This document shows, in pieces, positions 1-64,000 of a DNA stretch of 64,000 bases. The notes under the pieces are model-generated. The model saw only the letters and a program-made list of their open reading frames with translations. It was not told the DNA's origin and did not search any database. A program made the position numbers and the translations under genes. This DNA is from Paramoeba atlantica (lineage: Eukaryota > Protista > Discosea), in contig CDRNVI010000043.1 of assembly GCA_977017575.1 (NCBI GenBank), positions 124,001-188,000 of the forward strand. Direction: 5' to 3'. The stretch's first letter is position 1; the number at the start of each line of letters is the position of its first letter.

Positions 1-13
1 ATTCTCTGGATCG

Positions 14-1673
14 TTGCCGAGCCAAGAAAGTGTAAGAATCTATAAAATTCTCTGGCATCGTGCTCCGCCTCCCATTGATGGCATTGAACCGAAGAACAGT
101 GAACTCGAAATGTTGCATCATCCAATGGGGGAAATAAACACATTTTGGTCGGATGAAGATACTGATTTTCAACCCATACCCACAGCGCGCACTCTCACCC
201 CTGAAATAATACCGTGCGTGACGGCAACATACCGCAACATAGTACGCGATTACGGAGACAGCAACTACGATCAGCGCAATCAGATATGGCATAGAATCCT
301 GTCAGCTATGAAACTCTCACTAGCGAACGTACGACAAATGAGTGAGCGACAAAGACGACGGAGACCATTGCCGGAAACGAATGAAACGAGTTCAGAAAAT
401 ACGAACACGACTGACGACACACGCGCCATCAAGCGAGCGACGAAACTGGTCCTTGAAGGCTGCGTGTCAAAGGCTGCGAAAGTACTGGACAGAAAGTTCA
501 AACCAAACACCTTGACCAATCAAGAAACGTTAGGAAAACTAGAGCTCCTTCATCCACAGAAAGCCTGCACTTTTACAGTCCCCAATGACGCTCCCATTAT
601 TGTGGGAATATCCACTAATGAACTTCGAGAAGCAGGCAGAAGACTAGCGAAAGGCGTTAGCCCCGGTCCGACGGGAACAACAGATGGTATAATTCGAATC
701 CTATTGGACGATGAAGTGTGTTGTCTAAACTTGTGTCATATGATCGCGGACTTGATAAACGGATTTGTCTCTAAAGAAGTCCGAACACGAATTAATCGCG
801 CTCGTCTAGTGGCAATTCCGAAACCGGATGGAGGCGTCAGGCCAGTCGCGATGGGTGAAGTTCTTGGAAAGCTAGCTGGGATTACATTACTGCAACGCTA
901 CGAAGCCACCTTAGGATGTCTATTCGAGCCAATGCAGTAAGGCATATTATCCAAAGCTGGCTGCGAAAAAATCGTTCACAAGCTACATGAAAAATACACA
1001 AGTGGACATTGCATCTTAACGGTCGATATAAAGAACGCATTCAATTCACCCAGTCGAGATGACATAGCGAAACACGTATTCGGAATGAGCACCCTCCGCC
1101 CCTTTCAGCGTTTCTTTGCTATGGAATATTCTGAGGCATCTGAAATGCTGTACTACGGACATGGAGGCAAATTGGAAGGTATCGTTTCTAGCACTGCCGG
1201 GGTACGCCAAGGTTCACCATTGGCTACTCTATATTTCTGCGCATTCTTGCAGCCGATATTGGAAACGCTGTCAATGGAGTTCCCGACCATTGAAATCTCT
1301 GCGTTCATCGATGACATAACGCTCGTATCAACGGATCCAGACCAATTAGAAAAAGCCTTTATACGACTGCAAGCTTTAATGTCGGAACGTCAATTGAACT
1401 TCTCACTGCAAAAGTGCGTGTGGTTTGGAGGACAAACACGACATGCGATACCCGCCAAACTAGCATCGCTCGGTCTTGCAGAGGAGACAACTGTTACGAA
1501 GATCCTAGGTGCTTATGTTGGAGAAGATGAAACCATTAGTGAACAATTACTCAAAAAGTTGCAAAAACACGATGACATCTTCCGACGGCTTAAGAAAATG
1601 GGCCTCAGCAACGTCTCACTTAATATACTGACGCGTTGTGTTAATGTACGACAGCAGTATCTGATGAGAGTTC
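14..1673 (+). mobile_element. CRE/SLACS-clade non-LTR retrotransposon, RT region; one nonsense codon (938-940); 3' side cut by a YR element
   Basis: ORFs 14-940 and 1085- share one frame split only by TAA. RT motifs SPGPTG, RPVAMGE, VDIKNAFNS, GVRQGSPL, FIDD, ILGAY. Collinear with the copy at 19547-22020. Homology stops after YLMRV at 1673. Confidence 0.85.
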
Positions 1674-2740
1674 TAAAAGTTTACGAAAAGAATTGTACAA
1701 TGGAAATTTTGATTTCTGAGAATTATATTTACGTTAGTTGGCCGACGGGCATTGTACGTTTGTTATTCATAAACTAGTTTATATAGTGACACAAAGCATT
1801 ATACAGTGAACTGGTAATAGAGCGCGTTTTTATCCTTTGAAACTTTTTTATGCCTCCGTCGCCGCGTAGCTCCATAGAGGCACGGAGAAGCGTGTCCCGT
1901 GAACCTTCAGTGGTACCAGACAACCCCATGAGTAGAGAAGAGTTGGCCGTGGTGAAGACGAGAGTTTGTGAGCAACTGCTTCTTTCCCGCGATCAGAATC
2001 CTTCGTTGCACATTAAGGCGGCATGGAATCGGAAGAACGCGGCGACTTCGGCGAAACAAATATCCCACGGGAAAGTACGTCGAGTCGGGATGGAAATGTG
2101 GGCGGTACGGGAAGAGGAGCCAGACCGAGAGTATCCATTTCCCCACAAAGAGTTAAATTACTATCCCATTGATCTAGAAGACGGACTGGGACACTCGAGC
2201 GAAGGACAAGAGTGTGCGTTGGAAGGCGGACGGCCCCTGCCTATTAACGTGCAGCCCTTTGGATCTGTAGCGACCTACAAGATTGATCCGTATGAACCTG
2301 TGACTTGGCCGGGGCATATAGATCAACGCAACGACGACGGCTTTCGAATTAAGGACCTTTTTCGAGAATTAAAGGAAGCCCCCGAGTATGGTTACAGATT
2401 GAATCAATATTATCAGGACAAATCATTTCAGATGCAACAGGAGCGGAATTTCGATCAGTTGCTGGGAAAGTGGATATTGTTGGCACGCCAAACTCCGGGC
2501 TGGAATGAAGGTCCGTTTTTGGAGTTGGGGAAAGCGATAATCCAAAGTCTACGTGATGCTTACTGGCGTGCTTGCAAGGTAGACGTGGAGGCGGTTCACC
2601 GAAAAATGGACAAAGATGATCGGGCGCACGACAAATTCTATCAGCATGTAACAGATCAGTTGAGTGAGCGTGAAAAGCAACGTAGTCGGTACACTTCTTT
2701 CTCTGCGCTACGACGAACAGGGACATATTTCGGAGGAGGA

Positions 2741-5540
2741 GAAAGACCAATTTTACGCCGATTTGGAAGAGGCACTTAAATGCAGACCCAAAGATGAAAT
2801 ACCACACATCTTTGGAGATTTCAACGCAATTATCAAAAGTGCACCAGATCTCTTACCAATAGTTGGAGAAAATGCCATTGGCACTAGGACCACGGACAAC
2901 GGATATAGGTTAATCGAATTCTGCAGAGCCCACAAATTCGTGCTGTCAAACACCTTGGTTGCGAACACGGGGTTGTGCGGAAAGAGCGAAAACTTGTGGA
3001 CATGGATGCACCCCAACGGCGACATAAGAAATCAAATCGACTACATACTTTTACAGAGACACGTTACGAATGAGAATACACGAGTTCTTTCAAGACTGCC
3101 ATACGAAAGCGATCACCGTATTGTATGCACAACGCTAAGTTACCGCCCAATACGTGAATCGAGCCATGTAAAAAGAAAGATAGCCATTGACGCACTAAGA
3201 TACAATTCCCCACAGCAAAACGAGTATAAGAGTTTAATGGACACAGCACTAAAGAATCACGCACCGTGTGAAAATGTCAAAGCAGAGTGGAACAACCTGA
3301 AAGCCGCTATGCTTCTCTCCGCCCAGAGGGCGTGCAGAAACCCAAAAGCAAAAACGAAATATCATTGGGTGGATGAAAAGCTATTAGATGCCATATCAGA
3401 TAAACAGGAAGCATTGATGTTCTGCCGAAAACAAGACCTAAATCCCGAAGAAAAGGAAGAAGCGATAAAAAAGTACGAGACAAAGCGCAAAATAGTATCA
3501 CGAGCTTTCAGGTCAGCCAGAAATTCCTATTATGCGTCAAAAGCAGATGTGATCCAATCAGCAGCTAGGAACGGAAACTACTATAAACTATTTCAAGCGG
3601 CCAAGGAGCTTACAGAAAGAACAAAAATACCCACGAAAGACAATCCCGCTATCCTGTCGAAAAATGGACCAATTTCATACCCAAAAGGAAAAGCAAATGC
3701 TTTTGGAGACTATTTCTGTGAGACATTCAACCCCAAGCGCCCATTATTCAACCTGGAAGCCATTCAGGAGGATATACAAATGATAAAGTACCCCCCAATT
3801 AGTGATGAAATACGACATCTGGAAATAGTGCAGAATGACTTACCTCCCACTGAGGAGGAAGTAGCAATTGCAATTTCTGTTTTAAAAAACAGAAAGGCAC
3901 CAGGAGAGGATGGCATCACACCTGAACTTTTTAAATACGGCGGAAAAGCAACAACCGATTGGATGACAAGAGTTCTGAGACTATGCTGGCAAGGCGGTAT
4001 AATCCCAGAGGAATGGGCCCATGCCAGAGTAATACCAATTTACAAAGGAGCCAAGAAAGGAAGCGCATCCAATCCTCAATCTTACCGCCCTATCTCCATT
4101 ATGAATACAGGATCCAAAATAATGTCCCTTGTCCTCACAAGTCGAATCACACCGCGCATTGATAGGAGATTGCATGAATCTCAAAACGGCTTTAGACGAA
4201 ACAGAGGGACTGATGATGCCGTCTTCACGCTGCGGAGAATCACTGAAAAGGTACGCAACACCAATACTCCCTTGTATCTAGTATACTTGGATCTACAAAA
4301 AGCGTACGACACAATTCCGCGAAAGGCTGTATGGGCCGTACTACAGAACATGGGCGTCGAAGGTCCACTACTACACGCTATACGAGCAACATACCACGAA
4401 ACAAAGGCATCGGTAATAGTGGGCAGCGAGACATCCAGCACAACATTCGAAGTAGAAGACGGCATCAAACAAGGGTGTCCCATGAGTTGTCCCCTCTTCA
4501 ACGCAACTCTTGACGCAATTCTCAGGAGATCCATGCAAATTAAAAACACAGGGATTAACATACAATGGCGAATCCCAAATGGCCGAAGTAATCGAGGAGA
4601 AATCGTAGCTGGAACTGATGTAGTCGGAATTCTCGCCTACGCGGATGATGTCGCGCTGTGGTCAGATGATAAATCTGACTTGCAGACGGCAACAAGTACG
4701 TTGTCTGAAATCATGGACAGATGGGGTATTAAAATTAATACTAATAAATCTAAAACGCAAGTTATCCAACCGATAGAATCGAACTCATACTACGCATCCG
4801 ACATCACAATTCGAAAAGAAAAACTAGAACAAGTCCGGAACTTTATCTACCTTGGGTCAGTTATAGACGAAGACACAACACTCGACAAAGACATAAAGAA
4901 TAGGATCAAGGGTGCCTACAGCAATTTAAAGCAATTCCTACATTTGTGGAAGAACCGATCCATTTCGAAGAAAACCAAGCGAACTATTTTTGAAGCATGC
5001 GTCGTATCCCGACTACTATTTGGATGCATTTCTTGGGCACTGACGGTACAACTACTCAAGAAGCTTAACAAAACTTACATCAGATTAGTGAAGGTAGCAA
5101 TGGGGATACCGTGGGTGATAAATACACCTCAACGATGCCGAAACCATAAGCAGGAAATAACGTCACAGAAGACAAGGTACATCTCCCAGAAAGAAAGCCT
5201 AAGATTATCCGGTATGGGGCCACTCCAGGCAAAAATTGATATCAGACTACTCCATTTTGTGGGCCACATCGCCAGAATGGGATCTGAAAGAGTACCAAAT
5301 AAAATCCTCTTCGGTAAATACAAAGCCAAAACATTGGCAAGGTACATTTCTAGGAAAACAACCCATACATATCAGAGAAACATAGAGTCAGCGCTCTCAA
5401 GAGCAGATATGGGACCTATCATACATTGGAAAACAAAAGCACAAAATAAGAAATGCTGGTATAAGGCAATTAAATTGTACGAGTCAGAAACTAATCTTAA
5501 AAGAAGACGCAAAACTCCATTCGCGATACGGAAAAAATAG
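2741..5540 (+). CDS. LINE APE endonuclease (partial) + reverse transcriptase
   Basis: APE motifs GDFNA, TWMHP, QIDYIL, SDHR. RT motifs KAPGEDG, YRPIS, QNGFR, LDLQKAYD, GIKQGCP, YADD, YLG. Confidence 0.92.
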
Positions 5541-6020
5541 TGTTTGTTCGCTCCCTATTTTTAGCTTTCCAGGGCTAGGGTCATAATTCGGAGAGACACG
5601 AGCTCGTTGAAGCCGAGGTTTAGCCCTTTGAAGCTGAGGAGCCAAGTCCGCTCAAAGGTATAACACCCTAGAAGACTTGGTCCGTTGAAGCTGAGGAGCC
5701 AAAAACCGTTGAAGCTCAGACTTGATACTCCCGAATATGGCACTAGTTTCTCCTTCGGGAGACGTGGGGCATTCGGAATGAATCAGGGCTAACACCCAGT
5801 TCGCCGAATAGCGAGGGCTTAGCTCTCCACGTGCCCGGGGAAGGAAGTCCTAGGACCTGCGGAGGCAGCAAATCGCTCACCGATTTGCATACCCTATTCG
5901 AAACTCGCAAGAGTTTCGATGATCCAGCGACCAGGCTCCCTCCCCCAAGTTCCCCTGCTTTCTCAGGGGAGGCGACATCCTTGTACTAGGGTAACCGCCT
6001 GTAATCACTATCACTATCAC
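2741..6020 (+). mobile_element. 5'-truncated APE-RT LINE (RTE/Ingi-like) with 15-bp TSD and (ATCACT)n tail
   Basis: TATTTCGGAGGAGGA at 2726-2740 and 6021-6035. The 3' end is about three ATCACT units, not poly(A). Confidence 0.9.
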
Positions 6021-6157
6021 TATTTCGGAGGAGGATCAACAGGTCAATATTCACAATCGTTTCGCCCCTCGTACGGAACTTATCGCGCGCAATGTTACAA
6101 TTGCAGATCACCAGACCATTTGATTAAAGATTGCCCATACAAACGCACATCACCGCC

Positions 6158-7960
6158 GGATTTTCGTCAGCGGACGGCTGGCAACGCCCCCCAGGGCGGA
6201 AAGTCGTTATGAAACGCCCGTCCATTAATCGCCAGTGTTCCTCGAGTCACATACACGCGTATAGATCCAGGAACGAACATCTCGCATATAATACCCGCCA
6301 AACGCGGCAGAAGCAAAGCAGTCAAATACAAGAGGATACATCCAGGGGATCAAAGGGAGAGTGTAGCGAAGAGAACGCGAGTGATACAAGGGGGTGTAAA
6401 AAATGTGAAAGACTCGAATGGAAGATCAATTGCTTGTGGAAATTTGTACCAGGGAACATTGAGCCTGGAATGCAGGAGTGTGGCTCGGAAAAATCTTTTG
6501 AGTCTGTTGATGGGGGTAAGCAGGATTACTCCCGAGGTACGCGTGGCATTGGACGCGATGTCCGGAATGTGGAGCTCGTCGACGTGGGAGACACGAGCAA
6601 GGTTGTGGGAAAGGTTCCTGGTATATTGCACCGGGAATCATATAAGACAGACACCCCTTCACGCAGTGACGTTCGTGCAACTTCTGCCAGTGTCAATACA
6701 AACCAAGGTGTCCTACGGAAGGGCGCTAATGACCTTATTCAACCTGATCGGATTAAATACTGTCCCAATAAAATTCTTTTGCAAAGCTCTTCAGGCACAA
6801 GGAGCAGAGGAGCCAGTACATCAGATGCAGCCGTTGACACCATTCCTACTGAACAAGATACGAAGAAGGTGCACCCAATCCGAAAGTCAAACATTGCTGA
6901 TGTGCTGGAAGGCAGCATCCCGTTGGTCCGAAACCGCCAATTTGACCAAGGACAAATTCGTGGAAATATCACCGCAAAAGGTTGTAATTGCTTGGGGAAG
7001 GGGGACAAAGGCTACAAGGTGCAACCCGTGGCGCGAATCGATGTACACAGTCATCCAGGGCCAGGGCACAATCGAATTGGCTCAATACGTACGTACGCTC
7101 AGGTCATGGGATCGAATGTGCCGGACAAATGTGAGAGAGATGGACAGGAATATAAAGAGGGTTCTGGGAGAGGGTTTCGGCACACATTCCGCCAAGAGAG
7201 GAGCGGTAACGCAATTATTCCAGGAAGTTGTCAAGGGGACAGTGGGAATCGAAGATGTGAAAAAATTAGCGAAGCACAAGCAGATCGAGCCCCTGTTGCG
7301 TTACAATTCAAACCCAGTTACCACCGCGCTAGCTCTAGGAACGGGGAAGGCGACAGCCAAACTGAGGACGCTTTAGCAATGAAGGAGTTATTTCGAGAAT
7401 ATTTGCGGGACATGCCGCAGGAAAAGCATCGATACACGATTGTACGTACCAGACGTACGACAAAATTGGCCACGGAGGAAGATTTAAAGCTACCACTGCA
7501 CGTAAAGAAAATTCCCAAAATGGATGTCAATGAAATTGAGAACATGATGAATGGAAGTACAAGAAACCGGTTTAGAGAAACGTTGAATACTTTGTTGGAT
7601 CGGAGGAAGAAACCCGATAGTGAGCCAAAGGTAAATCCACGATTGAACATGGAAGATATTAGTCATTTGCTAGACGCACGTATTGTTTCGCGTGTTTCCC
7701 CTGAGGAGGAGAACAAAAGACCATCCAATCAATGGGTGATACCGTTCACAGTAGTTGAGCCTGCGGACGATAAAGGGGAAACGGAGAGGCGGCGCTTCAT
7801 AGCCTGGACGAAGGAGAATAATGAGCGAATTAAGAACGAGTACATGCCGCACGTCCCGTTAAAACACGCGGCTTATTATCTCCATCGAGCGCAGGAAGCT
7901 TTTGGTGTGAAGCGTGACCTGACATGTGGATTTTATCAAGTACCGATTCCGGTAGCAAGT
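6158..7960 (+). CDS. RT frame of YR element 1 (-1 relative to gag, overprinting YR); RT proper from ATG 7379, truncated
   Basis: ORF track 6131-8236 is stop-free. RT-like PFTVVE...RRFIAW...KRDLTCGFYQVP matches the copy at 24282 onward. Confidence 0.75.
6213..7376 (+). CDS. Tyrosine recombinase of YR element 1 (gag frame, open from the gag TGA)
   Basis: R (AASRW), K (GTKAT), HxxR (THSAKR), H...Y (KHKQIEPLLRY). I read no stop from 6213 to 7373. Confidence 0.85.
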   Translation, partial: NARPLIASVPRVTYTRIDPGTNISHIIPAKRGRSKAVKYKRIHPGDQRESVAKRTRVIQGGVKNVKDSNGRSIACGNLYQGTLSLECRSVARKNLLSLLMGVSRITPEVRVALDAMSGMWSSSTWETRARLWERFLVYCTGNHIRQTPLHAVTFVQLLPVSIQTKVSYGRALMTLFNLIGLNTVPIKFFCKALQAQGAEEPVHQMQPLTPFLLNKIRRRCTQSESQTLLMCWKAASRWSETANLTKDKFVEISPQKVVIAWGRGTKATRCNPWRESMYTVIQGQGTIELAQYVRTLRSWDRMCRTNVREMDRNIKRVLGEGFGTHSAKRGAVTQLFQEVVKGTVGIEDVKKLAKHKQIEPLLRYNSNPVTTALALGTGKATAKLRTL

Positions 7961-8270
7961 AGAACAGGAGAAGCCACAGAACGAAAACATGGACATTATG
8001 TCGCAAGCGGACTAATTTCATCAGGAGCATTTCAGTGCCTACCAGTTTTATCCAGCGGAGGACTGAGCACAACAACAAGAAATCTCCTCTACGCTTTGGC
8101 CGACGCAACAGTTCAAAATAGAAAAACCGTAGAGGCCGACTTTAAACTTCTATTACAGGACCTCAACGGAGCTGCTGTATACTCGCAACTCCGCAAATAC
8201 TTAGCGTCGAATGGAACAGAAAATTATGGTTTTTGAGTCAAACAGATTAATACTTTAGTAAAATCATATT
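7961..8270 (+). mobile_element. 3' fragment of a CRE-like element
   Basis: RKHGHYVASG...CLPVLSSGG...QDLNG...ENYGF* matches the C-termini at 12814, 14023 and 27054. Confidence 0.8.
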
Positions 8271-8271
8271 C

Positions 8272-11200
8272 TTTTTTAGGCTCTTCGTTAAACGCGGTGG
8301 TTGTTTTCAACTTAGAAGTCACTCATGCTACGCTCTCCGAGTTGAAAACCACCACCGCGTTTAATGAAGAGCCTAAAAAAGAAAATTTAGCCTGGAAAAC
8401 GGAAAGATTACAACCAAAAATAGCCGAATTTCGGGTACAAATGGGGTCATTTTCGCATATTTTTGCTCTCAGAGCACTAAATCCGACATTTGCGCGTGGG
8501 AAATCACTCGCAGGCATGAATGAAAGCCTACCGAACGTATTGGGTAGAGAATGCGACTCCAACCATACCATTCTTTCGACACAAAAATGCCCCTTTAGGT
8601 CCGAAAAATACTTTTTCACCTTTTTTAGTCAAAAATGGGTCATTTTGAGGGGCGCACCACAGTTCGAAGAAGTGATACCTTGCGAAAACAACTGCGGAGA
8701 AAGGTAGTGTAGGTCCCAAACTATCAAAATACAATAGGGGAAACGATTTTGGAAAAATATTTTTTTTGTCATTTTTTTCGCCAAGTTGAAATTCTTTTCA
8801 AAAATTTTTTTCCGAAAAAATCCGAACTTGGCGGACCCGTCCTGCGGATACGCGGGGGGGTCACCCCCGGGTAGGGGGGTGGAAAATGCGCGCCAAGACC
8901 CCGGCTACCCTTTCTGCGGTTTTTTTTCGAAAACTAATTTTTTCGAAAAAATTTGATCGACCATGCCCCCCCCCCCCTGGACCCCCCCCCTGGACCCCCC
9001 CCCTGGACCCCCCCCCTGGACCCCCCCCCTGGACCCCCCCCCTGGACCCCCCCCATGGACCCCCCATTTTTTTCAAAAATTTTTTTCAGTTTTGGACCAC
9101 CGGAGCCCCCTTTTATATTTTTTTCTTCTATTATATTACTGTGTTCCTCTTTATATTTTCACTGTTTTTGTTCACTTTTTTTTCAATAATCGAGTGTAGA
9201 GCGGTAGTTTTACAACCACCGCAATAATCGAGTGTAGAGCGGTAGTTTTACAACCACCGCAATAATTTTCTTTTTTAGGCTCTTCGTTAAACGCGGTGGT
9301 TGCTTTCAACTTAGAAGTCACTCATGCTGCGCGCTTCGCGTTGAAAACTACCGCCGCGTTTAACGAAGAGCCTAAAAAAGAAAATTTAGCCTGGAAAACG
9401 GAAAGATTATAGCCAAAAATAGCCGAATTTCGGGTACAAATGGGGTCATTTTCGCATATTTTTGCTCTCAGAGCACTAAATCCGACATTTGCGCGTGGGA
9501 AATCACTCGCAGGCATGAATGAAAGCCTACCGAACGTATTGGGTAGAGAATACGACTCCAACCATACCATTCTTTCGACACAAAAATGCCCCTTTAGGTC
9601 CGAAAAATACTTTTTCACCTTTTTTAGTCAAAAGTGGGTCATTTTGAGGGGCGCACCACAGTTCGAAGAAGTGATACCTTGCGAAAACAACTGCGTAGAA
9701 AGCTAGTGTAGGTCCCAAACTATCAAAATACAATAGGGGAAACGATTTTGGAAAAATATTTTTTTTGTCATTTTTTTCGCCAAGTTGAAATTCTTTTCAA
9801 AAATTTTTTTCCGAAAAAATCCGAACTTGGCGGACCCGTCCTGCGGATACGCGGGGGGGTCACCCCCGGGTAGGGGGGTGGAAAATGCGCGCCAAGACCC
9901 CGGCTACCCTTTCTGCGGTTTTTTTTCGAAAACTAATTTTTTCGAAAAAATTTGATCGACCATGCCCCCCCCCCCTGGACCCCCCCCCTGGACCCCCCCC
10001 CTGGACCCCCCCCCTGGACCCCCCCCCTGGACCCCCCCCCTGGACCCCCCCCATGGACCCCCCATTTTTTTCAAAAATTTTTTTCAGTTTTGGACCACCG
10101 GAGCCCCCTTTTATATTTTTTTCTTCTATTATATTACTGTGTTCCTCTTTATATTTTCACTGTTTTTGTTCACTTTTTTTTCAATAATCGAGTGTAGAGC
10201 GGTAGTTTTACAACCACCGCAATAATTTTCTTTTTTAGGCTCTTCGTTAAACGCGGTGGTTGCTTTCAACTTAGAAGTCACTCATGCTGCGCACTTCGCG
10301 TTGAAAACTACCGCCGCGTTTAACGAAGAGCCTAAAAAAGAAAATTTAGCCTGGAAAACGGAAAGATTATAGCCAAAAATAGCCGAATTTCGGGTACAAA
10401 TGGGGTCATTTTCGCATATTTTTGCTCTCAGAGCACTAAATCCGACATTTGAGCGTGGGAAATCACTCGCAGGCATGAATGAAAGCCTACCGAACGTATT
10501 GGGTAGAGAATGCAACTCCAACCATACCATTCTTTCGACACAAAAATGCCCCTTTAGGTCCGAAAAATACTTTTTCACCTTTTTTAGTCAAAAGTGGGTC
10601 ATTTTGAGGGGCGCACCACAGTTCGAAGAAGTGATACCTTGCGAAAACAACTGCGTAGAAAGCTAGTGTAGGTCCCAAACTATCAAAATACAATAGGGGA
10701 AACGATTTTGGAAAAATATTTTTTTTGTCATTTTTTTCGCCAAGTTGAATTTTTTTTCGAAAAAATTTTTCCGAAAAAATCCGAACTTGGCGGACCCGTC
10801 CTGCGGATACGCGGGGGGGTCACCCCAGGGTAGGGGGGTGGAAAATGCGCGCCAAGACCCCGGCTACCCTTTCTGCGGTTTTTTTTCGAAAACTAATTTT
10901 TTCGAAAAAATTTGATCGACCATGCCCCCCCCCCTGGACCCCCCCCCTGGACCCCCCCCCTGGACCCCCCCCATGGACCCCCCCCATGGACCCCCCATTT
11001 TTTTCAAAAAAAATTTTCAGTTTTGGACCACCGGAGCCCCCTTTTATATTTTTTTCTTCTATTATATTACTGTGTTCCTCTTTATATTTTCACTGTTTTT
11101 GTTCACTTTTTTTTCAATAATCGAGTGTAGAGCGGTAGTTTTACAACCACCGCAATCGAGTGTAGAGCGGTAGTTTTACAACCACCGCAATAATTTTCTT

Positions 11201-12151
11201 TTTTAGGCTCTTCGTTAAACGCGGTGGTTGCTTTCAACTTAGAAGTCACTCATGCTGCGCGCTTCGCGTTGAAAACTACCGCCGCGTTTAACGAAGAGCC
11301 TAAAAAAGAAAATTTAGCCTGGAAAACGGAAAGATTATAGCCAAAAATAGCCGAATTTCGGGTACAAATGGGGTCATTTTCGCATATTTTTGCTCTCAGA
11401 GCACTAAATCCGACATTTGCTCGTGGGAAATCACTAGTAGGCATGAATGGAAGCCTACCGAACGTATTGGGTAGAGAATACGACTCCAACCATACCATTC
11501 TTTCGACACAAAAATGCCCCTTTAGGTCCGAAAAATACTTTTTCACCTTTTTTAGTCAAAAGTGGGTCATTTTGAGGGGCGCACCACAGTTCGAAGAAGT
11601 GATACCTTGCGAAAACAACTGCGTAGAAAGCTAGTGTAGGTCCCAAACTATCAAAATACAATAGGGGAAACGATTTTGGAAAAATATTTTTTTTGTCATT
11701 TTTTTCGCCAAGTTGAAATTTTTTTCAAAAAAAATTTTCCGAAAAAATCCGAACTTGGCGGACCCGTCCTGCGGATACGCGGGGGGGTCACCCCCGGGTA
11801 GGGGGGTGGAAAATGCGCGCTAAGACCCCGGCTACCCTTTCTGCGGTTTTTTTTCGAAAACTAATTTTTTCGAAAAAATTTGATCGACCATGCCCCCCCC
11901 CCCCTGGACCCCCCCCCTGGACCCCCCCCCTGGACCCCCCCCCTGGACCCCCCCCCTGGACCCCCCCCATGGACCCCCCCCATGGACCCCCCATTTTTTT
12001 CAAAAAATTTTTTCAGTTTTGGACCACCGGAGCCCCCTTTTATATTTTTTTCTTCTATTATATTACTGTGTTCCTCTTTATATTTTCACTGTTTTTGTTC
12101 ACTTTTTTTTCAATAATCGAGTGTAGAGCGGTAGTTTTACAACCACCGCAA
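8272..12151 (-). mobile_element. Tandem array of four ~0.95-kb non-autonomous Helitron2-like elements (starts ~8272, 9271, 10231, 11199)
   Basis: Near-identical units. Each has a ~40-bp-arm palindrome at one end and the hairpin GCGGTAGTTTTACAACCACCGC at the other. Related sequence flanks the RepHel gene at 28-40 kb. Strand is given relative to RepHel. Confidence 0.75.
8965..9066. repeat. (C7-8TGGA)n tract, G4-prone on the minus strand; present in each unit with variable copy number
   Basis: Also at ~9965-10065, 10925-10997, 11893-11993 and inverted at ~27273-27372. Confidence 0.9.
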
Positions 12152-12364
12152 TATATTTAATACATAAGCTTACAAAGACGCGTAAGCTTCAACAAAAAAA
12201 ATCAACAAACCAGAAAACTTAAATTATCTATTTATCTATTTATTTGTAAGTCCTGTTCTAGTTATTTTTGGAGGTAGTTTCTCTCACGAGAGAAGGGGGG
12301 AAGGTGATTTTTCGCCCGTGGCTTCCTGTCATAGGATTTCACAGGAGAAATGCCTCCAAGATAC

Positions 12365-12900
12365 GAAAGTTTTGCACCGCACCAAAAGCGCAATCATGAG
12401 CGAAAATGCGGAACAGGAAGGATACAACGCTCAGGACCCGACTTAGTAATATACTGGGCATCTGGCGAGAAATATTGCGATCTGACAATTGCTCATGAGT
12501 TAAGCCCCTCCAATCAAGGCAAGCGCGGCCATCGCTTGATGCAAGATGCGATCAAACGAAAGCAAGTAACGTACGTCAATTCGGTTTTAATACCGGGAAA
12601 CAAATTTGAATGCCTTCCCTTGCTTTCCGGTGGAGCGCTGCATCGCAATACAGAAAATCTTCTCAAGACGCTGGCGGATAGGGGCCAACTTCCGCGTATG
12701 TCCGTGATTTCAGAATTCAAATTGTATCTACAGGAGTTAAACGGGGCAGCTTCCCACTCGCAGCTTCGGCAATACCTTCCTCACAAGAACAGTGGGGAGG
12801 ACTACGGGTTTTAAAGGTTTTTCAAAAGTTCAAGGTCATAGTGGTTGGCAGATTTGGATGGAGAGGTAGTATTTAGAGTTAAACCCCCCCAAAAAAAAAA
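12365..12900 (+). mobile_element. 5'-truncated CRE-like copy with 3' UTR and A-tail
   Basis: Nearly identical to 21674-22020 and continues to EDYGF* at 12814. A-run at ~12891-12900. Confidence 0.85.
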
Positions 12901-12925
12901 CTTTTTCAATTTTTCGTATGTTATC

Positions 12926-13072
12926 AATTTCTCCGACCTGATGAGCAATTCTTCACAGTGTCTTTGCTCGTATGGGGTCCGATGAATCAAGCACGATTAG
13001 ATTCATACGGACGAATTCTTAGCTGGAGAGAATGGTGGAAAACTGTTCACTCGATCTTGATCAGTTCCTTGT
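12926..13072. ncRNA. Candidate structured small RNA upstream of tRNA-Ser (class unassigned)
   Basis: Stems GAGCAA/TTGCTC, GTCCGATGAATC/GATTCATACGGAC and GGAAAACTG/CAGTTCC, closing TCTCC/GGAGA; C-box-like TGATGA. Confidence 0.35.
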
Positions 13073-13088
13073 GGTAGAGACTCGGAAG

Positions 13089-13169
13089 GCGTCTATACCC
13101 AAGTGGTTAAGGGGCCTGGCTTGAAATCAGGTGTGTTCTCACGCGCAGGTTCAAACCCTGCTGGGCGCG
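13089..13169 (+). tRNA. tRNA-Ser(UGA)
   Basis: Acceptor GCGTCTA/TGGGCGC, anticodon loop CTTGAAA, long variable arm, GGTTCAAACC, followed by TTTT. Confidence 0.92.
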
Positions 13170-13292
13170 TTTTCCTTCCACAGGCGTTGTCAAATCATAT
13201 TCAGCGCGGGATACCAACTACGCCCGCACCGCTCTTCTTCTCTCTTCTTCTTCTTCTTCTATTCCGCGCAGAGTTTTTTTTGAAAAGGTGGG

Positions 13293-14023
13293 ATGCCCAG
13301 CGGTGCGGCACCCGTCGTGGGAACGCACGCTCCGCATAAAAGACGTTGTTCTGAATCTCGAGGAGGTTTTACCCACAGAAGCTGTGCCAAAGCGAAGGAC
13401 ACGCGTGCCAAAGCGAAGGACACGGGGGTAGCTCCCGTCGTCCAGTTGCTCCCCCCCACGCGTCGGAAGAAAGGCCGCCTCCTCCACAGTCGCCGCCGCC
13501 TCCACCACCACCTCAGTCACCCAGGTCACCACCACCACCGCCCCAGTCACCGCCAACGCTCCATGCGATGCCCTCATCTCCACCTCCTACGACGCGACTG
13601 GCTCCTCCCTCTGCGCCTCCCTCCCCACCGCGACTCAGCATGCACACACTGTCCCGAAGAGCGCGAATGAGGGCTCTGGAAATGCCTTCGGAGCGAACGG
13701 ATCCGCGAGAATTTTCAGCAGCTCACATAAACAAAACGCCTCAAAAAATGATGAACGAAGTCATCACGAAGAAACGCGACCGTTACGTAACTTCTGGGAT
13801 GATTGCGAATGATCGTTTCATGTGTATCCCTGTCCTTTCGGGTGGAGCGCTACATAAGCATACAAAACGTCTATTAACAGCTTTAGCAGATCGTTGCCTT
13901 ATTTCACGGCAACATATATTAGAAGACTTTGTCCTGTACCTCCAAGAACTGAACGGGAACATAGTTCTGTCGCAGATGCAAAAATATTTAACTCACGACA
14001 ACGAAGAACAATACACCATATAA
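13293..14023 (+). mobile_element. Internally deleted CRE-like remnant (low-complexity 5' part + REL C-terminus)
   Basis: KKRDRYVTSGMI...CIPVLSGGAL...QELNG...EEQYTI*. Confidence 0.65.
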
Positions 14024-14129
14024 GTTCAGACAGTGGACCAAAAGAGATGATCTCCCTCTCGTTTTTAATCAGACAGGAAAATGCATGTTTGTTCTGCTAT
14101 TAAAGCTAGTTTGTATGTATAGTTTTTTG

Positions 14130-15260
14130 ATGAGAAAGTTGAATACGTTTTGAGCACATGGCTTGGATCCCTAACGGCGAATCAGATCGAGATGGCTCGT
14201 GCGACGAAGGTAAAGTTTACGAAAAGTGAAGATTAACAAAAAAAAACCACGAAGGACCTTGGGGCGCGTGAAAAGCCGGACTAAAAAGCCGACAGCGGAT
14301 GAAATGCGAGAATCAACGTGCTCACCACCGCCACCTGTGACCCAGCAGACGGGGAAGTGGCGCATCTGCATCAAGAAATCGTTCGCTGTGGCAGCTGACG
14401 CCATCAAAACCGCTTCAAACGCAATGTCCGATACAGTTTTCAGCTCCGCAGATAACGTACAATCTGCAAATAACGTGCAACGCGGGGAACTCTACGACTC
14501 TCCTTCGGCGCAAAACGAAGACGTACATGCACAAATTTTGACAGAACAGAAGCGGCTTCCATCACCACAACCGGTTGACATGCAGCCAATGCCCCCGGCC
14601 ATGCAGGGCATCCTGCAAAGCTCTTCGTCGGACGTGATCCCCAACGTTGCTACAGGGGAAGCGATAGACGAAGGAACCACTTTACACGAATGCATGTCTC
14701 CTTCGATATGCGTAGAAAACTCTCGCACAGAAAACCCCCCCCGAAGAAGCAGAAGGAAAAAATAGAGATTCTGCATTAACCGTTCAGCTCGGAAAAGAGA
14801 TTGACCCCGAATCGCACTTCCCCATGGCGTTCGCGAGCATATGGAACACAGCCAAGCGGGCCAAAGTAGGAGATACGTGCACGGTTGCGTGGTGCTTTGA
14901 TTGTCAAACAGCCCTAAACATATCCACGGGAACAGTAAAAACGGTTAGAAGCAGGGGCGGATCAGGCAAAGTCACTCTCGATTACAAAGTCATCAAAGGG
15001 CACAATGTAGGAGCTTCATTCACGGGATTTCTTCCACCACAACCCAACGTTCGTGTATTTCTGGTACTTTGGGATAGAGATTTGAATGAAGATATCGGAA
15101 GAAACCACGAAGAAGACCACGCAGCTCCGGTACACGAACACACCGAAACAGATCTTGACCTCGACCCGATACCGACACAGAGGACAATAAGCCCTGAGTT
15201 CGTACCGTGCGTAGTCGCCATCTTCCGTGACATGATGCGTGACTACAAGGACATCAGCTA
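14130..15260 (+). mobile_element. CRE-like sequence: short post-RT fragment (~14130-14200), then the N-terminal part of the long copy
   Basis: VLSTWLGSLTANQI matches VLQSWFGKLSANQI. DPIPTQRTISPEFVPCV...RDYKDISY matches the copy at 14-940 and continues at 19547. Confidence 0.75.
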
Positions 15261-15534
15261 TGGTCCTAATATTATATATTCGAAAGGTAATATTGAAATT
15301 GTCCGGAAAATGGGTCTGTGCTGTTACAGAAATTTGAGATAAAACTACTGGGTAAGATTGAAGCTATGTATCAGAAGAAAATGAAAATATGTTTTCTTGT
15401 AGTATGAAATTCTAAGCCTAGGCAATGGCATTACGTATTAAAAATGTTACGTATGTGAAAGCATATTACAAACTCTATAATATAGTTTTCTTACCGTGTT
15501 TGTCAAATTTCTTGATTTTTTGTAACAAGCTCGA

Positions 15535-16655
15535 ATGGAGCAGTGCTCGAAAAAGTGCAAGGACTCTTCTACTGGAAGCGTAGAAGGGCCTATTCCCTTA
15601 TCAGAGCTGTGGTCTGTCGCTCATACGCTTAACAAAGGAGATATGGTACATTTCAAATGGCGATTAAAGTCATCAAATGGTGGGAAATCAGATCCTTGGC
15701 AAGAACAACAAGGTTACGTGAGATACGTAATTTTGGACGGGGGAGATGACCCGGCCGAGGGCAACTACTGCTGGTTGAAGTATCATCTTCCTGGAGAATA
15801 TGAGAAACGAACAGTTGCGTTCCCACAAGACGGGCTATATGACAACGATGAAGTCGAATATACATCACTCGTGGTCGTTCCGGCAAAGAAGTCTTCTCGT
15901 ATCTCAAAGAAGAATGAATCTGTTGAAGATTCGTCGCCTTGTTCGGAAGACATAGAAGACAGCGATTTGCTCCAAATTTCGGACTCGGAGAGCTCTGTGC
16001 CGTGCGGAAAGCCTAGTGAAACCATTGCCGACGACCCCCGAGTTGCTATGGATCCTGAAGTTTGGCCAAACGAAATATTCACTCCGATGCATTTCTTCAC
16101 GTTGCAGCAGTATTACCGTGACATTCTGGATGACTTTGGTTACAAGCACCCGAACCGCACAGTTTTGGAGATTCATGTACAGCGCATGCTCTACGAAATC
16201 GCAATGTTTCGCGGTCAACGAAGCCTCTCTTCTGATCCCAAATGGATTGCTAGCGTTCGTGACACGATAGGTTCCATTGATGTGATCCGGAAGGAAAAGC
16301 AAGGCTATACAAAAGCGGTAATTAGCGAGCTACAGCGATGCTACAAATCTAAAGCAGAACCAGCGTGGATGCGCGCCGTGCATCAGAGTGCTTTACAGAA
16401 CGTGAAGGCAACGACCCACAAGTGAACAATGACCCGCAAGTGACATATTACGCAAAGCGCCAAAACGCGGCCCCAAAACCGGGAGGCACAACAACCCAGT
16501 CCGGTTCATTCGAATCAAAAAGCGCAGCCAAACGCAAGAAGAAGAAGGAAGCACTTTCTAGCAGAGTAGACAGTGTCATCTCTAAGTTGGGACCTGCATT
16601 TGACAAGTTATCGGTTGAAGAAAAGTCGGTGTTCCGTCGTGGGGGTTTTCAGTAG
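15535..16655 (+). CDS. Gag-like region of YR element 2 (two ORFs, 15535-16425 and 16365-16655, offset by a frameshift)
   Basis: Position before YR and N-terminal similarity to the other Gags. No CCHC knuckle. The frameshift near 16400 is probably a lesion. Confidence 0.6.
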
Positions 16656-19264
16656 GGCGTGGGGGCCCAGAAAAACCCCTAAAGCAACACCGTTACAGAC
16701 AAGGCCTTGTCTCTTCGGGCCCAGAGACAAGGCTCTTCGGCACGGGTCCAGTCGAAGGCTCAAAAGACGGAGGCAGTGAGGTCGGCTTTGTCCAACCCCG
16801 AAAGTGTGCTTTCGCTCGAAAAGGAGGCTTTTCACGTTCGAGATGTTTCGGAAAATCATCAACGAACGCGTCAGAGAGTGGAAGAAATGTATCATCTGTC
16901 TGGGGAAAACAGCCTAGCCTGCCTGGAGAGATGGCGCCAGATTTATGCTCCAACAACTGCACTCCTGTATGGGAAAGTACTCAATGCCTTGTATCCTCAA
17001 AAATGCCCGAAACAGTTTCGCGTACTTTTAAGCCATATCCGCCAGCAGAGCGGGGTTTTGAAGGTTCACCTCGCAACCGCTGTTACCCCGATTCAGATAG
17101 CTCAGATCCTAAGACGCGAAGATCAAGAGACGGCAGCAACGGTGTTGCTCATGTTTATCAGCGAGTCTCGTCACATGGACCTCATGCGAATTTGGAAATA
17201 CGAGTGGAACCCTCCGAACCTTTCCATGCAATGGAACACATGGAAATGCGACAGGTTCGGACAACGAGCTTTCACAGAGTTCCTCAAGATTCCCAAAAAA
17301 CTATGGGACTTCATACCCCCTACAAGCACGTTCGTGACGTATCAAAAGGCTCTAAAAGCTATGAAGCGGGAGGACGTGGCTCTGAGTGTTCACTCTTGCC
17401 GTCGGGGGGCAGCGACGACCTTGGCTGCGCACGGGTATTCGATGAAAGAAATCGAGAGTGCAACGGGGCATACCCCTCACGGGGGATCAGATGCCCGCGG
17501 AGCGCGAAGATACGTCGATCAAACCCGTCATCAGCCGGAAGGGAAACTACAGATTCAAATGGCGAGTGTGCTATGCTTGGAAGTAGAGAAAAACATGCAC
17601 TAAGTTGTATAACTGAAGAATCCACTATATCTATGGCTCGACTATGGGAACTTCGGTGGTGGGTGTGTCCTCGCGACATTTTGCTGAATTTACTAAAAGA
17701 AGAACAATTCTTCAATGTCACAGTAGGAATGTTTTCCTCCGGATCGCTTTTAAGCATCAAAATAAATCAAGGAGAGTCCAGAAACGGAATGCCACGTCGC
17801 CAGACAAAGTGTGAATTGCCTCTTGCACCGATCACGAAGTCGAGGATGTGTTTGCGAACGATCCTGGATATGGAACCCTCGAACGTTCAACTACGTGATT
17901 TATTGGCTTGGATCACGACAGACCGAATAGCTGGTACTGTGGAAAGGGTAGAAAAACGTGCATGGAACGAGCTTCGTTTCCGAAATCATGTGTCACGTCA
18001 CCTGCTCCGTGATTTACCTCTCTTGATAGAAACAGGGGTGTTCAAACCCGCAGGGCTGTCGCATAGGATCGTGAACATTCCTCTTTTCAAGGTTCCTAAA
18101 GCCCATAAGATAGGATCCAGACTCATTGGAGACTGCAGAGCATTGAACGATCTGTTGCCGAAACCGGGTGAAATGAATTTACCCCGAATAGATTACGTTT
18201 TGCGGGCGTTGCTCCCAAAGCGCTGGTTATATCAGAGGGATGGAAAATCGTACTTTTACCAATTCCCAATTCATGAAAGTCTGCAGAAAATTCTGGTTTC
18301 GAAAGTGGGAAATGAACGAGGCGATTTTTTATGTGTAAACTGGACAGTTTTGCCAATGGGATTCTCGTTTGCGCCTGCCATCGCACAACAGTGTTCATGG
18401 GTACTTGCGCGTGGAGGGAAATCGCGCCAAAAAGAAAGTGTACTCATTCCTTGGATCGACAATTTCCTTATGGGAGCGGACTCTGAAATCGAGATTCAAA
18501 ACCTGAAATTTGACTTTGAAAAAGTCTGTGAAAACGTTGGTTTGCAACTAAAAGAGCAGGATTTTGCACATGCACGGTCAATGAATTTCCTCGGGCTCTA
18601 CATGAATGTGGATACCGAAAACAGCGATTTTCATTTTGTGGAGCTAGACAGACATTTTTGCAAGAAGCTCATGGTGCTTCGCGATGCAGTATCTACTCCG
18701 CGGTCGTTCTACGAACTTTTTAGCGCACTCATATGGGCAAATTACTCAATTATGCGACAGCCATTGGCACGATGGATCCATGCGTTGGAGTACACCCGAT
18801 TTTTAGGTGTACAAATCGCGGGCAATCAAATTAAATGGGACGACCCTATTATACCTGTGTTAGGAGTGTTGGAGGACCTGAAGGACATGGTCGGTGCAAG
18901 TGTTAATGCAAAGCTTTTGTTCCGAGATTTCTACAAGTCTGGAGCATTCCCTCTTTGGACAGATGCAGTTCCCACATGCATAGCAGGAGTCAGCGATGAA
19001 GCAGGGGATCTTCGCGCCTTCTCGAGCACCATTCCGGAAATGAATATTTTCAATGCGGAGCTTTTGGCTGCAGTAACAGGCATTCTGAATGTGGATCGGC
19101 CGGTTAGTTTAATTGGAGATAACAAGGCCGTGGTCCGGGCACTGGAAAAGGGACACTGTGGTATAAGAGCTGGAAATAGACTGCTTCACCAGCTATGGAA
19201 GTGCTTACAGCATGACTTCGTATCAGTGAAATGGGTTCCTTCTTGTTGTAATCCGGTGTTGTAA
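16643..19264 (+). CDS. RT/RNase H frame of YR element 2 (open from the slippery site at 16643)
   Basis: LFKVPK...RLIGDCRALN, DGKSYFYQF, LPMGFSFAP, WIDN, FLG. RNase H WTDA, NAELLA, GDNKAV, WVPS. I read 16643-16931 as stop-free and in frame with the ORF-track ATG. Confidence 0.85.
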   Translation, partial: GFSVGRGGPEKPLKQHRYRQGLVSSGPETRLFGTGPVEGSKDGGSEVGFVQPRKCAFARKGGFSRSRCFGKSSTNASESGRNVSSVWGKQPSLPGEMAPDLCSNNCTPVWESTQCLVSSKMPETVSRTFKPYPPAERGFEGSPRNRCYPDSDSSDPKTRRSRDGSNGVAHVYQRVSSHGPHANLEIRVEPSEPFHAMEHMEMRQVRTTSFHRVPQDSQKTMGLHTPYKHVRDVSKGSKSYEAGGRGSECSLLPSGGSDDLGCARVFDERNRECNGAYPSRGIRCPRSAKIRRSNPSSAGRETTDSNGECAMLGSREKHALSCITEESTISMARLWELRWWVCPRDILLNLLKEEQFFNVTVGMFSSGSLLSIKINQGESRNGMPRRQTKCELPLAPITKSRMCLRTILDMEPSNVQLRDLLAWITTDRIAGTVERVEKRAWNELRFRNHVSRHLLRDLPLLIETGVFKPAGLSHRIVNIPLFKVPKAHKIGSRLIGDCRALNDLLPKPGEMNLPRIDYVLRALLPKRWLYQRDGKSYFYQFPIHESLQKILVSKVGNERGDFLCVNWTVLPMGFSFAPAIAQQCSWVLARGGKSRQKESVLIPWIDNFLMGADSEIEIQNLKFDFEKVCENVGLQLKEQDFAHARSMNFLGLYMNVDTENSDFHFVELDRHFCKKLMVLRDAVSTPRSFYELFSALIWANYSIMRQPLARWIHALEYTRFLGVQIAGNQIKWDDPIIPVLGVLEDLKDMVGASVNAKLLFRDFYKSGAFPLWTDAVPTCIAGVSDEAGDLRAFSSTIPEMNIFNAELLAAVTGILNVDRPVSLIGDNKAVVRALEKGHCGIRAGNRLLHQLWKCLQHDFVSVKWVPSCCNPVL
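16683..17603 (+). CDS. Tyrosine recombinase of YR element 2
   Basis: SESRH (R), TWKCD (K), VHSCRRG (HxxR), TGH...ARRY (H,Y). Frame open from 16683. Confidence 0.85.
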   Translation, partial: SNTVTDKALSLRAQRQGSSARVQSKAQKTEAVRSALSNPESVLSLEKEAFHVRDVSENHQRTRQRVEEMYHLSGENSLACLERWRQIYAPTTALLYGKVLNALYPQKCPKQFRVLLSHIRQQSGVLKVHLATAVTPIQIAQILRREDQETAATVLLMFISESRHMDLMRIWKYEWNPPNLSMQWNTWKCDRFGQRAFTEFLKIPKKLWDFIPPTSTFVTYQKALKAMKREDVALSVHSCRRGAATTLAAHGYSMKEIESATGHTPHGGSDARGARRYVDQTRHQPEGKLQIQMASVLCLEVEKNMH

Positions 19265-19546
19265 TCTCGAGGTTCGTTTGGAATCCCAATGGTTCTTGGA
19301 TCCTGCCCGCATGGGGGTTCAGAGGATCCGATACGGTGGGAAGGGGGGAGGCACGGGGGGCGGCATGGGGGGAGTTTATAAGGACAAGCTCGCAGCGTTA
19401 AATCAAGATATTAAGCATTATTTTGTTTTCACCATCAAATCCGTGAGATATACTTTAGATATTTAATGGCCCATGCTACGTTACATATTATATTCACTCA
19501 AAATAATAGTTTCACGTGTTTTCCGTTCCTTTATTTATTCACATGT

Positions 19547-22020
19547 TACGAAGAAAGAAACAAAGTGTGGAACCGAGTCCTATCTGCAACAAAGTATTCC
19601 CTCGCGGCCGTTCAAGCAGCTGCAGCCAAACGCAGGAGTCGCCACCCCCCACGCGCACCCTCAAGTCACCCGTCAAGCGCAGGTCAATCCAAGACAGAAG
19701 CGAGGGACACAAGAGCTATTAAACGAGCTACAAGGCTAGTTCTGGAAGGCGCAGTATCCAAGGCCACTAAAGTTCTAGACAAAGAAATAAAAGAGAAAAC
19801 ACTCACTGATGATGTAATCTTCGAAAAGTTGAAGCAGTTGCACCCCCAAAAACCCATAACCTTTAATCTTCCGTCGGATGCACCACAAATAGCTTGTATT
19901 ACTCCGACCGAACTACGTAGTGCAGGACGACATCTCGCGAAAGGCGCATCCCCAGGGCCGACGGGCATAACAGATGTAATCATCAGGATACTGCTTGACG
20001 ACGAAATATGCTGTGTAAGCTTCTGCCATATGCTTATGGATTTAATCAATGGTGAATTATCCAAACAAGTCATGGCTAGGCTTCGTCGCGCCAGACTCGT
20101 AGCGATACCAAAATCGGATGAACATGTCCGACCGATTGCAGTAGGAGAGCTAATCTTAAAGCTTGCTGGGTTAATCTTACTACAACGACACGAAGGGAGC
20201 TTGGAGAAACTCTTTACGCCCATACAGCATGGGGTAATGCTGAAAGGTGGTTGCGAGCAAGTCGTCCACAAACTGCACGCACTTTACAAGGAAGAGTACG
20301 CTATTCTATCAATCGACCTAAAAAACGCGTTCAACTCGCCTTCTCGTGACGACATTGCAAGATCCGTGTTTGCATTTCATACGCTAAAGCCTTTTCACAA
20401 GTTCTTCCACGCTGAATACGCAGAGCCCTCAGAAATGCTGTTCTATGGTTCTGATGGACAGCTTTTTGGGACCGTAAGCAGTACAGCTGGGGTACGACAG
20501 GGATCTTCTCTTTCAACGCTATACTTCTGTTCTTTTCTCCAACCACTGCTAGAAACTCTGGCGCAAGAGTTCCCTGAGCTACGCATTTACGCCTACATAG
20601 ATGACGTCAATTTCGCATCGAAAGACGCTCAGCTCCTTTCGGATGCGTACCTTCGTCTTAATCAGCTTGTGTCCGAGAAGCATCTACAAATGGCGTACAA
20701 CAAGTGTGTGTGGTTCACAGGCACAGCAAATATTGCTCTTCCGGAACAGCTTGCATTGGATGGTGTCCAATCTGAAACCGAAGCGTGTAAGGTCCTGGGT
20801 GCGTATATAGGGCGGGAAGAACGAGTCAGTGAACGTCTTCTTCATAAATTGGAAAAACATGGCACAATATTTCGACGACTAAAAAACATGGGTGCAAACA
20901 ACATTTCGCTCCACTTGTTATCTAGATGCGTTAATGTACGACACGGCTATCACACTCGAGTGCACGGACCTGATGCGACTGAACAACTTACCGAGAAATT
21001 TGATGAAGCAGTCAATGATGTCCTGCAGTCATGGTTCGGGAAATTGTCAGCTAATCAGATTGCATGGGTTTGTCTTCCTGTCAAGTTGGGGGGGCTAGGG
21101 CTAACTTTTTTTTTTTTTTTTTTTTAGGGCTAACTCCAACCGTGCCAATCCTCGAGGCGGCGTATCGGAACTCCAAACGCTCTTGAGCGTTTTAACTTTG
21201 TTTCAGCTCGGGCAACCGTTGTGGTGTCACCTGCGCCTCTTGGGGAGGAGCACACTCCAGATGACGAAAGCACAACTGCAGCTATTCACCACAACCAAGT
21301 AAGAGAACGAATTCTACAAGATCCTGCACAAGCCAGGATAGTATCTGCCACTTGTGAAAAAGGAAACTACGACTGGCTCGCCTCCTCGTCTCGTCTGGTC
21401 CCATCTCATTTATTCACCCTTTCTGTTCTTCCCCGACTTGGTCTCCCACACCCCGACATACCGTGCAATCTCCAGTGCCCTGGCTGCAACATTCTCCTTG
21501 ACTCTTCTTCAGCTCTGCGACACATCCCCGCGTGCACTAAATGTCCAGGAAACAATGCAACCACGAAACATAATGCCCTGGTTCGTCACGTACACGAGCT
21601 CGCGTTGAAGGCCGGCTTGCCATGTGAAAGAGAACCCCGCCAATTCACCTCATATCGATGTACGGCGTGCTCTGAAAGTTTTGCACCGCACCAAAAGCGC
21701 AATCATGAGCGAAAATGCGGAACAGGAAGGATACAACGCTCAGGACCCGACTTAGTAATATACTGGGCATCTGGTGAGAAATATTACGATCTGACAATTG
21801 CTCATGAGTTAAGCCCCTCCAATCAAGGCAAGCGCGGCCATCGCTTGATGCAAGATGCGATCAAACGAAAGCAAGTAACGTACGTCAATTCGGGTTTAAT
21901 ACCGGGAAACGAATTTGAATGCCTTCCCTTGCTTTCCGGTGGAGCGCTGCATCGCAATACAGAAAATCTTCTCAAGACGCTGGCGGATAGGGGCCAACTT
22001 CCGCGTATGTCCGTGATTTC
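19547..22020 (+). mobile_element. CRE-like element, RT + Zn knuckle + REL endonuclease (continuation of 14200-15260), frameshifted
   Basis: SPGPTG, IDLKNAFNS, GVRQGS, YIDD; CPGC...HIPAC, KHN, REP, PDLVI...YDLTI...KRK. Confidence 0.9.
21097..21135 (-). mobile_element. Poly(A)-only retro-insertion (T-run on +) with 9-10-bp TSD
   Basis: AGGGCTAAC(T), T-run 21106-21125, AGGGCTAACT. Removal restores GGLGLTPT as in the copy at ~26040. Confidence 0.8.
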
Positions 22021-22209
22021 TATAAGTTTACGATTTGAAATTCAGGAGGGCAAACATTATGCTCCATACTGTTGTAGTTTTGGGCTTAGGAATATTATTC
22101 GAATTATATCACCGTTTTTTCTAATCATGAACAATTTGACATATACACAATTATTTGACTATTTTAGAGACTATTTTCATCCGAACGTTACCACTAGTTT
22201 TTGTTTTTC

Positions 22210-23193
22210 ATGTCGCACCAGTTGTTTGGCACTCCTGGTGCCCCTGAAGGGATTGAGTCACGTATCGAACAAGTTCTAAGTACGGACCAAGTTGCGAATT
22301 TGTTGCGAGACGGAAATGGAGTTGATCCCATGACTGAGAATGAAAAACAACAGTTCTCCAAGAAAGTTATGACTTTGCTGGAGAAGGGGTTTAAGGTGCA
22401 AATACAGGCAACATGGGCCGAGCGCGGTGAAGATGTGAATCAAACTGTTGTGGGTAAAGTATACCGTAAGAAGGCGAAAAACAGTGATGAGTTTGATATT
22501 TGGGCCCTGTGGGAGGATGATCCTGACAATGAGTATGAGTTCCCCCATCCGCTGATTGACTATTTCGCACTTTCTATCGTTAAAGTTTACAAGGCGATGC
22601 CAGGTGGACAGCCGCGTGATGAGCAGCTAGCTGCGCTGGAAGGAATGCAAGTTCGTGACCCATCTAAGTTTTCTTCATTTGTTCCTTTGACGTGGGCGGC
22701 TTGGATCGACTCTCTGGATGAATTTAAGCCGCGAGAGCTTGTTCGTGAGCTGCGTGAAACTCCGGAGCTGGGAGTTCGCTTCAATCCTCCGGCACATCGT
22801 GAGCGCTTGTTTGCCATATTGGTAAAGTGGATTTATACAGCTAGAGTGATGGAAGGATGGAAAGATGAGCAATTCATTTGTATCGCGGAAATGCTCATCG
22901 AAGAGCTTCGAAATCATTATTGGGCAGCAGCGGGAGCTCCTGTAGAACGTGTTCAGCAGCGCCTTCACAAGGATGATGATCCTCAGGATCGTTACGGACA
23001 AATCATGACAGAGGAACAGCTGCGTGTGAATCTCCTACCACGGGTTGTGAAAGGAGCGCATGTATGCTACAATTGTCGCCAAACTGGTCACGTTCGCGCT
23101 CAATGTCCTCGTTTGCAAAGCGGGGCACCACAACCGGTTTTTCGTGGGGGGGTGGCGAGCGGCGCCCAGACGGGCGTAAGACGCACACAATAG
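22210..23193 (+). CDS. Gag-like protein with CCHC zinc knuckle
   Basis: ATG 22210; CYNCRQTGHVRAQCP; TAG 23191-23193. Confidence 0.8.
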   Translation: MSHQLFGTPGAPEGIESRIEQVLSTDQVANLLRDGNGVDPMTENEKQQFSKKVMTLLEKGFKVQIQATWAERGEDVNQTVVGKVYRKKAKNSDEFDIWALWEDDPDNEYEFPHPLIDYFALSIVKVYKAMPGGQPRDEQLAALEGMQVRDPSKFSSFVPLTWAAWIDSLDEFKPRELVRELRETPELGVRFNPPAHRERLFAILVKWIYTARVMEGWKDEQFICIAEMLIEELRNHYWAAAGAPVERVQQRLHKDDDPQDRYGQIMTEEQLRVNLLPRVVKGAHVCYNCRQTGHVRAQCPRLQSGAPQPVFRGGVASGAQTGVRRTQ

Positions 23194-24285
23194 GATTTGT
23201 GCCCCACCCCGACAAATGCTCGTGCCCGACCGTTGAGGATACGGCGGGTGAACTTACCAGGCTCTTCTCCGAATTCATCTTTATTCTTGCGAATGGAAAG
23301 TGCAAGTGCAGTGGAAAGAACGGATTTACCGAGACTTCAAATTCGGAGGGGAAAACACGTGTTCGGAACGGCAGCGCCTTTGGCAAGGGAACAAACGAGA
23401 TCAAACCTTTTATGCGATATACTCGGACTCAACCCAAAGGATCCGCACGGTCAGATCGTTCGGAAAGCAATCGAGCCCATGTGGGCAACAAGTACGTGGG
23501 GAACGAGGGAGAGGCTGTGGCTCCGGATGCAAGACTTTTGTGCACAACGTCACCTATCTCAAAACGCGCTCAGTGCGGTCAGGTTCGTAGACTCATTGAA
23601 ACTAGCGACGTCGACACGACTGGCCTACGCAAGGAATCTGCAGACTCTTATTACGCTCATGGGGGCCGAAGCAACCACATTGAATATGTACGGAAAGGCG
23701 TTGCAAGCGCAAGGCGGACTAAAACCACAGAGACAAATGCTTGCAATTACTCCCGTCCTTCTAAGACGGTTGAGAAGAAGTCTAACAACATCCGAGAGCA
23801 TGACGGCTCTTTTGTGCTGGAAAACGGCAGCTCGTTGGACGGAAACGGCGGAACTCTCGACAGAACAGATATTAAAGGTTACTCCCGAAGAGGTGGTGAT
23901 TTACTGGGGAAGAGCAACGAAGTCAACGAGAATGAACCCCTTTCGACCGTATATGTACGCGATTGTGACGGGCCCCGGAACTGCCGAGTTAGCGGACTAC
24001 ATGAGACGAATACCCCAAGGGTGCAGAATGTGCTACACGGAGGTATCTCGAATGGACAGCAAAATACGCGAAATCATGGGAAATGGCTATGGGACGCATT
24101 CAATAAAAAGGGGTGCAATCACGTGGCTGTTCCAGGAAGTGGCTCAAGGGAATCTAACGATATCAGAAGTTCAGAACATGACCAAGCATTTAAATGTCGA
24201 AAGTCTGTTAAGATACAATGCAAACCAAGTAACGACGGCCAGAGCGCTCGGAACGCAACGTGTATCGGCGAGACTCCCGGCATGA
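23194..24285 (+). CDS. Tyrosine recombinase of YR element 3, in the gag frame directly after TAG
   Basis: TAARW, ATKST, THSIKR, TKH...LLRY. Confidence 0.88.
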   Translation, partial: DLCPTPTNARARPLRIRRVNLPGSSPNSSLFLRMESASAVERTDLPRLQIRRGKHVFGTAAPLAREQTRSNLLCDILGLNPKDPHGQIVRKAIEPMWATSTWGTRERLWLRMQDFCAQRHLSQNALSAVRFVDSLKLATSTRLAYARNLQTLITLMGAEATTLNMYGKALQAQGGLKPQRQMLAITPVLLRRLRRSLTTSESMTALLCWKTAARWTETAELSTEQILKVTPEEVVIYWGRATKSTRMNPFRPYMYAIVTGPGTAELADYMRRIPQGCRMCYTEVSRMDSKIREIMGNGYGTHSIKRGAITWLFQEVAQGNLTISEVQNMTKHLNVESLLRYNANQVTTARALGTQRVSARLPA

Positions 24286-25601
24286 CAGCTGAACTGTTGG
24301 AGCAAGTTTACTCTGAGGTACCGTACTTGAAACGGCACTCGATTACTTGCGCGCGGCGCTCGTCTAAGCTGGCCACGGCAAAAGATTTTGAGATACCATT
24401 ACACGTGAAAATGAATACACCTCTAATGGATCTAAAGGTAGTGAAAGGATGGATGGACTTGCCAACCAAGATGCGCTTTCAAAATGTCATTGACGAACTT
24501 CTACACGTTCCTGAAATAGCTGAAAAAGAGCCGAAAGGACTCAATTCTCTACCTGTGTCCGATATTGCGCTTCTTTTGAAGGCCGGTATCATTTCTCAAG
24601 TTTCTTCTGAATGAATTAGAGCGTCGTCCTACAGCTCAATTTATCATCCCGTTTACTGTAGTGGAACAAGACGAATTTGGTCACGATCGGAGGAGATTTA
24701 TATCTTGGTCGCGCGGGGATAATGACCGGTTGAAAGATTATGTCCCTGATGTTCCCCTGCTTCATCCTAGTAAATATTTGCATCGAGTTGACGACGCTAT
24801 AGGAGTGAAAAGAGATTTAAGCTGTGGATTCTATCAAGTACCACTTCCTCTAGCTGCGCGTTGTAAATTTCGCTTTTCATCAAAAGGCCGTACTTATGAA
24901 ATGAACGTTCTTCCGATGGGGCATAGGTGTGCCCCAGAAATCATGCATACGATAACTTCCGCCCTTGGGGGACTTGTCACAGTGTGTAGCGCTAAATCTG
25001 CTTTTATACGAGGAGCTATGGATGTGTACGTTGATGGAGTTCGGTTTTCGGGAACTGTGGAACAAGCGCAGGAGTACGCACGCTTTGTGGATAAACGGTG
25101 CGATGAGATGGGAGGAAAATTCAAGGAGAAAGGTCATGAGCCGACACAGCACTATGTATTTAATGGAGTTCATTACGATCACGTCAATCACAAGGTCAGC
25201 CTGGGACCACGTGTGGTGCGTAAGTTGCAGAATGACCGATTTTACTCGTTAAGCTTCAAAGATCTGGAGGTGGCGGTGGGGCGCCTTCTGTACGCATCTG
25301 CTGTGCTTGGTATAGTCATTCCGCGATTTCATTTCGCTGTCAAGATTGTTCAGCGACGAATTAATTTGTTGAATCGATGTCCGTGGATAGGTAATAAGTC
25401 TGTTGACCTTCCACGAAAAACACGTATTATTTTGGCACAATGGAGGGATGAGGTAGTATTAAATACTCCGATTAAAGCTCCACTTCATCCAGATTTCGTT
25501 CCTCACAAACATCGTCTTTACACAGATGCTTCTCGCAAAGGGTGGGGAGGGATTCTGTATCTGGATACAGGAGAGGTTTTGATAACAGGCAAGCCATGGG
25601 A

Positions 25602-25809
25602 GAGAGCCAACGGGAGAGAGCCATTCAAGATTTCGTGCTTCGTTTGCAAGAACTCCACGGATCAGTCATTATCGGTCAGCTCAGAAAATTTTTCCTACCG
25701 TTGGAAGACGATGAAATGGCTTTCTAGGAAGGCAAGGAATAGCTGCAGAATCCTCACAAATCGGGGTGTATGATACGGCGTATGGTAAGTGTTTTTTGGG
25801 AAAGGTTCT
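25602..25809 (+). mobile_element. ~208-bp CRE-like 3' end inserted in the YR RNase H domain, 7-bp TSD
   Basis: CATGGGA at 25595-25601 and 25810-25816. Insert encodes QDFVLRLQELHG...QLRKF...EMAF*. Removal restores KPW-EAGTTYEVNNAE. Confidence 0.8.
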
Positions 25810-25892
25810 CATGGGAAGCCGGAACAACGTATGAAGTAAACAATGCTGAAGCTACGGCTGTAAGGTTGGCTCTTGAAGAATTCGGTGAGCAT

Positions 25893-27100
25893 TTTATAAA
25901 TTATAAGGGTCCATCGACCAGAAGAAACTTTTGAAATGGCAAAATCTTTTGACAAGCAAGTGCAAGAAGTTCTTACTGCATGGTTTGGATCGATGACACC
26001 AAAGCAAATTGCTTGGGCGCGTCTACCTGTGAAGAGCGGAGGATTGGGGTTAACGCCCACTGATCTCTTGCGAAAATCGGCGTATGAAGCATCAAGGCAC
26101 AGTGCTCTTGAACGACTTAATTCCTATTCAGTTCGAGCACTCAGTCTCACGTCTCCATCGCCGGTGGGAAATGAAGATCAGATAACCCCTCCCCACGATG
26201 AATTTGTAACTGAAGCAAAGCTTAACAGAGCTATTAAAGAATCGTTGAGTAAGGACCCGAAAATTGCACCAGTGCTGAGAGCAGCAAGTGAAAAAGGGAA
26301 CTCCGCGTGGCTTCATTCGACGGCAAAATTAGTGCCTTCCAAATTCTTCACATTAGCTTTGATGCCACGTCTTGGTCTAAGCCACCCTCGTATTCCCGAA
26401 AGTCTGCAATGCCCAGGATGTCGCACACTTCTGGATTCTTCATCAGCCTTTTCGCACATAGCTGGATGCATCCAGTGTTCCGGAAATAATACAACAATGA
26501 AACATAATAATCTGGTGCGTATTATCTATGAACTGTGTATGAAGGCGGGTGTGCCATGCGAAAGGGAACCTCGACAGTTTACTTCTTATAAATGCTCTAC
26601 ATGCGGGGAATCGTTCCCACAATGGCGAAAAAGTGATCATCAAAAAGTTTGTAGAAATGCGAGCCTCCATCGGTCAGGACCTGACATTGTAATACATTGG
26701 GCAACTGGGGAAATCTTTTATGACCTAACAATAATTCACGAGCTGGCGCCCACTAATGCACGGAAACGTAGCGGTACCCTGATGAGAGAGGCCATTACGC
26801 GCAAGCACAGCACATACGTGGCTTCCGGGATGATACCTCAAGAGCGTTTCGTATGCCTCCCAGTCCTCTCCGGTGGTGCTATGCATCACGGGCTCCGGCA
26901 CTTGTTGCATACGTTGGCGGACTGCAGCGGACTTGATAGGGTCCGAACACTGAACGAATTTTCTCTGTGCCTGTAGGAGTTAAATGGGTCGATTGTATTC
27001 TCTCAGCTGAGAAATTATTTATCTAATGACGATTCACAAAACATGGGCCTCTAGAATTTGACATTAAAAACAAAAACCTTGGAAACTTGAAGAAAAAAAA
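25893..27100 (+). mobile_element. 5'-truncated CRE-like element (post-RT, Zn knuckle, REL), premature TAG at 26974
   Basis: RVHRPEE...LPVKSGGLG, CPGC...HIAGC, KHN, PDIVI...YDLTI...RKH. Likely original end NMGL* at 27054. Confidence 0.85.
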
Positions 27101-27112
27101 AAGTATAATTAA

Positions 27113-28008
27113 TTGCGGTGGTTGTAAAACTACCGCTCTACACTCGATTATTGAAAAAAAAGTGAACAAAAACAGTGAAAATATAAAGAGGAACACAGTA
27201 ATATAATAGAAGAAAAAAATATAAAAGGGGGCTCCGGTGGTCCAAAACTGAAAAAAAAATTTGATAAAAATGGGGGGTCCATGGGGGGGGTCCAGGGGGG
27301 GGGTCCAGGGGGGGGGTCCAGGGGGGGGGTCCAGGGGGGGGGTCCAGGGGGGGGGTCCAGGGGGGGGGGGGCATGGTCGAGCAAATTTTTTCGAAAAAAT
27401 TAGTTTTCGAAAAAAAACCGCAGAAAGGGTAGCCGGGGTCTTGGCGCGCATTTTCCACCCCCCTACCCGGGGGTGACCGCCCCGCGTATCCGCAGGACGG
27501 GTCCGCCAAGTTCGGATTTTTTCGGAAAAAAATTTTTGAAAAAAATTTCAACTTGGCGAAAAAAATGACAAAAAAAATATTTTTCCAAAATCGTTTCCCC
27601 TATTGTATTTTGATAGTTTGGGACCTACACTAGCTTTCTACGCAGTTGTTTTCGCAAGGTATCACTTCTTCGAACTGTGGTGCGCCCCTCAAAATGACCC
27701 ACTTTTGACTAAAAAAGGTGAAAAAGTATTTTTCGGACCTAAAGGGGCATTTTTGTGTCGAAAGAATGGTATGGTTGGAGTCGCATTCTCTACCCAATAC
27801 GTTCAGTAGGCTTCCATTCATGCCTACTAGTGATTTCCCACGAGCAAATGTCGGATTTAGTGCTCTGAGAGCAAAAATATGCGAAAATGACCCCATTTGT
27901 ACCCGAAATTCGGCTATTTTTGGCTATAATCTTTCCGTTTTCTTCAGCTTTACAGGCCAAATTTTCTTTTTCAGGCTCTTCGTTAAACGCGGCGGTAGTT
28001 TTCAACGT
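27113..28008 (+). mobile_element. Mini Helitron2-like unit, inverted relative to the 8.3-12.1 kb array
   Basis: Reverse complement of the array unit; begins TTGCGGTGGTTGTAAAACTACCGC and retains one palindrome arm. Confidence 0.8.
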
Positions 28009-28911
28009 TGAAAAAATGTGAACAAAAACAGTGAAAATATAAAGAGGAACACAGTAATATAATAAAGGAAAAAAATATAAAAGGGGGCTCCGGTGGTCCA
28101 AAATTGAAAAAAAAAATTGAAAAAAATGGGGGGTCCAGGGGGGGGGGTCATGGTCGAGCAAATTTTCGAAACAAAACCGCAGAAGGGGTACCGGGGTCTT
28201 GGCGCGCATTTTCCACCCCACTACCCGGGGGTGACCCCCCCGCGTATCCGCAGGACGGGTACGCCAAGTTTAGGTTTTTTCAAAAAAAAAAATTGAGAAA
28301 AAATTCAACTTGGCGGAAAAAATGGTAAAAAAAATATTTTTTCAAATTTTTTTTCGCTATTGTATTTTGAGAGTTTGGGACCTATACTAGCCATCTACAC
28401 CGTTGTTTTCGCAAGTTACCCCATCTTCTAGCCGTGGCACGCCTCCCAAAATGGCCCATTTTTGACCAAAAATTGCGGAAAAGTAATTTTCGAACCCAAA
28501 GGGGTCTTTTTATGTCGAAAGAATGGTGTGGTTGGAGTCGTATTCTATACCCAATACGTTCAGTAGGCTTCCATTCACACCTACGAGTGATTTCTCACAC
28601 GCAAATGTCAGATTTAGCGCTCTGAGAGCAAAAATACCCAAAAATTTTACCCTAAAATCGGCTATTTTTGGCTATAATCTTTGTTTTACTTTAGCTGTCC
28701 AGGCCGAAGTTTCTTTTTTAGGCTCTTCGTTAAACGCGGTGGTAGTTTTGAACGCGAAGCGCGCAGCATGAGTGACTTCTAAGATCCTCTAAAAAATGAT
28801 CCTCTAAAATGAGATGAAAATCACATGTTCTTATTTTTGTGCTTCGAATTTTTTTGTTCATACATTTTTTTCACTGTTTAGCGCTTTTTTATTCATACTA
28901 TTATTCTTCTC

Positions 28912-31900
28912 ATGTCTTCTGATTCGTCGTGGTCTGTGTCGTCGGCGTCGTTGGAGGTGTCGCTTGCTGGGGCCGGGGGTGGGGGAAGCCAACTGAGCTC
29001 TAACAAAGCTCTGGGCGAAGCATATCGCGACTGCGAATGCTGCACTTTCTTTCAAAGAAAGAAAGGAAAGAAAAGGGTGCGCATGACCCTTAATCACAGT
29101 GCTAGCAAAGCACATAAAAGCTCAGCTCAAATATACGAGCTATGGCAACAGCATGTTGCTGAAGAAGGTGAATTTTACACCTGCCGAGAATGTGCTAACG
29201 CGAACATTCGGGTGGAATTGACAGCTCCCCTGATGAAGCGGCACGTAAATGAACATTTAAAAGGGTTGCATATCATTTGTGAACCTTGTTCGTTCTTCCA
29301 AGAGCTCATGGGAAAACCCCCCGTTTTGAGCGTACAAAAGCACGACGAGCGTGTGAAACACAAGCGTGAAAAAGAGATTTTTAACGCGTGGAAAGTCCTT
29401 CAAATTGAAGGAAGCATTGTCAATGGCTTTACATGCACGAAATGTGCCACAACACAGGGCGATCAAAACCATGAACATCGTACTTTCAAGTATGATGACA
29501 TGCGCAAACATGTTTTCGAACATGGGCGCGGGGATCATTCCCATTGCAAAGAGTGCTCCTTCTTCGAGGAGTTGCAAGGGAAACCCCCCATAAGACGTAC
29601 TCGAGAGCATCTCTCGAGTGCGAATCACAAAACCGAGAAGGAGATGTACGACATGTGGATGGACCTTGAGGTGCAAGGTACCGTGTCTGCAGGCTTTCGG
29701 TGCACGAAATGTGCCACGGCACAGGGCGATCAAAACCCTGAACATCGTACTTTCAAGTATGATGACATGCGCAAACATGTTTTCGAACATGGGCGCGGGG
29801 ATCATTCCCATTGCAAAGAGTGCTCCTTCTTCGAGGAGTTGCAAGGGAAACCCCCCATAAGACGTACTCGAGAGCATCTCTCGAGTGCGAATCACAAAAC
29901 CGAGAAGGAGATGTACGACATGTGGATGGACCTTGAGGTGCAAGGTACCGTGTCTGCAGGCTTTCGGTGCACGAAATGTGCCACAGCACAGGGCGATCAA
30001 AACCCTGAACATCGTACTTTCAAGTATGATGACATGCGCAAACATGTTTTCGAACATGGGCGCGGGGATCATTCCCATTGCAAAGAGTGCTCCTTCTTCG
30101 AGGAGTTGCAAGGGAAACCCCCCATAAGACGTACTCGAGAGCATCTCTCGAGTGCGAATCACAAAACCGAGAAGGAGATGTACGACATGTGGATGGACCT
30201 TGAGGTGCAAGGTACCGTGTCTGCAGGCTTTCGGTGCACGAAATGTGCCACAGCACAGGGCGATCAAAACCCTGAACATCGTACTTTCAAGTATGATGAC
30301 ATGCGCAAACATGTTTTCGAACATGGGCGCGGGGATCATTCCCATTGCAAAGAGTGCTCCTTCTTCGAGGAGTTGCAAGGGAAACCCCCCATAAGACGTA
30401 CTCGAGAGCATCTCTCGAGTGCGAATCACAAAACCGAGAAGGAGATGTACGACATGTGGATGGACTTTGAGGTGCAAGGTACCGTGTCTGCAGGCTTTCG
30501 GTGCACAAAATGTGCAGAATCACGGGGTAAAGCAAACCCTTCGTCGTACACGTTTATGTACTACTACATGCGCAAACATGTTTTCGAACATGGGCGCGGA
30601 GATCACGACATTTGTGAAGCATGCTCCTTTTTTTCGAGTATGCATGGACAGCGTCCTATCTTGAAAACTCGAGAGCATATTTCGAGTATCAGCCACGAAC
30701 ACGAACAGCAACTGTTCGAACTATGGCACGAGCTTCCCATAGCTCACGCAAGCGCAGGGACAGAATCCGGTTACAAGTGTGTTGCGGACGCTTGTTCCGG
30801 TGAAGTGATGAGCCTCGGCGCTGCAAGAAAGCACGTCGAAAAAAAGCATATGAAAACAAGTGAACAAAGCTGTGAAGCTTGTTCATTCTTTGATGCGGGG
30901 CGTGTGCCCAAGAAGCACAATCCTGCGAAGTGCTCTGAGCACAAGCAGTGGTACGCATTTTGGACAGAAAACGTCCTTGAAACAGAAAACATATACCAGT
31001 GCAAACTGCCTGGGTGTTCTGAAACACCTCTTGAAAAAGAGGCTATAACGAAGCATGTAGCACAACATTGCGAAGGAATGCATTTATGTATTCCTTGCAA
31101 TTACTTTGCTATCTTGCAAGATTTCCCGCCAGTCATGGTGAATACTAATCACGCGAATTCTCTGAAACATCGGGAAATGGCGTATCTACATCCGAAATGG
31201 GAGCTTCACGTAAGTTTCTCTGATGGATCGTATGTATGCGCACTGCACGCCATACGCAAACTAAGTGTCAAATCTATGATGCGACACATACTCAGTATGG
31301 GACACCCTTCACAGGTGCTCCTAACTGATATGAATGTTCCTCTGTGCGAAGTATGTACGTATTTCGCACAGATTCAAGGAACAACGGGTATTATCCCGGC
31401 AGATGAATACCATTTGGTGTCAAGTGAGCATACACGTTATGTTCAAACAAAAGTCGACTGGATCGAATTTGCCCTCCCCTGCGAACAGAACAAGTTCAAA
31501 TGCACTTTGTGCGCTACCGAACAAATGTTCACGTTTAAGGGGCTTCAAAAGCATTTTTACCGCCATCCGCGGCATGCTGAAGCTCGGGCTTTTCGACTTC
31601 GGATCACACAAGCTGAGCGCAACAGAGCTCATGCAGTATCGCAGGATGATGAGCTGGAACGTGTGAAGCAATGCTCCACGCTAACACTCACATCTTTTCA
31701 ACTGATTGAGAATATTCTCATCAATTCACACATTGTTTGTGATGAAACCCTCCAAAGCGATGGAGATAAAAGATGCTCTATTCAGAGACATCGTGATGGA
31801 CATAACGTCGTTTACGTTAAAGGCAATGGCGATTCTCTCGCCATGGTATGTCTGACTAAACGACGAGTGTTCACATATAATTGCGCAGCTTCTATGGAAA

Positions 31901-34900
31901 CACAGATAGCGGCAATTCGAACCGTCTACAATATTGGAAACATGGCTACTACGCCAGTTCCTTTAGTAGGAAACGATGAAGGTGAGCTCTCCCTGGGAGC
32001 CATAGCCTACACTATCACGCAAGACCGTGATTGGCCGAAACTGACAGAACGTGATAAACTTTTATCACTCTGGAAGTGGCTCGAAGCTTCACTGGAAAAA
32101 GGCGAAGTGGGGGTTATACCCCTCACTTTGTATCCACAAGAAAAGCGTACCAAAGAAGCATTCACAAGGCTAGATCATCCACTAAAATCAGTAGAGATTC
32201 TCTACTTTGTGGAAAATGTATTATGTAAAACCATTAACACACGACGATTTCCTGTGAAAGTATGTCCATTCAATGAATGTGACAAGTTCACTTCAAGGAA
32301 CCGTGTGGGTTTACACATATTTACATACTTGGAAACAGATGAATCATCGGGGCCCATATGGGTCCTTGTTTCCTTGAAAAAGAAGGGTGAAAAGAACGTT
32401 TATACGTTTATTACGAGTCCCTCTCTTGAAAATGAAATTGTTTCAATTTTGAATCAAGCAACTGTCACGAATGTGACGAATGCTAGCACTATTGACAGTG
32501 CAGCATATGCTATCATGCAGATGTGTGAAAATACCATCTTTCACACAAACGAAATATGCAAAGAATCTTCAGCCAATGAACTTCGGTACTGGCTTGAACG
32601 ATGTTGCATCGCGAAATGTATTGTCAATTTTGACACATACGAAGTCAATGGAGATGGCTCACGTCGAACACGTTTTGACATTGAGCGCAATCCAAAAGAC
32701 GCACTAAAATACTTCTATGAGACTTCCTACATTGATCGTCTTCCTTTGGAAGATTTTTCAGTCAGTACGGAAGCTCAAGAAGAGTGCATGAAAAGGTACA
32801 AAAAGAGAATGAACGACGACCAACGTATCACAAGTTGTGATTCTTGTAAAGTTATTCTTCTCGAAAGTGACCTTCCGAATCCCGAAGCGCAACTTTGTGC
32901 AAGGGATCAAAGAATAATGGACAAAAAAGGGAGAATTCCCCGCGGTCCAGTAGAACAACCTTCTACAAATCACCTTCCAGTACCCACGCTGGTAGAAGAG
33001 ATCCTTCTTCAAAAGGTGTTTTTACACTGCACAATCATCAGTGTACATAGGAAAGGTGGCGCATATGCCGCATCCTTAAGGCCAGACACGAAGTTCACTG
33101 GACACGTGACGGCTACAGCACGCGAAACCCTTGAGCTCTTGCAACTCGAAAGAGTTCCTGATCTCGAGGGCGCGATTAAGAACATCCAAATTGTTTGGAT
33201 AGCCAACGAACGGAGAACGAAACGTAGTCAAAGACTATGTTCTGCACAGCTGAGTGGCATATTCGGCGTGAAATCAGAGACCCTGAACACCTGGGTACAC
33301 TTCCTCTGTGAGCATAACCACGTGTATGCTCAACTGAAAGAGGAAGGAAAGATCAACGTTGTTACCGAGCAACATTGTAGAGACGTTGTCTCACATCTTT
33401 GGGATAGATCTGTTTCCCAGGAGGGTGAAAACGCCATCAACAGTATGGTCACCCAAGCAGTGGCTTCCGATACGTTACATCGCGATCCTCGCGGTGAGAT
33501 CACACGATCTTTTGTAACTGATCACAGCCCTGTAAGCAATGCGCCGGCGGGTGCGCAAATTACGCATGCCGTGGCGATGCAACTGAAACAAAAAGAAGGT
33601 TTACTCAATGAGTATACCGACATGGAAAACATCTTGCTCGGAGCATTTCCGACGCTGATGCAAAAGTACCCTTTTAAGGGTTCAACGTTTGAACTATATG
33701 AAATCAAGGAAATTCTAGAGCAATCGGATTCCCGATTTGCAAAGAATGCTGGATTCATATTTTACTGCTACGATGTGCTTCGGCGCCGTGCAGTCTCATC
33801 AGCAGTAGTGCAAAATCTGAAGTATAACAAAGATATGCACAGAAGCCTCATGAATTTTTGCAATGATGATGCTTTCTATCACATTGTGCAACAGGCTATA
33901 AGGAACCCAAACAGTTCCGAGGCGAAACTTCTGGAAACAAAGTTTCTGCCATTTGTGCAAGTATGCGCAAAAACGATACCCTTTTCGCCAGCAAAGCGAA
34001 AGGCATCACAAGGCCAGATCTACGCCTTATACAGGCGATACGGACTGCCAAGTTACTGGATCACAGTGAGTCCAAACATGAACGATAACGTTCTAGCTCT
34101 AAGAATCATCACAAATGATGAGAGCGAAAAAATGCAGGAAATGCGGGCCAACCTTCTCAAGCGATCTGAGCTTGTGCAAGGGAATCCTGTCAGATCCACT
34201 AGCATTTTCGAACGGCAAATCCGTACTCTTCTTACCGAATTGTACGGAATGTCGAATGTAGATGAGGTAAAGAAGGAACGTGACGTTCTTGAAGGCCTCT
34301 TTGGTCGCCCTCGAGCATTTTTTGGTGTTGTAGAATGCCAGAAAAGAGGTGCGCTACACTTTCATAGTGTGCTATGGACGAATCTTAGTCCACATTACGT
34401 CTCCGAATTAATTCACATTGTGAAGGAGCACGATGGTCTCGCGAAGTCTTTGGGTACGACGATGCGCGCTGATCTGCCCGAGTGGGCGCAAAGGATCAGT
34501 AAGGAGCTTTACGGCCATGCAACGCTCGACTACTCAAAGATGTATCGCGGAGGTCTACATATCATTCCTGATGAAAAGGATGATTATTTCAGGGAACATG
34601 TGGCCAAATGTGCTGTTGATGTTCAGCAGCACGTTGGTCACAGACCCATGTGTTTCAAAATGAAAGGAAACATTGGCAAGAACAAATGCCGATATGGCAT
34701 TCCATCCGTACTTCATGAAAATGAAACGGAAGTTAGAGAGGTTGAGGTTCAGATGGATGAATCCGGACAACCGGAATTCCGGCTCAAGGCTCCAACACGG
34801 CCGATTAAAAATGATACCATTTGGCCAGTACTTGATGAAAGGTCTCTGATTGTGCTTCTGCGCAATAACCAGGACCCGACACAACACACTAAACGGGGAT

Positions 34901-37809
34901 CCATCACCGTTCCGTACAATGAAACACTCACTGCTTGCGTAAGATGCAATACATGTGTAGTTTTCATTGGGAGCGAAGGTCCAGGCATAAAAATTATGCA
35001 ATATCTCATAAAATATATGAGCAAGGACATTGGTCCACCTGTGTACATTGTACCAGCACTTCGCGCAGCCAATGACCACCTTCAAATGGGTCTGAATTCA
35101 GAGAACAGAGTGCAAACTGACATTCCGATGGCACGCTTAGTTCTACAGAAATTGTCGAACATGACACATCGAAAGATAGAAGTTTCAATCGAAATGGCAA
35201 CTGCCTTTTGTCTCGGCCAATCCTCCGAGTATATGAGCCATAACTTCACATGGATCAATATGAACCGTGTAATGAAGTTCCTGGCAAATATCCCAAGTGA
35301 GTCTGATCACAGAGATCCAGAAATCAGTGACGAGGATTCGTCACAAGACTCTGATATGGAGTTCGACAACGGTATCTTAGAGGCTCCTCTAATGATCACC
35401 GAACATGATTGTGCAGTTCTTGCACCACTCCATGTGCGTTACATGCACAGGGGCGAAGATCTTCAAGACCTTGACCTGTATTCCTATGCAGGCATTGTCA
35501 GCGTAAAGAAGAAAAGAGCTGAACTAGCTCAAGAAGAGCCCGATCATGATTCAGATTTTGAGTCAGGGACAAATCGAAGACGTCGTCGCGGACGTCGTGC
35601 TAATGGGAGATACGCCTTTGAGGACATTGAAGGCCTCCCGGAATTTGAGCCTGGAGATATTGTTGAGCAACAGTTGCGCTCTTTGCACACTGTGCCAGCT
35701 ATACCAGGTTTTCCCATATTGAGTTCTTCAAAAGAACCTGGGGCACGAGCTCGAAGCCATCTTCGAGTAGCGAAACACATGGTGGCATTGTTTTCCCCAT
35801 GGACGAAAGGCTCACCGAGCCATGAAATGACCCTAGAAGGGTTTGAAAAGCTTCTCAATGAAGCGAAAATAAATACGCCTGGAAAGTATGACATAATGTG
35901 CAACTTTCTTCGGCTTTTACATGCTTCGAAGAATACAGAGAACGCGGCAGATTTGTATCGACGCAAAGATGCTTGCACTCTGGAAGAAGCAAGATTAGCA
36001 CGCAACATTGCGTACGAAAATGAGCTTGAAGTGCGAGAGGTTGAACCTCATCTTCAAGATGCTCTTGAAGCACAGCAGAACACTGCAGTGGTTAATGAAG
36101 AGCGATTGGTTCAGCAGAATGCATACTGCGAACTACAAACGCGAGCTTTAACGGCCGCGTTAGGAGGTTCTACTGAGAACTCCTCTGAAGAAAATGTTGA
36201 TCTTGCATCGACAATGACAAGGACGAGGTCCAATATTTCAGTCATAAATGCGCGAGAGCGCTATGCTGAAATGATCCAAAACGAACGATTTGCAACTTCG
36301 GCTCAATCTGAGCCAAGTGCACCAGTGGACAGAGCTCATTTTAATGAGGATCGTCCACTGGCTCGCAGTAATCAATACGAAGAGATTACGTTCGATCGCA
36401 GCTACATATTGCGCGAAGACAACAATTCCATTGAACTGAACCAAGCACAGAAACAGTGCGTAAATCAAATTGAAGATTTACTAAACGGGAAACTAGACCC
36501 CGAGCGGAAATGTATGTTTCTGCTCGGTGGCCCCGGAACCGGGAAAAGTCTAGTTTCCCGTTTCATAATGCAAGAACTGGGAAGCCAATGTATTGCAATG
36601 GCGCCCACTGGGATCGCCGCATCAGTACTGCACTGTTGCACAATACACGCTTCCCTCTGCATACCGATAGGGGCTACTGCAAGAAATTTGAAACATCTTT
36701 CAAGCAGTAGCCTTCTACCATACCAACAAAGGTATGAGAAATGTCGATTAATCATAGTCGACGAAGTGTCAATGATCAGCAAGTGTTTCCTTGCCTGTAT
36801 CAACACTAGACTGCAGCAAATCAAAGGAAATGAGCAGCTTCCCTATGGAGGCATCAACATGCTCTTTGTTGGAGATTTTTATCAGCTGAGACCAGTACAA
36901 GGAGCGTCTCTTACCATAGAAGATAGCTCTCTTGGTAATAATCCCATTTTTGAGAATATTTTTCAAGTCTCGTATGTGTTTGAACTCAAACAGCAAATGC
37001 GAGCACGACAAGATACTGTATTTTCAGATATCTTGCGTCTTCTTCGAAAAGCTCCCAATGAGGGGTTGAAGAAGTTCATCCAATTGGTAAAACCTCTTAC
37101 CTCTGAGGACCAAGAAAAGTTCCGCAATGCAATTGTCATTGTTGGAACAAATATTGAACGGCACAAGATTAATGTCGCAATGGCAAGAAATTTTGCCAGA
37201 CGTCACAATTGCCCATTGTTCGCATGGACAGGCGATAACGTCCAAGGTAAACTCATTGACACACACCCTGAAGCATTTTCTGTATTTGTAAAAGGAGCAC
37301 CCGGTGTAATCACCGAGAACATTGCTCCTTATACAATGAAAATTGCGAATGGGACAGTGATTGAAATGAGAGACCTTGTGTCAGACGATTTGTCATACGA
37401 CACTATTGATGGTGTTCGTTATCTACGAAAAGCCCCTTCTTTTATGCAATGCATTGAGAAGGGGTCAGGTGTAGAATTTTACGCCAAAAAGGCGCAGCAC
37501 CATGATAAGGCTTCCCAAGGAAACTTTCAAGTGGAATTGGGATTTGCCTATACGTATCACAAAGTACAAGGTATCACCGTGAAGAAAGGTGTTATTCTTG
37601 ACTTGAATGATAAGGCGTGGTCCAAGAGACCGGAACTCGCCAAGCTCACAGTAGCAATATCCAGGGCACAATGCCTCGATGATATTCGAGTGCTCCCTGG
37701 CATGGGCACAGATCGCCCAGGAACACACCTGACTTCAGGTTACCATAGGCCTAAATTTCCGGCCATGGAAAAAGCAAATCGGCTTACCGATTTGACTTAT
37801 CAATTCTAA
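28912..37809 (+). CDS. Helitron Rep/helicase, 2965 aa: Zn-finger array, HUH Rep, Pif1-family helicase
   Basis: GLPSYWITVSPN, VECQKRGALHFH (HUH), QYLIKYMSK; GGPGTGKS, APTGIAA, IVDEVSMI, VGDFYQLRPV, QQMR, AYTYHKVQG, VAISR. No C-terminal APE domain. Confidence 0.93.
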   Translation: MSSDSSWSVSSASLEVSLAGAGGGGSQLSSNKALGEAYRDCECCTFFQRKKGKKRVRMTLNHSASKAHKSSAQIYELWQQHVAEEGEFYTCRECANANIRVELTAPLMKRHVNEHLKGLHIICEPCSFFQELMGKPPVLSVQKHDERVKHKREKEIFNAWKVLQIEGSIVNGFTCTKCATTQGDQNHEHRTFKYDDMRKHVFEHGRGDHSHCKECSFFEELQGKPPIRRTREHLSSANHKTEKEMYDMWMDLEVQGTVSAGFRCTKCATAQGDQNPEHRTFKYDDMRKHVFEHGRGDHSHCKECSFFEELQGKPPIRRTREHLSSANHKTEKEMYDMWMDLEVQGTVSAGFRCTKCATAQGDQNPEHRTFKYDDMRKHVFEHGRGDHSHCKECSFFEELQGKPPIRRTREHLSSANHKTEKEMYDMWMDLEVQGTVSAGFRCTKCATAQGDQNPEHRTFKYDDMRKHVFEHGRGDHSHCKECSFFEELQGKPPIRRTREHLSSANHKTEKEMYDMWMDFEVQGTVSAGFRCTKCAESRGKANPSSYTFMYYYMRKHVFEHGRGDHDICEACSFFSSMHGQRPILKTREHISSISHEHEQQLFELWHELPIAHASAGTESGYKCVADACSGEVMSLGAARKHVEKKHMKTSEQSCEACSFFDAGRVPKKHNPAKCSEHKQWYAFWTENVLETENIYQCKLPGCSETPLEKEAITKHVAQHCEGMHLCIPCNYFAILQDFPPVMVNTNHANSLKHREMAYLHPKWELHVSFSDGSYVCALHAIRKLSVKSMMRHILSMGHPSQVLLTDMNVPLCEVCTYFAQIQGTTGIIPADEYHLVSSEHTRYVQTKVDWIEFALPCEQNKFKCTLCATEQMFTFKGLQKHFYRHPRHAEARAFRLRITQAERNRAHAVSQDDELERVKQCSTLTLTSFQLIENILINSHIVCDETLQSDGDKRCSIQRHRDGHNVVYVKGNGDSLAMVCLTKRRVFTYNCAASMETQIAAIRTVYNIGNMATTPVPLVGNDEGELSLGAIAYTITQDRDWPKLTERDKLLSLWKWLEASLEKGEVGVIPLTLYPQEKRTKEAFTRLDHPLKSVEILYFVENVLCKTINTRRFPVKVCPFNECDKFTSRNRVGLHIFTYLETDESSGPIWVLVSLKKKGEKNVYTFITSPSLENEIVSILNQATVTNVTNASTIDSAAYAIMQMCENTIFHTNEICKESSANELRYWLERCCIAKCIVNFDTYEVNGDGSRRTRFDIERNPKDALKYFYETSYIDRLPLEDFSVSTEAQEECMKRYKKRMNDDQRITSCDSCKVILLESDLPNPEAQLCARDQRIMDKKGRIPRGPVEQPSTNHLPVPTLVEEILLQKVFLHCTIISVHRKGGAYAASLRPDTKFTGHVTATARETLELLQLERVPDLEGAIKNIQIVWIANERRTKRSQRLCSAQLSGIFGVKSETLNTWVHFLCEHNHVYAQLKEEGKINVVTEQHCRDVVSHLWDRSVSQEGENAINSMVTQAVASDTLHRDPRGEITRSFVTDHSPVSNAPAGAQITHAVAMQLKQKEGLLNEYTDMENILLGAFPTLMQKYPFKGSTFELYEIKEILEQSDSRFAKNAGFIFYCYDVLRRRAVSSAVVQNLKYNKDMHRSLMNFCNDDAFYHIVQQAIRNPNSSEAKLLETKFLPFVQVCAKTIPFSPAKRKASQGQIYALYRRYGLPSYWITVSPNMNDNVLALRIITNDESEKMQEMRANLLKRSELVQGNPVRSTSIFERQIRTLLTELYGMSNVDEVKKERDVLEGLFGRPRAFFGVVECQKRGALHFHSVLWTNLSPHYVSELIHIVKEHDGLAKSLGTTMRADLPEWAQRISKELYGHATLDYSKMYRGGLHIIPDEKDDYFREHVAKCAVDVQQHVGHRPMCFKMKGNIGKNKCRYGIPSVLHENETEVREVEVQMDESGQPEFRLKAPTRPIKNDTIWPVLDERSLIVLLRNNQDPTQHTKRGSITVPYNETLTACVRCNTCVVFIGSEGPGIKIMQYLIKYMSKDIGPPVYIVPALRAANDHLQMGLNSENRVQTDIPMARLVLQKLSNMTHRKIEVSIEMATAFCLGQSSEYMSHNFTWINMNRVMKFLANIPSESDHRDPEISDEDSSQDSDMEFDNGILEAPLMITEHDCAVLAPLHVRYMHRGEDLQDLDLYSYAGIVSVKKKRAELAQEEPDHDSDFESGTNRRRRRGRRANGRYAFEDIEGLPEFEPGDIVEQQLRSLHTVPAIPGFPILSSSKEPGARARSHLRVAKHMVALFSPWTKGSPSHEMTLEGFEKLLNEAKINTPGKYDIMCNFLRLLHASKNTENAADLYRRKDACTLEEARLARNIAYENELEVREVEPHLQDALEAQQNTAVVNEERLVQQNAYCELQTRALTAALGGSTENSSEENVDLASTMTRTRSNISVINARERYAEMIQNERFATSAQSEPSAPVDRAHFNEDRPLARSNQYEEITFDRSYILREDNNSIELNQAQKQCVNQIEDLLNGKLDPERKCMFLLGGPGTGKSLVSRFIMQELGSQCIAMAPTGIAASVLHCCTIHASLCIPIGATARNLKHLSSSSLLPYQQRYEKCRLIIVDEVSMISKCFLACINTRLQQIKGNEQLPYGGINMLFVGDFYQLRPVQGASLTIEDSSLGNNPIFENIFQVSYVFELKQQMRARQDTVFSDILRLLRKAPNEGLKKFIQLVKPLTSEDQEKFRNAIVIVGTNIERHKINVAMARNFARRHNCPLFAWTGDNVQGKLIDTHPEAFSVFVKGAPGVITENIAPYTMKIANGTVIEMRDLVSDDLSYDTIDGVRYLRKAPSFMQCIEKGSGVEFYAKKAQHHDKASQGNFQVELGFAYTYHKVQGITVKKGVILDLNDKAWSKRPELAKLTVAISRAQCLDDIRVLPGMGTDRPGTHLTSGYHRPKFPAMEKANRLTDLTYQF
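29434..30515 (+). repeat. In-frame 267-bp (89-aa) tandem repeat, 4 near-identical units of paired Cys/His fingers
   Basis: Unit starts at 29434, 29701, 29968, 30235 and (partial) 30502. CTKC...RKHVFEH and CKEC...EHLSSANH. Confidence 0.95.
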
Positions 37810-38037
37810 GAAATTAGATTGAAACGATCTTCTTAGGAAGACCTCTCTAGGGGGGAAGCACGCTTGATACCGGTCACAAGCCCGGCGTCTTCAGCTTCGG
37901 CAGAAGAAGTGCGAGTGACCCCAACGCTCACGCGCCCTCTACCAAAAAAAAATGTCCCCATCATGGCTGCAGAATTACGCTCCGTCAAAATTGCTTTCAA
38001 TTTTTTTTATCGAAATTTCAGAAGCTTGTTTGCTTCA

Positions 38038-38213
38038 AAAGCACCCACCGCGGCAGCGGGCCTGTACCCTCTCGAAGGGCGCTCCGGGCGGGCCCTTCAA
38101 AAAAAGATATCAGAAGCTTGTTTCCTTCAAAATTACATGTCACGAGGTAAAGCACCCCCCGCGGCAGCGGGTCTGCACCCTCTCGAAGGGCCCTCCGGGC
38201 AGGCCCTTCAAAA
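38038..38213 (+). repeat. Two ~66-bp GC-rich direct repeats, each with a GAAGGGC...GCCCTTC stem
   Basis: 38038-38103 and 38148-38213, between the RepHel stop and the RRM ATG. Confidence 0.8.
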
Positions 38214-38301
38214 ACTAGACTTCTACGTTCATGTATTGCTTTTTAAGTTGAATGTTTCTAGACTCAGCTTGATTTTTTTAAAAACTTTCTTTGAATTTAC
38301 T

Positions 38302-38643
38302 ATGGCCTCGGCGGAGAATCAATCAACCAATGGTAACGACATTTCCGACAAGGAAAGAGATACAAAGCGCAAAAGAGATGATTACTTAGAATCTCTACAC
38401 GTTTTGCGCTCTGCGCGCGAAGAGCGTGACGAGCGCTCAATCACAATAGAACACCTTCCCTCCTCTACGACTAAAGAAGACCTTACCAAGCATTACGCTT
38501 CGTATGGTGAAATCGATTGCATAACAATCGTATCAAAAAAAGGACTGGCGCACGTGTGTTTTAGCACTACGGAAGAAGCGAAGCGCGCATCGAGCGTTTA
38601 CTTCAAAGGGAAAAAGAAGAGAAACAGATACTTAAATTTCTGA
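38302..38643 (+). CDS. Small single-RRM protein (113 aa) inside the Helitron boundaries
   Basis: RNP2-like ITIEHLP, TTKEDL...YASYGEI, RNP1-like KGLAHVCF, TEEAKRA. ATG 38302 follows a pyrimidine tract. Confidence 0.7.
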   Translation: MASAENQSTNGNDISDKERDTKRKRDDYLESLHVLRSAREERDERSITIEHLPSSTTKEDLTKHYASYGEIDCITIVSKKGLAHVCFSTTEEAKRASSVYFKGKKKRNRYLNF

Positions 38644-40063
38644 ACAAGTGTGTAAGAAGACGTTTGGAAGTGAAAGTTGGTTTAAAATTTTGAATTCATG
38701 ATTCGAAGGTTGGAGAAGGAAATAAAACACTTTTCTTTCGAGAAATTTTCGGCTTAAATTCGTCCACAGCACCGTTTTTTTACGATTCATCGCATCAAAG
38801 TTTTTCTGTGGTTTTACTTTGTGTCTCGGAAACCCTCTGTAAGTATTTGTAACTTCGCATTTTCTAAACTCAAATAAATACAATTGAAACTAAATTTGTT
38901 AAAAAAATGTTTACATTTACATAGCAGATCTACAGTTGCAGTCATCACTTCTTCTATTTTTAGCCTGATCATTCAACAAATATGCTTTTGATGACTGAAT
39001 TAGTGCATATCCAACTTACTGTCAGAAAAGCGTTCCGACATCGCATTAACTGCACCCCTGGCGTAAACCAAATGAATCAAAACGAAGAAGTAAACCCACG
39101 AAGTAAATCCCCCCCCCTTCAAAAGCCGGGGTGAATTCAAGGGCCTTTCAAAAAAAGAGGTCTCCACCCTGCTTCGTTCAAAATCGTGCGAACCGAAGGA
39201 AAACACATGTGAGCGGAAATATGCAAAAACAACCCTATTTTTGCCCAACTATCGGCTCTTTTTGGACCAAATCCAGAGTTATCCCTCTGGTTTCTTTTAC
39301 TCTCCTGTCAAATTTTTCTTTTCTAAGCTCTTCGTTAAACGCGGTAAAGGAAAAAAATATAAAAGGGGGATCCGGTGGTCCAAAATTGAAAACAAAAATT
39401 GAAAAAACTGGGGGGTCTATGGGGGGGGCATACCCTACCCGGGGGTGACCCCCCCTCGTATCCGCAAGACGGGTCCGTCAAGTTCCGATTTTTTCGGAAA
39501 AAAAATTTTGAAAAAATTTTCAACTTGACGAAAAAATTGGTAAAAAGAATATTTTTCCAAATTTGTTTTGCCTATTGTATTTTTATAGTTCGTGGCCTAT
39601 TCTAGCTTTTTACGTCATTGGTTTTGCGAGGTGTCGCTTCTTGAAGCCGTGGTACGCCTCCCAAAATGTCCCATTTTTGATCAAAAAATGCGAAAAAGTA
39701 ATTTTTGGACACCAAGAGGTCTTTTTGAGTCGTACGAATCGTGTGGTTGGAGTCGCATTCTCGACTTTAGTGCTCTATATACAAAAATCACCCCATTTTT
39801 ACCAAAACATCGGCTATTTTTGGCTCAAATTCTTCCGTTTTCTTCCGCGTCCCTGGCCAATTTTCTTTTTTAGGCTCTTCGTTAAACGCGGCGGTAGTTT
39901 TCAACGCGAATAGCGCAGCATGAGTGACTTCTAAGTTGAAAGCAACCACCGCGTTTAACGAAGAGCCTAAAATTATCAAGGTAGTTGGGCTTCGCAAATT
40001 GCTTCCCACGAATCTAGAGAGAAGCACACGTACAATAATTGCACGATTTTTGCTTCCGTTTGT

Positions 40064-40725
40064 AAGTCAAGGACTTTTGCACAAGTCAAGGACTTTTGCA
40101 TAAGTCAAGGACTTTTGCATAAGTCAAGGACTTTTGTGGAACACCCAAGATTTTTTTTTGATTTTCATTTTCCATGCGCCAAGCAAGCCCGGTCCGTGAG
40201 CTAACTTACGAGTATATATAATAGTAGCGTAGCTCGCAAAGTAGTTTTTGGCAATATACTTTTTGAAGAATCTGCATGCCTGCATAAGAGGTGACCCTCG
40301 TAAAATGGGCGAAAACGGCGAAAAACGACCATTTTTCACGAAATTGTCCAAAAAAGGTCATTTTTTGCGATTTTCAAGGGGTTACCCCTTATATGAAAAC
40401 CGCTCATTCAAAGTTTTGTGAGTACACACGAACAGCTTAAGACCTGAAGAAGGCCTTATGTGATTCCTTTTCAACATTACGCACAGTACAGAGATATCGT
40501 AAGGTCAACATCGCCGAAAAAGGTATTTTTTTGGCAAAATGTCATGCACATTGTTGCCTCCAAATATTCTCCCCAGGACCCAAACCAGGGGGTAATTCGG
40601 TAGTATAATGACAGATCTGTATGATGGTGCTATACATGAGTCGCAATGGACCAACTCATATAAAGGGGGTCCCTGCTAAAAATTGACTTCTGCAAAAGTC
40701 CTTGACTTTTACGTCCTTGACTTTT
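40064..40725. repeat. Foldback-like element with inverted 19-bp modules (AAGTCAAGGACTTTTGCAT)
   Basis: About four direct units at 40064-40136 and inverted units at 40691-40723. A related element lies at 45112-45648. Confidence 0.6.
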
Positions 40726-41843
40726 ATGAGTATACAGTATGCAAAAATACTGTTCACATGTTTGACACTTTTTTGTTGTTGGCGTTTCCCTGTGACCAGT
40801 TGTCGTGTGCATTGAAGTAGTATATCAGAGTAGTGTACGCGTGGGTACTAGGTATATGTTGCCATAGAGCTTCCGACTCAATCGGCTTTGTAACAAAAGT
40901 GTGATCGTATGCAAGTAAAGAAAGGCATGTGAACAGTTTTTTTGCAATTTCGAGGTAAGATTTTTTGGGCGAAAAACACAATTTACTGATGCATAAAAAC
41001 GAAGTATGTACCTTCAAATGAATACTAGCGGAACTCTTTCTTGTGCCTTGATTGATGTCTATATTCGCCTACGCATGCTGTCGATCAAGGAATGGCTTAA
41101 CCTTGTGGTATGCTTGCTCATTCCTATTTGACCTGACTTTAGAGCTCCAGAACACCTGTGAATCGAGTTGCGCGACTCGCAATTGTTCTTTTTGGATGTT
41201 CTCTGTATGTGTTCTGGGGCTCCGAGGTGCGCCTAATGGGCTGTACATTCTAAAATCGTGTAAATCTCATTAACAGAGAAGATCTTCGTCAACTTGCGAC
41301 GCGAGCTCTCCTCCCCCGTTCATCTCTGGCGAATTCAGACCCCCATGTAATCCGCTCATTTTGAGCGGCTAAGGGCATTGTGTGACATTATTCTTCATTA
41401 TTAGCATATGAAAAATCAACGAACAGTTCAGTATTCGTGGTCCCTTGAAGCAGGACAATCTTACTCGTACCATTGAGTGATATGTAGCACTATCAGGCCA
41501 TCACACTCAATGGTACCTTGGGCAGTACACTCATCTAGACCTTCGCCCAAAATTTATTCACACATTTTTTTGTTCTACCACTGGAATATGTACATCGCCT
41601 GTGACGGATCTATTGAAATATCAAATACAGAACTACTCGAAAACAACTTTCTGAGATCTGGAATCGTTTTGAGATCTAAAATACGCAAAAATGTCCCCAT
41701 TTTTATCCGAGAATCGGCTGTTTTTCAGTCTTTAGATCAATTTTCCACAAATTGAATTTTTTTTAGGGGAAGTTCAAGTTGGTAAAAAAACTCCTGAAAA
41801 ATGCTTCTACAAAATGCTTATGTCCTCTATCGAAACTTAAAAA

Positions 41844-41923
41844 TGACAAGAGAGGGGTTCGAACCCTCGCCCCGAAGGAGTAGTACCTGAAACTACCGTC
41901 TTAGACCACTCGACCATCTTGCC
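41844..41923 (-). tRNA. tRNA-Leu(CAG)
   Basis: GGCAAGA...TCTTGTCA, loop TTCAGGT, long variable arm, T5 downstream. Confidence 0.93.
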
Positions 41924-41982
41924 TGCTACAGAAAAGCTAAGAGCTCTCCACAAGGTGTCAGAGTCAGCCATGAGCTGCAAAA

Positions 41983-42054
41983 TGCGCACGCCGGGAGTCG
42001 AACCCGGTCCGCGTGCTTGGAAGGCACGCATCCTAACCGTTAGACTACGTGCGC
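41983..42054 (-). tRNA. tRNA-Gly(UCC)
   Basis: GCGCACG/CGTGCGC, loop CTTCCAA, GGTTCGACTCC. Confidence 0.95.
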
Positions 42055-42127
42055 AACTGCACGAACGGAAACATATTAAGCCTCTCTGAACCGTATAGGA
42101 AAGAGCTGCCTCAACTACAGGAGAAAA

Positions 42128-42199
42128 CTCCGCTGCCGGGGATCGAACCCGGATTTTCAGGGTGAAAGCCTGATGTTCTAACCATTATACTACAGCGGA
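42128..42199 (-). tRNA. tRNA-Glu(UUC)
   Basis: TCCGCTG/CAGCGGA, loop CTTTCAC. Confidence 0.95.
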
Positions 42200-42253
42200 A
42201 CACAGTCGAACAAAAATTCGCCCAACACCAAGAAGCGAACACAAGCTTAAATT

Positions 42254-42325
42254 TGATCGCGACAGGGATCGAACCTGCAACCGCCTGATCCGTAGTCAGA
42301 CGCTCTACCATTGAGCCACGCGACC
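42254..42325 (-). tRNA. tRNA-Arg(ACG)
   Basis: GGTCGCG/CGCGATC, loop CTACGGA. Confidence 0.95.
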
Positions 42326-42397
42326 GCCCTGTGAGCACAAACCCGTTTTGCGGGAATCATGCACAGATGTGCCATAGTGGCCTTGCCGGGTTTTGTT

Positions 42398-42471
42398 GCT
42401 CCTGTGGCCTAGTTGGTTATGGCATTGGTCTTATGAGCCGAGGATCGCGGGTTCGATCCCCGCCAGGAGCA
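42398..42471 (+). tRNA. tRNA-Ile(UAU), intronless
   Basis: GCTCCTG/CAGGAGC, loop CTTATGA, GGTTCGATCC. Confidence 0.9.
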
Positions 42472-42474
42472 TTT

Positions 42475-42560
42475 GCCGCGACGAACCTCGCTGGTGCGGG
42501 GGACAGGCTTCAAACCTGTAGGTGGGAAATCCACAGCTGTTCGATTCGGCCCTCGCGGTG
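42475..42560 (+). tRNA. tRNA-Sec(UCA)
   Basis: Eukaryotic 9/4 fold: 9-nt acceptor strands, 6-bp D stem CCTCGC/GCGGGG with TGGT loop, loop CTTCAAA, variable arm GTGG/CCAC, 4-bp T stem GCTG/CGGC, discriminator G, then TTTTT. Confidence 0.93.
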
Positions 42561-42780
42561 TTTTTACCGAATACCGTTGCACCGCCTGACTTTTCTCACC
42601 GAAAAATGCGTTTTGCCAGGCCCCGCGGAAGCTTTCTAATACCGTATACCCCGGTGTAGAAGTAAAGGACTTTTGCATAAGTAAATGATAAAGTGCCGCC
42701 CCCTGTGCCGCCCTCTCTTCCACTCCCTGTGCCGCCCTCTCTTCCACTCCCTGTGCCGCCCCTCATGCCGTCTCCGGTGG

Positions 42781-42989
42781 AAGTATAGGAATATTGCATA
42801 AGTATAGGAATATTGCATAAGTATAGGAATATTGCATAAGTATAGGAATATTGCATAAGTATAGGAATATTGCATAAGTATAGGAATAATGCATAAGTAA
42901 AGGAATAATGCATAAGTAAAGGAATAATGCATAAGTAAAGGAATAATGCATAAGTAAAGGAATAATGAATAAGTAAAGGAATAATGCAT
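42781..42989. repeat. 19-bp minisatellite AAGTA(T/A)AGGAATA(T/A)TGCAT, ~11 copies
   Basis: Direct tandem array; further copies at ~45052-45100 and 45655-45703. Confidence 0.92.
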
Positions 42990-43134
42990 AGGGGTCGCTC
43001 CAGCGACCCCCGCTAAATAGGGGGGGAAGGTGGTAGTTGTGGGGTATGGAGGCCTCTCGCAACTCCGGGGCCTCACCGGGAGCAGAGACGAGTGTTCACT
43101 ATTTCTTGAAAACACCCTTAATTTCCAAATAATG

Positions 43135-43277
43135 CATCGTCAATGTGCTGTATGCATTATCAATGTGCTATATGCATTATCAATGTGCTATATGCATTAT
43201 CAATGTGCTATATGCATTATCAATGTGCTATATGCATTATCAATGTGCTATACGCATTATCAATGTGCTATATGCAT
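43135..43277. repeat. 20-bp minisatellite CAATGTGCTATATGCATTAT, ~7 copies
   Basis: Direct tandem array. Confidence 0.92.
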
Positions 43278-45004
43278 TAAAAAAACCGCAAAAGGGGTAG
43301 CCGGAGTCTTGGCGCGTATTTTCCACCCGCCAACCCGGGGGTGACCCCCCCGCGTATCCGCAGGACAGGTCCGCCAAGTTCAGATTTTTTCGGAAAAAAC
43401 ATTTTGAAAAAAAATTCAACTTGGCGGAAAAAATGGTAAAAAAATATTTTTTCAATTTTTTTTCGCGATTGTATTTTGAGAGTTTGGGACCTATACTAGC
43501 CATCTACACCGTTGTTTTCGCCAGATACCCCATCTTCTAGCTGTGGCACGCCTCCCAAAATGGCCCATTTTTGACCAAAAAGTGCGGAAAAGTAATTTTC
43601 GGACCCAAAGGGGTCTTTTTATGTCAAAAGAATGGTCTGATATTTGCGTGTTTCTCACACGCAAATATCAGATTTAGCGCTCTGAGAGCAAAAATACCCA
43701 AAAATCACCCTAAAATCGGCTATTTTTGGCTATAATCTTTGTTTTACTTTAGCTGTCCAGGCCGAAGTTTCTTTTTTAGGCTCTTCGTTAAACGCGGTGG
43801 TAGTTTTGAACGCGAAGCGCGGAGCATGAGTGACTTCTAAGATCCTCTAAAAAATGATCCTCTAAAATGAGATGAAAATCACATGTTCTTATTTTTGTGC
43901 TTCGATTTTTTTTGTTCATACATTTTTTTCACTATTTAGCGCTTTTTTATTCATACTATTATTCTTCTCATGTCTTCCGATTCATCGTGGTCCGTGTCGT
44001 CGGCGTCGTTGGAGGTGTCGCTTGCTGGGGGCGGGGGTGGGGGCAGCCAACTGAGCTCTAACAAAGCTCTGGGCGAAGCAATGCTGCACTTTCTTTCAAA
44101 GAAAGAAAGGAAAGAAAAGGGTACGCATGACCCTTAAACACAGTGCTAGCAAAGCACATAAAAGCTCAGCTCAAATATACGAGCCATGGCAACAACATGT
44201 TGCTGAAGAAGGTGAATTTTACACCTGCCGAGAATGTGCTAACGCGAATATTCGGGTGGAATTGACAGCTCCCCTGATGAAGCGGCACGTAAACGAACAT
44301 GTAAAAGGGTTGCATACCATTTGTGAACCTTGTTCGTTCTTCCAAGAGCTCATGGGAAAACCCCCCGTTTTGAGCGCACAAAAGCACGACGAGCGTGTGA
44401 AATACAAGCGTGAAAAAGAGATTTTTATCGCGTGGAAAGGCCTTCAAATTGAAGGAAGCATTGTCAATGGCTTTACATGCACGAAATGTGCCACAACACA
44501 GAGCGATCAAAACCATGAACATCGTACTTTCAAGTATGATGACATGCGCAAACATGTTTTCGAACATGGTCGCGGGGATCATTCCCATTGCAAAGAGTGC
44601 TCCTTCTTCGAGGCGTTGCAAGGGAAACCCCCCATAAGACGTACTCGAGAGCATCTCTCGAGTGCGAATCACAAAACCGAGAAGGAGATGTACGACATGT
44701 GGATGGACCTTGAGGTGCAAGGTACCATGTCTGCAGGCTTTCGGTGCACGAAATGTGCAGAATCACGGGGTAAAGTAAACCCTTCGTCCTACACGTTTAT
44801 ATATACAAAAATCACCCCATTTTTACCTAAAAATCGGCAATTTTTGACTCTAATCCTTCCGTTTTCTTCCGCGTCCCTGGCCAATTTTCCTGTTTTAGGC
44901 TCTTCGTTAAACGCGGTGGTTGTTTTCAACTTAGAAGTCACTCATGCTGCGCACTTCGCGTTGAAAACTACCACCGCGTTTAACAAAGAGCCTAAAACAG
45001 GAAA
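43278..45004 (+). mobile_element. Internal-deletion derivative of the Helitron2-like element
   Basis: 43.3-44.8 kb matches 28.18-30.56 kb but with one 267-bp unit, then joins at ~44800 (TAT microhomology) to sequence matching 39776-39972, including the full palindrome. Confidence 0.85.
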
Positions 45005-45111
45005 TATACTGCGACTCCCCCCTTTAATAGAGACCCCCGCTCAGACCGGTGGAAGTATAGGAATATTGCATAAGTATAGGAATATTGCATAAGTAAAGGA
45101 ATATTGGGTGG

Positions 45112-45648
45112 AAGTCAAGGACTTTTGCATAAGTCAAGGACTTTTGTGGAACACCAAAGATTTTTTTTTGATTTTCATTTTCCGTGCGTTCAGTATCCTA
45201 CACTTCACTACATACGTTGACAACGCGTGCGTAGCGAAAACTACGAAATTCGGTGAGCTTCGCAAATTGCTTCCCACTAACGACGCACAGGGGAATCCTA
45301 CGCGGGGTACGGCTCAGGCCCGCTCACGCGGGGGCCCCCGCGCGGCCAAAATGGGTACTAAAATTTGTTATCAAGGTAGTTGGGCTTCGCAAATTGCTTC
45401 CCACGAATGGGTACTAAAATTTGTTATCAAGGTAGTTGGGCTTCGCAAATTGCTTCGCACGAATCTAGAGAGAAGCACACGTACAATAATTGCACGATTT
45501 TATAGTATAATGACAGATCTGTATGATGGTGCTATACATGAGTCGCAATGGACCAACTCATATAAAGGGGGTCCCTGCTAAAAATTGACTTCTGCAAAAG
45601 TCCTTGACTTATGCAAAAGTCCTCGACTTATGCAAAAGTCCTTTACTT
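45112..45648. repeat. Second foldback-like element with inverted 19-bp modules
   Basis: Forward modules at 45112-45147 and inverted at 45593-45648. Internal blocks match 39973-40050 and 40601-40708. Confidence 0.6.
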
Positions 45649-45858
45649 TGACCGGAATATTGCATAAGTATAGAAATATTGCATAAGTATAGGAATATTG
45701 CATAGCCGTCTAATCTTGTCACAAAATAATGTGAATTGGTTTAGTATAGGTTTAGTTTTTGGGTATCACACTTTCACGTGACTCAGTGGCCCGGCCGGCC
45801 CCTCCGTGCGTTCGGCCTCTCATATTCCCCAAAACAACTACCACCTTCCCCTAAGGTA

Positions 45859-46578
45859 AAAATGGGGTGATTTTGGCGTATTTTTGCTGTCAGAGCACTA
45901 AATCCGACATTTGCGCATGGGAAATCACTCGTAGGCATGAATGAAAGCCTACCGAACGTATTGGGTACAGAATGCGACTCCAACCGTACCATTCTTTCGA
46001 CCCAAAAATGCCCCTTTAGGTCAGAAAAATACTTTTTCACCTTTTTTAGTCAAAATTGGGTCATTTTGAGGGGCGCACCACGGTTAGAAGAAGGGATACC
46101 TTGCGAAAACAACTGCGGAGAAAGCTAGTGTAGGTGCCAAACTATCAAAATACAATAGGGGAAACGATTTTGGAAAAATATTTTTTTTGCCATTTTTTTC
46201 GCCAAGTTGAAATTTTTTTCAATTTATTTTTTCCGAAAAATTCCGAACTAGGCAGACCCGTCCTGCGGATACGCGGGGGGGTCACCCCCGGGTAGGGGGG
46301 TGGAAAATGCGCGCCAAGACCCCGGCTACCCTTTCTGCGGTTTTTTTTCGAAAACTAATTTTTTCGAAAAAATTTGCTCGACCATGCCCCCCCGCCCTGG
46401 ACCCCCCCCATGGCCCCCCCATTTTTTTCAATTTTTTTTTCAGTTTTGGACCACCGGAGCCCCCTTTTATATTTTTTTCTTCTATTATATTACTGTGTTC
46501 CTCTTTATATTTTCACTGTTTTTGTTCACTTTTTTTTCAATAATCGAGTGTAGAGCGGTAGTTTTACAACCACCGCAA
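45859..46578 (-). mobile_element. Mini Helitron2-like unit lacking the palindrome end
   Basis: Matches the array unit; terminal hairpin at 46555-46576; C-tract much shortened. Confidence 0.8.
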
Positions 46579-48102
46579 TATTTCTATACTTTGACCGCTC
46601 AGACCCCCCCTTTAATAGAGACAAAATTGGGGAAAGATTTTTTTGGAGGGAGCTTTTTTGGAGGGGGGCGAAAGTGGATAAGAAAATTTGGATTGTGCCT
46701 TGAAAAGGGAAGAAAAATTAGAATTCACTGAACATTCAATTTGTCGCCTCGTTAAATGCGGTGGTTGTTTTCAAAATAGACTGCCGGGGAGGGAGCGGAG
46801 TTGAGGACGGCGCCTATTTCGTCCGACTGACAATTATGTAGGGAGGTGAATTCACTATCTTTTCCCAGAACTGACAAATAAATAGGGGGTGGGCGGTGAC
46901 AAATAGATGTAGGGGGGTGACGATAGATGTATCATAGTTGTTATATAGATGAACCCCTCCTACCCTGTTAATTATTGACTTCCTTTTATAGGAGGATAAG
47001 TCAGATGTGTGCCCTCTATGGTTGAGATTACTCCTGTGTTGGCAGGAACTAGGGGGTCATATCTCTTCGGAGACAAACAGCCCTGTGCACTACTACTACT
47101 ACTACTACTATATAGATGAGGGGCTGCGGGTATGGTCTCGTGTGATCTCGCATGAACTCGCGTAATCTCGTTGTGGGCCTAACCCGCAGTCCCTCTCGAA
47201 CAGGAGGGTCTCGAACATCCGTTGTTTCTTAATAGCCAGAGCGTCATGTAACCCCTGAAACCGCACTCTCGATGGTCAAGTGACCGCTCCAAGGGAAAAG
47301 AGCAAGTATGCACCCATTTTACCAAAAATAAAGAACCATTCTTCTTTCCTTCAAAATGAGGAAAAACGGATAAAAAGACTCAAAATTCTACGGGGGGGGG
47401 AAGATATCTTGAAACCACCGTACTTTTGTTCCTCACCACGTTTTCGCATTAACACAACTGTTGACATAACTTTCTTGCCCCCTGTAAGCAAAGGCTTCTG
47501 AAACTGAGGCGCCGCGAAGCGACGCCGATTTTTTTTCGTGTTTCGAATTTTCATTTCACCCCCCCCTGCTTTAATAGATACAAATTTAATAGATACCAAT
47601 GATGAAATTGCCACCCTTTAATAGATTGCCCCCATTTATGAAATTGCCCCCCTTTAATAGATACAAATGACGAAATTGTGTCTACATTAAAGGGGGGGTC
47701 ACAGTACCATTACGTGTGGTCCATAGGAGGAGCCCGCGTGGGGCACTGTCAGAGAGGCCCAAATGTAGTCGGCCGCATCAAGGTCCGCATCAAAGCCCCC
47801 GTTTGCGAGCAAGGCCTAATTGTGAGCGTAGCCCTGGGACAGAATTATAATTTTTGGCGATCCGTGCGCTTCCTCGCATGGGACTCGCGCCGACGACTTC
47901 GCATGGGAAGCTGTAAGGATCTTCGAAACTACGGAATTGTAGGGCTGTGGATGAAAATGAAATTTTCGAAAATCTCTTATAGAATGCTCACACTTTTCCA
48001 GACTAATGGAGCCATATTTTCTATAAAAAATGCCATTTTTTCGATTTCGAACGTTTTTTGAAAAGTTGAAATTACCGAAAAAACCTACGGCACTATTCTT
48101 TC

Positions 48103-49284
48103 TTAAAGGTTTGTGTAAGTATTACGCTGCTGAGTTCTTTGCAGGAGTGATAGTATTTGTGAAAATTCTATATTACGCCTCGAGCTCAATACATTCTGGT
48201 CCAGCAGCTCTTGTATTGTCGCCTCAATACAAAGTACATCTTTTTCCAATGAAAGCATGCTGGACCATTCTCGGAAATTTTGCATAGCACTTATCATCAA
48301 ACGGCATATTAGGCAAAGAACAAGACCCAAATTTTCATTTTCTCTAATTTCCGTGCTCCATATACGCTGAGACACCAGAGAACCGCTTTGCGCTAAAGCA
48401 AAGAGAAGATCACAAATAAGCGGTGTTGTGCGCTCCTGTATAGGATCCAAAATCCTTTCGAGAGCTAGTTCGCAAGACAAAATTTTTCTAATCGCACAAT
48501 AAATCTCGCGTATACAGTAATGAGCCTCGATAGAAGGCAATTCTCTGCACCAATGAGGAAGATTAGTAACGACGGTAACAAGTAGCACAATATCATGAGT
48601 CTCCCCACTTTGTAGGCAAAGCTGCGTGGCAAGATGTAATGAGCTTACGAAATGTACGACTTCCATTCTTCTTGGTGCATACCACAGTGTGAAAAAATGA
48701 CGGATTTTCCGAAATATCTCTTTCCCAGGAAAATAATTAAGAATTTCAGCCGAATATGACAATTCGGAATGTATTTTCGTGCATCCTCCAAGCAAATGCT
48801 CGGCAATATTATTTAATGGAAGACCCACGTCAACGGTTCCGTATATAATAGCGACAGCTGGATAACGAATTATAACTCCAGTTTTTCCTTCATCGTAGTG
48901 AAATATATGCCTACATCGTTCATTTGTAGGAATATGAAGAGTGTTATGCCCTTGTTTTTCAATCTCTTTCCATGACTTAATACGTAACCGCAAAACGTTT
49001 TCGTGCTCGGCCCGTAAGATGTAGTTCAAGAGCATTCTGGATGATAACGAGCGTAGCCCCGACTTGAACAAAGCTCGATAAAGTACATCCAAATCTGTTT
49101 TGGCGTTCGAGAACCAAAATTGCATGAGATCTATTTCTTCTTGGGGTGCACTTGTTGCTTGTAGTTGAGGCAAAGCAACGTTGACGAGGTAACCCAAAAT
49201 CTGCGATCCGTATTCGTCGAATGGGATCGTAGAGTCACATGTTTCCCTTTTCACTGAGAGAATATCGCACTCCGACATCTGCAT
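48103..49284 (-). CDS. Hypothetical protein, 393 aa
   Basis: Long ATG ORF co-oriented with the cluster; no motif recognised. Confidence 0.65.
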   Translation of the reverse strand: MQMSECDILSVKRETCDSTIPFDEYGSQILGYLVNVALPQLQATSAPQEEIDLMQFWFSNAKTDLDVLYRALFKSGLRSLSSRMLLNYILRAEHENVLRLRIKSWKEIEKQGHNTLHIPTNERCRHIFHYDEGKTGVIIRYPAVAIIYGTVDVGLPLNNIAEHLLGGCTKIHSELSYSAEILNYFPGKEIFRKIRHFFTLWYAPRRMEVVHFVSSLHLATQLCLQSGETHDIVLLVTVVTNLPHWCRELPSIEAHYCIREIYCAIRKILSCELALERILDPIQERTTPLICDLLFALAQSGSLVSQRIWSTEIRENENLGLVLCLICRLMISAMQNFREWSSMLSLEKDVLCIEATIQELLDQNVLSSRRNIEFSQILSLLQRTQQRNTYTNL

Positions 49285-49593
49285 AGTTTCTCATTCAGGA
49301 TACTAATGCACCTGATACAAAGATTAGTGTCCAGTGTATACAGAACAGTCTAAACAGAGTAATTCTTTTTGATTTGATGAACACGTTTTTGAATAACGTT
49401 ATTGAAATATGTAGACACCCATTAAAACCATACTATAAATTTGCAAAATGGGTTGCTTCCCATTGTGCAGCTCTAGTAGTACACAAACGATTGTACATTG
49501 CTAAGTGATGTAGTACTCATCATCACTCTCGGTGAAACCCACTTTTTTGGATGCAAGAATCGGTCCATACGTGCTTTGATGTGTGCTTACTGA

Positions 49594-51156
49594 CTACACT
49601 TTACGTTCTCGTTTCCCTAATATTTTTTTTTGCTCGTCGACGAGGTGCTTGACAATTTTTGCTACATGAAGAGAGCTTGGTGCGCTGCGGCACTCAGATG
49701 AGGTATCACCCAGTTCGATTGGTAAGAGCAATGGGGATGTTTTTAACACAGAGTACATGGGAGACATTGTTTCACGTAGCGGTGAATGTGCTTGATAACG
49801 CATACAGTCTTCTGTTTTGTTATCTAGATGGCCTTCCCCATTACCATTATTGCTCGCCGTCATATCGCGTGCGAATGCGTCGACTTCCTCCAGAATTTTT
49901 GTGTCAAATCTGACTGGGCTGTGCTCCGCCAATTCGCTAGCGTTCATATCTTGTTGAGGTACGCTGTCCATTGACGCATAGCTCTTTTGATTCGTGTTGC
50001 ACAAGGCAAGAACACTAGCAAATGAGTCTCTTTCGTATGATTCCTTTACCTTAATATTTTTTTCATGAATATTTGGAAAGCGGACAAACTCAAAAGGAAC
50101 AACACCACCCTTTGACCCTCTTGACAAAGATAAACCGCCAGGAAGAAGAGTAGAGCCCTGTTCAAGAGACCGTAATTGTACAATCATTGTGTCTTCACTA
50201 TCCCCTTCGTATTCGATTCCGCGAGGATATCTCCGACTTCGGCGACGAATAGATTCTACAACATCATGAAATGACCATTTCTTGGCGTGCATTACACGGA
50301 TGCAGCTTGTTGGGCCTTCCTTGCTGTGAGATTCACATGAGTACGGGGCAGAAGAGCATGTGCATGAACTTGAGTTATGATCTCTTTCCGTGTTATTTCT
50401 CTTAGGCGTATGTCGATCTTGCGTACTATCATCTTGCGTACTATCATATGAGTTCGGTTGCTGTCCCGGATACGTGACCCCACGATCCAGTTCTTTTCCC
50501 ATACTGGACGCAACCCTTCGAAATGAACGATGCACATTGTCTTGTTCGCATTGATCTAGTATCTGGAGTAAATATCTAGAGTTGTGTTCTGATTCCAGAA
50601 GTTCGGATTGTGAATTTACTTTCCTATCGCAAGATAAATCACGGAGATTTCCCAATTCCTGCGATGACTTACGCCGACCTCCCTCATCGTTGCTGTTGGG
50701 CTTGTATCGGTGACATAGAATATCACGCTGTTGTGAAGGTCTTACAGCATCATAACGCGAGACTTTTGCAAGCTTCCTTACATCTTTACTATGCCTATCC
50801 TTTTCATGCCGATCTTTTTCACATCGCTCCTTTTCGTATCGATCCTTTTCATATCGATTATTAGCGCGTCCATCACAAGCATGTCGATCGTTGGAATGCC
50901 GACCGTTCCTACATCCATCGTCTCTATATTGATCCGTACTATCCCTGTACCTCGTATAACTTCTTGGTTTTTCAGGCGAGTAATACGCACGCCCCGTCAG
51001 AGAATTGTGTGTAGGACTTCTGGAACGTAGTGCCAGGTCACGTTTGTTAATATCTGCATGTAAATCTGTATTTCTGTAATCCTTTTCTTGATTTGATCTC
51101 CTGCAAGATGAGGAAATTACGTTTGCCCTATTCGTAAATTGAGTACACCCAGACAT
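49594..51156 (-). CDS. Hypothetical low-complexity (R/D/S-rich) protein, 520 aa
   Basis: Long ORF; (E/S)KDR(Y/H) pentapeptide repeats; basic C-terminus. Confidence 0.65.
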   Translation of the reverse strand: MSGCTQFTNRANVISSSCRRSNQEKDYRNTDLHADINKRDLALRSRSPTHNSLTGRAYYSPEKPRSYTRYRDSTDQYRDDGCRNGRHSNDRHACDGRANNRYEKDRYEKERCEKDRHEKDRHSKDVRKLAKVSRYDAVRPSQQRDILCHRYKPNSNDEGGRRKSSQELGNLRDLSCDRKVNSQSELLESEHNSRYLLQILDQCEQDNVHRSFRRVASSMGKELDRGVTYPGQQPNSYDSTQDDSTQDRHTPKRNNTERDHNSSSCTCSSAPYSCESHSKEGPTSCIRVMHAKKWSFHDVVESIRRRSRRYPRGIEYEGDSEDTMIVQLRSLEQGSTLLPGGLSLSRGSKGGVVPFEFVRFPNIHEKNIKVKESYERDSFASVLALCNTNQKSYASMDSVPQQDMNASELAEHSPVRFDTKILEEVDAFARDMTASNNGNGEGHLDNKTEDCMRYQAHSPLRETMSPMYSVLKTSPLLLPIELGDTSSECRSAPSSLHVAKIVKHLVDEQKKILGKRERKV

Positions 51157-52371
51157 TGGCCCGAGATTGACGCAAAATGCCTCTTCGCAGGAAAAAAGCG
51201 TATAAACAATGTGCTAAAAACTTAACTATCCAACCTTTAGTGTTACAAATCTCAATGCTCATAAGTTGAAGTAATCCTTTCAAAAATCTTCAGAAAACCC
51301 TAACATTTGATATAGAGAATATGATCGCATGCGTAAAACTGCTTCAAGCTAAGAAGAGAGAAAAAAGTCGACAAGGAGATTCATTTTCCAGCAGCGGGTT
51401 CGAACGTGTGGCTTGATTAAGCTTGTAACATTGCAGTAATCTAACAGTAGCCTGTAACATTATAGGAAGCAAGAGGTGTCGTTCCTGACTAAATGGGTGT
51501 ACTGGCTTATAGAGTATTCAAGTTCAGTGTTTTAAATGGCGCAGAGCCTTCCTTACCTGTAGTTTATAGCTACCTTTGTTTTATAAAGATGAGACCTCCA
51601 GATCGTATGGATATACTGACATTGTTCAGGCTGATCACTCAAGTAAATCTTTCGAGAAATGATTTTTGAGTAAGAAAACAAGGAACTGCGAGTAAATTGC
51701 CATGGTAAGGTCCCACTGTCGAAGCAGAATACACATACAAGAATAAAAAAATTAAGGATAGAATACTTACATTTCGTACTATATAGAACTAGTGGCAGCA
51801 CGTACAGATACATGATATTCGTGACTAAGAAATTTGAGTCCCAACGTACTCAAAAGTCCACAGTACTCAATAGTATCAGTAAGAAAGACGAATCTACAAG
51901 CTAGATCTACAAATGTACTCAAAAATTAAGCCACTGTAATAAATTTACTATTGACCTAGGCGCCAAGTGCGAGGTCAAAACGACATCCATGTAAATTACT
52001 TACGTGTTTTTACAAAGGTATGGATCATCCGCGTACATTCTATTACGTATGCACTCACACGTACTAAACAGTCAGTATTGAAACATACCGTATGAATGAC
52101 GTGACACCGCATTCACCATCTCTGTATCAACTAAGTTTATGATTAGTAATTGTTCTAGTCTGTATTTTTTTTACATAGGAATGCTAAATACTTTCAAAAA
52201 TGCGGAATATTTAACTTGAAAAAAACTCATGGTACTATTGTACCACTGTATACACTGTAATACTTTACATGTACCACTTACTTCCAATGCACCATATCAC
52301 AGATTCATATCTGTTTTTCTTCAATAAATAATGCATATTCACTATGTACGTATGATATAGAAAACATTTCT

Positions 52372-54453
52372 CTACTTCAGACGTTCTGGTGTGTCGAATA
52401 AGGATCTAGCGGAGAATCTATTACCTTGAGAGCCCTTTTCAAGGAATTTTGTCATAAAACGAAGTGGATTCATTGAGGCAACCATTTCGTGTATTCTCGC
52501 ATCCAACGACGATAGTTCGGCCTGAACCTTCTTTTGGACTAGACCGACGGCTTCCTCTTGATGAGATTTGACTTCACTCAACCCTTGTTGTAGCTCGAGC
52601 TCCATTGCGGTCATATGTTCTGCGAGTACATTGTTCTGTGCTGCGATACCTGTAATATCAGCGCTTAATTTGTCCACAAGTGATGACATGCTTGCCTTTA
52701 GTGCCGATTGCTCACGCCGCAATTCATTCATTTCTGTTTTAAGCAGCTGTGAGTATTCTGTGTAATGTTTATCACACCGTCCTTGAAGCTGCTGCACCTC
52801 AGTGTCGAACCGTCGCATTGCTTCCGATAAAATTTCTTGCCCCTCTTTGTGCCTCACGCTCACTTTTTGAGTTACAATTTCCTTTAACTGCGACAACAGT
52901 GGATCAATTTCAGTGCTATATATGTTGCCTACAAAAGGTTTCCCAAGTTTAGGAGATTCTCGACGTGCTTGCGTCGAAATTGATCTCGGTAAAGGGCGAG
53001 GAGCTGAGCTTGTAAAAGCTAGCGCGGAACTTGCAAACGCTCCCGTAGAACTAGGCATATCAGTATGTATTGCATTTGTAGGCAGATTGGTGTGTTCCAC
53101 TTTTTGATTAGGATAGGGTGCAGTTGTACTTTTGAGAAAATTGGCATGGGATGGGAGGGTGATATTATTTTGATCGTTTTCGTCTCTTTTTCTTTTCAGA
53201 GACTGCTCTGCATCTGTGAAATATTGAGTGGAATCCATGTCCGTAATATCATTACGTGCTTCTTGCGAAATAGCTTTGGATTTTTGTAATGCCTTGGATC
53301 TCGCTATTTCCTTCGAAATCCACTGTTGTACATTACTCTCCCGCATTTTCCGATATTCTGAATCCGATATGGCAAGTGAAACGCTAGGAAAATCTGTGGA
53401 ATTCGAAGTAAACAGAATTTGTGATGGTAGCGTTGCGTCGTCACTTTTCAACTCGTAGTACGGTCTCATGGAAAATGGCAATTCTGCAAAACGGATAACA
53501 AGTTCTTTGTGGCGATTCAACTTTATCGCTTGAATGTGATCATACGGAACGGCTAGGTCAGCTTCTTGCCAATCCAACACCATAATGGTTTTCCCGAAAA
53601 AAGTAGTAATCTGGCTACCGTCACTGTGCTTATGAACCTTCGTTGTCGGCCCCGTAGAAGTTTTTCCTAATCCTGGCAGTGGCGAAAATGAGATGCTTTT
53701 TGATTCAATGGAGCAAACATGAGAATTCGGAGACGTCTGAGCTATCTCTAACATACTTCTTAACATACGCGCATCACCAGGTAACCGTTCCATGGAGTCG
53801 ACAAATGGAGCACCAAGAACATCCGCTAATGACCGTAAGATTGCAGGATTGGATAGACCCAAGCAGTAAATAATTTCCATACACTGTAACTGAACATATA
53901 TATCGCTTGTCTGACGAGTGTAAGACGCAATAATCCTGATGTCCCCAACAAACTTATGCGTTTCTGTTTCCTTGACAATGTTGGTTAGCAATGTACAACA
54001 GGCGCGAATAGTATCGTACGGAAGAGCAAAATGCAAAGTTGAGGAATCGGCTTCATCTATTCGTGCTTTACCAAGATACTCGAAAACTAAACGTCCCCAT
54101 TTTTGCGCAAAACTAATTTTCAGTGGAGGATAGTCACATAGTGAGTCCAGTATGCTAAAGAGCTGAATTACTATTGCGTGCAGATGAACAGGGCTCGTAT
54201 GAGCTGGGATGCTCGGCGTGACGAACAATTCTGTAGATACGATGTCTAACAGGTTGCTTAAATCATCAATGTATTGCTCTTTGCTACCATGCTCTTCTGC
54301 CTTTTCCAACGCCTTAGAACTGCATAGAAAGTCCTGCAACTGGATTATAGTTCCGTATAGCTTGCTAATCGGCAATTCGTGAAATATCGAGACACCGGTT
54401 TTTATTACGTATTGCAAGGGATCCTGCAGAGAATTTTCACCCACAGACTTCAT
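52372..54453 (-). CDS. 693-aa protein: helical (ARM-like) N-terminus, PH-like middle, coiled-coil C-terminus; possible SYCP2/KKT17-18-like
   Basis: DIYVQLQCMEIIYCL resembles the SYCP2 ARM-like end motif by eye; beta-rich segment follows; heptad C-terminus. Product call is tentative; the ORF itself is solid. Confidence 0.45.
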   Translation of the reverse strand: MKSVGENSLQDPLQYVIKTGVSIFHELPISKLYGTIIQLQDFLCSSKALEKAEEHGSKEQYIDDLSNLLDIVSTELFVTPSIPAHTSPVHLHAIVIQLFSILDSLCDYPPLKISFAQKWGRLVFEYLGKARIDEADSSTLHFALPYDTIRACCTLLTNIVKETETHKFVGDIRIIASYTRQTSDIYVQLQCMEIIYCLGLSNPAILRSLADVLGAPFVDSMERLPGDARMLRSMLEIAQTSPNSHVCSIESKSISFSPLPGLGKTSTGPTTKVHKHSDGSQITTFFGKTIMVLDWQEADLAVPYDHIQAIKLNRHKELVIRFAELPFSMRPYYELKSDDATLPSQILFTSNSTDFPSVSLAISDSEYRKMRESNVQQWISKEIARSKALQKSKAISQEARNDITDMDSTQYFTDAEQSLKRKRDENDQNNITLPSHANFLKSTTAPYPNQKVEHTNLPTNAIHTDMPSSTGAFASSALAFTSSAPRPLPRSISTQARRESPKLGKPFVGNIYSTEIDPLLSQLKEIVTQKVSVRHKEGQEILSEAMRRFDTEVQQLQGRCDKHYTEYSQLLKTEMNELRREQSALKASMSSLVDKLSADITGIAAQNNVLAEHMTAMELELQQGLSEVKSHQEEAVGLVQKKVQAELSSLDARIHEMVASMNPLRFMTKFLEKGSQGNRFSARSLFDTPERLK

Positions 54454-54599
54454 AACGGTTTCGAATAAGGATACTAAGAAAATTGTCAGTTCTAATTTTA
54501 TAGCTGATACTATAAGACTATCGTTTTTCTTTTTTGTTCTACAATAAAAAAATGCTTCTGGACTGGCGTTTCACATTGTCTCCCTTACTTGAGTTTGTA

Positions 54600-54750
54600 T
54601 ACTGCCCCCTACTTAAGAGTCCGAGGGGTACCCCGCACGGAAATCCTTTTTTCTTATGAGCCCAGTTTTTTGTACCACGGAGATTAATTTTCATGGTCTC
54701 CTAAGTCCAAACGTCCGAAGTCGGCGGACGCTTAATTAGGGAGGGGCCGT
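54600..54750. ncRNA. Candidate structured RNA or cis element (GC-rich hairpin island)
   Basis: CCCCT/AGGGG, GGAGA/TCTCC and CGTCCG/CGGACG stems within an AT-rich spacer. Confidence 0.25.
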
Positions 54751-55102
54751 ACTTGTTATGACTACACAGCGCTATTTTCCGAAAAAATATTTCCCAAAGA
54801 ATCTTTTTTCAAAAGCCTTCTCAATAATTCAGACGAATGCATTTCCAATGCTACAGTGAGTGCCGTTATAACCACGTACTGGTTGTAGCAACTGCAGAAC
54901 TGATTTTTTTTGCATTTGTATTTACATTTATAATACAATGTATGATTACCGTAGACTACAGTACACATAAAATTAAATACAATACACCGTAATTAAATAC
55001 AGACTACCGTAAAAAAATCAATTTTACAACGGTTAACAAAATTGGTGCTTAGATATACCTCGTGTGTTCTATTTTCCAAGCGCGGATTCCTAAATGATAT
55101 CC

Positions 55103-55175
55103 CACTTTGAATACTCGCTTTTTATCAACCAAAAAAATTGGTAAATAAAAGTCATGATGAGTTTGAGTCAAAGTG
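55103..55175 (-). promoter_or_regulatory. Candidate type I SECIS element of the SPS gene
   Basis: Minus strand: helix I CACUUUGA/UCAAAGUG, AUGAC, ~11-bp helix II, apical loop starting AA, 3' CGAG; ~200 nt after the stop. Folded by eye; the internal loop is asymmetric. Confidence 0.55.
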
Positions 55176-55368
55176 TTCACAGAAAAACACTCATAGGTGC
55201 TTGTATGCATACTAAATATGTATACTTGTGTCCGCACTGACTTGTACCTCTATATAAGAGTTATTTCGATGAATTCATTATCTTTCGTGTTACTTGTAAA
55301 CCGGAATGTGAAGAAGAAAAATGAACCGGAGCTTAAAATTTAACAGAATGGCATAGCCCTTCTTTCCC

Positions 55369-56727
55369 TCAAAGTGCAGGTTGCATCATCGTAGCGTGTG
55401 GCTCCTCATTTTGGCTTACATCAAGAAAAAAGTCTTGCGCTGATACATCGACCACAATTACATTGGAGAAACCAGAAGCTGCTTCTTTTTGAACATCTAT
55501 GACCTCATGCTGGTGTGCTTTCATTCCATATACTCTCCTTGCAATGGTATAATCCTCGTCGCTCGAATACAGCTCAGCAAGAGTCTGATTGCAAATCAAT
55601 GTGCTACCAGTAGTGAGAGATTCATCAGAATTTAAACTTGAGTCTACAGGTCGAACGCAACCCACAATCCAACCACGAATGCGATCAAGCTCTTCCAATT
55701 CCTTTAAGAAAGAGGTGGCTATCGAGATATTTGCAAGAGCAATTAAGAGACCACCGGATGTTTCCACACTGCGACCCTCCAAAAGGACGTTACTTTGTTT
55801 TGTTGTTCCAGCTATGCACGGGAGAGTATGTATTTGTAGACGTAATGAACTTCTTTGCGCTTCGGCAAGATTTGTAGCGTGTCCGAGTATACCATACCCT
55901 GTTATATCTGTAGCCCCATGTGCCCTATATTTGTGCATAAGACGAGCAGCCGTACGGTTATGATGCAACATAGAACGAACAGCTAGCTGATAATCTTCAA
56001 TGATTTCATTTGCTTCCTCTAGGCTGGAAACTTCGTTCCTGTCTCGAGCAACGTTATACCGATGTACGGCAGGTTGCGTTCCTAACGGCTTCGTCAGAAC
56101 CAGTACATCCCCAACTTCGAGTCCGCTGGGTGGAATAAAGTCATCCTCGTGCACTACGGCGGTTGCGACTCCCCCAATTATGGGCCAGGGGTTCAGTATT
56201 GTTTGACCGCCTGAGACCTGACAATCAGCTTGACGCATTCCGTCCGCAAAGCCTTGCATCATAAGACGTGTAACAGTATTTCGTATGTCACCACATATTT
56301 CTGTACAACTACCTACTAACATTAATGTGGTATCAGCACGATCTATTCCAAGGCTGTATACATCAGATAAGACGTTAGCAGCTCCAATAAGACCTTGCGT
56401 ATAAGGATCGTCAACGAGAGGAAAGAAGAAGTCTGTGGTTGACACAATGTACAGAGTATGACCATGGATCTTGCTCAGTGGTTTAATCGAACAGTCGATA
56501 TTGTCAGAATTAGTAACACAATGAATTCCTGAACTTTCTAAAAGATTTTTAAGAACACAGCGGGGTACTTTGCAACCTCAGCCTCGCAAGGATGAGTATT
56601 TCGTAAGACGAAAATCAAGGGGCAAATCACTTGTCTTCGTAGATGTCGAGTTCGCCTCAGCAATGCAGTTGAAGTTGATAGCTTTTTGCGAAATAGAGGC
56701 AGAGCTTCTATTTTCCACCTTATTCAT
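55369..56727 (-). CDS. SEPHS2: Selenophosphate synthetase with in-frame UGA = Sec at codon 50 (452 aa)
   Basis: Frame extends upstream of the ORF track to ATG 56727: DFRLTKYSSLRG-TGA(56580-56578)-GCKVP. Also TTDFFFP, ANVLSDVY, GGQT, TKPLGT, TDITGYGILGH, ETSGGLL. Confidence 0.93.
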
Positions 56728-57438
56728 TAACTACAACTGAGCACGGAATAATACGCAACTTGACAATATTCTTGACCTATGGTGTGATCTGCCTTTTCGT
56801 ATGAGCACGCAGCCCGACGTCTGTCTTTGATACTCCGAGTCGATGCAACAAAAAACTATATTCTATTGAAAATTACAAACAGACAAGAAATACACAAAAT
56901 GTTCGAACCTGATGACAAACAGAGAACTTTATGCATTTATCTGAATATCTAAGTTTGAGCACTGTTCAGAGGCACATTCAACTAGTAGAAGTACACTACT
57001 ACACCAAGAAATATTTTTGATTTCAAATTTGATTTCCCTTAACAAGGCAATTTTATGTATACAGACAACATGAAGCATAATTCACATACATGTATAAAAT
57101 TAATTACAAGTAGTGGAATGCACAATGCAGAGAATTTGGGTAAAATAACATGAGAACACGTACTCTTCTGTTTGTGATTTTTCGTTAATAGTGCATTTAT
57201 TCGCGCTTTAATATCCTCTTGTAACATATTACTTCAAAAATAGATGATATCGCTCTGCCCCTACTACTTTTTTATAAAAAGTTTATTTTGTTCAATAATA
57301 CTCTTTGCGAAACCACGAAACCTTCAGATTTAAAGATCAGGCGCAATACGACATCATCGAGCCCACAAAGTTTCTAACATGCTCATGTACTAGTATTTAC
57401 CTGTGCGTACTATAGTGAGAATCTAAATGCCGCTTTAC

Positions 57439-59286
57439 CTACGTTGCCTGTCGCTTGCTACTAGATTCTTCGCGCCTCTCACGGTCAAACAACTCACGAA
57501 GGCGGTCATCATCCGCGTGGTCCGTACCCTCTCCCGCTCTCTGCACCCGAGAGCGTTTCCGTCGCATTTCCGCCCGTTCAGGATATAAAATGTCACAATT
57601 CGGTCGAATGTGTCCCATACGCTGACAATAGGAGCACTGCACCTTTCCTCGCAATTCCGGTTGCTTGTCAAAGCAGCGATCCTCCGTGTGTCCGGTTTTG
57701 TGACAATAGTCGCAGACCAGACTGGCCCGAGTTCGCTCTCTCTCGGCAAAGTCAATGCGATCCGAGGGTCGAGGGTGACGCTCGGGGTAGCCCTCCGCAG
57801 GGGGCCGGCCATACAAACCCATCTCATAGGCCGGGGGAGGGGGAGGAGCCCCGGAGAGGCCACCGTGATGCCGCGTGTGCAGCAACTCAGGGTGAAGCAC
57901 AAAGCAACGCTCCGGGAGGTGATTCATCTTGCCACACCCCGGGCATGGAGGGAGACGGGAGGGGTAGGGCAGAGGGGGGCCAGGCGGGAGGCCCATAGAG
58001 AGATAGCCCTCGTGTGGGGGAGGCATTCCGCTGTGCGAGTAGGCCCCATCCGCGGAGGGGTACGTAGTTTGCGAGTTCGTAGTTCCTGGGACAGGACACT
58101 CATCAGCGTGATGCCCCTTCGCTTCACACTTGATGCAGACCCCACCGGGACCACAGCCCAAGCTTTCTAGATTTTGTACTTGGGCTTGTTTCGTACGTAG
58201 TCCGGAAGCAATAAACATGGAAAGTCGAGTGTCTTTGATTTTCCCGCTCATGGTTTCGGCATCTTTTGTCATGGAGCACAACTTACGGTGCAACAAAGTG
58301 TAGTGATTAACAGCGTGCGCTGCGTAGTCACGCAAAGAATCGGATAGTGGTCGTTCGCCCCATTTCTCGGGGGTGAGCTCTTCTTCCATACTCTCCAGAT
58401 TGGACGCCATAGGTTTCATTTGGAGCACTTTCTTGATAAAATGCGAAAGCGGTCTCACCTGGTTCACGCCAGCTGTCTCCCACTCCCAAAGAAGCCCCAG
58501 AGATTGAATGTCAACCAGGTTCCCGAAACGCATTTCGGCCTTCTTAATCAGGGACGGGGCAATCTTTTCGATATCAAACACGAGTGTTTTTAGATCACTG
58601 TCACTGAAAACAGGACCCAACAGCTTTGTCACCACTGGAAGTGAAAGTGCCACGACGTCGATAACATAAATACATGACTCATCATCCGGGGCGACGGCCA
58701 GCAACTCAATCGCACTGTCAGAGCCCTTTACGTGTGGCTCCACGCTTACCATGGTGCACCCCGCAAGTGTGGTGCACGCGCCCAGGAGCTTATCCGGGGT
58801 CGAGATCACGTGAATTGGGGGCAGGAACTTGGCGGGGGCCAGGATAGTTTCCCCGCTTGCCTTCGGGTGCGTGGGGATATCCCGGTACGAAGCTGGTGGG
58901 GGGTAGGAGACATGCGGGCCCTCATACGGGCTGCTTCTGGGGTGCGTCACACCGGGGTGGGCAGGGTACCGGTAGCCCTGCGGGGGATACGGGGTTGTTC
59001 GCCACTCTCGAGGATTCGGCGGGGGTGGTGGGTAGTAGGCAGCGGGTGGTGGGTAGGCATCATTTGGGCGATACATGTCGTGGCCACTTGGGGGGTAGCT
59101 CGCGGGGTAGGGCTCGTGCCTGTGTGGGTAAGGGGGAGGTCCGCGAGGGGTATCGTACTGAGGGGGAGCGGTAGAATACTCACTTGGGTGCGCGTCACTG
59201 GGGTGGATGGGATAAGGGCGCTTGTCGTATGCCCCGCGAGGAGCGTCATCCAAGTGCCTCTGATAATCCTTGTGATCGTCCGACAT
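57439..59286 (-). CDS. Pro/Tyr-rich protein with a degenerate DEDDy 3'-5' exonuclease-like domain and four CCHC knuckles
   Basis: IYVIDV, LVDIQ, WGERPLS..LRDYAA; acidic catalytic positions appear replaced. CxxCxxxxHxxxxC four times. Confidence 0.7.
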   Translation of the reverse strand: MSDDHKDYQRHLDDAPRGAYDKRPYPIHPSDAHPSEYSTAPPQYDTPRGPPPYPHRHEPYPASYPPSGHDMYRPNDAYPPPAAYYPPPPPNPREWRTTPYPPQGYRYPAHPGVTHPRSSPYEGPHVSYPPPASYRDIPTHPKASGETILAPAKFLPPIHVISTPDKLLGACTTLAGCTMVSVEPHVKGSDSAIELLAVAPDDESCIYVIDVVALSLPVVTKLLGPVFSDSDLKTLVFDIEKIAPSLIKKAEMRFGNLVDIQSLGLLWEWETAGVNQVRPLSHFIKKVLQMKPMASNLESMEEELTPEKWGERPLSDSLRDYAAHAVNHYTLLHRKLCSMTKDAETMSGKIKDTRLSMFIASGLRTKQAQVQNLESLGCGPGGVCIKCEAKGHHADECPVPGTTNSQTTYPSADGAYSHSGMPPPHEGYLSMGLPPGPPLPYPSRLPPCPGCGKMNHLPERCFVLHPELLHTRHHGGLSGAPPPPPAYEMGLYGRPPAEGYPERHPRPSDRIDFAERERTRASLVCDYCHKTGHTEDRCFDKQPELRGKVQCSYCQRMGHIRPNCDILYPERAEMRRKRSRVQRAGEGTDHADDDRLRELFDRERREESSSKRQAT

Positions 59287-59579
59287 GTTCTGCTCGTAAA
59301 ATAAGTTTCGATAATATTTCTACCTTCTTCGCTTTGAACGTTATTTTTATTACTGATTAGAGAGATATAGGAGTACTTATACACACATACTGTACGTAGG
59401 TTTAAATATTAAAAGGCTGAAATGCGGTAGCCGGGTCAAAAATTCCTTAAATTTCATACCTAGTACTTTAGATTGTCTTGCAAAAGTGATTGCTACTGGT
59501 GAACCAATTACTTTTTTAATGGAAAATAAGTTCTCTGACTCATTCCTATACAGCAACGAAACCCATCGGAGTTGAACTG

Positions 59580-60566
59580 CTAAATTCTGCCCAGCAACGC
59601 ACGTCTCGAATTGAGGTACCAATCCCACTCTCGCTCTACAAAAATACACAACAAGACATCCTTATTTTCTGAACCACGTGTATTATGAAACATGTATTTA
59701 TTGCTACATTCGTCATCTTTATCCCTTTGTCTCTCTAAACCTAATAACGAAAGCAATCCTTTGCGGTGTTCAACTTTTTTTGATGAAGGCACGAAACATT
59801 CCTTGTCCACTTTGTGAAGTTGTTGAAAGGCACAAACGAGTGCCTCCATTGTCATGTTAGGCAGGTCGTTGCTCCACTTACCGGAAGATATACCAGAACT
59901 AAGTGGGGGTAGCCGCAAAATGTGACACGGGCTTCTAGAAAATTCATGGAGAATATTGCGATACACTCGGGCAAGCTCTTGTATCGCTTGGTGTCGAGAG
60001 TACTGACCCGTAGAAAGGTCAGGGCTGCGAGTATGTATAACATGTTTGTTTTCACCATACACACGATACACGGCTTGATCACTATCGAGCAAGCTGTCGG
60101 CAACCGAGACTTCGTCAGCATCAGAGTTGTGAGGCCCGAGCCACTTCAGCAGGTGCCCGCTTGATGTGCCTAGACTCTGCCTAGAGTTAAGATTTGTGCA
60201 TCTCGTGTCCACTATAGCGGTGTCCTCATCAGGAGGAGGGGCTATAGTGAGCATAGAGCGGCTTCCACTTGAGAGTTGGGTTCCCATCACTCCGTACGGT
60301 ACAAATATCATTTGTTTGAGAAACGGAACGCTTTCATTCTCTCGCGTGAGGTATCGAATGAGCAGTTTATAAGCGATGTAGCCAGCAAGCAGTGCGCTGC
60401 TTCTCTTTAGAAAGCTTACATAGGGATTCCTTCTTTTGGTCTCAACTGGACCGTAAAGCTGTTTGGGAGCACGAGGACGATTATCGGAAATAAAATTCCA
60501 TCGACATTGTGAGGGATTGAAATTTGGATTGAAACGTTCTGGAAGAGACATTCTCCGGCGGTTCAC
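59580..60566 (-). CDS. 328-aa protein with a macrodomain-like C-terminal half and one hydrophobic segment
   Basis: VIHTRSP...LARVYRNIL...RLPPLSSGISSG resembles the macro fold core; ALLAGYIAYKLLI. Confidence 0.5.
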   Translation of the reverse strand: MNRRRMSLPERFNPNFNPSQCRWNFISDNRPRAPKQLYGPVETKRRNPYVSFLKRSSALLAGYIAYKLLIRYLTRENESVPFLKQMIFVPYGVMGTQLSSGSRSMLTIAPPPDEDTAIVDTRCTNLNSRQSLGTSSGHLLKWLGPHNSDADEVSVADSLLDSDQAVYRVYGENKHVIHTRSPDLSTGQYSRHQAIQELARVYRNILHEFSRSPCHILRLPPLSSGISSGKWSNDLPNMTMEALVCAFQQLHKVDKECFVPSSKKVEHRKGLLSLLGLERQRDKDDECSNKYMFHNTRGSENKDVLLCIFVEREWDWYLNSRRALLGRI

Positions 60567-60939
60567 ATTAGAAAGAAAGCCAGTAATATTAAATAACGTC
60601 AGAGAAAGTGAACTGCAATAGACCCAAGAACGAAAATAAAACCTTCTCTTTTACTCTCTATTAATAGAGAAGAATTTTCAGAAGTCTTATCATCATTGAC
60701 CCATTTATAACGTACACTGTAGTACATGCCCAGCTTTTTAGATGGATGGAATACGTAAAGTATATCGTGAAAGACTGTTTTCAATTGGTTTGAAACCCTT
60801 GTTGGAGTCCTTGTTCTGAAGCGTAATTTTTGGAAAATATATATTTTTTGATTTGCTTTAGAGCATTAGTCGATGATATACCAATTACGTGAAACATTAC
60901 ATTTACATGTAAAAGAATTCATATTACTTTATCGCTATC

Positions 60940-61971
60940 TTATATCACAGATCTCAAAGTTTTAGCCGTCTGGATAGAATGCTTGACTACTCGCTGCAAG
61001 GATATGATGCTCAGTAAAAGAAGGACCATCAGGTGGAATTTATCAGAAAATCTTAGAAATTCTGCGGGAAAGTATGTTGTCGGGAATTTTGTAATCTTGT
61101 TCAAAAAATGATTTCTGTTTTTCCACCAATGCGAAATTCGACGTAGATAATTTTGTAATATTGCTAAAAGACGACGAGCCAGGGTTCTGAAGGTGAAAAA
61201 AAATTGCTTAGTGAATGTGTCATTGTTCGCGTCAAAATTAGAGTCCAGAAAAGGAACAGCTCCCAATTCCTCCTTCGCATTCGTCAACCGTGAATCAATT
61301 TTTTGTAAAATCTGATTGTAGGTATCATTTCCGACCCGAGGGAGAAGAATAGTTGCATTTCGAATTAGATAGTCTCGACATTTCGGAAGGTCTTGCTCGT
61401 ATGATGCTATAAGAATATCAAGAGCCGACGTGGCTACCCAGGTTACACCAAGTTCACCTTTGCACTTATTTTCAACATGACCACATGGAAGTGCAAAAAT
61501 TAAATATTCGCAAATATCTCGAACAGGTATTGGAGATTGAAGTTCCCGAATTTGGTACTTAATTCTGGTGTATAGGAGTAATGAGCTAGGAGAAGCACGC
61601 TTCCATAAATCGGATTTCAAAGAGCCTTTGCTCAAGTAGATAATTTCAAAGAATTCTATAGCTTGCGGCAGCTTGTCAAGCTCAAAAAGGTTTTGCAAGA
61701 CCAAAAGCACAGCTCTATTGAAGTCTGATCTGGTGTAGCTGCCCTGTGACACCTCATAGTGTTTTAAAGCTAACAAGGTCCAATTCAAGGAAATTGAAAA
61801 ATCAGCACATGAAAGTAGCTCTTCGCACGTATCAAGGTATTCGCAACAAATTTTTTCCGAGGTACCGTTGTGAAGCTGAGTTTTCAGTTGCAAGGAAGTG
61901 ACGCTTGTTTCTGCCTGAATGGGAACTATACCGTTTTGGTGCCACGAGTCAAATAGATTTTTAAGCTTCAT
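60940..61971 (-). CDS. 343-aa helical protein with C-terminal TM segment; possible PEX26/APEM9-like
   Basis: VLLVLQNLFELDKL...FFEIIY resembles PEX26 GIQALAEMDRW...VLQYY by eye; tail anchor LMVLLLLSIIS. Product tentative. Confidence 0.4.
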   Translation of the reverse strand: MKLKNLFDSWHQNGIVPIQAETSVTSLQLKTQLHNGTSEKICCEYLDTCEELLSCADFSISLNWTLLALKHYEVSQGSYTRSDFNRAVLLVLQNLFELDKLPQAIEFFEIIYLSKGSLKSDLWKRASPSSLLLYTRIKYQIRELQSPIPVRDICEYLIFALPCGHVENKCKGELGVTWVATSALDILIASYEQDLPKCRDYLIRNATILLPRVGNDTYNQILQKIDSRLTNAKEELGAVPFLDSNFDANNDTFTKQFFFTFRTLARRLLAILQNYLRRISHWWKNRNHFLNKITKFPTTYFPAEFLRFSDKFHLMVLLLLSIISLQRVVKHSIQTAKTLRSVI

Positions 61972-62287
61972 TTGATACGATTAGATAATCTAAATGATGA
62001 ATGTCATACGATTGGTATGAAAGCGTTTGAGCAAAACTTTTTCTCAAAAAAACACCGTTTAATTCACTGAAATTAACATTGAGTTAAAGGGTGGTATTAA
62101 TTCACCATTTAATTTATCGTTCACAGGTTTGGCAGCCGAACCATTTTGGACAGGTTCGTAGAGCATCCACTTGAACTCACGCTTTGCCCCCTGTAGGTCG
62201 GGCTACACGTCAAACTCAAAGGTTTTGTCTCTGAACGCATACTGCCGTTGTAGGGGATTTGTTTGAGGTGGGCCCCTAAACGCAGTC

Positions 62288-62319
62288 TCCCTGGTATCGG
62301 ATCGATCCGATACCAGGGA
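62288..62319. repeat. Perfect 32-bp palindrome
   Basis: TCCCTGGTATCGGATC-GATCCGATACCAGGGA. Confidence 0.95.
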
Positions 62320-62464
62320 AAGGCGTCCCACCCAGTGGGAATGGCTTCAAACTGAAATACCTATTGTCCGTTCTCTATCCATACGATTTACTTACTTTGT
62401 ACAGAATAATACAATTGATTTTGTCGCGAATTTACCTTAATTCTTAACAGATACTTTTCGCCGT

Positions 62465-62996
62465 TTAAGAGTATGTTGCATCGCGTTTGAAAATATGCCG
62501 TGGAATATGTAGGCAAAAGTTGCATCTGTACTTCTCTATCAAAACTTCGGGGGATAGATCTAGCGATTCGAGATCTCGTTGCACCTCTCTAGCCCATGAG
62601 CTCTCATTAAAATTTGACAAATACGGCATGCAAGCCAAGTCGTTGTTATCTATCTCATCCGTTTTAAATAGAATAGATTTGATAGGGTGTAAGGCATTTG
62701 CGCGAAAGATGCGACCGGCAAGCGCAAGTCTGTGCAGAGAGATGAGAATAGCTATGGATGGTAAGCCAGCGTGAGCTTGTAAAGCAAAATGTGAAATATA
62801 GTGTTTTCTACCCCATGCGTCAAAGTAATAGAAGATGTCAAGAACACTGGATAGATGGTTAATGTATGTCCTATTGAGATCGAATAAGTCTTTTGAGGAC
62901 AGAACCCATGATTCCGCTCCATATATAAGAATCGGCAGCACACACGTCTTATATACAGTCCAGGTACTGGTTTCCTCCCCCAGGCTCCAGAGCACA
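62465..62996 (-). pseudogene. 3' remnant of an RTE-like LINE RT ORF
   Basis: VYKTCVLPILIYGAESW, RLALAGRIFR, WAREVQRDL are typical post-RT LINE motifs. Confidence 0.8.
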
Positions 62997-63633
62997 CCGT
63001 AAGAGCTTTTGACCTAATTCCTTCGGCATTCAACAGATCTCGAAAAACTAGAGCGTTTCCCGCCGTTTGCGTGCCTATCACCCTCCCTGGGTCAAAAATG
63101 TTTAGAAAAAGCACGAAAAAATAGCATAAGTTTACTAAAAAATCCAAATATTTCGAAAATTTGGGAGTTTTCTATTCAAATATGGTTTCTCATTCTATGA
63201 ATTTGAGGGATACTCCCGTCAAATCTACTAAAGACCAGTACTAAAGGCCAGTACAACTCGACGAAAAGCAAGATACCCCCTATTACCCATAAAACGTCAC
63301 GATGTGCACTCGCAGAGCGCCTTAACCGAATTGTTAAGGAAAATTTGATACCAGAGACTGAAAAACAGCTCCGGAAGGCGCTAAAGAAAGCCTTTATGAT
63401 GCTTAAGCCTCATCCTCATGGGCGCTAATTCTTAATTTGCATAAATTCAGTTCCTAAACGCTTGCGAATTGTGCGGAGCGTTCAAGGAGACCATTGTAGG
63501 TACTAATATATAGGAATCTATACTAATATATCTATCTGTACTAATATACAACTTTGGGATGCAACTTTGGGAAACGCACTAGCTTTTCGAGATCTGTCGA
63601 ATGCCGAAGGAATTAGGTCAAAAGCTCTTACGG
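62997..63633. mobile_element. 637-bp MITE-like element with 64-bp terminal inverted repeats
   Basis: 62997-63060 vs reverse complement of 63570-63633, about 3 mismatches; non-coding interior; no TSD seen. Confidence 0.75.
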
Positions 63634-64000
63634 AAAAATGGTGTATGAAACCCTAAGGATGATCAAATCTCGCCATTTTCCCCCCAATTTTTAAGAGTTT
63701 TGAAGGGCACCCCAAATACCAAAATTATTTACTTGTATTTCATCAGCACATCTTCTGGGGCCATTCGTGCTTTCAATTTCCAATTTCGCTCGTTAATGTG
63801 TTGTCCATGCAGTATCGATGCCCTACCGAACTCTACAAGTCTGTCACATCTTTTGACAACCTGGTGTGCTACAATTTGAGCCGTAGAACTCTTATTTTCT
63901 ATAAATATCCCAGAATCGCTTGGTCAATGTCTTCTCTTTCGTCAACACCTCTTTAGAAGGATTGTAAAATCGCTCAACATTTGAAGTACTGTACCCCCCC

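Follow-up and report, generated by a model that had tools for sequence, protein, structure and literature searches.

Three tyrosine-recombinase (YR) retrotransposon copies lie on the forward strand of the analysed window, a 64,000-nucleotide stretch of contig CDRNVI010000043.1 (assembly GCA_977017575.1, listed under Paramoeba atlantica). They are VIPER-like elements of this kinetoplastid genome with the order gag, YR, reverse transcriptase (RT) and RNase H (RH). Each carries a heptamer near the end of gag, in the phase of the open frame that ends at the next stop. The features of the three elements are as follows.

1672-2740 (+), element 1, 5' part: terminal repeat and most of gag (ATG at 1850; ORF 1850-2779), 99.1% identical to positions 1085-2155 of L047, an intact copy
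2741-6020 (+), LINE-like insert that splits gag of element 1 and is not part of the YR element
6021-6212 (+), element 1, gag 3' end with the CCHC knuckle; stop TGA at 6210-6212
6158-6164 (+), element 1, slippery heptamer G_GAT_TTT
6171-6235 (+), element 1, predicted pseudoknot: stem A, 6171-6177 with 6218-6224; stem B, 6178-6182 with 6231-6235; hairpin C, 6185-6198; hairpin D, 6205-6216, with the gag stop in its loop
6213-7376 (+), element 1, YR frame, open from the codon after the gag stop and in the same frame as gag
6128-8236 (+), element 1, -1 frame, 702 codons; similarity to intact copies ends at 7966
16643-16649 (+), element 2, slippery heptamer G_GGT_TTT, 3 nt before TAG 16653-16655
16683-17603 (+), element 2, YR frame, in the gag-end frame and preceded by a second stop at 16680-16682
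16619-19264 (+), element 2, -1 ORF, 881 codons, with the RT domain at about 18095-18598
22198-23193 (+), element 3, gag with a CCHC knuckle (zf-CCHC, E 2.4e-5); stop TAG at 23191-23193; the 5' repeat of the element starts near 22015
23136-23142 (+), element 3, slippery heptamer G_GTT_TTT
23149-23222 (+), element 3, predicted pseudoknot: stem A, 23149-23155 with 23204-23210; stem B, 23156-23160 with 23218-23222; two hairpins lie between, and the gag stop lies inside
23194-24285 (+), element 3, YR frame, in the same frame as gag and directly behind its stop
22980-24614 (+), element 3, -1 frame, 544 codons, broken by a frame change near 24600
24580-25773 (+), element 3, RT continuation, now in another frame

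From heptamer to YR stop, the -1 frame is open for 406, 320 and 383 codons in elements 1, 2 and 3, respectively, in agreement with the approximately 407, 320 and 382 codons given in the earlier note, which first recorded the heptamers and their phase. However, the statement in that note that this frame is continuous with RT/RNase H holds only for element 2 and for intact relatives. All three window copies are damaged elsewhere. In element 1, gag is split by the 3.28-kb insert, which interrupts the match to L047 (the flanks overlap by 15 nt of L047) and carries a 958-aa ORF at 2664-5540 with an RVT_1 domain (E 2e-32); most of RT is missing. Element 2 has a frame break in gag near 16353-16425 in addition to its second frame-0 stop, and belongs to a rare, decayed family with 9 fragments in the genome, a single lineage that adds little to the argument. 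Element 3 changes frame near 24600, whereas L042, a 98% identical copy, stays open for 874 codons.

Because of this damage, 12 intact families from the same genome (YR identity 99% down to 43%) and 8 contigs from other public samples were examined. In these sequences, gag ends in one stop, YR follows in the same frame, and the -1 frame stays open for 925-1,311 codons into RT/RNase H. Profile searches support the assignment of the region after YR, with an RVT_1 match above the cut-off in element 2 (E 1.3e-8, 35.3 bits), a weak RVT_1 match in element 3, whose RT continuation is 56% identical to the element 1 -1 frame, and hits of the family profile to caulimovirus, HIV-1 and Ty3 RT chains (E 5e-5 to 4e-3). 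Additionally, RNase H-like TDAS..GWG and DN motifs are invariant. In contrast, profile matches for the recombinase are only weak, and its identity remains a prediction. The element 2 frame matches Phage_integrase at E 2.8e-4, below the Pfam cut-off, and the family profile matches a PDB integrase at E 0.0033. Conserved R, K, H, R, H and Y columns are present, the YRs of elements 1 and 3 are 46% identical, and one relative is named "integrase" by its source.

The open -1 frame over YR is very unlikely to be a by-product of YR codon usage. In the 12 intact family representatives, it has 0 stops over YR, whereas synonymous-codon shuffles of the same YR sequences give 10-13 stops, and 0 of 20,000 shuffles per family were stop-free. 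The +1 frame has 17-34 stops, as expected. Notably, this stretch, described in the earlier note as a dual-coding segment, is not dual-constrained. Codon-position divergence shows amino-acid constraint in the YR frame only: YR-frame position 3 diverges 0.5-0.67 throughout, and the -1-frame peptides are 18-40% identical where YR is 43-73% identical. The spacer, which is rich in serine, glycine and arginine, gave no hit in a profile search of the PDB. The -1 frame over YR is therefore kept free of stops but is otherwise unconstrained, and its translation is inferred from stop avoidance alone.

The -1 frame opens 3-198 nt before the heptamer, never after it, and in some families (L031, L048 and L036) only 3-12 nt before it. 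It has no conserved ATG, the first one lying anywhere from -72 to +798 nt. An AUGA stop/start overlap, in which a -1-frame ATG overlaps the gag TGA, exists in elements like element 1 but is absent in families with TAG stops or with TTC TGA, and so is not the general route. These observations argue against the possibility that RT/RH is translated on its own, from a trans-spliced subgenomic mRNA or by internal or non-AUG initiation inside or behind YR, with the heptamer and pseudoknot serving something else. In its favour, kinetoplastids make mRNAs by trans-splicing, and a spliced-leader-like segment lies in genomic DNA next to these elements. As no RNA run covers the element (matching runs are contigs of unknown kind, showing only that its DNA or RNA is present in four runs of one study), this alternative is not excluded directly. 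However, it is unlikely, since an RT with its own start would not need the 380-410 stop-free codons upstream that all 12 families and 8 outside contigs keep.

The heptamer was found in 43 of 53 copies examined, and the 10 copies without one are truncated or frame-broken. It is always in gag phase and varies among GGAUUUU, GGGUUUU, GGUUUUU and GGAUUUC and, in distant contigs, GGGAAAC, GGGAAAU and AAAAAAC, all of which are slippery forms. One distant contig (L057) has only A_ACA_AAC at the expected place. The element 1 form is identical and in phase in families down to 55% YR identity and in contigs from other samples. Strictly canonical X_XXY_YYZ sites are GGGUUUU, GGGAAAC, GGGAAAU and AAAAAAC, whereas two of the three window heptamers, GGAUUUU and GGUUUUU, do not have this form. 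G_GAU_UUU, G_GGU_UUU, G_GUU_UUU and G_GGA_AAC appear to serve as -1 frameshift sites in unrelated plant and animal RNA viruses (dianthovirus, luteovirus, cardiovirus and polerovirus), although shifting in cardioviruses probably needs a viral protein, which has no counterpart here. The conserved P-D-F-R peptide of many families could instead suggest that the Asp-Phe codons are kept for Gag itself. This explanation is contradicted by the data and is very improbable, as the encoded amino acids change (D/G/V-F, G-N, K-N) while slipperiness stays, and the wobble G before the heptamer is kept across six different codons (CCG, CAG, GAG, CGG, AAG and GGG). The cassette pattern occurs 186 times in the genome and 0 times for the reversed control.

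After a spacer of 6 nt in all families comes stem A, followed by stem B, which crosses it (H-type), and two inner hairpins. Compensated changes occur at A4, A5, A7, B2, B3 and B5, and stem B of element 3 differs from that of element 1 by two compensated pairs. In pair tables, stem B is paired in 80/80 cells against 12-35/80 when slid, and stem A in 100/112 against 49-67. The covariance model did not reach the element 3 clade and did not fix a 2-column register shift of stem A; therefore, pairs were counted in both registers and with a separate anchoring. On the model-fitted alignment, 86-92% of cells are paired against 33-58% when slid, and the covariation score is 0.20 against 0.11-0.13 in shuffles, reached by 0 of 500. 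RNAalifold recovers stems B and C. However, single-sequence folding is not better than shuffles (z of -1.2 to -1.3 for the window copies), and a pseudoknot of this size arises in 1-18% of shuffled downstream sequences per family, and in more than 50% for the G+C-rich families. The structure therefore rests on covariation and conservation.

Taken together, these features are best explained by programmed -1 ribosomal frameshifting, with a probability of about 0.8 in the absence of experimental, RNA or peptide evidence. In this model, most ribosomes on the full-length mRNA translate gag and stop, whereas a fraction slip back one base on the heptamer, held up by the pseudoknot that encloses the gag stop. 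The shifted ribosomes then read about 380-410 codons in the -1 frame of the YR gene and continue into RT/RNase H, producing a Gag-spacer-RT/RH fusion. That ribosomes actually shift there, and at what rate, is inferred. The RT ORFs of such elements should be annotated as joined to gag at the heptamer rather than started at the first ATG.

The structure around the gag stop could alternatively act on the stop itself, promoting readthrough or reinitiation to make YR, with the -1 frame entered in some other way. YR is open in the gag frame from the codon after the stop in 12 of 12 families and 8 of 8 contigs, for which the chance is 1-6% per family and about 30% in two G+C-rich ones. Moreover, the stop sits in the loop of hairpin D, and some lineages have AUG 0-2 codons after the stop. 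As a replacement for frameshifting, this reading is improbable, because it does not explain the phased heptamer, its switching among slippery forms, the fixed 6-nt spacer or the open -1 frame, and a ribosome that reaches the stop must already have opened the 5' strands of stems A and B. However, it can be true in addition to frameshifting. A tentative extension is that one RNA cassette sets a three-way split of ribosomes on a single trans-spliced mRNA, with termination giving Gag, a -1 shift giving Gag-spacer-RT/RH, and readthrough or reinitiation at the gag stop giving YR. Such a split would make the nested YR/RT arrangement a solution for expressing three proteins without splicing or internal promoters, and the same logic would explain the long-noted YR/pol overlaps in VIPER, TATE and DIRS1.

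The overlap of YR and RT is itself already known. In VIPER and TATE of trypanosomatids and Bodo saltans (DIRS order), a Gag-like ORF with a CCHC box is followed by YR and RT/RH, the latter two described as overlapped (PMC6681497, PMC12278014). Those papers give no mechanism for the overlap and do not mention a slip site, readthrough or RNA structure; no paper describing frameshifting was found, nor any paper for two NCBI assemblies that carry distant relatives. Extensive overlap between the pol and YR frames is likewise recorded in half of 28 annotated DIRS1-like elements (PMC3266345), which have inverted terminal repeats, a methyltransferase domain and a different gene order. Frameshifting at the heptamer would offer a testable mechanism for these overlaps and add tyrosine-recombinase retrotransposons to the users of gag-pol frameshifting, as well as being a case of -1 frameshifting on a nuclear-encoded kinetoplastid mRNA. 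As in gag-pol frameshifting of retroviruses and LTR retrotransposons (for example, HIV-1, RSV and MMTV), a slippery heptamer in gag phase near the gag stop is followed by a 5-8-nt spacer and a downstream stem or pseudoknot, and the pol frame has no initiator. In contrast to those systems, the shifted ribosome would first cross about 400 codons laid over another complete gene, kept open purely as a passage, before reaching RT. The elements described here also have no protease and no integrase, their pseudoknot encloses the gag stop and two inner hairpins, and the host is a kinetoplastid. A 180-190-bp repeat is present near both ends of two families.

The host of this DNA is a kinetoplastid. A neighboring gene carries the kinetoplastid PH-like domain, and the genome holds a spliced-leader-like segment at very high read depth. 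The first 27 kb of the window (positions 1-27000) is a nest of retroelements, three of which are gag-YR-RT elements (YR being a probable tyrosine recombinase), and all three are damaged. The principal features are as follows.

1671-1848 and 22015-22204: a 180-190-bp segment at the 5' end of the elements
1672-2740: 5' part of element 1
2741-6020: 3.28-kb LINE-like insert, with a 958-aa ORF carrying RVT_1, that splits gag of element 1
6021-7966: element 1 resumed, up to the point where its similarity to an intact copy ends
6128-8236: open -1 frame of element 1
16619-19264: open -1 frame of element 2
22980-24614: open -1 frame of element 3
28912-37809: uninterrupted 2,965-aa ORF with Helitron_like_N and PIF1 helicase domains

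Because the similarity of element 1 to the intact copy ends at 7966, most of its RT is missing. The flanks of the LINE-like insert overlap by 15 nt of the intact copy, a possible target duplication. Element 2 belongs to a rare, decayed family represented by 9 fragments in the genome, and it has a frame break in gag and two stops between the gag-end frame and YR. Element 3 is 98% identical to another copy over 3.5 kb but changes frame near 24600. The 180-190-bp segment at the 5' end of the elements recurs in related copies downstream of the end of the RT frame, at a distance of about 280 nt in L047, an intact copy related to element 1, and of 1.8 kb in L042, a copy related to element 3, which is consistent with split direct repeats.

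The earlier note had placed a slippery heptamer at the end of gag in each of the three elements, followed by a stop-free -1 frame across YR, and this observation is confirmed. Each heptamer is in the phase of the frame that ends at the next stop, and the -1 frame extends from heptamer to YR stop for 406, 320 and 383 codons in elements 1, 2 and 3, respectively. In all three elements, YR lies in the same frame as the gag end.

To determine whether this anatomy holds in intact copies, the host genome was searched in six frames with the element 1 YR. At least 121 copies were found, falling in tiers of 99, 74, 70, 60, 57-53 and 48-47% identity, and 50 of them were read. Every intact representative of 12 families has the same organization: a gag ORF of 355-466 codons from its first ATG, ending in a single stop; a YR frame open from the very next codon, in the same frame; a -1 frame that opens 3-198 nt before the heptamer and runs 925-1,040 codons through YR into RT/RNase H; and a +1 frame full of stops. 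Copies that break this pattern are individual damaged members of families whose other copies are intact. At G000:C18:36332-44701, five copies of the frameshift cassette lie exactly 2,087 nt apart (with one gap of 2,084), which suggests a tandem array of a short derivative of the element.

Stop avoidance was assessed by shuffling synonymous codons within each YR, a procedure that keeps both the protein and the codon usage. The shuffles give 10-13 stops in the -1 frame, and none of 20,000 shuffles per family was stop-free, whereas the observed count is 0 in all 12 families. In contrast, the +1 frame carries 17-34 stops, as the shuffles predict. YR-frame third positions differ at 50-67% of sites between families, and the families are therefore close to independent trials of this avoidance.

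Although the -1 frame is kept open over YR, it does not show the conservation of a protein. Codon-position divergence across the overlap is about 0.6 at position 3, about 0.35 at position 1 and about 0.2 at position 2 of the YR frame, the signature of a single constrained frame. The -1-frame peptides over YR are 18-40% identical between families, while the YR proteins from the same DNA are 43-73% identical. These peptides are rich in Ser, Gly and Arg and poor in Leu, and their profile hits no solved structure. Conservation in the -1 frame begins at the YR stop. The 540 residues after it have 63% mean column identity, with RNase H-like TDAS..GWG and DN motifs, and their profile hits caulimovirus, HIV-1 and Ty3 RT chains; element 2 passes the Pfam cut-off for RVT_1. 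In an alignment of the RT part of 11 families, the motif at the usual YxDD place reads Y-V-D-G in all 11, with an invariant D two residues before the Y. The overlap is thus real, but it is a passage and not a second protein, whereas the earlier note had called it a dual-coding segment. Beyond the RT ORF, a conserved G+C-rich inverted repeat (GGGTGGTCCCCGCG...ACCC) follows in several families, just after the RT stop in loci L047, L048 and L049 and about 190 nt after it in L031 and L035, and may be a cis element for replication or recombination.

The -1 frame has no conserved ATG, as its first ATG lies anywhere from 72 nt before to 798 nt after the heptamer. In three families, the -1 frame opens only 3, 9 or 12 nt before the heptamer, and entry must therefore happen in the roughly 50 nt between that point and the gag stop. 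An AUGA overlap of a -1-frame start with the gag stop exists in the relatives of element 1; however, it is absent where the stop is TAG or is preceded by TTC.

The heptamer is always in gag phase. Within this genome, it reads GGAUUUU in most families, GGGUUUU in several, GGUUUUU in the element 3 family and GGAUUUC in one copy. Contexts that are otherwise identical differ only by A or G at the third base. The codon before the heptamer is CCG, CAG, GAG, CGG, AAG or GGG, and it always ends in G. A profile of the YR proteins finds 1,292 relatives in public data, from which eight contigs of other samples, with YR identity of 36-42% or lower, were examined. All show gag, one stop, YR in frame and a -1 ORF of 595-1,311 codons, some of which run off the contig end. 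Their phased heptamers lie 25-70 nt before the stop and read GGAUUUU (two contigs), GGGUUUU, GGGAAAC (two contigs, one from an NCBI assembly), GGGAAAU and AAAAAAC, whereas one contig has only A_ACA_AAC there. The amino acids encoded therefore change, while slipperiness is what is kept.

Downstream of the heptamer, a 6-nt spacer is followed by a G-rich strand, stem A, which pairs with a C-rich strand just 3' of the gag stop. The next five bases, stem B, pair 4-10 nt further downstream, such that the two helices cross as in an H-type pseudoknot. The long loop between them holds two hairpins with almost fully replaced sequences between families. The second of these, at 6205-6216 in element 1 and at equivalent places in all families, always carries the gag stop in or beside its loop. 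Compensated changes in the two stems include the following.

Paired forms seen in stems A and B
Stem A: GGACGG/CCGUCC, GGGCGG/CCGCCC, GGGUGG/CCACCC
Stem B: CUGGC/GCCAG, CGAGC/GCUCG, CGAGU/ACUCG

In an anchored table, stem B is paired in 80 of 80 cells against 12-35 when slid, and stem A in 100 of 112 against 49-67. RNAalifold on ten families recovers stem B and one of the inner hairpins (stem C), with three pairs changed on both sides. On a model-fitted alignment of 21 distinct sequences, 86-92% of cells pair, against 33-58% when slid, and the covariation score is 0.20, against 0.11-0.13 in shuffles, a value that none of 500 shuffles reaches. However, folding energies of single sequences are not better than shuffles, with z near -1.2, a pseudoknot of this size turns up in 1-18% of shuffled downstream sequences and more often in G+C-rich families, and relatedness inflates shuffle tests. 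The case for the structure therefore rests on the compensated changes. The distant contigs fold into the same plan, with a closing stem 4-6 nt after the heptamer that encloses the stop.

Taken as a whole, the interpretation of the earlier note that RT is reached by frameshifting is supported, and the best reading is classical gag-pol -1 frameshifting, to which we assign a probability of about 0.8, the shift itself being inferred. The unusual feature is that the pol frame first crosses the whole YR gene. The main alternative, a separate RT mRNA or an internal start, does not explain why 400 upstream codons are kept open in every lineage and appears unlikely, although, as no RNA run covers the element, it is not excluded directly. 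Overlap of the YR and RT/RH ORFs is already stated for YR elements in general and for VIPER and TATE (PMC6681497, PMC12278014), as well as for DIRS1-like elements (PMC3266345). None of these papers, nor a T. cruzi retrotransposon review (PMC5814959), mentions a slip site, frameshifting as a mechanism or readthrough, and a full-text search for ribosomal frameshifting together with tyrosine recombinase retrotransposons found nothing relevant, within a literature that excluded most subscription papers and the original VIPER description.

A second recoding event may sit at the same place. The YR frame is open from the codon right after the gag stop in all 12 families and all 8 outside contigs (window positions 6210-6380 and 23191-23340; L031, L033, L041 and other loci). 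The chance of that is 1-6% per family for 60 codons, and about 30% in two G+C-rich families. This frame has no conserved ATG, but some lineages have AUG 0-2 codons after the stop (UGA AUG in L057, a distant contig, and in L059; UAG GAA AUG in the L040 group). Readthrough or termination-reinitiation for YR is therefore plausible.

The spliced-leader-like segment, of 35-44 nt and ending ...CAGTTTCTGTACCTTGTTG, lies in genomic DNA directly after poly(A) tracts, 50-130 nt behind the RT stop of several YR elements, and once inside an RT (loci L002:3290-3333, L033:5215-5250 and L041:5138-5172). Read depth there is 40-90 times that of the flanks, and in the one run guessed to be RNA it sits near contig ends. 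The segment may mark retroposed trans-spliced RNAs or a neighboring element family that begins with the leader. Finally, the 2,965-aa ORF at 28912-37809 is a Helitron-type transposase next to the retroelement nest.
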